Shown: piece by piece, positions 1-64,000 of the stretch
Layout of the letters: each line of letters starts with the position of its first letter
Position numbering within the stretch: the stretch's first letter is position 1
Assembly: GCA_973895155.1 (NCBI GenBank)
Contig: OZ316896.1
Coordinates: forward strand, 4,841,925-4,905,924
Direction: 5' to 3'
Source: Marsupella aquatica
Taxonomy: Eukaryota > Plantae > Marchantiophyta
Length of the DNA: 64,000 nucleotides
Position numbers and translations under genes: made by a program
The notes under the pieces: generated by a model
The model's input: only the letters and a program-made list of their open reading frames with translations
What the model was told of the DNA's origin: nothing
The model's database searches: none

Positions 1-1256
1 TAGCGATCTTTGATATTGGTTATTAACAGGCTCAGTCTCATAAACCAGAACTGTACGTACATACGTCTTCTCGGACAAGATTCTGGTTGGTGATCGAGTA
101 AGGATCCCGGTAAGGATTAAGCTTGGCTGACATGATGCAGTTGAATAGTGACTGGCAATTCTCCCAATTAAAAAGTTGGATTTACGTACTTCCAGCTACA
201 GTAGATATATAGGATTCATTGCAAAGGTAGGCCACATAGGATTAAAATTAGAGACCAAATAGAACTGTAACATTAGGCCAGACTAGAATCGTAACGGTAG
301 GTCATAATCCTATCGGTAGGCATACAATTCTCGGGAGGCCATAATCCTATCGGTAACAAATAATTAACCTACATAACCCGTACTCCTTTGCGTGTTACTA
401 GTTTGACGTCGTAAGTCGCACATGCGTATACATGTTAACTATTCGTCATTTCGTAGTAGTTTTAGTTCTGTGGTCAGTAGTCACTCGTCTCGCTGTAATA
501 CTCACTGGTTACCGTGGCTATTTTTGTTGGAAATCACCCGTCAGATCTACTTCTCAATCTTGCCAGTTAGTCGACGTATAGGACAGAACTAGTCCCCTTG
601 AATGACAGCTGGAATTGTTAGGGCATTAGCTCCCGGCGGTGAGTCGCCCGGGCTGTAGGAATCATACATGCATGTATAAGAACCGGGTTCGTGCGGTTCA
701 TTTGATATGTCAATCATATTGTGGCAATTCCAACATGGACAGTATCAGAGCCTGCGGTTCGATCTGATTGGGATCTCGTGTTGCAATAATTGAGATAGTG
801 TTGTAAGTTTCGGTAGAGTTCTGGTTGAGTCACTTAGAATTAACAGTAGCACATGTGCATGTTTCTTTAGTGTAGAACAAGTGAGTACCATTGAAGGTCA
901 TCGAGTTTTAGTATCAAACTAAGTACTGACTCTCTAGAAACACATCTAGGAAGTCCGTGCAGCGATGGCGACCGTCAAAGAGGTTCCAGAGGGTATATAT
1001 GAAACCAGCTGATTCTTCTAACTAATTCTTGATCTGGTCGATGCAACTTTTCAGAAGAGAAAAATTGTGGGCGGCCGTGGACCCCAGCTGCAGCAAAGTC
1101 GCTGCGGTATCTAGTGGAGAGGAGGACTAGCTGACCAGACTTCAACTATACAAGATGCATATATTGACAATAGCACTATTAGAAATACAGCCGCTTTCAG
1201 GTCATTATATATTGACCAAGACCTACTTCTAGAGGCCCAAAAGTTTATACAGTGGA

Positions 1257-2065
1257 GCTCACGTACTGTCCCATCGTTTCCTACCTCAGCCCGAGTGATT
1301 GTGCTTGAGGCTAGCTCTGTAAAATGTGTTAAGCAGCACCAACTCCGGATTTAATTTTGTCTCAGTTTTGTAATAGACATTCACAAGATGACTTGCAACC
1401 TTAATTTTGAATAGCGGGGGCGATCCATTGTGATTTTCAGGTGTGCTTCGCTTTTGATCCAAAGTAAGCACTAAACGTACCCAAATTAATTATCGATCGA
1501 TCAAGTCTATATATGGCTAGAAGAACTGCAGTAGGTACCTGATGGGAAAGAGAGAGCAAAAACAAAACAAGACCAGTGCGAAACAAACGACTGAAATGAA
1601 GAAGCTAGTAAACGGTTGGAAAGTAACAACCTGCAGTCCACCAAGCCACGGAATAGAGCCAACAATACATTAACAAAATTAATGTAGCTAGCGCCGAGAG
1701 AGCTAGGATCAGCAAGAAAATTGTAATATGCGGATGATAGTAACTGATTCTTCCTTACATACTGTGAAAGAACGGGAGGGAAGTACTGAGAATTAGTGGG
1801 AAGATGGAGCGAAGCCCCGGGCACAAACACTGTTATTACGTACGTCCTAGCTAGTGACAAATCGTAACGGACCAGGTAAATGCCAACTAGCTTAGAAGTC
1901 GACTCTGGCTGAAGCTGAAAACCCTAAAAGGGACAGCGGAGTGCTGAACACTGACCACCAATCACTTTAAACACGTGGCATATGTTGAGGAAATGAGAAG
2001 GCTGGTTCGATCAGGCCCAAATTAACCAATCCAACTGACAAAAGACGTACTAGCAATCACTGACT
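1257..2065 (-). repeat. Left arm of a long inverted repeat; inverted, diverged copy of the upstream region and NTF2 N-terminus of the G3BP-like pseudogene
   Basis: The reverse complement aligns by eye to ~2357-3163 (e.g. tcgatcaggcccaaattaaccaat vs attggtttaatttgggcctgatcga). ORF 1286..1471 (-) contains VASHLVNVYY...NPELVL vs VASHFVNVYY...NPELVL in 2925..3266 (+). Confidence 0.9.
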
Positions 2066-2356
2066 ATCCATCGTTGTCGTTTATTTCGATCCATCCATAT
2101 CCATCCATGTATGTGACTCGCTCGTCTGGTCGGGCCTACTGCACGCTATCTATCAAATCACCAGCCGTACAACCTTAGAGTTAATCTGCTAGATCTGTGT
2201 CGCTCTCCCTCTATTTCAACCTGTCTTGGGCCGGGCTCATCCAATCTAAAATATATCTGACAGCTTTGACCAGAACCATTTATAATCGTTAATTAGTCAG
2301 GTCAGCTGGGCCTCCGGTTAGCCGTGGCTCCGATCCTGGTACGTTAGACATTTTAC

Positions 2357-3163
2357 AGTCGGTGATTGCTAGACGTCTTTCGTCAGTGAGATTGGTTTAA
2401 TTTGGGCCTGATCGATCGAACCAACCATCTCATCTCCTCAACATATATATGCCACGTGTTTCAAAGTGATTGGTGGCCAGTGTTCAGCGCTCCACCTGAA
2501 CTTGTCCCGTTAAGGGTTTTCAGGCAGTGTCAACTTCTAGGTTGCCATGTACGTACCTGGTCCGTTACAATTTGTCACTAGCTAGCACGTACCAACAGGG
2601 TTTGTCCCCCGGGTCATTCTCCATACTTCCCTCCCGTCCTTTCACAGTATTTAAGGAAGAATCAGGTACTATCATCCGCATATTCCAAATCTTGTTCTTG
2701 TTGATCCTAGCTCTCTCGGCGCTACATTTTGTTGTTGGCTCTAGCTATTCCGTGGCTTGGTGGACTGGTTGTTACTTTCCAACCCTTTAATTTACTAGCT
2801 TCTTCCTTTCACTCGTTTGTCTTCGCACTGGTATATATACAGGTTTAGTTTTGTTTTTGCTCTCTCTTTCCCCGGCCATCACCTACTGCAGTTCTTCTAG
2901 CCATATATAGACTCGATCGCTTGGGTGCGTTTAGTGCTTACTTTGGATCACTTCAAAAGCGAAGCACACGTACCTGAAAATCGCAATGGAACCTCGCTCT
3001 TTGTGGGTGCACCCGCTATTCAACAGGTTGCAAGTCATTTTGTGAATGTCTATTACACAACTTTGAGACAAAATCCGGAGTTGGTGCTTATCACATTTTA
3101 CAGAGCCACAAGCACAATCACTCGGGCTGAGGTAGGAAGCGATAGATGTCAGTACATGATCTC
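2357..3163 (+). repeat. Right arm of the long inverted repeat (spacer ~290 bp)
   Basis: Colinear reverse-complement similarity with 1257-2065, with small indels. Confidence 0.9.
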
Positions 3164-4542
3164 GAGAATAAGCTCAAGACTACCGATTTTGGCGGCTACT
3201 TTTATACGGATATCTTCACTGTGGACTCTCAAAAATCCCTCATGGGGGGAATACTTGTCAACGTGACAGGCTCAACTTCCATGGGGCATAAGAAAAGAAG
3301 GGGTTTTGTTCAAACCTTCTTCTTGGTCCCTCAAGAGGTAGGATACTTTGTCCAAAATGACATCTTCCGTTACCTGGACAGGGAAGAGTACTCTGAGACA
3401 ATGAGCTTCGAGCCCGCAGCAGCTGATGACTCTGTTGTCTTCCTCTACCCAGAATACCCGGAATCAGGTTCCTCTTTGTCTCCCAAGCTCCAAGATCAAG
3501 AAGTCAATGCGACGCTTATGGTGGACAAAAGTCATAAGTCAAGGGACAATGCAACCCCCCCACCCTGGGTGAAAGTAGTGGTGGAAGAAATTGTGGGCAC
3601 TGAGCAGGAAGTGTCACCATTAATCTCTACACCAGATGTGGAGGTTGGGGTGAAGGAAACCGTTAGCTTAGTGGGCGCCGAGCAGGAGGCCGGGCTAGAA
3701 TTAAGGGTGCCAGCATCTACACCAGAGATGGAGCTTGCCGCAGAGGAAATAGTCAGGTCGGTGAAAATTGAGAAGGAGAAGGGAACAACCTCTCCAACAG
3801 AGGTCAAGCTTGTAGCCAAGGAAGTCATTACTTCAGCTGGCCACGAGCAAGAAACGACAACAACCTGCAGTACGTCAGACCTCAGTCTGGTGGCTGCAAT
3901 GCAAGGTCTACCACCTGAAGAAGATAATATCCAAGAATCAGGGACGCCATTGCAGATTACCGTTATTGACGAGCAGTTCATCCCAGTTATGGTCCCTGAT
4001 CCCTCAGCTGATCAGACGTTGGAAGAAGTTCCAAAGAGATTTGACCATTCTTGGAGCTATGCATCTGTTTTAAGGGTGAAGGAGGTTGCAAGATCTACTT
4101 TCCCAAGCACCCCATCAGCTACTTCGTCGACATCTACCACAGGACCCCGAGTGCATCACTCTCAAGCTTCACATTCGCATCTTCCCAGAGTCTTCACCAC
4201 TTCCCAGCGTCTGCTCGACAAGTTGAAGAAAATTTCGTCTTCTGCCGTTGATGAACAGACTGTCTATATCAAGAATCTGCCAGTAGGCACCTCCACTTCT
4301 GAGTTGGAAGTCGAACTTAGACAGTTTGGCTCATAAACGCTGGAGGGGTGACCCTAAAGGGCCAAAACGATGGAGTATGCTATGCATTTGCTCAGTTCAA
4401 AGATAGTGCTTCGGCCAATGCTGCAATTGAGTCGTCACCTATATCCTTTGGTGGCCGTCCTGTTTACATTTGCAAGAAGAGATCAGCGTCCAGAACAGAA
4501 GGGGTCAGGCCTGGTCATGGCCCCGGAAGAAGGGGGCAGTGA
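2985..4542 (+). pseudogene. Intronless NTF2 + RRM (G3BP/Rasputin-like) pseudogene
   Basis: NTF2 motifs QQVASHFVNVYY..LRQNPEL and VDSQKSLMGGILVNVTG..FVQTFFLVPQEVGYFVQNDIFRYL; RRM TVYIKNLP..ELRQFG / YAFAQFKD..AAIESSPISFGGRPVYI. Frameshifts at ~3145 and ~4332 split the frame into three ORFs. The start coordinate is approximate. Confidence 0.85.
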
Positions 4543-5449
4543 TTAATTTGGTCTTTTGATCGAGTCGCGGGTAGGCAGGGCCAGGTTACCTTTCTGCAGC
4601 TTCTGGAGTTGCCTTTGGAAAAGTTTGACGTGAGAAAAAGTCGGGGAAAAAGTAGCCAAGGCTACGTACTGGTATCCAACATTTGACTTGGAAGCAGCTA
4701 ATCGATCCAATGCATAGTGGCCGAGGTGGCTTTGAGATGAGTGATATCCCAGCCAATGATCTTCTATTCATGGACGTCACTACGTACTGTAGGTAGAGGG
4801 TTGCAATTTTTTGGATTAGAATTGGCAATGCGGCTCAAGCTAGTCCTCAACAAATCCAGCATGTATGTTGCTTTAGTTTAGGACAGCTAGCTTTCAAAGT
4901 TTTGTAAATATAATATTGATCAAGCATATATGAAGCTAGCTGTAACGGCTGCTGATCAACGTCCATGAGTAATCTTTTCTTTTCCCTGGTTTTTGTACGT
5001 GATTTGTGTGGTATCAATTTGGTCCTTTCAAATTGGCCATCTGGTGCGGAAACAGTAGAGGATATAATTTCTGGCAGAACCGTAATTCAAGCTAGATTGT
5101 AGGAATTCCAAGTTCATAGAGACGCGGCATTGAGGCTGATTGTAAACGATCCTAACAACCCTAAACCGTTTCATTATGAGCCAAGAATGAAAGCCTATAA
5201 GATGTGGCCATGCTCAGGTTTGTTGTAAAATAAGAAAAGAATGTATTTATTTAAGTTTAGTACTTTTCAGTCAAAGTTCCCAAAAGATGGCCCCTTCACG
5301 TGTCTAACATGGGGCAAACGCTACAAGAAATATATGTTCAGGACGGTTATCCTGCATTCTTCTGGCAGTTATATATTAGTTTACTTTGTGTTTCCTATTC
5401 GTACTGAACATATACAAGTACGTACGTACGTACAGGTCTGATTTAAATA

Positions 5450-6498
5450 AAGGTTTGAATAAACATTGCAGCAAGCGTTCCTAGGTTAATTTTTGCAAGA
5501 CAATATACGTACTTCAATACTTGAGCAAAATACTCTTAATCCCATGGGATCAATATTTATATGCATGTCCCAAAATTCCGCCTGGACAGCCTGGTGGCTG
5601 CGAAAACTCCTTCAGATCATCTTTAACCGATATTTCAATTTATTGGAATCGTCTAAGTAGAGTCCACTAAATACTAATTATTCTTTTTTCCAGAAAATAA
5701 TGCAATGTTAACTTACACCTCTACTGGTTTTGTTTTCGAATTTAAAAAATAATGTATACTCAAGCACTCTAAAATATCTTTTGGTCTGGAAATGACAGGT
5801 TTTTTTAAGTCAGGAACTTAAATTTTTCAAGTAGCATTTGCAAGCTAACTCTCTAAGTTTGACTGAAATGTGTTGTAATTGCTGAAGCGAGTTGCTGGCT
5901 ATCTAGTCACGATCATCATCCCAGCAATTACCATCCCAGCAATTAGTTATTATTCACTACATCCAAGCTCCCACTTGACGAATATACATTGACAACCATA
6001 GATACTAGATAGTGTGCCCGTTAAGGAAAGTCTTGGGGCACATTCCAAAGCCCCCTTTTTACTTCACTCGTCTCATCCTCGATTAAACTTCGTTCCCACA
6101 GAAGTCATAGTTTGCAATCCAATTTATAGAGACAACCTCAAAATTCTAAACAGCTGGCCTCTGGATATCTTTCATATGAGTATTTTCGATTTAAGTGGCG
6201 ATTTGAATGAAACATTGCTGCAAGCGTTTGCTCGATTTTGGAGGTAAACTTCAATGTATAGATAAATTATACATAATCCCATGGGATCGTTAAATGTCCT
6301 AAGATTCCTAGTAGCGGTTTGAATGAAACATTGCAGCAAGCGTTGCTCGATTTTGAGGCACACTTCAATGTTTAAATAAATTACACATAATCCCATGGGA
6401 TCGTTAAATGTCCTAAGATTCCGCCTGGACAGCCTAGCGGCTGCGAAAACACCTTCATCTTTAAACAGTATTTAAATTTCTTGTAATCCTCTCAGTAG
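5450..6498 (+). repeat. Three related copies of a ~115-200 bp unit (~5450-5660, ~6200-6308, ~6315-6498)
   Basis: All three share tttgaat(g)aaacattgc(a/t)gcaagcgtt...taatcccatgggatc; the first and third also share attccgcctggacagcct..ggctgcgaaaac. Confidence 0.8.
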
Positions 6499-6774
6499 AA
6501 ACATCTCCAATATCTTGCGAAGTACAGCAGAGTCCAAGGATCTGAGTGGCTGCAAAAGCCATCGCTTAGTAACTCAAATATCATTTACACGGGGCTTTGT
6601 CAAGTATAGGGTGTCAGACGTTCTTGTCCAGTGGGTGGCAAAATTTGTCCACCAACACCTTTCTGCTGACAAAGGATGGCTGATAATCCTGTACTTTATA
6701 AGAAACTACATGAGGAGAACTGAAACTTGGTATCTAACTCAATCACTGACGACTAAAGTAGCAGCAAACACGCA

Positions 6775-9700
6775 TCAATCAATTGGATGCTTATCACTCC
6801 GTTGTGAAGTGTAACGAGCTGTGATGTGAAGTACTGACACAAGTGCACTGGCAACAAAGATCGCATCAAACCACCTATGATAAAAATCAAATTGAATATC
6901 CCCACCCAGGACGTCTGTGATTAAGGATCTGCGATGCAAAGCGACATTCTTCATGTTAGATGCAAGTGTATTTTGACAATCTTATGCATCCAGAATTATG
7001 AGCGGTTCTGCAGGAGTAAATTTAAGATATGGTCATTACATCCACAATACCTGTATTCCATGGCAAGACTCTTTCTGATGAGCAAAATGGATGATAGGAA
7101 ATACATTCCCATGATTTCAGATAGGAAAAGCACGACATTGCTTGTACTTCCACTTCCTCCCCCAGAGACTGCAAAGAAGAACTGCAAGAAGCAGTATCAC
7201 AAGCTATAAATACTCATCTAAGTGAATGTAAGTATACGCCCCAAAAGACTTTCGGAGACAACAACCTTATGGTTTCACGGTTTGCAGAGCGTCAGACCAA
7301 GGAATTGCAGTAAACAAGACAAAAAGGAAATGACAAATTTGGTATCCAAAGACAATCTGACCTTCATGAGGTTGAAAAGAAACCCTCTCAAAGACATGGC
7401 AATCAACATGCCTATGAAGATGAGTGAAACGTACTACAACGGCAATGCCCACACCACAAGTTAGTGGTACTACAACAAAACAGGGTAAGACGTAATATCA
7501 CTAGAAACCTCTACTACCTTTCACAAAGGTTTGCTACTGAGGGTATCAGCACCATTCTCCAGGAACTAGAAACACTGACACTAATTCACATCTGAAGGGA
7601 TGAACAAGATAATGGTCTCTGAAGTTTCAAATCTAAAACAGAAAGTAGAATGAGAGGTACCTGAGACCATAAATTGAAGTTGATACCAATGTCAAAAAAC
7701 TGGAAAAATATACTGATAGTTTGTGTCACTGGATCCACACTAGTTGACTGCAAACATTGATCATACGATCCGGACTTAAAAGTGAGGAAAACTCGTCCAA
7801 CAGCCAGAAAATAGATCAGCCATGAGATTACCCCAAATGGCACTTCAATCCATTGAGATCGCAATTAGCTGGACTTACTATTAGTTTGTGATATAAAAGT
7901 TTGACAACCGTTTATGACCTCGAGGGAAATCAACTAGCACCACATACCTCAGCGAAGATTACACTCTGTGCTGACTGCAACATACGAATTTAACATCAGT
8001 AATCACTTTGTGTTCCTGAACTCTCAGTCTGTTTGAGTCTTCACATATCAGTTCAAAGCGTGATTTCATGCGAATTTCTTCCATAAAGCTGTGCATCAGT
8101 CACTGCATATACTGTAATAAAACAACATGAATGTACATTATGATGATCCAAGGATATCAATTACGCGAGCAATGTACGGGGCTTAGCTGTAAGATGAAAC
8201 ATACGGAAGCTTACCTTCAGCATTTTGTAGACACAATACACTGAAAAAATGTAACCTAAAAAGTTGTTGACATGGCCTCTCCAAGTTCTGGAAAACATAG
8301 CTGCCTCCTGTACACGAAATACAGTAAAAAACTTACGAGATCAATTCAATATTCCAAGATCCAACAGAAGGATTATCCGGTCTATCATCAAAGCTCTCTA
8401 CCATAATGACTGAAGCCATCAACATATCTTATGACATCTAGCTTAATTAAGCTGATTGACAACAATCATAATTTGCCAGGACTTATAATTACGATACGGT
8501 TGATGGCTCCTGATGCATTCATTTGTCATTGATTCTTTCCAAAAGACTTCGAAGCCTGTTCCACACAAGTCTTCGATAACTTGCAAATATCTTTCTACAG
8601 TAGGAGGGTAATTTTGAATGGACAATTCATTACTAACCAATTGAAAAAGCTTTCAATATCTTTTCCTTTTGCTCTGATCCATAAATTCCAAGGAATTGGA
8701 CACCTTTAATAACATCTCTATTCCCGTATCACGTATCCAAGCGTCAGCGAACATCATATTGGCTCACCAACCTTTGCTTTGACCTATTTCTCACAAATAC
8801 ACGAAGAAGTATCAACGATTTGCATGTTGTACTTTCTATCAGCTTTAGTGAACACAAATAACAGAGTCCAGTGCAAACCTTCGCTTGACGAAGTTCAAAG
8901 ATTTCAAGGAATAGATGCCTCGACAGCTCCTCTAACGCCTGAACCTCTTCCTGATTGACTCTTATTTCTGTACAAAGGACAAGGAAGCTAAGAAACAATT
9001 AGTAGCAGGCACTAACATAGAAGAGCAAACCCATTAGCGATTTTCACGGAGCACACCCAAAAACAAGTATAGCCTAAGTGACTAGGTCACAACATCATGT
9101 ACCTTGCTCACGATCATCTTCATGTACAGTCCGCACAACTGTCCCAACCACTCTTGTCATGAAGGACTTGGATTCAGCACGCTGAATTGACGACAAGAGT
9201 CAAAGTAGGGACTCAGAAGCCGGAAGAAACAGGGTTTAGGCTGCCCTTCTCAGTCTATAGCAAAAGCCTAATTAGATGAAGGCATCCCTTGGCTCCTATG
9301 ACACCTTGAGCAATGGTCAAAATCAGAACTTCTATCACAATCAAAATTTCAGCTGAACAGACAATCGTATACCTGCGTGGATTCTTGATGAGAGACCATA
9401 TCTTTGCGTGATAGGAGAATCTTTTTCTTTTTGCTGATAGTCATCTCATATGCATGCAGTAATCGCCTCTCCAAAGCATGAATGTCCACTTCATCAATTT
9501 CCCTGTCAATGAGCCGATGAGAAACTACGTGATGTACTTCAGACTCTTGCACCACCAGCCTAAGCTCAAATATGAGGAATTCTGAAGCACGGCTTCATCT
9601 TATTAACACCGTTGCACTAAAATACCCCATCGAGGAGTTCCTCGTGGCTCATGTGTGGATCTCCTGGAGTGTGAACAATGGACTTCAACGAAACATCTTC

Positions 9701-12168
9701 TTGCCAGCAGACACTTCTGGAAATATGAAGGCTTGATCCAAAATTACACCTCTCCTCAAAAGTCCAAAGTCCGAAAATACCGACACTCGGATTCAACAGA
9801 TGTAACTATCCAAACCAAATGGCATTTGATCGCGTCATGTCAGTGATTTTACTGAGAAGTACAAACCTGGTGAAGAGTGACAAATAGCTATAAGGTAACG
9901 TGATTGCTCCATATCCCGATAGCACCGCCATGAGGGAAACACCAATGACTCCAAGCCGGCTGACTAGCTGTGCCATTGTGAAAAATCCTGATTATTAGAC
10001 ATTTTCCATCAGTCAATGATGGTCTATCTGTAAATTGCCACACAAAAAGGTCGGAGCAAATTCCGGTCGTCAAACTAACAAGTTCCGAATGAAGATCTAC
10101 AAGAGAATCGTCTTACAAAAGTCACCCTACTAAGACTACTTACTCTCTCCTCTCGCTCATGCTTACGAGTCAAGTTATCCACTACGAAAAACTATCTTCT
10201 TAATGAACATGACAAGAATAGCCGATGACCCCACAATTCACAGCGAATCCTCCACTGTTGCATAGACTGACGAGTCAAGATACCAGGTCAGTCAATCTAC
10301 CTCTTTTGATACACAATGAGAAGAAAATATGGTCCTACAATTACCACCTGACTTCTTATTCTCCAACTTCTATTCTGACGGACAAGCGAGATATCAGATC
10401 AATTAAAACTGTCCAGATGAAGAACAAAGGTAGACGATAGACTCATTTCCTTCACCACAATCTTGACTTTTTGTTTTCCATAGACTAACTCAGGTATTGG
10501 TCTAACCTTTCTCTGGAGATGGCATGGGAAAGTGTATCCCCATCCTCCAAAACGCATACAAGAAAGCTATTAGGAAGATCACTCCACTGACTGCGGCACG
10601 CTTTCTGCCCATACCTGCAAAAGACGGTATTGTGTCAAAGGCTGGGATGATCCCATCAGAGCATTTGCCGGAGAAAGCAACGAACATAAGCTGATCGTGA
10701 ACATAGACGACCTCCCGGCCCATTGCCCATGTATTCCTACAAACATTGGTCCACTGCCAGATCCCTTGGATCTTAGCGAGAATTGCGTTTCAGAAAACCA
10801 AGTTAAAGGCCACTAGAAGCCCCATGCGCTTAATAAAAGCGATCAACACCGGGACCAGGTCGCAGTGGGCACCCAGAACAGTTCGAATTTTCGGCACATC
10901 TTCGAATCGGAGCGAATCCTTCAAAGCAAGGCAAAAGCTACGTAGCTAAATTTCGAAGTTCCAATTATATAGACCAGTCAATCAGGGATTAACCTTTCCC
11001 TGAAGCCGTTAGCACATTCATGTCTTGACCTAGATTTCGCATAGCAACCTCTTCGAACGCAATGCGTACTAGGATGACAGGAATAACAACCTTAGGTGGC
11101 CAATGAAGCTTAGGGTTTTTCCTTGTCTGTGCTTTCCTAAAAGTAGGGCCACTATTAAGTGAGAGAGAAAAAATAAAGTAATGCCGACAGGTTCCTTGAC
11201 GCAGCAGAGAGCATCGGAGATACTTCATGTAGATAAATATTGTAAGTTTGATGAACCAAATACCCTAGGTTGACAGGACTGAAAAAAGACAAGGGAAACT
11301 ACAAGGATGTTGCTGTCGGAGCCCAAAGTTCTGCGAGAGAGGGAACATGGAGGAAAAAGAACCGCTTACTGTTGTTACGCAGTATCAGGTAGCAGTGGTA
11401 GTAAGGAAGAACAAAGACGAGCAACGTCACGAGACAAAATAAATCAAGCTGCCAATTTATTCGGCGGGCCCTGCAAAACGTTCACCGAAATCAAGTCAAT
11501 CATTCGATAAGTCGATAAGTCGATAAACCGATAACGAAGGATACGGACTTTCAGCCGCCAGAGCAACAGCGCTGCATCTTTTGACTCGTACAAGCAAAAA
11601 CAATCAGACGAAAGGGGACTAGACAACTAGGATCTCACACGATCTTATTAAGCATCGGCAATTTTGACATCGTTTCAACACGACAGCTAAGTTGATGTCC
11701 AGTTCTTATGCTTGCTGTTTGTTTGAGCGAGCAACTTCTACCCAGACCTCTAGGCAACCATGCAGAGAAGCCTGCCATATAGTTATGTTTCCATGTTTTC
11801 CACCCCGGAGCATTTCTCCGACTCCTGAATCCTAACAAATTCTCAGTGCCACGGCACGATGTGACGAGGTCCGTATGCTTCATGACCATAAAATTCCGTC
11901 CCCTCACGGAATGCACATCATAAACTATCAAAGAGAACCACTTCAATGCGTACCTCAGAGAAAGCACAGGAATTATCTCAAATAAGACGAGCTGCAGCAT
12001 GTTGCAGGAAAAGGCAAACACGACACTGAATAAAATTTGCACCAGCGCACGCTTTTCCTCATACTCTTTGTAAAGTTTCCTGTTCAAGAACCAGAGTCCC
12101 GACCAGCCAAGCCCTAGCAGAGACGTGACGACTACTAGACAATCGAACAACATTATTCCGAGCCCCAT
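6775..12168 (-). CDS. GTG1: GPCR-type G protein (GTG/COLD1/GPR89 family), ~14 coding exons
   Basis: Spliced exons with GT-AG borders: 12168-11954 ([31 protein letters not shown]), 11470-11370 ([17 protein letters not shown]), 10614-10507 ([15 protein letters not shown]), ~9988-9866 ([13 protein letters not shown]), ~9503-9373, ~9183-9102, ~8968-8878, ~8308-8216, 7974-7948, ~7747-7661 (VDPVT..IF), 7433-7362, ~7181-7051 ([20 protein letters not shown]), ~6928-6775 ([23 protein letters not shown]). That is 13 exons traced; one further small exon is not excluded. Confidence 0.95.
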
Positions 12169-13559
12169 CCCTTCAGTCGAGGGTCAATCTGAAAAAAAAT
12201 TCAGCTATTCCTTCCCTACTTCACGTCACCCACTTCAAATTACGTATCCTGCTCTCCATCCTCCTAAATTTCACCCCCCTTCTCAGCTAATTCGTGTTTC
12301 CTTCCGCCACTCTGCACATTGTAGTTGGAATTGTTTCTTCCCACTTTTTATCCTGCGCTGGCAGAACGGGTCCCAAATCCATCATCAATCCCAATACTTC
12401 AATCCCATCCAGCACACTTCCATTTCGCCCTGGAATCCACAGATCCTCTCGAATGTCCACCCCAAGTTTCACTCCACTTCTCCCAAGCCATCACCGCAGA
12501 AGCTTTCGGAAATCACCCAACATGCGCAGCGGCATTCTTCCATCATTCATCCCGCTTGATTCCACCATCCGCCCTCTCTTCCTTCAGCACTGTGCTGAAT
12601 CGCAATGCAGCCAGATCTGAAACCCACCAATGAACACGGGATTCCGCAACACTTTCCCAGCCCGTCACTCAACTCACTCACCTCGCAGGCACTCCACCTG
12701 ACAATCACTGCACTACTACTGCAGTGGGACGCAGAGCGCGACAGAGTTTACTTTAATGTCTGACGCCATCAGATCCAAACTTCCAGCCCGACCGAGGGAC
12801 TTCAATAATGGTAGGTTGTGCCAAACCTGTTCATCTACTACTCTTACCTCTACTACTGCTACACTACTCAGTCCTTATACAGCAGAACGATCCAGGCACG
12901 CAAGCGACGGTGACTTTCTTCCGCCGTCCGCAGATCGATGATTAACAAGGAGCGACACTTTCTTCGAAGAGGCTACTGTAAAATTAAAACACTCCCCATT
13001 CGAGAACTGCCCCATCGCCAACTGTCTCTAAAAGCCTGGCGAAAACTCCGATACAACTGCAGTAAACTTGTCTCGTACTGCACCCGTACTCCTCCAGGGC
13101 CCATGTCAGCAGGACTCGACTCGAGAATGGAGCCGCTCCAGCAGGCTGTGCCCAGTGCCCGGCCCCCCGCCCGGGTCGGCCTTGGGCCTTGACGCCTTCT
13201 GTTGCCTTGCAGTTGACCCGCGCCCGCGACTCTCGGAAGAGCCTCGACCCAGGGCGATTCTTGATTGACACCCCGCTTTTCCTGCGCGACTGCCTTTCCG
13301 GCGCTTTCTGCGGACAAGCAAAAACCACTTCCCCGCATCTGGCCCGTGCCATTATCGCCGCGAAAAGACATTCCCGGCGCCGGGAACAGCAACAGCGTGG
13401 TTGATCGCTTGGCGCTTTGGCCTACATTTTTTAAATCGAGCGAAATTCCAAGGGTCGTAATATGATTACGCGAACACCGGCTCCGGTCTGGCCACCGTCA
13501 GGGCGTACCGGCGCACTTGAAAACTCGCACAGCGGGCTTGCGGGAGAGGGTCTGAGCCG

Positions 13560-13695
13560 TCGATGGAGGAGATGGACGGGCCGACCGGCGGGCGGGCGGG
13601 CACGCACGAGCACGGGCGGGGAGGGAGCGGGGCGGGTGACTGGCGGGTGACGGTGGGGTGACGGGCGCTAGCGGGTGGCTGACTGGCGGGGACGA
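13560..13695 (+). promoter_or_regulatory. G-rich GGGC/GGCGGG tract (G-quadruplex-prone) between the divergent GTG and ARID genes
   Basis: Many GGG runs (ggcgggcgggcgggcac...gggcggggagggagcggggcggg). Function is inferred from position only. Confidence 0.4.
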
Positions 13696-15329
13696 ACAAC
13701 TAAGGGATCCAGGGAGCCAGGATCGAAATGAATTGAATTGACGGTATTGGAATTTGGGCGCTGCGACCAGGGAGGGGGGTGTTGTTTTGAATAAAGGAGC
13801 GAGTTGAATGACGTTGCTGGCCGATGAGGGGAGGGATTGATACTGTAGAGATGAGTATGAATTTTTGATTGGAGCGAGGGGTTGATGAGTGGGGTGCTAC
13901 GGTAGTGGTAGTAGAATATAAATGGTACTGGTGCTAAGACAGGTAGATTTGGTTTTGCATGCATGAGAGCAGTGCATGCGCGTGGATTGAAGTGAAGCAG
14001 CACTGCTACTGCTACTGAGTACTGATGATGAATCAAAGAAAAGAAGGAATGAATCAAAAGCGGGGAAGATGCCAACGGAGCCAGCCAACCAACCAGGCCA
14101 GCGAGTGAGCGAGGCAGGGAGGGAGGGAGCGAGAGAGAAAGATAGAGAGACGATTCGGAGGTGACCGGGAGGGTGAATCAGCAGCGTAGGAGACTGAGCT
14201 AGCTTGACATCATCATGAGCAGGAGCAGCAGCAGCGAGGGACTGATGAGCTCAGTGAGAGAGGCCTGCCTGATGAGAGGGGAATAAAAATTGGGCTGACT
14301 GACGGGAGAGGGGGGGGTGGGGGCGGAACGGAAGGGGAGGAGGAAAGGAATAAATGATGTGGGGGAAAAATAAGACAGAGCAGGAGCATGATCCTGGGCA
14401 GCGACGAATCGGACGACGGGGAAGTGAGTCAGAGGGGAGGAGGAGTAGTCGTCCGGAAGAGTGGGAAGAGAAAGGATAGAGAGAGTACAGACAGAAGGTC
14501 ATTGGCATGTAAGAGGGGGCGAGAAAGAATGATGCGGCACGGAAATCTTATTACAGATAGAGGGAATAGTGGAAAAGGAGGGAGAGGGGATAAATTTTGC
14601 TAAATTGGAGGCGGGCGGTACAGCAGTCCATTCCAGTCCAGACCAGTCCAGGCCAGGCCAGGAGGCCAGCAGGCGAGTGACGCGAGTGGTGGTAGAAGTT
14701 TAGAGTATTATGGTATTAGAAGTAAAGGAGGGAATTGAATGGAAGGGATCCGGCCCGAAATCTTGCGATGCGCTCTTCAAGCAGAGGAGGCATTGTGGTT
14801 AGGGTTGGGATTATTCCAATCATGTCGGTTATGGCGATCGTTCATAACATTGCGGGCTCTGCGTTTAGTCTCAACTTGGTTTGGCTTTTCGTTCTTAACG
14901 CGCTGTTCAATCTCGAGTTGTACGAGCGAGATATTTCTACGGTGGAGCTGGGGGATGCAGGAGCAAGCAAAGTCGCAAGAGGTAGAAGGTTTCGATCGTA
15001 CGAGGTTGGTCGTTGCTTGCGGTGAGGGTTCTTGGTGTGCTGATTCCGATTCCCTCGCCTTCCGAACACTGCAATCGCGAGGGGAGAACGATGATCGCTA
15101 TCGCGCACTGCCTACCTCTTGGAATCCATTCCCGACATTGATAGTTGGAATTCGTGATAAGTGATCAGCGAACGAAAAGCAGTTTCGAGCAAGAGATGGG
15201 AATGATTGAGAAGGGATCTTGTGCTGGCCTGTGGTCGGGAGGTAGTCAGGATTGGCAACGGGACGTGCAGGTCAATCGAGATTTGCTGAATACATTCATC
15301 GGGTAGAGTTTTAAGACTATGTGCAGGAA

Positions 15330-18300
15330 ATGGCCCGTTCTGGAGCCGCTTTCAAACGTGGGAAACCCGTTTATACTTTACTCTCTGTAATTTGTGGAAA
15401 GAAGGTTGAATCAAATGGTAGTGGAGCTGCAAGTACAGATGGTCCCACTAAGAGTACAGAGCTTCTTCCGAATGTGAGTGGAGTTCAAAATGATGCGTTT
15501 TTACTACCAGGGAAGGAGAAAGCAGTTGAAGACAAAGGCGCCTCTTTACCAGGATATCCAGATCTTGTTGCGAGCGGGCAACTAGAGGTGAAAGATTGTT
15601 TTGAGGAACTGGCTTGGGGCTCCTCTGGCTTATTCTCTAGTTTGCCATCATGCCCCCTGATCTGTCCGGCGGGTGAAGTTTTGACATAGTCAAATCTTTC
15701 CTCCCTGGCATGGATGGGGAGCCTTCGTGTGCTCTCATTTCGTCGATAACCTACTGAAGCATATGTTTGTTGCATGTCAAACCAGGTGCAACTCTTGCAG
15801 TACCCTACCAAGGAGGAACTCAAGTCAAAGTTGGAGTCCTTACAACCTGAATATTTGTCATTCCATGGTGAGCAAGTTGCTGGGAAAGACGACGTCGGTG
15901 GACTTGTATTAGGCGACGCCAAGGCTTGCACGCCGGACCAACTCCTCTCTCTTTTCGGAACGAAGTTACCTGATTTTGTGAGTTTTTGTGCTCTGTCGTA
16001 CGCATGTATTTATTTCTAAAGTCAGTGATTGTGGAATGTCTGCCTCTGGCTGGCTTTAGTTCTGATGGTACCGAGCAATGTATGAAGTTCAACTGGTCTT
16101 GAACAGTGAAAAATTCCTCTTTGATATGGAATGTCCACGACTAGTCAACTATTGCTTGACACCTAGTTTGTGATATCAGGTCTACTTAGAAATTCCTGCT
16201 GGAGATAAACATGCGCAGGCCCTTCAAACACTGGTATGTTATTGCACTTTTTGAGTGATATGTGGTGTTTTTGGAAATGCTGGTTAATGAATTTTTGTTT
16301 GGACTGAGCGTTCCTCTAGAATATTAGACAAATGACGAGACAAATGACGAACTTACATTACATTTTCGCATAGGGCCTTGTCCACGGTAGCATGCAGAGA
16401 GGTCGTAAATGTAACTATGGCTTCGCTTGTTGAATTCGGTATAAAATTGTCCAATTACATGTTGCCCAAGGACTTAGCGGGGCCAATGTCGATGTAGTGG
16501 TGTTCCACTTGGAACTTGTTTCTCCTCTCAGATGTGCTGTATATAGTTATGGCTCATATCTGAGCCCTTTTGTCAGGGTGTCAAGCATCTGATATATTGG
16601 AAGGCCTCTTCCTGTTCAAATTCTCTAGCTCTCCATTTTCGGCAAGGGCTCCTTGCTACTTTCCAAAGGTAATTGGCTGACTCTGTATTTGGTTCTCAAG
16701 CTGGACCCATTGTCCTGATAATTGTTGTTTTACCGGACTCAAGTGGTCTGATTGATCACAAACTTGAGTTGTGTTTGTTCCAGTTCGGGAGCAGGAGGAT
16801 GGGATGGCTACCATCTGGCTAAAGCATGTTCTCAACTATATGGTTGCCGATCAAGACTCGAAGGCCACTCGCTTGGGAGAAATTATTGGCCCCATCTTCT
16901 TGGAGAGGCACCTCCTAAAATTGAATTGCCCTCGACAGAAGCGTCCAGCGACGGGGAGGGGTCCAAAGCATCGGAGGCTACATTGGGCCCCATTCAGATT
17001 TTTGATGACGACGTTGAGATTCGATTGCTTGTTTGTACAGAACTTACCAAGCCAGTAAGCTCTCTTCGCCCCGAAAGTCAACTTCGCTTGCTGTGTTGTC
17101 GGTCTGAGTCTCACGTGAGAATCATACATTCTTATCTTGAATCCACACTGTAACATAAACTCAGCTCTTAAAGCAATTTACAGAAGGCAGTAATGAAGAT
17201 GGAGTGCTAACAATCAGATATTTCACATGCAGGATAATGGTTGGTTTGATGCTATGGAAGCTGGATTAAGTAGTTTGTTGACCATTGAGGTAAGTGAAAA
17301 TCACGTTTAGGGTTCCCCAAATCTTTTCTTATAATCTCGACCTGCGTAATTATATGGCAGAAGTGTGAAAAAAACCTTTCCAGGGCTTGGATATTCCGTG
17401 TAGTGAGTATCATCCTTGTTTCTTGTGTGTGCCTTTCTGTTGAGACATTATGTGTCTTACTGCTAATTGTCTTTGTGTGCGGACTACAGGCTAGGGCTGT
17501 CCGGATGTTGAATAGAATCAGGTAAGAATTTGTTACTCCTATTACGCTCTTCGAATATTTATGTTCGACGTCACGTACATCTTAGCCTTCTAGATCTTGA
17601 GTTGGTGTGTTTTGAGTCTGTTTTGATGGATTGAGAGGACGTTTAGCGAACTGCGTTGGGTGAGTTGCGAAATTTGGTTTTGTCGCCAAAGCTTCAAATA
17701 AGTGATTTTGATCGATCCATTTTGTTTCCTCGTCAGTGCTCCACCACCTCCGATGGCAGCAGCAGTCTTTGCACGAGGGATTGTGACTATGCGTTGTGAT
17801 CTCTGCACCGCTACTTATGCCCGGGTGCCACTGCTTGTTTCTGGCAGTGCCCAGTTATGCTTTGATGACCAGGTTCGAAATATGTACCTTCATTCTCTTG
17901 ATGGATGGTTTTCCTTGGGCGTTCGCAAGACTTCATAGTTGGAACTACACTGAAACTATATCTGCAATTGTTTGAAACTTGTACCCATGGAATCCTAGTT
18001 GCGCTGACTGCACACCTTAAAATGCTTGACGGCTAGAAAGACATCCCCTCTAGGACTTGCAGTGGTGTATCTAACTGAAGGAATCAACATTTCCTAACAG
18101 AGTCGTTGTTTACCAACTTGCTAGTCGCAGCAATTAGAGAGCAGTATCAAGAGAGAGCTTGCGGAAAGAATTCGACTTGTACGTATTCTGAAGACAGGAG
18201 AGGAAAAGAAAGCACCTGCTGTGATAACTGAAGTACGGCGTTCAGTTGCCCTTGCCGGTGGAGCGCGAGTGTTGGAATTCAAAATTATAACTCCTGCTTG

Positions 18301-20960
18301 GGCCGGACAGGTGATGGCTCTTGCCGGTTTCAATTTGAACTCGATATACCTATTTGGTAACATCAGTTTTCGTCAATTCATATGCTGTGAGTGACTGGTA
18401 GTTGACAAAAAATTCTGTTTTGATTTTGACCATCGTCGCAGGTTCTCAGGCAGCTCTCTGCAGAACCCAGCTACCGAGGCTTGGTGGCGTTGGGAATAGC
18501 TGGAGTTCAAGGATCAGCGGTTGCAGCCTTCAGGAAAGAAGATGCAATACTATTAGCTTCTTCAAAATACGAACGGTCACCTACTTATACTGGGCCCATT
18601 CCTGACTGGTTCAAACCCCCAGTCACAAAGAAGAAACGGGTAAATTTGTTTCATGCTATGAAATCTTTAATTGAGAATCCAACTGATCAAAATGGGAGCT
18701 CCTCAATACCCAAGAATGCAGAAGCAACCAGCACCAGTGGGGGTAAATCTGAAAGCCAATCTGCTACGGGCACGATCACCCCTACTAAATCAGAGAGAAG
18801 ATTTCTCAATCTGGCACCCATGAAACCAATTCCACATAAAGCTGGCAAAGGGCCCAATCCATTTGCAGCTGTGGTAGCTGCTGCTAATGCTGGCTGGTCA
18901 ATGAAAGTCAATATGCCAAATGGAACGTCTGGGAAAATGGGACGTCCTCACTCGAACTCTGTGATGGGACATGGGACTACTACTGCTTCCTCGGGACTGG
19001 GCAATTATACACCATCGATCACACCTGGCTCCCTTCTTCTTGCTGCCAATGCTCCACTAGTGAAGCCACATGGGTGTAGTCGCCAGCCCATTGACGACTG
19101 TGCAGAGGTACGGATGCAGCATTTGTGCACTAGTCAATTTGTCTTGTCATGCTCATTTTGTCCCTTTAAACCGCCCATCTCACCAACTATTGCCGTCCCA
19201 TATAAAACGGAATAGTTGTCGCAGGCGGACCTTGTATGTGCGTCCATCTTCCCCTGCCGATCATTCCACAAGGTTAGGATATATCTCACTGATCAGATAT
19301 GTGGTCGTTCTAATTCCCACGCGTGTGCTTTGAACAGGAGGATTTTCTATCCGATTTGATAAAGTTCTTGGTGTCAAGAGGACATGGTAGACTTATACCT
19401 CCCGCTGGAGCTGAAGGGTTCCCTGAAGTGGTGCTAAATGGAAAGCGGCTCGATCTTTACAACCTTTACAGAGAGGTCTGGAGTGTGTTGTGCGAGTGCC
19501 TGTATCTAACAAAACATCAATTCTCTCAATGGGTCTTAGTACTAGCCACAAATTAAGACTTGACCATTCGAATCAGTACAGTATGTCTTGCCTTGGAGAC
19601 CTTGGACGGCAATCCCACTAGCTTTATGGTAGGCACGTTCAGTAGGTAATCAGGAGTCTATTTACAATGAAGTACGGGAATGTTACCACCGCATCTGTTT
19701 GATCAGGGCTCGTTGTTGCTATATCATAAGATCGGTCTTAACGGATAGTTTGGATGCAGGTAGTGTCCAGAGGAGGATTTCATGTTGGCAATGGGATTAA
19801 TTGGAAGGGTCAAGTTTTTTCAAAGATGCGAAACCATACTCTTAGCAACAAGATGACGGTGAGGCTCTGAGCTTGACGAGGATTGATGTTGCCCAAACTC
19901 TTAGAGATTCATTTGTGTGTTGTGAGTATTTTGAGGCTAGGGCTCTATTCAAATTATGATGAGCTATGTTTGCTCGAACGTGGACAGTTGCTGGTTCGGC
20001 TTTCGGAGTTCATTGTAAATAAAAGAAGAGTCTGTGGCTAAGCTGTCTTTTCTTTGGTTTCGGTTAACAGGGGGTGGGAAATACCCTGAAAAAACATTAT
20101 GAAACCTACCTCCTGGAGTATGAACTTGCCCACAACGACGTTGATGGGGAGTGTTGTATTTTATGTCACAGGTTGGTCTCATACAACCCAATTTGAATCT
20201 ATTTCAATCTCGCAAGTATGCTGATCGATTGCTTTTGCCCATGTCTCTTGTCCTTGAGCGAGACAGATAAAGTTTTTCAAGTTGGTTATCCTCACGTTGT
20301 GTTGCTTGCAGCGGTGCTGCTGGAGACTGGGTAAATTGTGGAAGTTGTGGAGAATGGGCGCACTTTGGTTGTGATAAACGCACTGGGCTTGGAACTTTCA
20401 AGGTGAGTCGTGATAAGGAATTCATAGAAGGTTTGAGTCTCTTCGAAGATAAGGTGTAGACATCATTAGACATGGTATATATGCTTTAGCTGGACGAATT
20501 GGACCTCCTTCAAGACGCTAGGAAGGGGCATAAATTTGCATATTCTCAACACAAGCCAGGTTTTATCAGCAATACTTATGAAGTACGACGAACCATGTCC
20601 TGATTTGGCGGGGTTTGAGGGAGGGTAGCATGTCACATAAAAATGCTGGTGTCTGGTCGAGAAGATTCTTATCGCAAAAAGGTTTGCGGGGAAAGGAGAG
20701 CTCAAGAGGATGCAGAAGCCCTGAAGAGCGATGATGAACTGAGTCTGGGCATCGGAAAGTGCAACTTTGTCAAGATCGAATCACTAATAAAACTGCTCTG
20801 TTCGCAGGAATATTCCAAAACGGATGGTTTGGAGTACATTTGTCCGAATTGTAGTACAGCAAATGGACGACTGACTAAGCGGAGAAAAGTCGGTAATTCA
20901 GCCGATGGAGCTGAAGCTGCGATAACTAAGGGCGTACCTAGAAGGACTGCGCGAGGTTGA
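15330..20960 (+). CDS. ARID4: AT-rich interactive domain protein (ARID4-like) with C-terminal PHD finger, ~15 exons
   Basis: Exon peptides PDLVASGQLE, LFGTKLPDFVYLEIP, GPHLLGEAPPKI, IQIFDDDVEIRLLVC, SAPPPP..FARGIVTMRCD, VLRQL..SYRGLVALG; ARID core FPEVVLNGKRLDLYNLYREVVSRGGFHVGNGINWKGQVFSKM...YETYLLEYELAHND; PHD CCILCH..WVNCGSCGEWAHFGCD..YICPNC. Recognised from knowledge of plant ARID4. Confidence 0.93.
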
Positions 20961-22832
20961 AGATTTGCAAACTCACATTATCTGGGGTTTTCTGTCGTAC
21001 ATTTAGTCAATTGTACTGGTGACAATCGACAGTGAAATGTAAAATCAACAACGCCCCTCTTGGTCATACGTTTGTGAGCCTCAAGCCATGCAGATGTGAC
21101 CCACGTCGCCAGGGTATTTGTGTTGCGCTTTGGACGGAGATAATGAACAGAAGTCATGTATCCGCCATTTCGACTACCACCTCCAATTGAGGTGATTCTG
21201 CGGTATCATTGTACATCCAAATCTTACAGGAAGGTGCCTAAAGAATGCGGCAGTTGTGGCTCATCTCCACCCGGGTCCATCTCAAAGCTTAGAGTGCGTG
21301 AAGGAGGTCAAGTCTTCCTGTCAAGTCCGGCAACCATGACTCCGATTGACAAGAAGGAAAGCAGACAGTTAGTACTCGGCCTTTGTACGACCGGAAGGGA
21401 TGCCTTGTTTTCCCTGAATTGCAAAGTTTTGGAGGTGGTGCTGTTTGCAATCTGGAAAACTGTGGTCTTGTGGAAGCCTTCATATGAGGTGGAGCTATCA
21501 TTGACTCCTAACGGTGTTATTCCCCCGTAAACAAGAGCCCTGTAGAATCTGCACCTGCGTTGTACAGGACGGGTGTAGATTTCCATGGTTTTTGGGAGCT
21601 TAAATGCATTTTGATGCTGCTCTCGCCTGAAACGTATTTTTTAAGAACTCCCGCTTATCAGACTCGTCAAGGTCGTGGACACCAGTGAGTATCTGCTCTG
21701 GTAGAGTTAGATCCCGTGTGTCTACATCTTGATTTTATGGTTGTTCACATTGAGCAACCATGTTGATCATGGAACCATGAGAGGCCCTTGTCTTACTTAT
21801 GGATGTAACAGGTTTCAAATTCAATTGAATGGAACGGCAGTACGGTTCAAATTCACAGGTCTCCATGGAATTGTCATTGACATTAATTGAAAGTTTCTTA
21901 GCTGCACTCAATGACATGGTTTTCAGTCCCTACAGGTTGTGGAGACGGAATTATAAGACGCAGGACTTTACGGCAGCAACTGCAACTGCTGCAACTTCAT
22001 TGGCTGACTCCTGTACGTCGAATCTTAGGTACCCACTGACACTGCCAAAGTAGTGCAGATTACCACTGTTTGCCGCATGCAACCTCCTGAAAGTCCAGGT
22101 CGAAGTTCTGGATTGTAAGACGTTGCGGGGCTTAGACTCTGGTGTGGGATACGTCAATGAGTTTATCCCATTGGGCCTTCGTGGTGCAGGTCCAACGAAA
22201 CTATCTTCGCCTTTGTCGACATGCTAGTGGTCTTTGAACCTTGTCAAGCAAATGTATGAACCCTGTCTTTCGGTGAATTCACTTAAAGATCCAGGAATGA
22301 CCCGGACCTCGTCTTGCGGATTTGCTGCCTTCTATCATCGATATTTTTGTATGGCAGTAAAATTTGAAGCTCACCAAACAGGAAGATATGTTTGTACCTG
22401 GCCACCTGAAGCCCTTCATAGCTGCTCTTCCGTCCGTCAAATTTTCATGACACGTTGCGCAGTCACAGGGAGGAAATCGACCAGTTCTTTGGGCAAATTC
22501 GGGAATCTTCTTGCGTCTTTGAGTTGGGGTCTTGAATTTGATACCTCAGGCTCCCCTTCAGCATTTCCTCGATACTCTAGATATTTCTCTGTTCCAATTT
22601 CCCTTTTCACTGGCTGGAAGCTGAGATTTGCTGAACTAAACCCCGGATGGACCTCCACTTTCTCTATGAAGCCCTTATGATACTAAAGCTTGCATAGACT
22701 TGTTTAAAACATTTAAATTGACTCAGATAACACTATTTACATTTTTTAGTTAGTGATTTGTCAACTGTCTCCTTACCCTCTGTAGCTGGTTTCAATTACA
22801 TTATTGAACTGATTTCCTTAGTAACTTGACCA

Positions 22833-22908
22833 TCTTGAACGTGAAAGAGTCAAGACATGATACCATTACTCTTGAACGTGAAAGAGTCAAGACATCATAC
22901 CATTACTC
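22833..22908 (+). repeat. Tandem duplication, 2 x ~37 bp
   Basis: tcttgaacgtgaaagagtcaagacat(g/c)ataccattac occurs twice. Confidence 0.85.
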
Positions 22909-23269
22909 TGGATCACCATGACATCTTGACTATCTTCTCCCCAAGGTAATCAAAGTTGTCAACTGCAACCTGTGATTGGATCTTTTGTCATTTTGGTGTA
23001 AAAGCAATTATCGCCTTACATAGTCCACTGGGATGGGCGTGAACAATGTCTGAGATTTGCTCAGAGATTTGTAAACAATAAATTTTTATTAAAAAGTCTA
23101 TTTTTCATATTTTTTTGAGATTTGTGGGGAGATTTGTAGTCACATTGTTGTTAGAGTGTGTGACTATTTAGGCAAAGCAAGCAAAAAAGTTATGATACTA
23201 CTAATGTGTCTGAAATTATTTAGGCAGGGCGAGTAAAAAAGTTATGTTTCTAATTACCATAAGCAGCGT

Positions 23270-23419
23270 AGTTGGGACTTATACAAAGGAATATTTGAAT
23301 AATTTTACTAACAAATTCACCAAACACTCACTTGGGTGAGGGGGCAGTTGGGACTTGTACAAAAGAATATTTGAGTTTTCTTAACAAACGCACCAAACAC
23401 TTACTTGGGTGAGGGGGCA
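23270..23419 (+). repeat. Tandem duplication, 2 x ~75 bp
   Basis: agttgggactt.tacaaa.gaatatttga...caccaaacact.acttgggtgagggggca occurs twice. Confidence 0.8.
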
Positions 23420-23567
23420 AACCACCAGATCTAACGATCCTCCTATAAAACCATGAATCTCACTCTGTCAGAAACTTTTTGACCAGAAGACACTACCTCC
23501 CAGGGCAAGGGACAAGACCATCGTGCCTCCTTCTCAGATTTGTGAATAAAAGGCTGCTCCAGAGGCG

Positions 23568-23693
23568 TCTGTAGGATAACCCATCCCATAACTGACTTCT
23601 TGGGGCCGTAACCCCCTCGGGGTTATTTGTAACCCCCTGTGTAAACCCCTCAAGCCCGTAACCCCCTGAGTGAATGGGTTATTATCCTACAGA
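23568..23693. mobile_element. Small MITE-like element (~126 bp)
   Basis: Terminal inverted repeats tctgtaggataa / ttatcctacaga, extended by cccat / atggg; internal repeated gtaaccccc motifs. No clear TSD. Confidence 0.5.
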
Positions 23694-24258
23694 GTTATTT
23701 AAATTGTCAAAAATTTGCCCAACTTCCCGCTTAGCAAAATGTACTAAAGACAAAAGTGAAAAACAAAGTAGCTACACTTCTACTTTTGGTTGAGACACGT
23801 AGCCAACATCTGACAGTTCTCCACATTGTAAGAAGATCCAACTGTAGAACTGGGGAACATTATCTAGCTAGAGGGAACTACATAGCACCGGGACCTAGCC
23901 AGATCCTCCCTTCCGCTGTTGGGTGACAAGCCAATGTAGCACCCAATGTGGCAACATTGGAAAATCCTGAGCAAAAACTCTGCCTACATATCTTTGGATG
24001 GGATGGTGGGTTGATTTTGGATGAGTTGATAGGAAACTCATTCCGATTTTCCCTGTTTGGGCTCTGCCATTCAATGCTACTCATTATTGCCAAACACAAA
24101 AGATAAGGACATGAGGGCGCATGGCTTACTGCTACCTATGGTGTGTGGGTCAATCTGTGCAAAAGTCAGTATTTACATAACTAGATTGAAAATAATCTTC
24201 TAACTTAGATGCCAATTTTCGAGTCAGATTCAAAGTCCATCTAAGAAAGCTAAGATAA

Positions 24259-24291
24259 AGGGTTTTGGGTTTTGGGTTTAGGGTTTAGGGT
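24259..24291 (+). repeat. Short interstitial telomere-like repeat (TTTTGGG/TTTAGGG)
   Basis: agggttttgggttttgggtttagggtttagggt. Confidence 0.55.
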
Positions 24292-25019
24292 GAAGCCCCT
24301 AGAAAGTGAGACTCAAGCACAACTTAATTAGTGTTGGAATAGTAAATGAGCATGATTGTATTCACTATGAACCACTATAATATCCAATCCCACCAAAATG
24401 GTGCATGAGCATGATTGTACTCACTATAAACCACTATAATCTACATTTATAATATTGAATCCCACTCATTTTAGTCTTTCATCCCGTTACAAAATGCATT
24501 TTGGGTATGAATGAATGACAGCCGTTAGATCTTTTGGGTGAGTTTTTGTATTCGTTTCATTATTAATTCCGTGGCCAAGGTACGCATAAACACATAACAA
24601 GAACAATTGTACTAGATAGTCCTTTCTACTCTCCCATGGGGACTACAACTCTACAAGGGTGCAGTGATTATATTATACTCTCATAAAAAGATAAAGATAA
24701 AGTATTATCCAAAGATCAGGGAGAAGGTAACCAGAAATTGGCATAGAGGAAAAGAAAAGGGAGGGCCAGATAAAGGGAAAAGGGAACAAAAATTGAAGAA
24801 GAGGAGAATGAAAAAGGTAGGGAAAATAGAGAAGGGGATCAAGTGAGATCATTTTGTATTTAAAATATTATTAATTTTAATTTTAATAAAAATTGCATCA
24901 GTTTTTTGGGTGATCATGCTATGACTCCGTGATGTAATGGCCACTTTCACCCATCTTGCATCTCCATGTTCTCACCTGCATACTCATCAACAATAACACG
25001 TTCACAATAATGACCAAAA

Positions 25020-25540
25020 TGATAACATTTTTGCACAATGACATTTTTATGCTCCATCTTTTTTGCGGCGCATAGGGAATGAGTTTGCCTGCATTTTTGT
25101 GTTTCCTCAATAACTTTGCCTCACCTCTACATCTTTTTCTCCTTTCAACGTCTTTTCTTCACCTCAACATCTTTTGTGCAATGCACAGACATTTTTTGTG
25201 TTATTTATCTCACCACCACTTCTTTCCCTCACCCTCGACATCTTTTCTCTTCTCGACATGTTTTCCTCATCTTTATATCTTTTCTCACCTTCTCATCTTT
25301 TCTCTCCTCAACATCTTTTTTTCACTTTGAATTCTTTTCCTCCCCTCTCTCATCAACAGCTTTTTCACACCAATATCTTTTCTTTGCTTCAAAATCTTTT
25401 TCTTTCATGGACAACTTTTTTCACAGCAACATTTTTTCTTCACGTCGACATCTTTTCTTTCATTGACAACTTTTTTCACACCAACATCTTTTTCTTCACT
25501 TTAATATCTTTTTTCATCTCAACATCTTTCATGCAACGCA
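25020..25540 (+). repeat. Low-complexity degenerate CT-rich repeat (cacctc.acatctttttc units)
   Basis: The motif (c/t)caacatcttttt(c/t) recurs; the overlapping F/S/L-rich ORFs are composition artefacts. Confidence 0.6.
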
Positions 25541-26586
25541 CAGGCATTGGGCTAGTATCCAATAATATCCAATCCCACCAAAATGGTGCATCGTCGTTTA
25601 CCCAAACTACCTTTTGGAGGGAATCTATGAAAGCCATAGATTTATTCTCTCACTTTCTTGGGCCGCGTGATTATTTGAGAATGGGGCAAGCTATCAAGTC
25701 AAATGAGTGTATTTGAACACAAGTCTAAAGTACATGGAGGACAATTCATGTCAACACATCATCTAATTATAGAGTGGTACATGAAGTGAAAGTTATGTAA
25801 ATACACTCTACTCTCAATCATCTAGGTACAGCCTAATCAAAACTGAATATGATGGTTATAGGTGACTAAGGTATTTTTTTTCCTTTGTGGAAGCGTTTCA
25901 CCTTTTCCAATTTCAATTGTTTAGGAGATGGAGAGACTATTATTGGGGTTTGTTGTATGTTATTTTTAGGAGGCTATGGGGGAGGCTATATTTTTGTTTC
26001 TGGTTAGTTTTTGTGTGGTGGGGCTTTTCTTCCTTTAGAAAAGGAGAGGGGAGGCTTTTTCCTCAGCAAAAATGTATAGTTTAGTAAATCTCAATATCTT
26101 TTGCGTAATGACATTTTTTAACTTTGTCTTTTATGCAATAAAACCCATAATGCAAGAACCTGCCTGTTATGGTTTTTTTTTTATGCAATAACATCTTTTA
26201 TGCAACAACTTCATTTCATCCACAATATTTTTTGCATTATGATCCATTTCATAATGACATCTATTTGCACCAATATATTTTGCTTAATGACATCATAATT
26301 TTCACAATGACATTCTTTGTGTAATGTTTTTTAGGCAATGATCTCTTTTGTACAACTCACAGGTATTGAGTCATTCTATCCATAGTAATTATGACAAAAG
26401 GTTGGGCATTTAGGCTAGTATTATAATTATTTTCTTTATTACATGAAGCTCTTTGTTTTACAAGGATGAAAGCTCACCTCAAGGCTAATTAATGTAAACC
26501 CTCATTAATTAGCCCGTCATTGCTGCCCGCTGTCCCAATGTGACAGGTCAGGTCCAGTTTTGGCTAGCGTGAGTGGCAGTTACCAT

Positions 26587-26841
26587 GAGCTGACCTCAGG
26601 CTAGATGGTAGCTCAACCTGTTACAACCTGGAGGTCACCAGTTGACATCCGGTCAGCTTCAAAAGCATGTTGGGTGTGGTTCATTCATACCCTATTGACA
26701 TCTCAAAAAACTTGTAGTCACCTGGTCGCAAAGGCGGGCAGCCTCCGTACAGAGGCTCTGAATGAGCCTTGAGGTTGAGTTTCGTCACGAACGAGCCCGA
26801 TCAGCTGTCCTTGGGACATGAATAGCAGCAAAGATTAAAAA
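26587..26841 (+). mobile_element. Putative tRNA(Cys)-derived SINE or tRNA pseudogene
   Basis: 74-nt head (26587-26660) with pairing ends gagctgacc/ggtcagcttc, a box-A-like aggctagatggtag, and gaggtcaccagttgacatccggt, close to the plant tRNA-Cys T-arm (GAGGTCACCGGTTCGAATCCGGT, recalled). A non-tRNA body and a short A tail follow. Confidence 0.5.
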
Positions 26842-27710
26842 GTGTCGACCCTCGATGATAGTAGTTGGCCAAAACTTCTTCAAGTAATTGAAGAAAAGCT
26901 GGCCGTTTCACAATAGCTCTCAACACTCAATGACAGCAGCTGACCTCCTTACAGGCGGTGTCCCTGATCAGTCTGCTCTCTTCACATGCAACCCCTACTC
27001 CCCCGACTCTCTTCACAGGCGGCCTATGCACTAGTCCACCCCTATTCCCTTTCTCCACCCCCACTTCTAATTCTATTATCACCTCCTAAAATAAGTCAGG
27101 GTCTAGTGGCTTCAATCTAGGCTTAGGCCTTCTAATAGTAAGATTTGATTTTAGGGGCAGATTAGTAATGTGAACCAGATTGGGGATGCGGATAGTCGAA
27201 ATCGAATAATAACTATCGTTCCATATTCTGTTGCTCCAGACCCCAAATCCTTGAAAGGAATCACTAAAGCTCTGTAGTAGGGTTTAGTCAACCTGATGCT
27301 CAATTCACGTCGGAGGGTTTAATGAGCACAAACAACGAGCACCTCAGAGGCGTCTCGTCAGAATTGCTTCGCTCTGTTCGGGATTGTCGATTCGCCAGCG
27401 CGCGTGCTGAGGACTCTTACTCGCCCCGAGAAATTGACTCAACTCAGCCATCCTTGTGCGCTCAATCGCTGCTCCATCGCAGGTCTGCTATCCCTCCGTC
27501 CTTCATGCCGATCGTTCCTCGTGTAATGAGGTTCCACATGAGAACTAGAGGTTTTCAACCGACAGGCTAGGCTCGGCATAGCCGCCTGCGGTGCGGTACA
27601 GGCAGAACAGAGACGGCGAGAAAAGGCGCAGCAGGAGCAGCATTGAGATTTGGTCTCACCAGAGTGATTCTATCGAGGGGAAATAATTATAAAGTAGTTC
27701 CGTGGAAGCG

Positions 27711-30700
27711 ATGTCAAGGGGGCGGCCTGGGAAGGAGGATGACAAGAAGCGGAGGTGGAATTTCATTCGTGGTTTACGAACGAGCCCTGCTGGTCCGCTG
27801 GAGCGCGATGTCGGTTCTCTTGTGGCGGCCGTAATGGCGCGCGGTCGGCCACCCTTTGCAAGGATAGGCGCCGCGGAAAACGTGATGAGCACTTCTCAAT
27901 TTGTGGCCGTGGCGGATGAGGCGAGGGCGGGGAATGGAAACGATCATCTATCGTCTGAAGAGGACTGGGTGGGCCGGTCGACTAGGGTGGATTTTTCCCA
28001 TGCGGAGACCGTCTCTACTCGTCGGTGGATTGAAGCGAAGGACAATTCTCTGAAGGAGTACAGGTTTCCAGGCCGGGGATCCGATTCTCAACTCCTGGTA
28101 GTCGTCCCCTCTTTCATGGATTGAATGTCTACTAGGGCACGCCTTTGCTGTCAGAGACCTAAGCGCGTCTCTCTGGAAATTTGGCATAGAGAGACCCGTG
28201 TGATACTGCGATTGTCTCTGTTCTGCGCTTATGAATCAAAGTTGGCAATTATAGGACGTGTATCTGCTCACATTTTGATGTTGTCATGGGTGTGGGCTTC
28301 ACAGACAGTGCTGCTGAAGGACACACGAGCTCCTCTTCAGAGAGTTGTGGACGGCTTCCTGAATCGATTTTTCCCCCTCGGTTATCCCAACAGGCAAGTA
28401 TTAATTTGCCTCGCATCATCACTGACCAAAACTGTGGACGACTCAGATGTTGGGAGAAACTGTTCTTTGTTAAAAGTCCTCGACACACTGTGAGATTGTA
28501 TCTGGAAGGCCCGTACAAAGATTCTGCCCTCAGTTGATTCATGCAGGGGATGCACCCCTATGTATTTTGCCGAAATTCATTCATACGTGCTTGAAAGGGA
28601 TGGCTCCTCCGGCTGCACTGTTGGAGATATCCGAGTTTTTTCCCCGACGTGGTTCTGTGCGTTTCTTAATTTGGCTCTCACAGTTGATCGGAGCCAGCCG
28701 GATCCTGATCTTCTGAATACTTTATTTTGCAGTGTATCTGAGGGCTATTTGGTTTATTCACAATACCGAGCTGTGCAGCATTTCGCCAGTGCAATACTTT
28801 CCGTGCTTTCGACCCAGGTATCAATTAAGTACACGCTTTCAGATAATCATAAGCTAACTGTTCAATAGCAGTAACGGAGGTGTGTTTGAACCTGTGTAAC
28901 GATTGCCTGAACTTGTATGATTCCTCTCTTTACATTTTGAGACAGTGATACATTGTGACAACCCGTTTTTGTGATATCCTTGTGACAGTCATTACTTTTT
29001 GCAGCTGGTTTGAGACCCACTCCCGCTCAGGCTACCATTGTAAGCTGGGTAAGGACTCCTGATCGTTCTTTCTATATCTAAGATAAATCTTGAAATACAC
29101 GCGTTACTAAAGCTTCCAATCTGCAGTCCGATATTTGAGTTTTGGAGTTATCGGTCAGGGGCCAATTTTTAGGAAAACTGGGCTAGCAGAAGTGCTGGAA
29201 GTTTCTTTCCTTCTGGGTCCTATAGTAAGGAGGATGATACATCCGACTAGAGTCTTGTGCCCTAATTAGTATACTCATGATGCAGGTTTTGAAGGATGGG
29301 ATGCAGCATATTGGAAAGCTTTTCTGTAGTAGCCTTGGAGCCCAAATGGACTCCGAGCCAAAAAGGTGGCGGATTTTTGGTACTACATTTGTTGATTGTG
29401 GTCGTTTTATTTGGAATGTGGAAGGTGATGTTTGATAGGATATATCATGGATACTGGTTTTTGTCTTGTAGTTACTTCAAGCATAAATTGCTTAGGTTTG
29501 GGACGGAATTCTGATTTCTGAAGGATGCTTGGATTAATGTGCAGCGGATGCAATGTATGATATTGGAGCTGGATTAGAAGTGATATCTCCGTTATGCCCC
29601 CAACATTTTCTTTCTGTTGCTGGATTGGCTAACATGGCCAAGGTACTCCTCAAGATACTTTGCGCTGGTCGTGTGTCATTGACCGCACTGTAAAATGCCT
29701 GCCTCCTTGTAGTCAGGTTCATTGCATCTTATGCGTGGAGTTGTTTTAAGTTTGAAGAATTGGTCTATTGTCTAGAACTATGATTCGTCTGCAAGTAGAG
29801 GCATTTCGCAGATCAGTCATAGGATTCTTTTCTGGTCTTTATAGGGAATGGCACTGGTATCCGCAAGGGCAACCCGCCTACCAGTTTACTCATCATTTGC
29901 TCAAGAAGGGAATTTGAGTGATCTTTACGCAAAAGGTGAAGCAATTTCAACGTTGTCAAATGTTCTTGGTCTTGGCGTGGGAATTCAATTGGCCTCAACA
30001 TTCTGTGCAACAATGCAAGGCAAGGTATAAACTTGTTCGGAATTCTTTGTTGAGCATCGTGTATAGATGGATCGCTCCTGGGATGTTAACTTTTTGTGGC
30101 TCGCACGTGGAAAGAATTACTCTACTGGGATCTCTTTGAAGATATGTGGTTTCTTTGCTTTTAAGTCAAGAAGTAACATATAACTATCATATTTCACCAG
30201 GACTCCATGGTAGTGCTATCTGGCCGAAATCTTTTAATGATCGAGAGGGCTCACTGGCCACAGAGTTCTATTTTAGTTTTGACATGAAGTTAGCTTACGC
30301 CAGAGAGGTAGTCTTGCTAATTGTTGTGGGATTTAATCCTGATCGCAGCTGCTTATCACTCCCTTTCTGTCAGCTATACATTTGTATAGTGTGACACAAG
30401 AGATGCGTGCTGCTCCCATTAATACTCTCAACTCGCAACGCACAGCTTTTCTGGTGGCCGATTTCGTCAAGGTAGTTCCAATCCTAACTAGTATTGTCAA
30501 GGGAATGAGTTGTGTTACAAACGGTGCCTTCAATTTGGTGGTAGAGACAGACTGTGAGAAGATGGTACAGAAAGCCATTGGAACCTTCAATTGATGTCGT
30601 GCAGCCTTCAATTAACGAGGTTTAGATTTTCTTGCTTGACAGCATATTCTTAACGTCAACTTGTTCTGTGTTTATTAGACGGGGCAAATATCAAGACCGG

Positions 30701-31143
30701 CTGAAGTACGCTATAGAGAGCGCCTTATTTTGCCAGTTAAGCTGCAACCAGATGCTGGAAATGTACGTGTGGGTACGTCCCTTGTAAGGGTCGTGAGGAA
30801 GCCCTCTGTGCTTGCACAACTTAAGAGTCAATTTCCGGGAGAAAAGTTTCTTTTGCAATTTTCCGACAAAACAACTGACCTTGTGCTCCACCAGTCAGCC
30901 ACTGGTCAAGATGCCGTCCGCGGATGGCTGATGGCTGCCTATGCCCACAAATTTGCTTGTAAAGATCATCCGCCTCAGAATCTCGTCAACGACAAAGGTT
31001 TTGGGTTGAAGAAAGAATCTGTACTGAAAGATGCTTATGAGCAGACCGAAAAAGTGCTGCCAGCTTTCCTAGAGGGCCTCAGAGAGCAAGGGTGGCACAC
31101 ACAGTTATTTCTAGGAGGATCCGGCTATCGCGCTTTGTGGTGA
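27711..31143 (+). CDS. RUS2: ROOT UVB SENSITIVE 2-like protein (DUF647), 9 exons
   Basis: Exon peptides FLNRFFPLGYP(N)SVSEGYL..RAVQHF..SVLSTQ, SLLFAAGLRPTPAQAT.VSW, LKDGMQHIGKL..GAQMDSEPKRWRI, DAMYDIGAGLEVISPLCP, ARATRLPVYSSFAQEGNLSD..AKGEAISTL, PINTLNSQRT, ending YRALW*. The start codon is inferred. Confidence 0.92.
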
Positions 31144-31539
31144 AATTACTTTGGCTTTCTCTATTGAGAAGAAAGTAGGAGTGTGAGAGGGGTTTAAGGC
31201 GAGGAAGAACCTCTTCAAACAGATCGGCCTGAGCAGACAAACAACTCTGCTTATCATTTTTCAGGGACGGCATGGATTGTCGCTAGCACTTTGTCCTGCA
31301 CAGAATCAGGTTGTTGCACCGTCCATGAACACATCCCTTTGTCCTTTCCGGAGGAGTCGAAAGGAATATTAAAATCATTTTTGCAGTTTAGTTCAAATTT
31401 TTCAATCTGATAGTCCCTGCAAGCAAGGATGGGGAGTTTTTCAAATCAAGTTGAGCCATCATTTGGCCTCTGTTTCACAAGTTCACTCAAAGTTAAGTTA
31501 TACTTGGGTGTCATAATGGGCCTATCCTGTGTACAAATG

Positions 31540-32860
31540 GAGCTCTTATTGTGCTAGCAAATGTGGAAGGTTTATTTTTACTTTATTCACGTAACATAAT
31601 TGGCCCATATATTATCTCATTGCTAAAGTACAAGTTTAGATATATCAAACTGCCCCCATATATTATCTCATTGCTATACAAGTTTAGATATATCACACTT
31701 TCATGATAAGGACCTAATCAATGGGGGACAACCAAAGAGAAAAACAGCAGACTCCCAACTGGGAGACATGATCCCTTGGCAAAGTACCTAATCAATGGGG
31801 GACAACCAAAGGAGCAAGAAAGGCCAGGAAGCAAAGAAACAAGAGAAAAACACATGATCCCTCAGGCAAAGGACCTAATCAATGGGGGACAACCAAAGGA
31901 GCAAGAAAGGCCAGGAAGCAAAGAAACAAGAGAACAATAGCAGGCTCCCAACTAAGAGACATGATCCCTCAGGCAAAGGACCTAATCAAGGGGGACAACC
32001 AAAGAACCAAGAAAGGCCAGAAGCAAGGAAACAAGAGAGAAATAGCAGACCTAAAACCAGAAGCCTAAAGTCTATCAATAGGCAAATCAAGGGGAACAAC
32101 CAAGAAAGGCCAGAAGCAAGGAAACAAGAGAAAAATAGCAGACCTAAAACCAGAAGCTTCCTTGTGAACTGCAGAGCCTGATAGACAAACTGAAGACTGC
32201 AGAGCCTGATAGACAAACTGAAGACTGCAGAGCCCGATAAAACTTTCTTGTGAACTGCATAGGAGGGTCAAGCCAAAAAATACTACTAGAACTTCCTTGT
32301 GAAGTACTGAGGAGGGTCAAAGCAAAAGAATCCTACAAGAGTCTCTAAAATGCCTGATAAAATTCCTTGTAAACTGCACAAGAGGGTCAAGCAAAAGAAT
32401 CCTACTAGACAAGTCTGATAGAACTTCCTTGTGAACTACAGAGGGAGAGTAAGAGGAGGATCAAGCAAAAGAATCCTACTAGAGTCCCTAAGAGCTTTCC
32501 TTGTAAACTGCACAAGAGGGTCAAGCAAAAGAATCCTACTTGACAAGCTTGATAGAACTTCCTTGTGAAGGGGAGAGGAGGGTCAGAGGAGGATCAAGCA
32601 AAACAATCCTACTAGAATCCCTAAGACCCCTTACAAGAATGGTTTAGAAATTTGATATCTTAGCAAATGGAGAAGATTTTCTTTCACCTACTAAGAATAG
32701 TTTGGAGCTTTTATCATCTTAGCAAATAGAGGAGATTTCTTTCACCTTATTCACAGATGATAATAGGCCCACGTGTCAGTTAGGAGCTTTAGTCATTTTA
32801 GCAAATGTGGAAGATTTATTATTACTATTTTCACGCAAGATAATTGGCCCATATATCACA
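31540..32860 (+). repeat. Mosaic of degenerate tandem repeats flanked by ~70-bp direct repeats
   Basis: Units: acctaatcaatgggggacaaccaaag (4x), caagaaaggccag(g)aagcaa.gaaacaagaga (4x), ctgcagagcctgatagacaaactgaaga (2-3x), ttccttgt.aact..agagggtcaagcaaaagaatcctact (~6x). The flank ggagct..tagcaaatgtggaag..ttcacg...ataattggcccatat occurs at ~31540-31610 and ~32782-32855. Confidence 0.75.
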
Positions 32861-32986
32861 GCCGAAGGAGTACTTAAATATGATATGAGTGGGAAAACAA
32901 GTTTTGCAACATAAGCACAAATGTTTGTGTACAATATCCCGTTTCTGCAGACGTCTCATTTCTCTCACATAACTACTGTGAGTGTC

Positions 32987-33085
32987 GTCAAACTACGAAA
33001 GAATGAAAACCGACTTTGTGTCAAACTACGAAAGAATGAAAACCGACTTTGTGTCAAACTACGAAAGAATGAAACCCGACTTTGT
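32987..33085 (+). repeat. Tandem repeat, 3 x 33 bp
   Basis: gtcaaactacgaaagaatgaaa(a/c)ccgactttgt x3. Confidence 0.95.
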
Positions 33086-33169
33086 GACAAGATGACATCC
33101 CATTTCCATGTGATCTCTCTATGCCTCTTATCATTCAGGCACGTCGAGCGTCCAGCTACGCATCCATAT

Positions 33170-33497
33170 GCTTCAGCATTCATTTCCTGTCTTCGATTCC
33201 ATTTCTCACAATCTTCGACAATATACCTTGCGTTAATTGCCAGTCTTCGGTTCCGCTTCTCGCAATCTTCGACAATGTACCTCGGCATGAATTTCCTGTC
33301 TTCGATTCCGGTTCTCGCAACTTCGACAATGTACCTCAGCCTTATTTCCCTGTCTTCGATCCCGATTCTCGCATTCTTCGACAATATACCTATGTCAGCA
33401 TTTTCTGTATTCGTTTCTGATCCTCGCAATTTCGACAATATATACTAACCTCAGCATGAACTTCCTGTCTTCGTCCGTTTCTCGCAATGTTCGACAG
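33170..33497 (+). repeat. Degenerate tandem repeat, ~6 x ~55-60 bp
   Basis: The unit cctcagcat.aatttcctgtcttcgattcc..ttctcgcaatcttcgacaat(a/g)ta recurs. Confidence 0.85.
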
Positions 33498-33544
33498 AGG
33501 ATGGTCTTTGCCCGCGAACATAGTACACCCTTACCCATCGGACC

Positions 33545-34592
33545 CTAAGAACTGCGATCCATCTTGAGTTCATCATAGCCGAACATGAACTTGGTACCCT
33601 CCCGCGACACAAATTTGTCCTCGTCGGGAACTATCGTCTTCTGATAATCCGGGTCCTGGAAAAAACTGAGGACGGAATCCAGGTCTTCGGCCCAGAACTC
33701 GGCTGCGGCGTCGAACTCCATCACAGGTAACCCATAGCTCACAGCCTTATTCCTTGCTTCCAGGCTGTTGTGATACTGCAAAGAGCATGGCACACGGAGC
33801 AGTCAAGACGGGAGCTGAGCTCACGTTCGGTGAGGGTGATTGTATTGCACTATGGCTATGGCCAACTTGGGCTGAACGGTACAAACATAATTAAATTTGA
33901 GTGCGTGCGGGGAGTAACTATCACTGACGAAGGGAATAGCAAATGCTTTGGATACACATTAGTTAATCTATAGAGATGAAGTGTGCGTCCATTTGGGCTA
34001 AAGTGATCAAATGGCAAACACATAGGAGGAGAATTATTATGTGTCCCTGACACCATGCTTTCAACGAGAAGATCCCGCCCCGCATTCAAGCTATCTATCA
34101 TAGCTAATTGAGGGAACCGACAGAAGCCCCGGCAAACCTCGATCTAAAGTAAGTGGAGATGGATCAAAACCATGATCGAAATACGATTGCAGGGACAGAT
34201 AGTAAGTAAATGACTAAACGTACAATTTTGTTTAGTCCAGGGGGCGAGCTCCAAAAGCAGAGACAAGATAAGGACAGAGAATGCAATATCTTGCGGCATC
34301 GACAGAACAACTGAGGAGCATACAAGTTGAGCCCAACAGGCGAACAGCCCAAATAAACGAACTCCCCTGCGCAAGGAAGAACAGAAGCAACTGCAGGTAA
34401 AGGACGTGGACCAACCTGGTTATACTTGACGAGCTTTTTCTGGACAACTGGAAGGCTTTTAAAGAGGGGCGCATGTTCCTCGGACCAGTACCGGTGGAAC
34501 TCCTCGTCGGAAAGGTCTGATTTCTTCTTGAAAAATACGGTCATCTTCGTGTAACGCTTGCTCTCTTTCGCAGATTCTTCTTGCGACCCCAT
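33545..34592 (-). CDS. EthD-domain protein (dimeric alpha-beta barrel), 2 exons, ~135 aa
   Basis: Exon 1 34592-34416 (MGSQ...FFKKKSDLSDEEFHRYWSEEHAPL...VKYNQ), phase-0 GT-AG intron, exon 2 33775-33545 (YHN...EFDAAAEFWAEDLD...FFQDPDYQKTIVPDEDKFV). These match the EthD family patterns EEFxxYWxxxH and FDxxxExW...DPxY...DExxF. Confidence 0.85.
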
Positions 34593-35587
34593 GATCGATG
34601 ACGTCGATTTTATCACACTTCAATTTCTTGATACCACTCGATGGCTCCTTCGCTGTCCAATGTTCCCCAGGTGACAGTTTCAGTGTGTCAATAAAGTGAT
34701 AACCTTTCGATGCGATGTTTGCGCATTGACCAAATAATTCAGTCCAAATGTACAAACCAATAGTTCCGAGGAGAGCTTCGCGGTGTTTGCGCTTGGAGCA
34801 GACTACTAAGTCCCAAATTAGTACAAAACACAAAATCCAAGGAGGGCTTCGCAGATTATTCAGTCTAAAATTAGTACACACCAAAAATCCGAGACGGATT
34901 ACAAGTGAAGTGAGAAGGACTTCTTCTTACTTCGAATTGTCCGACCGACGGTGGTTAAATCCACACTTGGACACTTTGCACGGTCAAACACAACGATTGG
35001 CTGATCTGCACCGTCCCTTATTAATGCCCTTCCTGATTTGTCGCTTTGGAATTGAGGAATTCACGCGTGATTTTTTGCTTTCTAGTAGAGGAATTCACGG
35101 TAAAGAGTTGAAACTAAAGTTAAGATTGACCACCATGGTTAAGATTGACTGCCATGTTGGACAGATTGCTCCATTATACCACATTTTGGTGGTTCATGTG
35201 AGTTTGTTGGACCATAACTTGATGATGGTGAGTACTCAAATAATTTTTAGGTTTACAGTGCAAGACAACTAGAGAAGTAGTAGAAGGGAAATAAAAATGT
35301 ATTGAACCCTAATATGTGATGAAAAGAAAATGCATTAACCCTTATATGTCATGCAATTAGTTTGTGGACCCCCACCTGTTTTGATTGAGATTGAAAAGTA
35401 GATAGTTATTGATACAAATAAATTATATGTTAAAAAGTATATAGTTATTGATATAGATAAATTTGCTATACAATATTGATATGTGTTGGACAATGGGTAT
35501 CTTTATTGGGACTAGTCAATTGTTTTTGCATGATACACCATAGTGTTCTGAAAAATAAAATTATGTACTACATCATGGAAACAATTG

Positions 35588-36455
35588 TCACATCGTGTTG
35601 AATTTTCGCTTGGATGTAGTGGGTTCTTCCGTTGCTGTTTGGGCAGGGACGTCCGATAGTAGGCCCTGGTCGTTGCTCCTCCTCAGTCTGTCGATCAGGG
35701 ACTGAGATTGCTGATGTGTCAGCCCTACCAGCGTATCAAATGGCATCTTGAAATCATGTCTCAATCTGGTCAATTGCTCTAGACGAGCTCCCTTTGTGAC
35801 CTGGATGTACTCACGCATCCCGTCCTTGTAAGTGAGCTGGTCTTCCTCAAAAGGAACTGCCATGTACCTAAGAATCTCCTTCATGACACCTACATTTATT
35901 TTCAACATGCATGGAGTTAGTGCTTAATGTGCGCATGAGATGGTTTAATTCATTTGGGGGGGGTGGGGGGTTTCTCTTTGTGCTTACCAGTCGTTGGTTT
36001 ATCTCCGTAAGGGTCGTAGAAGTCGGCCTTGAACAGTTTCCTCTCTTCGATCATTTTTGACAGTTCTCTCCTATTGATCCCGTTTAGCATCTCAGTTATC
36101 TCGATTCCGAGACCGTTGCCGAAAGAAATTTGTTTAGCCGTTACCTCCAAGTTCTCAGTCATCCGATGGCAACTCTCTGATGATCATCCTTGCCATTTCT
36201 ACGGCTGTCATGGGCTGCACAGGAAAGATGTGAACAATCTCTTAGAACAATAGTGCCCATCAATGTTAATGAATCTTGCAACTTTTGTATCATCATTTCA
36301 TTATCGCTTGCATCAACAAGGTGAGGTATAAAGTGGACACTCTTTACCTGAACTGATGTCGGAGTAGCGTTTGTCGGATTGCTATTTGCGCCTGTCATTG
36401 TTTCTCGTGGTTGTTGTGATGCCTTGGATGCCTTGTTGCCTTTGGTGGTCGACAT
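35588..36455 (-). pseudogene. Unknown accessory gene immediately downstream of the Helitron helicase
   Basis: Three consecutive same-strand ORFs (36159..36470, 35950..36162, 35588..35908) with protein-like composition; a gtaag donor at ~35986 and a ctaac branch-like site at ~35918. No domain recognised. Confidence 0.4.
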
Positions 36456-36474
36456 CTGCTTGTTGAACACGACG

Positions 36475-39400
36475 AATGGGTAAGTGGGAACACTTTGAAG
36501 TCCGGCGGCGTAAGATCTCCAACAATGCGCATGAATGCTCTATTTGTGACCCTACTCAACATAAGGTACACCAGGCCCGGTGTGAATGCACTGTTTATTT
36601 CTAGCACGACCTTGCCCGCTACTGTGCAACCTTGGCTTTTGTACCTGTTATGGCATATCCGAGCATGAGTGGGAAACGGGGTGGGAAAGTGGATTTGCGA
36701 TGGGTTTGCTGTCCCGAGATGAACTTGTTCTCATGAACCGTGCGATTGATCTTTACGAGGCAATGGTTGGAAGACATTCTCACAAAAATTGACATTTTGC
36801 CTTCGGCTTCTATAGTGATTTTCTCCACGATTCCTCCATTGCCGTTCGCGGCTTGCTTGGAGAGGTCAATGTTGTGTGTGAGAATCACCTTGCATCCGAT
36901 TGCAACGTTTGTCAGTGTGTGGAAGGAGGGATCTTCTATCCAAGGTTGGGTGGATTTGTCTGAAGGGGCATTGGTGAGTATTGGGACGGGCACGATCTCT
37001 TGGCGGGGAAAATATCTCTGTAATGCCTGGTCGTTGTACTTGTCAACTGTTTCTCTATGTGTGCATATCACGGTCGTCGAGGCGTCGATGAAATCATAGG
37101 CTTCTTGTTTGGACACGTAACATCGTCCCAGGCATGCATCGATCGATTCTTGGATAGGGAGGCTTGTGCGGATGTTGTTAAGGAACTCCATGAACTCCCG
37201 GTCTGTGCTCTGTCTGAGCACAGTGCTGAGGTGAAATTTCCGCATGGTCTCAAAATATGGTGACGACGAGAGGTGGCACGACCTGCATATGTCGTTGGTG
37301 TGGTGGGTGCAAACTGGAGGCAATTGGCACATGTCTCCGACCAGGATGACCGTCTTATTTTGGAACGGGTCGGATGAGCGGTCCTCGTCTTGGAGTGTCT
37401 CGTGTAGTCTTGTGGAGACGCAACGCAACAATTTGGGTGTCAGCATGCTTGCCTCGTCTATGATGAACACATCATTGTTCCTCAAGATGTGGTATTGGGG
37501 ACTGGTGATGTGCAGAGGCCTGAGCTCTCCGTGTATTGGAATGTTGATTGAACAAGGAATGCATTGTCACCGCGTCGGCGTGAAGGTTTATGGCAGTTGC
37601 GCCCGTGGTGGCACACATCTTCACCTTCTTCCCTTTATATGTCCAGTATTTATTCATGTACAAGATGAAGAAAGTTTTGCCGGATCCCGGATTTCCATTG
37701 ATCATGAACAGATCGCTCTTGACATCCTCGAGGGCCTCAAACACTTTGATTTGGTCCGAAGTCAAGTTGATGGTTGGGAGAGTTTTGTCGTTGAGCACCG
37801 GGCCAATCGGTTCCTCTACGGCGATGGCGGGGACCGCTTGGAATGTGGCCGCGTCATTGAAAATTTGGTGGGGAAGCTTTTCATTCAGTTCTTGTAGCAG
37901 GTGGGATGTGTGGTGGGTGGAGTAGAGGTGCGATGCGCAATACTCAAGCACCAAATTGTGCATGTTGTCAACGTACGCTGGTTATCAACTTGCGGTGTAT
38001 GCACTCGTGCAAGTAGCTCCACGTCTCGCTTATGGGCCTGAGAAGAATTTTGCATTCTACACGGAATCTCACGACCTTCAGGAGGTAGTTGTAGAAGAAA
38101 CCATTCATCTTGTATACTGGATGATACTCCAAAAATTGCACAAGCCGATCTGTCTGATACACAAAATTGCCTTGCAAATCCCTGCCAACGTAGTCTTTGG
38201 TGGTGTTTTTCTTATTGGTTAGGACCTCGTGGTTGGTGAAGTAGTCATAGAAGGACATTGCAAACATGTCCTCGGGCCTCTATGCCTAGAGTCTGGTGGG
38301 ATGCAAACATATCCCCGAGGACTTACGGTAGATGGCGGACCTCAATTCCGGAGGGGACGAGTCCATGAACGCCACTGTCTCCGAGCGATGGATGATGTTG
38401 ATTTTGAGGCACGTCAAGGCCACCTCCGTGGTGCACACGCTTTGAGATAGGATGGCTCCGCTGACAAGCTTGAGTTGGACTTCAGACAAGTCCTCGAGTC
38501 CTAGAGTGCGCGCATCGTTTGCATTAAGCTAGAGTGATCCCAAGGGCTCGCATTTGATCGCATACTTGAGCAAATAGAATGACCAGGCCGCGTTTGTGAC
38601 GCGCTACAGGTTCATGTGCACGCCCCACAACAGCAACACGAGCGGGTGGTATGGCACAACGTTTTGGTGGTGGTCGCTTGGCCTGTGGTACCTCCATTTC
38701 CCCGTGGTGGGGTTGATGGCCGTATCTTTGTTGAGGTAAGTTTCTTGGGGGAAACCCAACTTGTAGTCGTTTGGGAGTGCCTTTGCAAGCACAAGCCCTC
38801 CTTGCAATAGTGAAGTTGTTTCGTCACCACGTTGCGATACATGGTCTTTTCTTCAACTCCATTTGGCTCTTCAAATTTGTCGGATGTCGAGTCAAATTTG
38901 CCAGGGATGAATGCGGCTATTTTGTTTGTGACTTGATCGACATTGCAATCCTTGACCCATAGCACCGTGTGGGCGTGGAGTGATTCGCGGCCCTGCAACT
39001 GATACCTGATGACGTAGTGGATCACATTTCCGATTATGGCACATTTTGACAAAATGTAATCCCTGAAAAAATGTTGAATTTGTTCGTGGAAGAGCATGGC
39101 GCATTCGACAGGACAATCTTGCCATGAGAAGGTTGGATTCATCCTCTTCACGATGTTTTCAAGGTCAGAGATCTCAGGCCAATGGGTGTCGTTGAGCTCG
39201 TATCAATAGTTTCACTAATTCTGGAATATTATTAACGATTTGGAAATTTCATAACAACTTTTTGGAAATTTAAATCAAGTAAATCGTAGATAAATATGAG
39301 ACTTATCAATATCATATTTGAAATTTTTTGATCAAGATATATGAAGCTTAACAAGCTACTCCTAATAAATCTATGTCTAACATACAATGTACTCTAGAAC

Positions 39401-40830
39401 TCAAGTTAGAGGGAAAAGAATAATTGGTGTTGGAAATTTCATGATCAAAAATTGGACAAAAGAATGTCCAGAGTTAGTGAAATCACTGATTCGTTGCAAG
39501 TGAGCGTGAGGAAGAAGTGGGGCAGTCCCCATTTTCTCACCATGCACTTGAGGTCGTCGAGGTGTCTTTCGTGCCACGCCGGGCTCCCAGGAACGGCCTG
39601 CATGATTGTCTTTTTTATTAGCATTTTGTATGTTTCCTTCTCGCTAAAGTGGGGGCACTTCTCCTTGATCTGCATGTATTCCTTGTCAATTACTATCGTC
39701 CTGCTCATGCTTGCTACTTGGCTGGCCTGTCGCAATTGGTACATGATAACCATGTACGGCTTGTACAAAGTGAATATGTTGAACAACTGTTGTGTTCTCC
39801 ATTTCATGTAGTCAATCAAGTTGAGTTGTCCTCGATGGAAACCCCTCAAGTGGACGAACAAGAACGGGAACCTTGCATTTTCCAATATCAATTGTGGATC
39901 GTTCGACAGTCCTTCCGCGTTGGTGTTGATGCTCTCTTCTGAGCATATTCTCTTGCTATCGTACACGGTGCCGGAACGAAAGACCTGGTGGTTGCGCTTG
40001 CGTAAAGTCGGGATCCTATATTGCACATCTTGGAGGATGTGCAGGTTGGGGTCGAATGGGTCAAAGTTCATGGATCTCATGGTGATTCCCTTTGCCCTCT
40101 TGTCTTTGATGATGTTCTCTACTCCGTCGGAACTTAGGATGCACAGTCCCAGTGATGGGTCTGGCAGCTCAACCAATGAACCGTATCTTTTGAAAAGTTG
40201 GTTGGTCGTCAAATTGAGTTCCATGACCTTGTATATCTGTCACATGATCTCCTCTCGATTATTGCACTCTAGCGTGTTGAGATTCCAGGATATGAGCGGG
40301 TTGTCAAGGAGGCTTTCCTTTTTGTAGAAGCCAGAGTGGAAGCCATTGTACTTTGTATGATGCCTAGTTGACAGTTGATTAGCGAGAGAAATTGCATGTA
40401 CAATGGCTTTGCAGCTAGGATGTTGATCGCATATTGCGGAGATATGAAGGTGTTTATCTGGATACGGGCGGGGTTTTGCACACAAGTCACGCACACGTTG
40501 ATTTTTCCATCTCGGTTCTCAATGTATTGGTTGACAAATGCGTTTCATATGTCGTACGGCGTCATGTTCACCTTTGGTACGGTGGTGAATGTCTTGTCGA
40601 GCCTCGGAGTGTTTCCGTATCAAACTAGTCCACACATCCCGCACACCTTCATGCCTTAGACTGTCTTTTGGCAGACGGCTCTCCACTATTGGAGATAAAA
40701 TGGGGCTGAGGCCCATCCTTGACATAACGGACTCAGTGACTTGGCACTGGTGTTTATTGCACGCCTTTGTGCGGCATGTCTCTTCTCGGACATTATACGT
40801 CGTGACATTTTTGGGGAGACCTATATGCAA
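36475..40830 (-). mobile_element. Helitron RepHel (HUH endonuclease + PIF1 helicase), decayed copy A
   Basis: Rep motifs PHFFLTLTCNE..WPEI, YQLQGRESLHAHTVLW (HUH), YLLKYAIK (Y2); helicase motifs GNPGSGKT, FIIDEASML, ILVGDMCQLPPV, VLRQ, FPLMLGYAIT, YLMLSRV. Several frameshifts; termini not resolved. Confidence 0.92.
39202..39490. mobile_element. MITE (289 bp) inserted in the Helitron Rep domain, 4-bp TSD TCGT
   Basis: Imperfect TIRs atcaatagtttcactaattctgga / tccagagttagtgaaatcactgat; tcgt at 39198-39201 and 39491-39494. Excision restores in-frame LTCNE-LNDTHWPEI. Confidence 0.88.
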
Positions 40831-43529
40831 AGGATTATGAACTTGTCAATTTTGTTACCTCACTAGGGTCCATCCAAAATTTGTGCAATGAAACCCCTTG
40901 TCATCAGGTGGTTGCACCTTTGTTGTGGGAGATGGAAGAGATCTACGGGGTTACAAAGGACCCACGATGATACTCTGGTGCAGTTGGTACAATTGATTTG
41001 GATGACTTCATCCAAGAGTTTGATACGTGGTGCAATATGCGGACATTGCGTAATGCCACGTTATTTACCCCTTTCATGGCATGGAAGAGATTATTTCAGC
41101 ATTTGGAGGGGCTACCCATGGATGATTACCATGAGTTTTGGAAGACTCATTTGGTTGAGATTGAGGCATGGAGGCAACATTGGTTGCCTAATTATGTGTC
41201 CATCACTTATGGCACTAGTGCGGCATAACCCTAAGCCAAAGTGGCACACCATCTACTAGTACCACTCTAGTAGCATCCACCGCTACTCCTACTAGTGTGA
41301 TTGTGACAGGGACGGGAGTTGCGCCAACATTGAACCCTGTGGTGGAATTCTTTGAGGTACTAAAGCAGAACTATCAGGGTGTGAGAATTGATAAGTTGAA
41401 GGGTCTCCAGGAGTTGGCAAGACTGGAGAGAGTCTACGTGAGGCATACACTCATATGCACAGATTGATCATTGTCACCAAGGGAGTGACAGAGGCTCAGG
41501 CAGTCCAATTTTGGTATGCAATTCTAGACAGAGAATTGCGACGTAAAGTGAGAGATGTCACTCTACTTAGGGATGCAGATCCCACATTGGCAGTTGTTTT
41601 TACACTTTTTGAGAGCATTGAGTTCATTATGGTGAATGAGAAAGTGGTGACTTCCAAATTTGCCAAGGAAGCACCAAAGGCTGCATCTACACCCACATCA
41701 CAACCTACTGCACGTAAGAGCCAGATGAAGAAGCCCACTGCACAGGAATCTACCAGTCAAAGGCCTATGCCCTCCTATGCTAGACAGCAGTCGGGATGTT
41801 AGACCTATGGTGGGGATCATGCGCAACAATATTGCCTTGATCATAGAGGGTCAAGAGGGGCCTCCGCACCTAATCAGTGGCAGTGTGATAATTGTTGAGC
41901 TCCTAGATACACCAAGGATAGGTGTTTCTCACTCCATCCTGAGTTACAAAGAGGAGGACAGCGCACACATGATTAGGGAAGATGAGGTAAAGATTGTAGT
42001 CATGGCCGAGGTATGCCACATGCAGGGAGATAAGGAGGTGATGTTGCTCCTACTGTGACCATAGGTCCTAAGGACGCTAAGATTGCTCAATTGGAGGAAC
42101 AACTAGTTGCTATGGCTAGTTCTCAGGTGAGACCTACTTCTGGTGATGGGGCTTCTACATCTCATGGACCTTCCACATCTTATGGGGCTGATGGAGACCT
42201 TGTCACCATGGGATTCATGTGTGGCACTGCGCATATTGATGCATCAACAACTTTGACACTTGGGATAGCCAAAACTTTGAGCCCCAAGGAGCAGTAGTGG
42301 AGCTAGATCCACAGAGGGGGGATGCACGTTGTCAGAAAAAGTTCCTCAGTCTTTTACATTGTCAGAGACAGTTCAGACTCCCTCTATGAACCCAATTTGG
42401 ACAAACCCTTGTCTGGGTAAGTTGGCAGAATCACAGGATGTTGCAGTAGGGATGATATGTACCTTGTTGGGGATGACTACCACCATAGTGCGCACCCCAC
42501 TATTTTAAGCGACAGATATGCTGACATTGGGGGTTGGTCCAGTTGATGTGTTCAGATTAGCAGCCACATTATGCGAGGATACTCCAGTTTTGGCTTCCCA
42601 TGCAGAGGCAGCATGCAGTTGTGGAGTAGGAGAGTTGACACCACCTACTGCTACTAGTGAGACATGGCATGCAGCATCAACAAAGTTGATGGATTTTCCA
42701 GCACACCGTGCATTTGAGAGGACTAGGTTTAAACCTAGCGTTGTGTCATTGGATAATCGGGGTGGTATCTTCCGATTAGTTGGGCCTATTGGAGCAGTAT
42801 ACCAGCCAAAGAGAGTGTTACTAGATACTGGTGCCCAGCCTTTGATGTTGGTAAGTCTGCAGTACAAGGATTGGGATTGCATCCAGATGATCTGGAGGAG
42901 TGTCCCTTTCCTATTCAGACTTCATTGGGGAGACCTACACCCACACATCACATCACCAGACGACCACTTGACTTGCGGATTCAAGAGGGTCATGCAAAGG
43001 ATAGCTCTCACATACAGACGAGCTATTTTGACTAAGGTAGAGTCCTATGATGTGTTGGTGGGATGTACAGTGCTGTACCCCATGGGATTTATTCTTGATT
43101 TTTGGGATGAATCAGTTTCATATCGGCCTGATTAGCAATCTGGAGATGCTAGATTGAGCAGATTGCGAGTGCAATTTAGTGGACCTGTGGGGGGCCCTAA
43201 ACCTGCACCACTGTCTGTGGCAGCATTTAGTGATGTGATCACTGATCCTGATGATTTGATTGAGGGCAATGCACATGCAGCAGATTTTCCAAGAGTGGAG
43301 CAGTACGTCACTTGAGGAGCAGGTCATGTATGGGTTACCTGTTGGTAGTGTTGTACCACCAGTGTGGGGCACTAGCCAGGCCTTGCCACAAGCAACAGCA
43401 CAATTGGTATATGATGCGTGGCGTCATGGTTTTACACCACAGCCAGGAGCAGAGCGATCTCCTATAGGTGGGTCGGTGACTCTTTCACCATTGGATACCA
43501 CTCCCATTGCATGGCAGTATCCACTAGAG

Positions 43530-44480
43530 GGTATTTGTTTGTTGGATTTATTTGATGGGATTAGCACTGGATTGGCTGCTATTCTTCAGGCATGAATTCC
43601 AGTGCGTCGTTACTTATATGTGGAGACAGATGAGATAGCATGGAGAGTCTCATTGCGCCATGTGGCTATGTTGGTCAATTGTTATCCATAGTTATTGTGA
43701 GTGGATGTTGTTTGTGGCTATCAACATGCACTGCTTGCTGATATTGTATTGTTGGGGGCGAATCATTTGGATCGCGTTGGTCCTATTGATTTGGTGATTG
43801 GTGATTGGCCATGTCAGGGCCAATCTAGAGTTGGCGTTGGACATGGACTTCATGACCCACGATCTGCATTGTTTTAGGAGATGTTACGGGTGTTGCGTCA
43901 TCTCCAGTTGCATCAAACACAGTCTCCAACCTACATTTAGGAGAATGTGCCACTCTTGGGTAATCATTGTTAGCAATTATTGTTAGTGTTCATCAGGTGG
44001 GGTCTTGTATTGGACCTGTTGTGTTATTGGATGCTGCACGCGTGGGTTCTCGTGCACATTGTCCACACTTGTGGTGGACTAATTTGTTACCAGGTGAGGT
44101 TTTGAAGCGAGCATTTGACAACATTCCTTGCTTGCTAGCCTTGGTAGTGGATGATATTTTAAATCCAGGGCGTCATTCACAGGGTGTGACCCAGCCTCAC
44201 TAATCTCCATTGGCCATAGTCAATGTGGTTGGGCGCCCACGTTGTGCATTACCCACCTTTGTGAGCCATTTTGCTTCATATGCTTTCAGCGCATGTGGTC
44301 ATAGACTTGTGTGGAATGCGTCGGCTCTCCGACAGTTAGTAGAGCCCACTACAGATGAGAGAGAGCGGGTCATGGGATTCTCCACAGGTACAACTGCTGT
44401 TGCATCTGTGTCAGAGAGTTCACACCGCCAAGTCCTTGGCCAAGCCATGGATTTGAATTGTTTGACTTGGATTGTCAGCT
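43530..44480 (+). pseudogene. C5 cytosine DNA methyltransferase domain within the retroelement pol region
   Basis: Reading through stops in the frame of ORF 43260: motif I CLLDLFDGISTG, II YLYVETDE, IV IDLVIGDWPCQGQS (PCQ at 43809-43817), V DPRSALF, VI YI*ENVP (43941-43949). After a frameshift: VIII LDAARVGSRAH(C)P(H)LWWTNL, IX EPTTDERERVMGF, X RQVLGQAMD. Confidence 0.92.
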
Positions 44481-46196
44481 TGGGAGTAGTAGAGCAGTAT
44501 TGGATGCGCTCTGCTGGTGTTACCAATCTTCCATTGGTGAGCTTGCAACATACTGAGATAGTAGTGGCCACAACTGGGGGCGAACAGACAGTCCATGGAC
44601 CTCTAGCAGGATTGGCCAAGGCTGGACAGATTGTTGAGCAAGAAGGGACTGCTCAAACTATTGTTAAATAGCAATCATCGGCTATCTCTTCTACCCTACA
44701 AAAAGATATTAGGGATTTGGTGGAGAGTTGGGAGCCACAGATTGGTCCTAAGTTAACAAGGGAGGAAAGACGTCGCATGCATGTGCCTTCCTTTGTTGGG
44801 TTCCAACATGCATTCGATCTATGGACTCTACTTCATTGGATGAAGTAGATGATGAGTCTACCGATATGGATGCTGATGAGGTTGTGGTTGGACAACAGGA
44901 TATTCACAACAATGAGAGAGTGTTGAAATACCTGCTCACTGGTTCTATTGGTGGCAGTGTTGATGCCAAGGAGCGTGACATGGTTCTCCAAAGAGCCAAG
45001 AGGTTTCAATGGGAAGGAAATCATCTTTTGAGAGAACTACATGATGGTAAGGTATTGGTGGTACCAAAACCATCACAACAAGTACATTTGGTGCGACATG
45101 CGCACGAGGAGTTGGGTGACTTTGGTCTGAAGTGCACTTATAGCTTGTTGCAGACATAGTATTGGTGGCGTGGTATGCACACTCACGTCCAACAATTGAT
45201 AGCTAAGTGTGTGGTATGTACGTGATCGAGTGAGAGCATCCTTCAATGCTCCCACTTCCCAATTGCATCCATTGTCGATCATGGGTTTGGGGTACAGATG
45301 GAGTTTGGACTTTGCTGGTCCATTACCTCTTACCCAAAGACATAATCGGTATGTTTTGGTTATGATGGAGCACTTCTCCAAATGGATTGAGCTAGTAGCG
45401 TTGCCAGATAAAGCTAGTGGAGGAGTTGCTACCATATTTTTGGACCGTGTACTCAGTCATTTTGGGACACCAACTGAGGTGTTGATTGATCAGGGAGCTG
45501 AGTCCCATGGAGAGTTTGAGATTTTGTGCGAGCAAGCTCTGATTGATCATCGTACTACTTCTCATGACCATTCTGAGGCAGATGGATTGGCTGAGAGAGT
45601 AGTGCAAACTATGAAGAGAGGATTGCGCAAGTATGGCTTGTAGGTTGGTCATCTGGGAGATTGGGATCTCCAGTTACCTTGGTTAGCTATGGGCTATCGT
45701 TTCAGTCGGCAAGCATCACTTGCATCCTTCTCACCTTATTTCTTGCTCTATGGTAGAGAGCCAAATTTGCCAGCAGCTATTCGTCGTGATACTGCATCGA
45801 TTGTGAACTTGGATAATCCCAATGTTTGGGTCAAGGTTTGTTCAAAGAGGGCAAGGATTTTTGAGAGAGTCATGCCCATGGCCTTTGCAAACCTTGCCAT
45901 TGCCCAACATCGTGATACTTTGCGGTATGCCACTATTTGTGGAGGAGGTTATTGTGCGAGGATTCAACGATTTCATCCTAGTGATTATGTCGGGGATTAT
46001 GTTTATTTGCAGAAGACATCACCAACTACACTTGATGTGACCGCGGGTCAAAAGTGCTGCCTTCTGGTGTCTGGTGTTGGAATGGCGTGATGGTATGGTT
46101 TGGAAGGATCATGTGCGCAGCTGTGCACCATGTCATCTTCCAAACATTGATGGTACAGTGGATCCAAGCTTAGCACATGTTTGTGCTGGTTTGAAG

Positions 46197-46340
46197 TGTA
46201 TGTTGTGTGAATCTGCTCAAGGAGCAGCTACTCATATGTTTATTTGTGATAAGTATTCTAGAGGATGGCACATGTTGTGTTTGACACCACCATTGCAGGT
46301 GATTCCTAGTGGATCATGGTTGTGTCCTCAGTGTCGGTGA
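46197..46340 (+). other. PHD finger at the C-terminus of the retroelement integrase
   Basis: CMLC-x11-CDK(Y)-x3-WHMLC-LTPPLQVIPSGSW-LCPQC follows the C4HC3 PHD pattern, with one Cys>Tyr substitution (tgt>tat). Confidence 0.88.
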
Positions 46341-46514
46341 ATCCAACTAGTTATCAGTTGTGTTCTCTTGGAAGATATGGATTGCAGGTAGGTGATCGAT
46401 GGGGCTTACTTGCACCCGACCTCCTGATCTTCACACCTAAAAAGATGTATATCAACCTTGTAGATCTCATGGCTAGCTAGAGTTAGGGGACCTTACTCCT
46501 AGCTAGGGGGCGAT

Positions 46515-47121
46515 TGTGGATTTTGAACATGTGTGGACATGAGTTCCACTTGTATTCCCTTCTCTTGTGTTTGTGATGTGGCAGTGTGACTATGTCTGGA
46601 TGTATGTGACAAGTGATGTATGTTATGTAGCAATGTGTATGCGCACGACAATTGTCACACCATTCTAGGTAGTGGTAGAGTGTATTGTCCTATCTAGATT
46701 TGTATGTTTGGTATGTGTGCTATATGAGCCGATAAGGTTCCGTTAGGTTCGTGTGAGAGGGTAGTTCTCTCTTGTGAGACATTGAAAGGTTATCTTTCAA
46801 TGTTGAGCCTTGGAGAGGGGAGCTTGTGTGGTGGCTATGGTGGCTGAGACTCTCTCTATGTAGCATGGATTCCTTGAGTGCAAGGTGCGTTGGCTCGACA
46901 TACATGACTGTGTGATCGGATCAGACGGGATTGAGTGCGTATTGTTGGCATTGATCGTTGTTTGGATTCTATTGGGATTATTGTGGGTTTTGGACATGTG
47001 TGGACATGAGTTCCACTTGTATTCCATTCTCTTGTGTTTGTGATGTGGCAGTGTGACTATATATGTCTAGATGTATGTGACAAGCGATGTATGTTGTGTA
47101 GCAATGTGTATGCGCACGACA
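46515..47121 (+). repeat. Putative 3' LTR (TG...CA) built from two ~136-140 bp direct repeats (46515-46650, 46982-47121)
   Basis: Both copies read tgtgg.ttttg.acatgtgtggacatgagttccacttgtattcc...tgtgtatgcgcacgaca. A PPT-like tract precedes the first copy and Helitron sequence follows the second directly. Confidence 0.7.
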
Positions 47122-47937
47122 AATACTCAAAAACCAACTTGTGTATGTTGTCAACATTGGTTATCAACTTGCAGAGTATGCACTCATGCAAGTAACTCCA
47201 CATGTCGCTTATGGGCCTAAGGAGAATTTTGCCTTGTACACGGAATCTCACAACCTTCAAGAGGTAGTTGTAGAAGAAGTTGTTCATCTTGTATACTGGG
47301 TGATACTCCAAGACTCTCATGATCGAGTCGATCCGTCCAATACACAAAGTTGCCTTGCAGGTCCTAGCCAACATAGTCTTTGCTAGTGTTTTTCTTATTG
47401 GTTAGGACCTTGTGGTTTGTAAAGCAGTCATTAAAGGACATTGCAAACATTGCCTTGGGTGGTTGTGCATAGAATCTGGTGGGGATGCAAACATATCCCC
47501 AAGGACTTACGATAGATGGCGGACCTCAATTCCGGAAGCAAAGAGTCCATGAATGCAACTATCTCTGAGTGATGGATGATGTTGATTTTGAGGCATGTTA
47601 AGGCCGTCTTTGTGGCGCACGTGCTGCAAGACAGCACGGCTCAGTCTGCTAACCAGCTTGAGCTGGACTTCAAACAAGCCTTCGAGTCCTAGAGTGCGTG
47701 CATTGTTTGCATTTAGTTGGAGTGATCCCAGGGGCTTGCATTTGATGGCACACTTGAGCAAATAGAATAACCAGGTTGCGTTTGTCACGCGCTGCAAGTT
47801 CATGTGCGCGCCCCACAACAACAACACGAGCAGATGGTATGGCATGGCCTTTTGGTGGTGGTTGCTTGGTCTGTGGTACCTCCATTTCCCCGTGGTGGGA
47901 TCAATGGCGCCATCTTTGTTGAGGTAAGTGTCTTGGG
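47122..47937 (-). mobile_element. Helitron RepHel fragment, copy B
   Basis: Colinear same-orientation homology to 37939-38749 (EYHPVYKMN.FFYNYLLKVVRFRV; LLLWG.HMNLQRVTNA). Confidence 0.9.
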
Positions 47938-49077
47938 TGTTAGCATCATTCTTCCGAGTGGCTTTTGCTTCGACCCACTTAGTGGCATAATCAGTAGCAA
48001 GTATTATATACTTACTAAGGCTCTTACGTGCAGCTGGTGAGATAGGGCCAATAAAGTCTATGCCCCATTTTTCAAAGATAGCTAATTAAAGGTAAAATAG
48101 GAGTGAGAGGCCACTTAGAAGATGATGTTGGCTTCCCTACTCGGTGGCAAGGATCACATGACTGAATAAATTGGTAAGTATCTTTGTGCATTGTGGGCCA
48201 CCAGTAGCTTGCTACAAGAATTTTTCTAAAAGTGGAATTCATTGCCTAATGGCCTCCAGTTTCACTTGAGTGTAAGGATTCAATGACATGTGAATTTCCC
48301 TTGCTTCTTAATTTCTGATCAGGGTCTTGTTTAAACAAGGTACCTTTAATAATGGTGTAAGGTCCCACCTTATGCGAAGGACAGCCCGCTCTTCAGCATT
48401 AAGACCTTGTGGGAATACCCCATGAAGCAGCATTTGCACTATCTCAAAATACTTGGAAGATTCGCCCTCGATGCACCATAAATGCTCATCTGGAAACTCG
48501 TCTGATAGGTTGTGTTCATTTTCTTCCCCTAGCAGTCTTAACAAGAAGTTAGCATTTTCATGGTGTTTCCCAGGGCGGACATGCACTTCATAATCAAATT
48601 CCTGAAGTAGGAGTACCCATCTTGCTACTCTCCCCAAAAGATCAACTTGGTTAACCAAATATTTTAAAGAGTTGTGGTCAGTATGGAATATAATCTGGTA
48701 ACCCAGGAGATAATGGCAGAATTTATTACAGGCAAACACAATGGCGAAGGCCTCTTGTCAGTGACAGGATAATTCTTTTTTGCTGCACTCATTTGCCTAC
48801 TAGCATAGTAAATGGGGTGGTACATCACGATTATCCTTTTCCTTTTGACTTAAATTAGCGCCTAGCAAAAGGCAGAGGAATCAATAAAGATATGTAACTT
48901 TTTACTCTAGTGAGGAGGTGAAAGAATGAGATCAATTATAAGTCTATCTTTCAATGTTTGAAATGCATGTTATCTCTCCTCACTCCATTCATAATTAAGG
49001 TTCATCTTGCTTCAGCAATTTGGTTAAAGGCAAAGCAACCGAGAAAGCAACATCAGCATGCTTGTAAATAAAGCGGC

Positions 49078-50990
49078 TGTGATGGGGCCAATGCCCCCAA
49101 AGAATGATTTTAAGGGGTATTAGTGACGTGCAAATGTAAATAGGTAGATTTGTGTCATGTTTTTTCTGCTTTTGTTCTTTTACAACTTGCCAATGGGTTG
49201 GTTGGTTTTTATGTCCTCTTAATTTTAGTTGTTGGCCAAGCTTCAGGAAAAGAGGAGGTTGGCCACTGGCCGGTGCAAGACAAGGCATGTACCCTAATGC
49301 CCTCCCATGGTGGAGTTGGGGGATTGCCTCTCTTTTTATTTTATAAGCGGCCTTGGTATTAAAATAATGATGCCCCGGGTCAAAATGTGTGAGTGGCCAA
49401 ACACCACTTTGACCCTGGCCAGGAAGAGATAGGGAGCAGGAGCTTTGGAGTGGGCCAGACACAAAAGTATTAAAAAATACTAAATTTTAAAGAGCCTTGG
49501 CCGTTTGGGGACCCCGGCCAGGAGTATCCTTGCACTTGGGGGAGGACCTAAAAGAGCCCTGGCCACCGGAGGGCAAGCCCAAGGAGACCCCGGCGAGGAG
49601 GACAATGAGGGTTCCTGTGGCCAATCCGTAGATGAGCATCTTACTACAAGCAAGCAGTCAGATGAAGGTTAGTACGTGAGCCGTACGGACCTTGGCCACA
49701 GAAAAGTCAACTTTCAATCTTCTCAAAATCAAGAACTTCTATGCTTATTGGAAGGAGCTCGCCAAACTGAATCCAACAAGGTAAGACACGCCCCAAACAG
49801 AGTTAAAATGAGGAAGATACGGACCAGAGGGTTTTGGCAAAAAGTTGGGGTCCGACGCTGTACAGACATCCGTACATCATTCAGGTGAGTGACCCCGGCC
49901 AAATCTTGGCATGCAGCCTTGGCCAGGGTACCTCCTATGATTTCTTGATGGGAGGCCAGGGCCGTACAGACAACCGGGAAGTGATGGTGGTCGAGGTAGA
50001 ACTTGAGACTCGGTAAGCCATATCTCGAGCATCTAATGTCCGTTTTGGGATCTGTTTTCGGGGTTATGATCAAGATGGCAATGGCTATCCAAAAACATTC
50101 TCAGGACCAGATTTCGAGCAACTTCTGCTTTTGACAATTCTCATGGTCAGGGTAGTGGGAGGTGGAGGCAACCACGTAGTAGGAAGGCAGACCATGGCCT
50201 ATATCGGCCTTAGTCTAGTTTTTTCTTAGTTGATGTGGTGGCCGACAAAGGCACCGTTGGCCGTCTATGGGTAGCAATAGGGTTAGGAGTGCATATGTGT
50301 GTCGAATGCGTAGGAAGCTTTTAGGTTAGTAGCGCCGCTAGTGGATTGTGGCCAGCCAAGGCAGTGGCCGCCGCCACACCCCCCTAGGGCTTGTGCGCTC
50401 ATGCATTGTTTTCATGGTATTTAAATAGCAGCCCCTGGTAGGAGCAAGGGGGAACTCAATCTAGTGTTTTTGTTTTGAGGATTAGCCTTCAACAAGAGTA
50501 GGGAATTCATCTAGAGTAGTGAGATGGAGAGGCGCTCATTGTCCCGTGAGACAGGAGTTGGACAGACAACAGGAGACCGGGTTAATTGCCCATGCAATGT
50601 GTTACATTGGCCACCAACAGATATAGATTCGGTTGGATTCTCATAAATTATTGTGTGGTGTTCTCTCTCTTTGTTGCACGATTGTGTTCTCCCCCTAGCA
50701 TGAATGTTTAGAGAAATTTACATGGTTTGGTCGACCCTGTGAGTGGGAGAGTGGTGACAGCACTTTGCCAAAGGCTAGGAGGAGTAGGAACAAGGTAGTC
50801 CACAGGACTTGATCAAAAGCGGAGTACACGTATAGTCAGTACACGTACATTTTCGAGAGCAAAAACAAATCTACTCATCCTTAGTAGGAAATTAATCCAT
50901 ATAGCGTCCCCGCCGTATGATACAAATAATTCTTAGTGGAAACCAAACGGTATTTGTTGTGTTAATCATTTGATATATAAGCAGGTGACA
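49078..50990. mobile_element. Solo-LTR-like insertion (~1.9 kb) inside the RT of the Athila-like element
   Basis: Termini tgtgat...gtgaca; degenerate 5-bp TSD gcggc / acggg. Removal restores GYY-RRFIYKHAD in the RT. Non-coding, with a TATA-like tatttaaata at ~50418. Confidence 0.78.
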
Positions 50991-53900
50991 ACGGGGATAG
51001 TACCCAACATGCCCTAGGAAGGCACAAAGTTTCTTCAAATCTGTAGGGGGTCACACTTCCACAATCATCTGAACCTTCTCCTTATCCACCTCAATACCAC
51101 GTTGGGAAATTACATGATCGAGAAAAATGCCCTCCTTCGTGCCAATAAAGCACTTCTTTGGGTGTAAACACAACTGAGCCTCTCTACACTTCTAGAAAGT
51201 CTTCTCAAGGTGCATCAAATGGTTAGCAGCTAATCCAAATACGGAGAAATCATCTATGAAAATCTCCATAAAATGCCTCGAGTACTCTTGAAAAATGATC
51301 ATCATGATCCGTTGGAAAGTTCCCAGAGCATTACATAGGCCAAACGGCATCATGGTGAATGCATAAGTTCCCCAGTTGGTAGTGAAGGTAGTTTTTTCTT
51401 GGTCCTCCTTACGGAAACCTGATTATAACCAGAGTAGCCATCCAGAAAACTATATAATTCATGCAAGGCGACAAGATTGAGCACCAGATCAATAAATGGT
51501 AAGGTTTCTCAACATTGGATAGATAAACCTAGCAGCTGTCAATTTGTCTAATTCCTCCTTCACAAGTACATAATACTTTGGGTTCAAGCGGTATTGCCGT
51601 TGTCTGACAGGAACCGTGCCTTCCATTAAATCAATTTGTTGTTGTCCCAAATGAGGGTGGATGCCCTTCAGATCCGAGTGGCTCCAGGCAAATACATCCT
51701 TATACTGAGTTAACAATTTAACATCTAATTCCTTCAACTCTCCTTGGATATGCTTACCTATGTTGAGAAATTTGTCGGGTTCAATCCCAATATTTTGACA
51801 TGCCTTGGGATCTAATATAGCATCAGTGAGATTGAGGGTGTGAGCTCCCACTTGCCCACGTCTGGCTCCGTATTGTCCTGGGAATCTAGCCACTGCCCTT
51901 TTACAATGGGTGTTGATTGGACTGCATGCAACCAAGGGCACTCCTTGTAGACTGGACAACGTCCTTCCCAAACTTAATTGTCAAGAGGCATCCACAGGTT
52001 CAATTTCCGTCTCCTTCCTAGCTTCGGACAGATAAATCTCTAAGTAGTGTACCTCTTCCAGCTCAAACTCCATAGGCTCTAGAATCAAATCAGAATTGGA
52101 AAAATCTGATCTATAACCATCATCAGTTTGAGTCTCACCTTTATGTGCATCAATAGCCCAACTCACTACTACTTTGGGCTTACCAAAGGTCATCTCTTGA
52201 TTTCTCCAATTCACCTGTACTTGAGCTTTATACAACCAAGGTCGTCCTAGCAAGACTGGAAAACTCAACGGTAATTCTGGACTTATCACCACATACTCCA
52301 ATGTAAACAGAACACCAGAAATTAGGGTCTCAACCTTACTTAACTTTCCTGCTGGAACAACTCGAGATTGGTCAGCCATGCGTAGGATCTTTGGTGTGGG
52401 CTCAAACTTAGTAAACCCAAGATTGAATGTTGTTTGCTGAGTCATGAGATTAATGTTGGACCCACCATCCACTGGTACTTTCCTCACAACGCATCCTTGA
52501 ATCTGTACATCAAGTTTTGGCGGTCCTTTATCTTCCTATTCCAAGCGTAATACATCCACTTCAAGTAATTTCCGTTGCCTTCTCTTCCCGGCCAACAACC
52601 CTCTTAATTGCCTTCTATACACAGGATTGTCCTGGAGGAACTCACCAATGATGATCTGAGCCGGATGATTCTTCACATCCTCCACAATATCATACCCATG
52701 TGGTTTAGAAACTCACTGATCTGGCTCCTTCTCGACAGGCTTTTGTACAAAGTTTGGTTTGTGAGTCTTTTCCTTTGTCTTTTTCTCCTCCCTTGCTTAG
52801 AGCGAGTGATGGCATATATGTTAGTCAAAACTTTATCCCGGTCCTGCACTCTGGCGTTTGGCAAGCCCACTACTTCTGGTTTCACCAATTGTCCTACCAA
52901 CACATCAGGTACTACACTTGCAAGAGGATGGTTAAATATAGAATCTTCCTTCACCTCCACCCTATTTACCTCTATATGTTGCAGGAGCCCACAATGCTCC
53001 ATCTCTTCTGTGTACACCATGCGCACCTTGGCTTTTGGTCTACTAACCTCCTTGACAGGCTCTTGAGCAAAAGGTACCATCATCTTTGGCTTAGGTGGAT
53101 TTGGACATGCAATAGGTAAGTGGCCTTCCTTCCCACAATTCCCACAGATAGGTGTATATCCCTCCTCCCGCTTAGGATAAGGACATTGAGGTGAATAGTG
53201 ATCTGGTTGACCGCAATTCCAACAGGATCCTTTTTGTCATGGAGCTCCTCTAGGGGGGTACTCTCTTGGGGATCCCATAAGTGGCCTTGGTACTGGTCTG
53301 CTAAAGGCAGGCTTAGGTACGTGGTGCCCAATTAGTCATAGGCACAGGGGCAAGTGGAAAGTACTGATCTCCTAGTGTTGCCTGTACCGCATAAGTAGGC
53401 TCATACTCATACTCTTCCACCTCGTCTTATCCTTCCAAATAATTCACTGTCTGCATCCGCCAGGTTGGACATTCATGTGCGTAGTGTCCTTGTTGGTTAC
53501 ATCGAGTAGTACACCATACATTCATTCTCATGGAGGGTGGTAATTTCCGTACAGGCTTAACTCTAGAAATATTAACATTTAGCTTGGTCAACTGTCCAGT
53601 GATCTCTTTCATCGTGCGATCCATTTTCTTCTGATTGGGGTTCTTAGGTATTACCTTAGGTGGTGCCTTCTTCTTCTTTGGGGTAGTCTTCTCAGAATCT
53701 GAACTTGTACTTGAGCTCTCGCTGGTACTAGTGTCCATGCTCTTGTCCTCTTCACTCATGGTGGTATCAGTATCGTCCTCCTCGGAATCATATTTAGACG
53801 TAGACTTTTTCTTCTTTCTCTCTTTATTTTTCTTTAAATCTTCCTTCACTCGTTCCTTTTCTGAAATTTTTGAATCAACATACTTATGGGCTGCTCCCTG

Positions 53901-55265
53901 AACCTCCTCCAAAGTGGTACCTCCTTCATGCCTTATGTACCGGGAAATTCGAGATGGCAATCCGTTGATGAACCAGTCCTTCATAATGGACTTAGAGGTG
54001 GCTGGATTATATTGGTCCACCAAATCCAACAACTTATCCACATATTTCCTTACAGAATCATGCTTCTTCATGTGCAAATGAGAAATCCAAGCAAAGGCTC
54101 AAAGCAGCGGATCCTTCCTCCTTGTACTTAGCCAAAAGGCAGCTTTCAACTTTCCCCAATCATTCTTATCTGGAAAGCGGTCATACCATTTTTGAGCTCT
54201 CTTTTTCATCAATCCGTCGAATAGATTGGCCTTTTTTGCATCTTGACTTTGTCCATTTGAAGCTGCAGCAACTTCAAATTCCTTTAGATAAACTTCCGCA
54301 TCCTCCCTATATGACCCAAAGAATCTATTGTATCTCACATTATTTTGAGCCATTATAGTGGCACTCAAGTTAGGAATTGGTAAGGCTGATCGAGTGGCAA
54401 ATGGGTTTATCCAAGTTTGAGGACGTAATACACTGGAGCTACTAGATTTTGCACCACTTTTTGAACTCTTTTTACTTGTAGACGAGCCCTCCGATGAATT
54501 GAATCTCATTAAGTCTTGAAGTTCTAGAATTGGAGTTTGTTCCTTGGAAGCTGTGGTGGTAAAGGGTCTACTAGCTGTAGGCTTTTCCAAAGTTCCCCAA
54601 GATAATCCTTCTTGAATTGAGGTCACCTTCCTTGTCACACTTCCCGTAGGAGGAAATTCTTGCGATTGGAATTTGGAAAGTAAGTCTCAAGGCTCCACTG
54701 CCTTGCTTGAGTCTTCTGATCTATGAGAGGTTTTCTTCCACTTCTTTTCGGGCTTCTTTTCTATTAGGCAAACTTTCTCCAACATACCTCATTCTCCACA
54801 ATGCTAGAACCTAGAAAGATAGGAGGCTCGCTCTGTCAGCAAATTCAGAGGTCATCAAATTATTTGGGTCCCTCTATCCATAACCACATCTAATAATGCA
54901 ATACCCTCAATTACAACATATAATTCAAAATCCCCCTCCATCATGAGTCTCCCAAATTCCTACAATCTTATTATGGTGCAAAAATCTCAGAATTTAAGAG
55001 TTGTCCTTCAAATTCTTAGAGTTCCCTCAAACCCTCTTTGTCGCTCCTCCATGAGCAAGATCCTTTCTCGGGAAACCATCTTTCTGGGCAACTTGATTCA
55101 ACATCGCCTGTAGGGCTTTAGGAGCATTGTCTATGATGAGCTGTTGTACTTCCAACACCAATTCACTCCAAAAATCTGATGTAGACATACTTCAAAGATG
55201 ATTCCTTTTACTTCTCAATTTTTAGCATTCACTGCCTAAACATCAATCTTAAGTCATCAATTTGT

Positions 55266-55283
55266 TCCCTAGCAGTGGCACCA
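55266..55283 (-). promoter_or_regulatory. Primer-binding site, tRNA-Asp type (degenerate)
   Basis: Minus strand TGGTGCCACTGCTAGGGA vs the canonical Athila PBS TGGCGCCGTTGCCGGGGA (5 transitions), 5 nt from the LTR CA end. Confidence 0.75.
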
Positions 55284-56230
55284 AAAATTGTATGTCGTAT
55301 GGCCGAAAGAACACAAAGTAACAATATATCTAAGTTATAAACTCAGAATTCGGTCCCTAGCCTTTAAGAACAAATTGGGAATAGATTGAAAGAATTAACA
55401 GATTTGAGTAGTTTAGAGCTCTTACTCCATAACTTTCAATCTCATACAAAGGATAAAATAACAAAACACAGGGAAAAGAAAACTTTTGAGTTATGGAATC
55501 AAACGGAAATCTAATTTGTGAATAGACTGGTTTTAATTTGCTATTGCCACTCCTTCAGAAAGGACTATGGTCTTAGTATAGGCAAAATTAAAATGATCAA
55601 ATCAGATTCTCTCTTTCCTTTTGGATTCATAAAGATGTGAAATAAAAGGATTCTTTTGCTCAGCAAACCCACAGTACATTTCTGGTTGGTTTTTACTAAG
55701 ATATATTAAAATGACATGGTTTGATTGTCAGCGATTTGCAATTCAAATCAAATTCTAATACATATGCCAAAGTAAAACAACGGTACTTTGATACTCTGAA
55801 AATTGAATTTTTCTCCTTCTAATTCAAACATCTACTCTCAACTTAGCTAGCAAATCTCATCACAGCGCGCAAGCCTAGCAGTGAATTCAATAAAAATCTC
55901 AAAAGTTTGTGATCAAAACTCAGTCACCAAAAGGAATCTCCTGAATTCATTCACAAATCATAACATATGCTCTACTTCCATACAAGACCTTGTTAAAATG
56001 GAAGGTGGAACCTATATCCATAATTCACTTACTGAATAAAGTTTTGTCCCCACTAGAAACTGATAATCCAAAGGGTTTTATAGGATTAGAATTCTAACAC
56101 AAAAAGGAACTAAAGAGTCATGTCTTTTCAGACCTCAAATACTCAAAAAATCCGGGCAAAAAATAGTCTTAGGAAAGATGAAAAAGTAAAGTGCTAGAGA
56201 AAACGTCCTTAGAAATGTTGGAATTGCAGT

Positions 56231-57155
56231 GGACGTTTTGCAACGCATCAAGGTTTAAGGCGAACACTTTGCAAAGTGTTGGTATTTTTGCTAAAACTAA
56301 TAAACAGTGATCTTATCCTAATTTTAACTTCTAAATTGATTGTCAAAATGAATTGAAACTTTCTTAGAGCACTCTACTACATACATTCTATAGGTTGGCA
56401 AAGTTTCAAACTGTTTTGGAACTTCTAAGTGCCTTAAATAGATTGACAAAAGTGTTGCAATGTAACAAAAATGGCAAACCAAAAATTGGTGTCGAGATTT
56501 TGGTGGATGAAGCGTCCAAACTACAATGGACTATGTGGACACTTTGCAAAGCGTCGTCAGAATTTTATAGCAGTGTTGGTCTTCGGGCCTTCAAAGTGGA
56601 TGCTTCTAAAAGTGTCAGCGTCGATGTCGCCTGGGTAATGGACGCTTTAGTAGTGCCATTACATTAGTGGCACCTTCAATTATGGACGCTTCAAAAAGCG
56701 TCGGCATTTTTCTGGCTTCCACAGACAAACGTCTGAGCTCACAACGTTGCTTCTCATGTACGTGGATGCTTTTGAAAGCGTCCAAGGCTTCAAGATGTTT
56801 CAGTAGCGGTAGTACTTAGTGGGGTCCATGGTAGGGGACGCTTCAGAAAGCGTCCAGGTCTTCAAGGGGCATCGGGCAGAGTGGGTGGTGGACACTTTTG
56901 TCAAGCGTTCACTCTTAGTGGACACTTCAGAAAGCGTCATGTCTTCTTTATAGTTGAGCACGGACGCTTGACAAAGGCGTCAAGTCCATCTTAACTTTAG
57001 ATTGCAGAGTCTTCACCAAGCGTCTTGTGTTATGATGGACGCTTCACAAAGTGTCCAGATTAGTTGCGCCTGGAATTGAAATTCCTTCAGAGGAGTAGTT
57101 TGAGGCAGATGCTTCACAAATCGTCAGAATAGAGTGGACGCTTTGCCAAGCCTCG
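56231..57155. repeat. Array of ~14 imperfect 18-21 bp palindromes (GGACGCTT-N4-AAGCGTCC) with unrelated spacers, inside the LTR
   Basis: Examples: aacactttgcaaagtgtt 56263, ggacgcttcaaaaagcgtc 56684, ggatgcttttgaaagcgtcc 56764, ggacgcttcagaaagcgtcc 56836, ggacgcttcacaaagtgtcc 57037. Confidence 0.85.
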
Positions 57156-57232
57156 TCTTTTGCTTCAAAAAGTTAGAAAAAGATTGCAAATATGCTCCAA
57201 TTAATGAATTTTGACGAAAATGCCTATCCACA

Positions 57233-59450
57233 TAGGAACCATAGAGGGGGTTCTAAGCACCTCAAACAACAAGAATGATTGGGGAAGCCTAGCTTGCCTC
57301 CCAGCCTCACCTCTCTATATATGGATCCAACTCCACAATAACACCACGGGGCTCTGAAGCTTGAGCTGCACCTCTTGTCACTGCAGTTGATGCCTCCACT
57401 TGTGCTGCACTCTCCATATAAGAGAGATCATCCCCTCCATAAGATGTGGAAGCCCCTGTTCCCGAACCTGCCCGGTGGTGACTACCAACCATAGTAGCAA
57501 GTCTCTACTCCAACTACTCAATCTTAGCAGCCATAGCTGCCTCTGTAGTAGGGGGAGGGGCAGCCACCGTGGGCTCTCCAACTACTGGTGCACCTCTACC
57601 ACCTTGACCACCTCGACCTCGTGGAGCTGGTCCACCACAACCTCTACCTGATCTCAACTATGGGTAAAGGTCAAAACAACACTCCCGAGGATGACCTGCT
57701 CACCCGCAATGATCACACTGAGTTTGGGCCAACTGAGATCCATCCTAAAAAGTCTGTCCCCCATTCTCCTTATGGAAAACCCTCCTATGATGATCACCAC
57801 CACATGTCCAACATGACAGCCCTTGCTGCGGGGCAGCGAATGAAGGCAATGGTCTTTGCGCAACTGTCCCTCTAGGACCTGACTGAAGTTGTGCCTGACC
57901 TCCACAACTCCCACTATTACTACCGCCACCACTATTATGAGGTTGTGAGGTGGACTGATGAACCCCAGACATAGTGGCTGTATCCTTGCTGAATGCAGGT
58001 GTCACCACTCTCTCCTCCACCATGTTAAGCTCAATCTTATCAGACAAAGCAAACACATGGGCCAATGTGGGGGGTTCATCACTCATGAGAGTAGCATCAC
58101 GTACCCTTCGCTACAACTCTCTATCCAAAATCACATACCAAAGTTGAATTGCCTGAGCCTCAATCACACCCTTGGTAACTGAAATCACCCTTCGCATATG
58201 AGTGTATGCCTCACAAAGACTCTCACCAGTAGTCTTCCTCTCAATGCAAACTCCTGAAGACTCCTCAACTTCTCCATCTTCACCCCCTTGTAGTTCTTCT
58301 TCAACCTCTTGAAGAACTCCGTAACTGGATTGAACAAAGGTGGGGCACTAATATCTATACTGGTGGTGCCACTCTGACTGATACTCCCACTAATTGATGT
58401 CAAAATATTCAGCTAACACGGTAGAAGCACTACTACTAGTACCACCATGAGTGATAGACACATGGGTTGGAGACCAATGTGGTCTGCATGCCTCAATCTC
58501 AATAACGTGGTCCTTTCAAAACTCATTGTAATCATCCATGGCCCGAGGTCCCTCTAAGTGCTGAAACAACCCCTTCCATGCCAAGAAGGGTGTGAACAAC
58601 GTAGCATTAAGCAACATCTGCATATCGCATCACGTGTCAAATTCCTGAATGAAATCCTCCAACTCAATGGTACCACTACACCCGAGTAACGTCGTGTGCC
58701 CTTCATGGCCCCGTACATCCCATCCATGTCCCAAATCAATGGGGCCGCTACACTAGATAGTGACACAAAAGACTTGGTGTCTGGAACACCCTCGTCCTCC
58801 TCCTCATCAACCAACGGTAACGGAAAAGGTAGTTGATACCTCAATCCACTCTGTGTAAAACCACTAGTGTCCGCACCTAGGTCCCAATAGGACCACCAAA
58901 CTGCTCCGTGATGACAAACCGCAACAGCACCACCACCAAATCACCACCACTGAGTAACCAAGTAATGTCAATGTTGTTGTACTACTCTAGCCCTACCAGC
59001 TATGGGTGTAGGCAACCTAACCTGTCATCACCACAAGAAGCCTCCCACAGTCTACTGGTCATCACTCCAGTCTCATCGTGAGAGAAACATAGGTAGTTTG
59101 ACTAGTCATCACTCCAGTCTCACTACCGGCAGCACACAAGAGTAAAACTACTCCAAAAATCAGTGTCAGCCGGCAAACAATGGCCGCACAAGCAAGAAGC
59201 AACAATGGAGGGGATCCAATCACAAGAAGTCCAACAACAACCCTCAACCCGCAAATGAAACTACAAAATGGAAATCAAGGCAACACAATCCACCAAACGT
59301 GGTGCCCCCTGAATCCACAAAACAAACCACACAATCCTAATGCAATGGTGGCTACTCTGCTGGTAGTCTATGATGTGCTCATTGCACTCATAGCACCTGA
59401 TAATGTCACTTGCATGGAAACGTTATACATCACCATCTTCTAGGAATCCG
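57233..59450 (-). mobile_element. Second, diverged copy (5' leader + gag) of the DNMT-retroelement lineage, interrupted by the Athila-like LTR
   Basis: The reverse strand parallels 40880-42390: WDMDGMYGAMK..RRYSG, FNPVTEFFKRLKKNYKGVKMEKLRSLQEF, PTLAHVFALSDKIELNMVEERVVT, CWTCGGDH knuckle, GASTSYG..VELDP. Homology stops at the TG start of the Athila-like LTR. The upstream boundary is approximate. Confidence 0.8.
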
Positions 59451-59603
59451 AAAACAAGTTTTAACGCATCCTAAAATGATGCATATATGGGGGGAAACAT
59501 CCAAATATTTCACCAAATCCTCTGAGGTAGTCTATACACTAGCAGAGGGAACCATTAGACAGATACTCACTAGAGTTTATTGAATGGTAGCCAATTTATA
59601 AAT

Positions 59604-62330
59604 TTTGTTCCCCCGCGAAAAGCCCCACGGGAAGGGCGCACAAACAGGCAGAAAGGTCAAAAAGCCAAAAAGCAACATCTAGCAGGGCAACAGCCCAACA
59701 CACACCGGTACAACAAAGGCCAGGCTTCAACCCCAACCCAACGCCCCGTCGCCCGGATAGAGCACAACAGGGAGGGCACCCCTAAACACACAATGCAACA
59801 CATAACAAGGCCAGTCCAGATTTGGCGGGCACAGCCAAAAAAGCAGCAAAAAAGAAGCCATCAAGAGACCCATCACCCAGAAGTGATACATCTCCCACCA
59901 CCGCCAAGCCAACCTCTACGAAGACTATCAATCCAAGATTTTGCTTGTAGAAGTCTTTTGCTCTTCTTGCCTGGGGGCAACGCCTATTAAGTGCAAATAA
60001 GTTGTCTGCTGTCTCAGACAAAGCAAGCCCCAGATCAAACACCCATCTTGCCCCCGTCTGGAACAAATGCGTGTTTTGTCCCAACCAGAGCCGCCAAAGA
60101 ATCTGATGCAACACAAACATCTGAGCCACATGGACAGGCTCCTTCCCACATGCTGAGTCCAGTAGGGCCAACAATCCGAGTCCAATTGGCATATCTAAAG
60201 CGCTCAATGACACCTGACATAGGTTCCAACAGCGAACAACATGTGGGCACAGGAAAAAAAGGTGAGGGATAGATTTGAGTCTCCCAATGCACAACTTATA
60301 GTCCCCATTACTGACACCAATTCGCAGCGCACGGGCTCCAGTGAATAGTCCCCCAACGATGATCCACCAGATAAACGTCTTTCCCCTGATTGGTAAATCA
60401 GATCCCCAAAGCCTGGTCCAAAGCACATTTCAGCCCAGCTCTGCACGAGAAAGAGACCAAATTCTGTCAAAATCCTCATGGTTGGAGGTCTTGGGCCACA
60501 GGAAGTCATACACCCAACATTTCTCAATTCTAAAGTCCTTCAGTGGTTCTGCTTTATCTGTCCATCTCCACTGCTTGGCGTATAGATAGTACTCAACATG
60601 GCAATTGTTTGTGCACCAAAGGCATTCCAAAAATGTCTTTGCCAGTGCTCTATTTTCAGCGGAGAAGCCCTGCATATTGTGCCATCTAAGCGGGAGGTCT
60701 TTCAATTGGCAACGGAATCACAACTGGCTTCTTCAGATTCAGTTGAGCACCACTTGCCCACTCAAGCATTCAAGAGCAGTTGTTGCCTCCTCAAACGCCC
60801 TTTCCATGGAAGGGATAAACATCCCCACGTCATCCGCAAAGAGCCTGTAACAGATAGTGAGATCATGTGTAACCTGCAAGCCACTTAGTCTGCCTTCCAC
60901 CATCTCTACGTCACTCAAGAAAATCCATCAGTGGCTGTGTGGAAATGTAAAAGAGTAACGGTGACAGAGGGCAGCCCTGTCTAACCCCGCGCTTAAGTTC
61001 AACTGTGTTTGACAAGAGGCCATTCACCAGGGCTCGTGAAGAAGCCTGAGCCAGCAGCGCTCGTACCAGCATGATGAAGCGCCCGCTAATCCCTAGCAGC
61101 CGCATGCATCCCATATATAATCATGCAAAACTCTAGCCTATTATCACAGGTAAGCCATGCTAGGGATATATTTTTGAGGATATGTCGGCCAGGTATAAAT
61201 CCTGTCTGTTGTGGGCTGATAATCATGTGCAAAATTGGTTTGAGGCGCAAGGCAAGGATCTTTGCAATCAGTTTATAAATAGTGTTTAACATTGTCAATG
61301 GGCACCAGTCACTTAAGAAATGTTTGTCAGGTTTCTTAGGTATGAATTTAAGGATCCCTTCACAGATCCCAGCATCCAGACCACCCGTAAGCCAGAACTC
61401 TTGTATCATATCCACCAGGTCCTGTCCAAGGAACCCCCAGCATGCTCGATAGACCTCCGCTATCAATCCATCAGGTCCGGGTGTTTTGTCACACGGCAGG
61501 AGCCACAACACATCCTTCACCTCCTAGTAAGACGGGAGCTTCTCCATTTTTAAAATTGTGGCTCTAGAGAGCGCAAAGCTGGTGTTGCTCAACAATCAAA
61601 CTCTAGCCACTTGTCTCCTCTCTATCTCCGCTTCAGAAAGGGTCTCAGGTGTATATAAGGTGTCACAACTTTTCAACCTCCTTCAAAATTTGGCCAGGTT
61701 CAGAAACTGTACTCCCGTCCTCCAAACTCAAGGAAGACATAGACTCTCGGGATCTTTTGGCTTTAACAATGGCAAAGAAAAATTTACTGGATTCCTCACC
61801 TTCCCCTAACCACTTAATTCTGGCCAACCTGCGCCCTCTATGCGCTTCCTCCAGCTTTGAAGCATGCAGCGTGTCCTCAACATCCATGAACTCTGTAATG
61901 TCCTCCTTTGAATGGTTATCAATAATGGTCATCTTTAGAGCCCTCAGCTACGCTCTCTGGAACGCCATTTCCACATCAGATGTCCTTGGTTTGGCTTGGA
62001 TCTCTAAGTGTTTGCCTCAGTTTCCAACTTCCTTTGGCAAAATGAATGCGCGGATCCGCAAAGTTTCCTTGTCCCACTCTCCAAGCCTCTTCTAACAGTA
62101 GCATGTCCTCCCGCCTCCTAAGCAATGCTGGATTTGCCATGAAAAGTCTCACCTTTCCTCTCTCTGCCATCTCTGTCAATCCCGCTATTCTCCAATTCAG
62201 CATTACTGGGTCATGATCGGAAAGGTCCGATCCCCCATCGTGAATGAGCTCAACTTCGCTTAGCCATCCACCCCTTTCACTAACATAGATCTTGTCGAGT
62301 CTGGACTGTATCAACACTGAATCCATTCCT
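59604..62330 (-). mobile_element. LINE (L1-like) ORF2, 5'-truncated and decayed
   Basis: Endonuclease end SRLDKIYV..SDHDPV; RT KTPGPDG, LTMLNTIYKLIAK, QTGFIPGRHI, GVRQGCPLSPLLF, LFADDV; zf-RVT-like LWGSDLPIRGKTFIW...HLFFLCPHVVRCW. Confidence 0.9.
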
Positions 62331-64000
62331 ATTCCTCCTCCATGTGAAATGAGGGCCCACTACTCCTCCTCTAAGATCCCATGCATCAGTAAGATTAAAT
62401 CTCATCTTCAAAAATCTCCAGAATTAGTCCTCAAAGTATCAAATTCTACCTTAAACCTTGGCTTAGGAGGCACACGAGACAATGGCAGTGCTTTTCTTTG
62501 CTCTTAGACTTATATTGGGACTTGGAAGCCCTTCATGATTGGAGGATCGATAGGGATCCTTGGCCCAACTAGTGCTCTCTCCCCTCCGGGGTGGTGTTTA
62601 CTTTATTCCCCCAATTTTGGCCTTTTGGCCGCTGTGTTTCTCCCGTCGGGTGGTTGTTGCCCCCGGCTTCCTATTAAGCCGTGACCAAAGGGTATTTTCA
62701 AACAAAATAAAAATACACTAGCAGAACCCAGAACCTGCCAGTTAAGCGTCTTGCAGGCAAAATAGTGTAAAGATGGGTGACCAGTTATGCCAAACACTAC
62801 TCACAAAAACTACTCATAGTTTACAATCTGATCACACGCCTAACAAGCAAGCTTGCTTGCTTGCTCCTTGCTCCGCCTCTCACGCCCACTCGCCCCAAGC
62901 TACCATGAGTTGCCTCAAAGCCTTGAAATGCCAGAGATATGCCCCTTTCGCCTTGATTTGCCTTGTTTCGCTACCAATAGAGCGCCCTCAGCCACACACA
63001 AAGCGAACGGTCACCAACCCCTCAAATCCAGTATCCACCATAGCCAGAGCTTGAGCTAGTTTGCACAATTTTGATCAGCAATTACTTTGTCAATCCTCGA
63101 CCAAAAATGAATATGTCCAAACTAGAATTCAATTGGCCACCATAGCTACCTCTCCACAAGAAATCAGTTGCAACTGAGGTCAACACTTCAAGCTAAAAAT
63201 CAAACAAATCCACCATCCAGATCTACTACAAACATGCTAAAACCTGGCAACACTTTTGCATAGATTCGTTGATACAAAAATCTGCAAAAGTCCCTATCTG
63301 AAACAACAGTTCGCTCCACACACTAGAGCTAAATAGATCCACATGATTGAACTGATGTTGAGAATCAGACAAGGATCAACATCAGAAGCCTCTTACCCGG
63401 TCTGGAGGACTTCCAACAGAGCTCCCGCACTCAAGCTTTCCAAATCTGAAAAACCGTCAAACATGAACCAAATTCTTCATTCTTTGATTACTTCCAACTC
63501 CCTCAACAAAATCAGGCGATCTAAAGTGCGTTGGAAAGCTCTCAGTGACGCGCTTCTTTCCAACCCATCCACTCACCAGATCCACACCTCAAACCAAGGG
63601 CCACGTACCAGAAAATCTTATGGCCGAGAATACTAAACAGCCCACCTGGTTCTGGTGAATCCATGATCGACGCTACCATCAATCTACATGAGTTCTTTGA
63701 GTGAAATCCGTGAAAGACATACTATCATAAAACACGTATAGAACACAAACGGTCAAGCCAAACCCACTCCGTGATGGAGAATCCAGGTCGAAGCTAACAG
63801 GACACCATAGTCAAGGAGCTCCACTCACTACGAAGGCTCTCCCAACGCCAAATTAAGGCTCAACTCAAAGAACCCTACCCACACTATACCCTCCAACCCA
63901 AGGGCGGGTCATACCAGAGGGGTCACCCACAACAAGGCACCCCCTCCAACCGTATGCATGGAACCACTCCCTATCTAGGCCCTACGGCCCTACATAAGGT

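Follow-up and report, generated by a model that had tools for sequence, protein, structure and literature searches.

The window, a stretch of 64,000 nucleotides from the liverwort Marsupella aquatica (contig OZ316896.1, positions 4,841,925 to 4,905,924), carries, among host exons and other mobile elements, the remains of a Ty3/Gypsy-type retroelement in which a cytosine methyltransferase (DNMT) domain stands between the protease and the integrase. The parts of this element and a related remnant are the following.

40932..42288, + strand: gag region with a zinc-knuckle-like C-terminal part, broken by stops and by shifts near 41220 and 41420
42758..43126, + strand: retropepsin-like protease with the motif RVLLDTGAQP, located by tblastn with the Marchantia protease segment
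43527..44479, + strand: DNMT3-like C5 cytosine methyltransferase domain (PF00145) with 6 stops, one frameshift and a degraded motif VIII
44669..44677, + strand: stop codon TAG that ends ORF1, with CAATCA behind it (a CARYYA read-through context); the RT start is in the same frame
44723..44800, + strand: first ORF2 residues (WEPQIGPKL...ERRR), then the deletion breakpoint
44951..45949, + strand: integrase, broken, with H2C2 zinc domain (PF17921, E 1.3e-7) and rve core (PF00665, E 3.6e-10)
46197..46334, + strand: PHD finger 3' of the integrase (PF00628, E 1.6e-8)
46501..46512, + strand: PPT-like purine-rich tract directly 5' of repeat B1, recognized from the sequence
46513..46651, + strand: repeat B1, ending in ...GCACGACA, 93% identical to B2
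46649..46656, + strand: internal CA-AT-TG(TC) junction, where the right-end motif abuts the left-end motif
46653..46979, + strand: putative repeat A2, starting with TGTC and containing a TATA-like box, placed by its position and by comparison with A-coding-B-A-B loci
46980..47121, + strand: repeat B2, with the element terminus CA at 47120-47121; contigs diverge 3' of 47121
57231..58727, - strand: gag-only remnant of a second, related subfamily, cut before the protease, with 68% DNA identity to the first gag

The C5-methyltransferase motifs reported in an initial annotation are all present where it had placed them, in canonical, non-permuted order, and the N-terminal half of the domain, translated with X at the stops, matches PF00145 above the cut-off (E 1.9e-6, 28 bits, cut-off 22); the C-terminal half on its own gave no match in the Pfam search. 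The domain is intronless, as had also been noted, with a retropepsin-like protease on its 5' side and an integrase followed by a PHD finger on its 3' side. It was further said to continue the frame of the protease, which does not hold for the window copy: the protease frame (42509-43312) is separated by a shift near 43305 from the frame of the DNMT N-terminal half, and the C-terminal half follows a second frameshift near 43965-43975. In-frame stops occur at 43593, 43689, 43698, 43875, 43938 and 44201, and motif VIII reads AHCPHL, with the loss of both arginines, which are kept in 98% of 214 homologues. The gag region is 43-73% identical to that of the Marchantia protein P0005 over three frames (tblastn), and in the relative P0001 the Asp_protease_2 match is below the cut-off. 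The RT and RNase H are absent through a deletion of ~1.46 kb near 44780 (relative to loci L022 and L065), the sequence jumping from the first ORF2 residues to the post-RNase H linker, and the 5' end has been lost against a Helitron. On account of the six stops, the frameshifts, the lost motif-VIII arginines, the deleted RT-RNase H and the missing 5' end, the window copy is, judged by its sequence, dead and unable to encode an active enzyme.

The host genes had been taken for those of a land plant, and the one gene compared, a RUS-family exon, agrees: its identity is 88% with Calypogeia fissa, as against 66% with Marchantia, 60-62% with Riccia and 57% with Ceratodon (7 matches among 384 candidates), which points to a leafy liverwort. 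A search with the DNMT N-terminal half recovered 20 homologues among 215 candidates (52-70%), 14 of them named Marchantia polymorpha. The window domain is 77% identical to P0001, 64% to Marchantia P0005 and 32% to P0094 of Klebsormidium nitens (GAQ93235.1, with the order CCHC-protease-DNMT), which is a direct homologue. A Marchantia cluster of 18 includes uninterrupted gag-PR-DNMT proteins of 1278-1281 aa, and two gene models fuse the DNMT with RT-RH. A profile search (82 matches, 7983 scored candidates) added Sphagnum fallax (gene model P0284), Chromochloris, Haematococcus, Chlamydomonas eustigma and Cymbomonas; further named hosts are Scenedesmus, Hariotina, Closterium and Klebsormidium nitens. 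When 1.84 billion representatives were scanned, 269 matched at E up to 1e-30, and the best 150 of the 269 were inspected. Among viral contigs, 1 weak partial match was obtained from 79 candidates, and the ESM Atlas search returned generic C5-MTase clusters only.

Metagenomes contributed 66 loci from 151 candidates, which are Sphagnum-like by tree, and many of them carry gag-PR-DNMT-RT-RH-IN-PHD in order. In addition, contigs from 4 public runs (5363, 11637, 2993 and 5057, figures that do not represent a copy number) span all 30 bins of the element, and the thousands of contig variants over all these bins indicate a multicopy family. The DNMT is hence a trait of the family, found in Marchantia, Sphagnum fallax and the 66 metagenome loci, and the suggestion that a DNMT-bearing retrotransposon lineage exists in embryophytes has been borne out, for a Ty3/Gypsy lineage, by Marchantia and Sphagnum fallax. 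It could be argued that a host DNMT was captured once, or that nested insertion or misassembly produced a chimera, as Helitron pieces border the copy and its RT-RH is missing. However, the same order and spacing recur in the Marchantia proteins and in dozens of independent loci, and the contigs of the four runs span the whole element; refuted by the Marchantia proteins and the metagenome loci, this alternative retains a practically negligible probability. Members of the family are laid out as A-[gag-PR-DNMT]-stop-CAA-[RT-RH-IN-PHD]-PPT-B-A-B; they have TG...CA termini and are flanked by target duplications of 4 bp.

Intact copies were expected to carry PR-DNMT-RT-RH-IN in one ORF. This is not the case in bryophytes, where the DNMT is the last domain of ORF1 and a conserved stop follows it; single-ORF forms are known among other relatives (P0035, P0289 and P0296). 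All 34 metagenome loci that span the junction have a stop 17 codons 5' of the RT start, followed by CAA (22 TAG and 12 TAA, several of the 34 loci being the same insertion), and this stop is in frame with the DNMT in 27 of them. The ORF1 proteins of Marchantia and other relatives, as read from the proteins, end at the matching place. In the window, the boundary is TAG-CAA-TCA at 44669, which is the full CARYYA context, a context that follows 10 of the 3012 stop triplets on the + strand of the window. Tobacco mosaic virus and SIRE1 are precedents for read-through of this type. According to the sections of PMC3441728 drawn on here, the CARYYA context is important for read-through, and there are retroelements that likewise have two in-frame ORFs joined by a stop with CAR-YYA, in which, however, the stop comes after gag, whereas in the window family it comes after the protease and the DNMT. 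The moss-like copies have the context CAA-CCC-ATG, in which CAA is kept and YYA is not, with an ATG two codons 3' of the stop; since this is not a full CARYYA context, their ORF2 could also come from re-initiation or splicing. A stimulatory stem 3' of the stop is unsupported in the window (z -0.71) and weak in the moss-like loci (z -0.1 to -2.5, n=8). The conserved stop-CAA between gag-PR-DNMT and RT-RH-IN-PHD suggests that the DNMT, with the protease, is likely made at Gag levels, and that RT-IN would be made at a low read-through rate.

The motifs had been likened to those of DNMT3/DRM-type or bacterial enzymes lacking the DRM permutation. The DNMT3 type and the non-permuted order stand, but the DRM-type and bacterial readings were dropped after ranking against PDB and by Foldseek. 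Among PDB sequences, the best match of the family profile is DNMT3A (E 2.6e-26), ahead of DRM-type enzymes at 9e-16 and HhaI at about 1e-9, and the match to DNMT3A is collinear from motif I to X. The top Foldseek matches of the predicted structure of the relative P0002 (pLDDT 91.5) are DNMT3A/B (DNMT3A, E 3.1e-19). The catalytic Cys, Glu and both Arg are retained in 203 of 214 domains, and all four are present in just 6 of the 10 Marchantia rows.

At every depth compared, the DNMT is better conserved than the protease or gag. For example, the identities to Marchantia P0005 in DNMT and protease, respectively, are 74 and 55% for P0001, 70 and 57% for P0175, 52 and 46% for P0247, and 36 and 27% for Klebsormidium. 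Between the window and 49 de-duplicated moss-like copies, the median dN is 0.32 and dS about 1.5, giving a ratio of about 0.2; the selection criterion of the KnitGypsy-Dnmt3 type is a DNMT Ka/Ks < 0.2. Among the moss-like copies, which are mostly decayed (stops in 36 of the 38 near-full ones), the median dN/dS is 0.60 for the DNMT versus 0.33 for the RT, and for their common variants 0.48 versus 0.07. By these sequence measures, the constraint on the DNMT is real and weaker than that on the RT. CpG depletion was rejected as a sign of self-methylation, because the neighbouring Gypsy element without a DNMT match is equally depleted (CpG o/e 0.41, versus 0.35 for the element), so the depletion is not specific to the element.

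Taken together, we give a probability of about 0.6 to the reading that the element in the window is a dead member, with an internal deletion, of a bryophyte Ty3/Gypsy-type family whose ORF1 ends in a DNMT3-like domain that is likely made at Gag level and is predicted to methylate CG on the element's own new cDNA. Most ribosomes would stop after the DNMT, and few would read through into RT-IN. Consequently abundant in the particle, the DNMT would be packaged with Gag, released by the protease and able to methylate CG sites on newly made cDNA, and new copies would integrate pre-methylated, which would either silence them or let them pass for host heterochromatin. The PHD finger may read target chromatin and guide the integrase.

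It is conceivable, albeit unlikely, that the DNMT sets no 5mC on cDNA and has been retained because it binds nucleic acids or modifies RNA or hybrids, or that there is little need for it. Activity is spoken against by the domain of KnitGypsy in K. nitens, which gave no methylation in yeast, a result called inconclusive by its authors (sections of PMC5890265), and by a CpG depletion that matches that of the neighbouring Gypsy element; the DNMT constraint below that of the RT in the moss-like family points the same way. On the other hand, the Cys, Glu and Arg-Arg are retained across green plants in nearly all of the domains counted above, a confident DNMT3A-like fold is predicted for P0002, and the DNMT3 of another retrotransposon class, SymbioDIRS-Dnmt3, methylates CG de novo in yeast, as described in the same sections of PMC5890265. 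Rather improbable is a third option, in which the nucleus would be the enzyme's place of action and integrated copies or the target site its substrate, giving a self-restraint that benefits the host. An enzyme encoded in the abundant ORF1 could indeed work in trans, and self-limitation is among the options raised by de Mendoza et al. (PMC5890265, in the sections used). However, its fusion to Gag behind the protease would suggest packaging, and the chlorophyte DNMT, which lies between RNase H and integrase, is again placed in the particle's enzyme set.

Since 2018 it has been asked how a retrotransposon would benefit from a cytosine methyltransferase of its own, and the question has persisted partly because the known hosts are difficult to handle genetically. 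In Marchantia polymorpha, a model for which methylation mutants exist, uninterrupted ORFs of the family have been annotated as hypothetical genes, which makes the question directly testable.

The element was initially called an LTR retrotransposon. It is of the Ty3/Gypsy type, but not a plain LTR element, as its 3' end is a split B-A-B repeat and a blastn search of the window at E up to 1 gave no 5' repeat (A1). The window keeps the 3' half of the layout, that is, the PPT-like tract, B1, CA-AT-TG, A2 and B2. A near-identical PPT-like tract lies 5' of B1 in the five metagenome loci compared, and unlike flanks follow beyond 47121 in 27 (X1) and 38 (X2) contigs, with an agreement of 0.36-0.37. 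The complete A-coding-B-A-B form occurs in 5 of the 66 loci (L022, L037, L040, L041 and L050, representing 4 insertions), with the copies of A 86-91% and those of B 88-94% alike. B-A-B is present in 8 loci, and the B|A junction is CA-NN-TG (or TA), with a 2-nt spacer, in 8 of 8. The elements start with TGTCATG and finish with CACGACA, and among the 10 relatives with both ends, to which this comparison is confined, the 4-bp TSD is exact in 7 and agrees at 3/4 positions in 2, and 1 locus is truncated. Five other loci show A-coding-B with a TSD, possibly by assembly collapse, because L025 and L052 share the 3' flank and differ in the number of B.

In the five loci checked, there is no TGG within 10 nt after A1 that could mark a tRNA primer site, and no self-priming site was found after A1, the longest complement being 6-9 nt. 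The 10 nt after A1 (CTCAAAGAAC) are repeated exactly inside A, 3' of the TATA-like box, in 2 of 5 loci (L041, at 6153-6162 and 6337-6346, and L049). Among the hallmarks of a canonical LTR element, the TG...CA ends, the TSD (4-6 bp in such elements), the PPT and the DDE integrase are therefore present, and neither two full-length LTRs nor a tRNA primer site next to a 5' LTR were seen. A DIRS/Ngaro (tyrosine-recombinase) identity was ruled out by the rve integrase and the 4-bp TSDs.

How an element that has an integrase and TSDs together with DIRS-like repeats would replicate is a problem in itself. A more speculative scheme, to which we give somewhat less than even odds, derives A-coding-B-A-B from a circle: ordinary strand transfers would yield B-A-coding-B-A DNA, the ends of which would be joined, and the integrase would then open the circle at the CA-NN-TG B|A junction. 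This is the simplest scheme, in that it accounts for both observed forms and for the TSDs; A-B-A-coding-B, which it also predicts, was seen in none of the 20 loci that have sufficient upstream DNA. Because the repeats are split, finders that require twin LTRs would likely miss such elements, and this may be behind their absence from plant LTR catalogues.

The position of the DNMT divides the homologues. The largest group, 84 RT-RH-DNMT-IN proteins (cluster mates included), has only chlorophytes among its named members and carries the DNMT 3' of RNase H; the other, with streptophytes as its named members, carries it between protease and RT. In the chlorophyte Gypsy polyproteins P0073, P0131, P0240, P0274, P0279 and P0225, a DNMT3-like domain separates RNase H from integrase, followed in most of them by a PHD finger; no description of such RNase H-DNMT-integrase polyproteins was found in the literature. 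The relative P0038 has a Tudor-like domain (PF21743) 3' of the PHD finger. In the RT-RH tree (84 rows) and the integrase tree (112 rows), the 11 rows with the DNMT before the RT lie on one side of a branch (support 100 and 99, respectively), and the 214-row DNMT tree (FastTree) gives the same split at 0.998, with K. nitens on the side of the window. In a 55-row DNMT subset (IQ-TREE), that split, the grouping with Klebsormidium, is weak at 81/9, and the bryophyte clade that holds the window has 100/100. The trees are without a host DNMT3 outgroup, a DNMT-less outgroup and a named K. nitens RT or IN.

These patterns could reflect one ancient, DNMT3-carrying, PHD-tipped Gypsy lineage that extends across the green plants, its DNMT placed 3' of RNase H in chlorophytes and 5' of the RT in streptophytes. 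Surviving in liverworts and peat moss, it would supply its particles with methyltransferase at Gag level by way of a leaky stop and integrate a circular cDNA that a DDE integrase opens at CA-NN-TG, in a manner intermediate between LTR and DIRS elements; as a whole, we regard this picture as tentative and on balance doubtful. The bryophyte elements may instead have spread recently between liverwort and moss by horizontal transfer, and not by descent from algal ancestors, which is likewise a possibility well short of probable. The Marchantia and Sphagnum-like copies group at 100/100 with the copy of the window, a liverwort, outside, and the DNMTs of Marchantia and the moss-like P0010 are 71% identical, above the 57% of the liverwort/moss host exon. 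Physcomitrium and Ceratodon are without a named match in the N-half homologue search and the profile search. However, the window holds a second subfamily with a gag nearer to the Marchantia type (53%, versus about 46% for the first gag), so old paralogous lineages can account for the tree, and the order of Klebsormidium, Closterium and bryophytes matches that of their hosts, partly with weak support. Horizontal transfer concerns the history of the family and is compatible with the reading of the window copy preferred above.

The window family is, by its close resemblance, a land-plant variant of KnitGypsy-Dnmt3 and not a new kind of element; what sets it apart from the published description is the land-plant hosts, including a leafy liverwort, the stop-separated ORF1 and the green-plant-wide range. 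As described in sections of PMC5890265, KnitGypsy-Dnmt3 is a Gypsy-type element of Klebsormidium nitens that shares the intronless, non-permuted DNMT3-like domain and has the same DIRS-like A-coding-B-A-B repeats. The Gypsy order PR, RT, RH, IN is also common to the family, RT-RH being deleted in the window copy. However, the DNMT of KnitGypsy-Dnmt3 lies inside the Pol ORF, whereas that of bryophytes ends ORF1, so that one polyprotein is made only with read-through, and these sections mention neither 4-bp TSDs nor a CA-NN-TG junction, both of which occur in the bryophyte family. The acquisition is there ascribed to the K. nitens lineage alone, in contrast to the homologues found here, which range over streptophytes and chlorophytes; the table of the 96-genome survey, as given there, includes Physcomitrella and Selaginella and has no Marchantia entry. 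SymbioDIRS-Dnmt3 of Symbiodinium (PMC5890265, same sections) shares the DNMT3-type domain and the A-coding-B-A-B repeats but uses a tyrosine recombinase, in contrast to the DDE integrase and 4-bp TSDs of the window family. The EpiLTRs of Cymbomonas and Euglena, in the part of bioRxiv 10.64898/2026.05.21.726589 drawn on, are likewise LTR elements with a cytosine DNMT and a chromatin reader; their DNMT, however, is sister to DNMT4 and comes with DAM and a chromodomain, and the authors set them apart from streptophyte Gypsy-DNMT3.

The literature searched, with figures, Repbase, REXdb, subscription papers and bioRxiv supplements outside its scope, describes DNMT-bearing members from algae only and none from land plants. 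The 'streptophytes' of PMC12344493 and of the above preprint, which come from one group, may already include land plants, to go by the portions used. In the portion of the plant LTR survey of Neumann 2019 (PMC6317226) that was covered, methyltransferase, PHD and Marchantia have 0 occurrences, and the same holds for methyltransferase in that of PMC9985172. PHD-bearing Gypsy elements are described in PMC9940879, where the portion covered leaves DNMT unmentioned, and Troyka (PMC12440569), from the portion covered, is unrelated.

Other features lie around the retroelement. To its left is a Helitron element with Rep/PIF1 helicase (36619-40239, - strand), and its right flank is a Helitron piece of 820 bp (47122-47937) that is 84% identical to the left-hand one, an identity which indicates that the two flanks are different Helitron copies. 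Adjoining this piece is a second, unrelated and decayed Gypsy-type element (47940-54700, - strand) with gag, CCHC, protease, RT, RNase H and an integrase piece, in which no DNMT match was found. A decayed LINE-type element with RT and zf-RVT matches lies at 59782-62359 (- strand). The exon at 34164-34619 (- strand) has an EthD domain (PF07110, E 9.8e-6), a family found mainly in fungi and bacteria, and a gene transfer into liverworts is possible. Finally, nested inverted repeats with arms of 40-74 nt (80-95%) at 1273-3143, just 5' of an NTF2/G3BP-like exon, are likely a foldback or MITE-type element.

Follow-up and report, generated by a model that had tools for sequence, protein, structure and literature searches.

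KnitGypsy-Dnmt3 of Klebsormidium is a Gypsy retrotransposon with a DNMT3-like domain in the ORF of its reverse transcriptase (RT), and the available text of its description proposes a model in which the element's own DNMT methylates its cDNA (de Mendoza et al. 2018, PMC5890265). The single published test of the Klebsormidium enzyme, made in yeast, showed no de novo methylation and was called inconclusive. The term PHD has 0 occurrences in the text and searched supplements of that paper; the figures fall outside this scope, and Fig. 4c could show such a domain. PHD fingers have been called widespread in retrotransposons (PMC6673714; preprint 10.1101/2021.11.30.470311). Gypsy-7a_cRei of Chlamydomonas is a Gypsy element with a PHD in its Gag-Pol, proposed in the text available to limit harmful insertions; its intergenic insertion is 2.6 times chance, and targeting versus selection was left open (PMC9940879). 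PHD-bearing Gypsy elements and elements with a reader plus a writer are already in print, and the idea considered here is less new than a sequence-only reading of the locus had held. The combination of PHD and DNMT3 in land-plant Gypsy elements was not found described in the literature covered, outside which lay most subscription journals, Repbase and theses.

In the ADD-DNMT3 module the reader adjoins the catalytic domain in one chain. The sequence-only reading of the stretch analyzed here, 64,000 nucleotides of contig OZ316896.1 from the liverwort Marsupella aquatica (the window), had placed a C4HC3 PHD finger at the end of pol, had likened it to fingers that bind unmodified H3 tails, and had proposed from its pairing with a DNMT that the element follows the ADD-DNMT3 logic, targeting a chromatin state and methylating DNA there.

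The element in the window

The copy in the window is a dead relic of a Ty3/gypsy element of the Gypsy-DNMT3 kind and performs none of the functions proposed below. Its PHD finger and integrase are out of frame, one zinc ligand is a Tyr, the DNMT contains stops, and a deletion has removed RT and RNase H (Table 1). In the segments matching proteins P0073 and P0123, 18 stops were counted over 9 aligned pieces, including the conserved stop described below. The domain order in this branch of the family is Gag-PR-DNMT-stop-RT-RH-IN-SH3-PHD; the Gypsy order PR-RT-RH-IN with a DDE integrase was found in relatives. The closest named proteins were those of Marchantia, Calypogeia and Sphagnum (65-72% identity). 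The family is abundant, with 496 to 7,306 contigs per run in the runs of organisms A, B and C; contig depth served only for ends and variants and is not a copy number.

The leader and the 5' terminal repeat (A1) are absent from the window copy, and at the bin that begins at 40876 family contigs become deeper by a factor of about 20-40. The zinc knuckles of the gag remnant are taken as such from their motif, and the protease-like region, for which no Pfam match was obtained, is presumed to be one from its LLDTG motif, besides its position. The DNMT was matched by PF00145 with 28.5 bits (E 1.3e-6, stops read as X); 5 stops lie within its first 146 codons. The RT/RNase H region measures 1,847 bp in full-length locus L020 versus 330 bp in the window. 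The integrase was matched by PF00665 (E 9.2e-11) and showed 72-79% identity to P0024 and P0123, and the top PDB match of the family profile was Ty3 Gag-Pol (E 1.9e-32). Marchantia P0002 was modelled with AlphaFold (37 rows in the alignment, mean pLDDT 78). In the model, residues 93-155 would make up an SH3/Tudor-type barrel of their own, as is usual for the tail of an integrase; the Tudor/KOW/SH3-type barrels which they matched include integrase chains of RSV and foamy virus (Z 6.2-6.3, middling). The matches listed by Foldseek for a 695-aa model were all integrases.

The frame 46041-46340 (+) encodes a product which ends in GLKCMLCESAQGAATHMFICDKYSRGWHMLCLTPPLQVIPSGSWLCPQCR and a stop codon. 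A Pfam scan matched PF00628 to residues 53-98 with 34.9 bits (cut-off 24), E 1.6e-8 and 47/47 profile positions, far beyond chance; the PHD is real and ends pol after the integrase core, as the sequence-only reading had maintained. The span given there (46074..46340) holds the finger in its latter part, at 46197-46334, whereas 46074-46196 belongs to the SH3-like end of the integrase and a linker. The same reading had marked a Tyr at the fourth zinc ligand, and it was found there, so that not all eight C4HC3 ligands are present. Contigs of other copies from four runs have a Cys codon at this place at about 99-100% of depth, and as far as they show, the Tyr is confined to the window copy. The integrase core is in frame +2 and the PHD in frame +3, with a short gap relative to relatives at about 46052-46067 between the two frames. 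Among the contigs listed none directly bridges the IN-PHD break or the RT-RH deletion, and the evidence for the IN-PHD frame therefore rests on relatives.

Table 1. Features of the decayed element, in positions of the window
Feature	Position	Strand	Basis
Gag remnant with several frameshifts and stops; two zinc knuckles, both decayed, at about 41797-41925	40914..42288	+	tblastn, Marchantia P0073 aa 1-454
Aspartic-protease-like region, LLDTG at about 42818-42832	42740..43130	+	aligns to P0069, P0073, P0094
DNMT3-like C5 cytosine methyltransferase, broken; one frameshift, near 43964; catalytic PCQ kept	43527..44480	+	PF00145
In-frame TAG then CAA TCA, between the Gag-PR-DNMT and RT frames	44669..44677	+	sequence, relatives
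First residues of RT frame, then deletion of about 1.5 kb (RT and RNase H lost)	44729..44776	+	P0123 aligns from aa 508 at 44776
Integrase: H2C2 zinc-binding part, rve core, C-terminal helices; frameshift near 45220, two stops	44920..45965	+	PF00665
SH3-like integrase C-terminal beta-barrel; frame shifted by short deletion at about 46052-46067	45968..46135	+	model of Marchantia P0002
C4HC3 PHD finger (fourth ligand Tyr) and pol stop codon	46197..46340	+	Pfam, PDB sequence matches, fold, contigs
Purine-rich tract before first terminal repeat, PPT-like (putative role)	46500..46513	+	sequence
Terminal repeat B1, ends ..GACA	46515..46650	+	93% identical to B2 over 143 bp; 72% match to L020 B
Putative A2 (internal copy of lost 5' repeat), starts TGTCA	46653..46981	+	position, start as in L020, L021, L078
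Terminal repeat B2; element 3' end = CA at 47121	46982..47121	+	contig loose ends

The full-length loci L020/L021, L078 and L045/L046 have split direct repeats of the plan A1-ORFs-B1-A2-B2, of which the window keeps B1-[A2]-B2, without A1. Since blastn of the A repeat of L020 gave no match at 46653..46981, the A2 label is positional. In three runs, 27, 38 and 15 contigs had loose ends with unrelated flanks past 47121 (agreement 0.36-0.43). Full-length loci start with TG (TC in L030) and end with CA, and target duplications of 4 bp were identified in 5 of 6 loci with both ends seen, the left end of L078 being damaged. The five duplications (TACA, CATA, ATTA, TGTG and TACA) have no common motif. 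Based on these features, the family combines a DIRS-like repeat plan with ordinary DDE integration. The B1-A2 joint of the window reads CA, two bases, TG and appears to resemble a circle junction. Forms of the type A-body-B (L006, L027, L030, L047) may be assembly collapse, since L070, from the same cluster as L030, has the order B-A-B. The split-repeat plan does not accommodate one contig joint, which runs from B1 back to 40971.

Several other features lie in the window. A second, truncated family member, gag only and of 68% DNA identity, was identified at 57231-58745 (-), and an A-repeat-like stretch at 63709-63873 (-), with a zf-RVT frame (59782-60426) between the two. A decayed Helitron Rep/PIF1 helicase (36619-40239, -) adjoins the element, and 37939-38749 recurs, as an 84% copy, in the right flank of the element (47122-47937). 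At 47915-54686 (-) lies a decayed element of Gypsy type, unrelated to the first, with zinc knuckle, RT, RNase H and integrase; no match to DNMT or PHD was found in it. CpG depletion was considered as a sign of self-methylation and rejected, the element (o/e 0.36) being no more deeply depleted than this neighboring Gypsy (o/e 0.41). Nested inverted repeats (1273-1913 versus 2519-3143) lie within 1273-4336, and the frame of 396 codons that comes directly after them has an NTF2 domain (E 5e-15). Degenerate tandem arrays occur at 25083-25716, 31778-32626 and 33166-33391, with periods of about 18, 50-134 and 54 bases.

Finger, methyltransferase and stop codon across the family

The occurrence of the PHD in other copies was determined in searches seeded outside the finger. 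The integrase core without the PHD, used as query against 1.84 billion representatives, gave 17,537 matches, of which the best 150 were analyzed; 57 of these end less than 250 aa past the integrase core and were set aside. The PHD was present in 89 of the 93 remaining relatives, mostly 180-200 aa past the core. Among the same best 150, DNMT and PHD occur together in 25 of 27 proteins with RT and a long tail, and 42 of the 43 DNMT-bearing proteins of sufficient length have a PHD. A search of metagenome contigs with RT-start patterns confirmed 93 stretches, of which 80 were kept and 62 were distinct at 97% identity clustering; these 62 loci are not independent, most of them being decayed copies from a single close family. 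The PHD was found in 31/34 distinct loci long enough downstream and the DNMT in 34/35 long enough upstream. Twenty-two loci are long on both sides, and 19 of them have DNMT and PHD, 2 the DNMT only and 1 the PHD only. The C-terminal domain (CTD) of the integrase and the PHD share one frame in 28 of 32 distinct loci. A further protein search gave 36 matches among 50 candidates, with core and PHD in one frame in 6; a value of 30/31 came from a search seeded with the PHD-containing region, which is biased, and was left out of the family test.

The finger is thus borne out as the C-terminal end of the integrase in the family, and its co-occurrence with the DNMT, which the sequence-only reading had proposed to check across copies, is a family rule. 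Loss of the PHD from other copies, or a PHD out of frame in intact ones, would have spoken against that reading; in most relatives the PHD is present and in frame, as the counts above show. Between divergent subfamilies pN/pS was 0.43 for the PHD, 0.42 for the CTD, 0.29 for the core and 0.52 for the DNMT, with synonymous sites near saturation and uncorrected, and among close copies the value for the PHD was 0.94, near neutral.

A tree of 61 RT-RNase H segments (family members only, 7 near-duplicates dropped, midpoint root, no outgroup) splits elements with the DNMT before RT from those with the DNMT after RNase H (support 1.0). The PHD occurs in both clades, whereas the position of the DNMT differs between them; the PHD therefore stays with the integrase, and it is the DNMT that moves. 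Four of 31 long frames have a PHD and no DNMT in frame, where a DNMT in a separate upstream frame is possible; frames without DNMT, complete RT-RH-IN-PHD frames among them, arise in at least two places of the tree.

Additional modules were observed in these relatives. In 49 of the 150 best integrase relatives the PHD is followed by a small beta-barrel and then, at the end of the protein, by a domain like the class I SAM-dependent amino-methyltransferases; P0042, P0046, P0048, P0049, P0052, P0060 and P0298 are examples, with SPPF/SPWF motifs. Its fold matches were METTL5 (Z 11.1, rmsd 3.3 A, 145 aa) and M.TaqI (Z 10.6, 3.0 A, 140 aa), and its Atlas matches include N6_Mtase clusters. Many of these members also have the DNMT3-like domain, an EpiLTR-like set in which a PHD replaces the chromodomain. 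A putative Tudor-like barrel past the PHD in algal-like members was labelled from motif and strand pattern, and a G-patch domain lies between DNMT and integrase in P0034 and P0049 of the second clade.

The best PDB match of P0069, a relative 80% identical to the window DNMT, was DNMT3A (E 3.6e-11), with DNMT3A/B/C at the top. Judged by sequence, the DNMT domain of the element is DNMT3-like and unrearranged. Among 90 near-full domains EN was kept in 86 and RxR in 87, and simple patterns for motif IV gave GxPC in 34 and GWEC in 31.

The DNMT frame of the window ends in TAG CAA TCA, and the same frame runs on into the RT start. P0069, the closest DNMT relative, ends at the same stop codon, 78 aa past LGQAMD. 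A stop 13-16 codons before the RT start was identified in 45 of 51 distinct loci (TAG 36, TAA 9), with CAA right after it in 43 of the 45; in 3 of the 6 loci without an in-register stop, this stop-CAA is present but displaced from the register by one or two bases. CARYYA is a known readthrough signal of plant viruses (PMC4132726). The full CARYYA is present in the window and in 2 of the 45 loci, and 40 of the 45 have CAA CCC. Programmed readthrough of the stop is likely from this context; since CAA CCC follows in most loci and an ATG lies two codons past the stop in most of them, reinitiation or a separate RNA is possible. No description of a stop that parts DNMT from RT in the Gypsy-DNMT3 family was found in the literature covered. 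The Marchantia gene models P0077, P0086 and P0092 jump from the DNMT end to RT and seem to be spliced across the stop. DNMT and RT occupy one ORF in P0037, P0094 (2,811 aa) and P0096 (2,391 aa), and in the latter two DNMT and PHD share a single open frame.

Predicted ligand of the finger and role of the pairing

The 60 PDB sequence matches of the finger were led by CHD4, KMT2C/D, ATXR5, PHF21A, WSTF, KDM5, DPF, AIRE and UHRF1, with BAZ-type fingers as well. ING, BPTF and TAF3 were not among these 60, nor were ADD entries among the listed matches; the finger matches canonical C4HC3 PHDs. The best fold match of the P0002 model was the ATXR5 PHD with H3 (Z 9.7, rmsd 1.5 A, 52 aa), and the ORC1b PHD with unmodified H3 (Z 8.6, 1.6 A, 51 aa) and DPF2 (also Z 8.6) were matched too. 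Residues were counted in 135 distinct family fingers with the full ligand pattern. We take the cage Trp to lie two residues before the His; Gly was found there in 120/135 and Trp in 0/135. An Asp follows Cys3 in 122/135, a Trp precedes the last Cys pair in 124/135 and the loop Pro is present in 127/135. In the parts available of two papers, a Trp cage is tied to reading of methyl-K4 and an Asp after Cys3 to binding of H3R2 (PMC3214078, PMC4291147). Based on sequence and model, the finger is predicted to be of the type that reads unmodified H3, without a K4me3 cage.

The resemblance to readers of unmodified H3 drawn by the sequence-only reading thus stands for sequence and for fold (ATXR5, ORC1b), and it fails for the acidic K4-contact residues of one group. 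An acid within four residues before Cys1 was found in 0 of 29 land-plant-like fingers and in 73 of the 106 others, and the mean net charge is +1.6 and -3.3, respectively. The N-terminal Asp for the free K4 amine, a feature of the AIRE/BHC80 subtype, is absent from all 29. Without this acid and with a positive net charge, the land-plant-like fingers seem poorly suited to a basic H3 tail. They do keep the Asp after Cys3 (26/29) and the P..W loop (29/29), the features through which UHRF1 binds H3, the K4 contacts being of little help there according to the text available (PMC3214078).

For working copies of the element, a model in which the PHD tethers the integration complex to nucleosomes via H3 lacking K4me3, while the DNMT acts separately on new cDNA, is in our view slightly on the probable side. 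Low-rate readthrough of the stop would place the DNMT at Gag level, packaged in excess, and would make IN-PHD a rare product; the protease would cut the domains apart. The PHD would bind A1-R2 of H3 through the Asp after Cys3 and the P-x-G-x-W loop, would hold the integration complex at H3 N-termini without K4 trimethylation, and would bias insertion away from H3K4me3 promoters. The DNMT would methylate the cDNA of the element in or near the particle. The tether is supported by the 2.6-fold intergenic bias of Gypsy-7a_cRei, a bias which may come from selection, in an element that may or may not belong to the family.

The loss of acidic residues and the net positive charge of the 29 land-plant-like fingers could instead mean that these no longer read histones and are kept for binding DNA, a host protein or the integrase complex, all the more as the model alone gives a fold and not a ligand; with the retained Asp and loop, and the example of UHRF1, this is rather unlikely. 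A finger which binds H3 and merely raises integration efficiency or nuclear retention, the bias arising by selection after insertion, would agree with the question left open for Gypsy-7a_cRei (PMC9940879) and with the lack of a common motif in the five target duplications. We regard it as quite improbable, the PHD occupying the position of the chromodomain, where targeting is reported (Gao 2008, cited in the available text of PMC6673714 and 10.1101/2021.11.30.470311).

A coupled reader-writer, in which the PHD would recruit the DNMT to a chromatin state for methylation at that place, in the manner of ADD and DNMT3A, would account for the strong co-occurrence in 25/27 integrase-seeded proteins and 19/22 RT-seeded loci, but shared descent alone accounts for it as well. 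P0094 and P0096, with both domains in one open frame, and the clade in which the DNMT follows RT and directly precedes the integrase, so that an uncut DNMT-IN-PHD is possible, speak for such coupling. In the branch of the window, however, the PHD is parted from the DNMT by the stop and by three enzymes, RT, RNase H and integrase, of about 1,000 aa in all, the long PHD frames without a DNMT in frame described above count against it, and the finger matches canonical C4HC3 PHDs with no ADD among the listed matches. Coupling of this kind is distinctly unlikely. The ADD-DNMT3 logic of the sequence-only reading is weak, given the stop and the intervening enzymes, the clade-dependent position of the DNMT and the PHD frames without it: the PHD is probably not an ADD-like partner of the DNMT, and the two are likely a family-wide pairing and not one coupled protein. 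ADD-like coupling stays possible mainly for the second clade, where DNMT, IN and PHD are neighbors.

Beyond the tether with a separately acting DNMT, a wider proposal, which we hold to be doubtful, is that a Gypsy clade spanning the green lineage reaches the outcome of ADD-DNMT3 by division of labor. A Gag-level DNMT3 would pre-methylate cDNA in the particle, and the integrase, a rare product of readthrough whose PHD is of the H3K4me0 type, would insert it into non-promoter chromatin. In a second clade the DNMT would have moved beside the integrase, and an amino-methyltransferase and a Tudor-like barrel would have been gained. If so, each copy would arrive pre-marked in a matching chromatin state, and the second clade would have up to four epigenetic modules in one pol gene. 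The conserved stop predicts that the methyltransferase is a high-copy component of the particle, as expected for self-methylation of cDNA. The family bears on site choice by retrotransposons and on why some of them carry DNA methyltransferases, and it offers a PHD counterpart to the chromoviruses in a model liverwort. Many Marchantia gene models with a PHD-type or DNA-methylase annotation are pieces of the element, which can raise the counts when PHD or DNMT3 genes of plants are surveyed.

Comparison with described systems

Two filings of the family were rejected. It was not filed with the chromoviruses, a PHD holding the place of the chromodomain at the C-terminus of the integrase; among 23 frames of the window and 26 other proteins scanned with Pfam, none matched the Chromo family. 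Phygy of REXdb has an insertion preference for NCGN in the text available (PMC6317226), and NCGN was found in 0 of the 5 target duplications, a small sample from old copies.

Split direct repeats, TG..CA ends and 4-bp target duplications link the family to KnitGypsy-Dnmt3. Compared by description only, the two share the Gypsy domain set, a DNMT3-like domain and the DIRS-like plan A1-ORFs-B1-A2-B2. KnitGypsy-Dnmt3 is described from Klebsormidium only, whereas the named relatives here are liverworts and a moss (no named Klebsormidium sequence was among the protein matches listed), and here a stop parts DNMT from RT. We file the element of the window as a Gypsy-DNMT3 variant, since its DNMT and RT are not in one ORF. 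Gypsy-7a_cRei, likewise set beside it by description, has the PHD in Gag-Pol and an LTR with subparts; no DNMT is named in its legend.

In fold, Asp after Cys3, P-x-G-x-W loop and lack of an aromatic cage, the family finger is like the PHDs of ATXR5, ORC1b, BAZ2, KDM5-PHD1 and UHRF1. Unlike these, the land-plant fingers have lost most of the acidic patch and are predicted readers only. In ADD-DNMT3 reader and catalytic domain adjoin, unlike in the branch of the window with its stop and about 1,000 aa between the two. As described in the available text, chromoviruses such as MAGGY have a chromatin reader past the C-terminal barrel of the integrase, as here (PMC6673714, 10.1101/2021.11.30.470311). 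They differ in having a chromodomain in place of a PHD, H3K9me in place of the predicted unmodified H3 N-terminus, and plain LTRs in place of split repeats. EpiLTRs/DAM-LTRs (preprint 10.64898/2026.05.21.726589) unite, as here, a reader and one or more DNA methyltransferases in one LTR element; theirs are a chromodomain and a DNMT4-sister enzyme, with no PHD mentioned in the available text, and here they are a PHD and a DNMT3-like enzyme.
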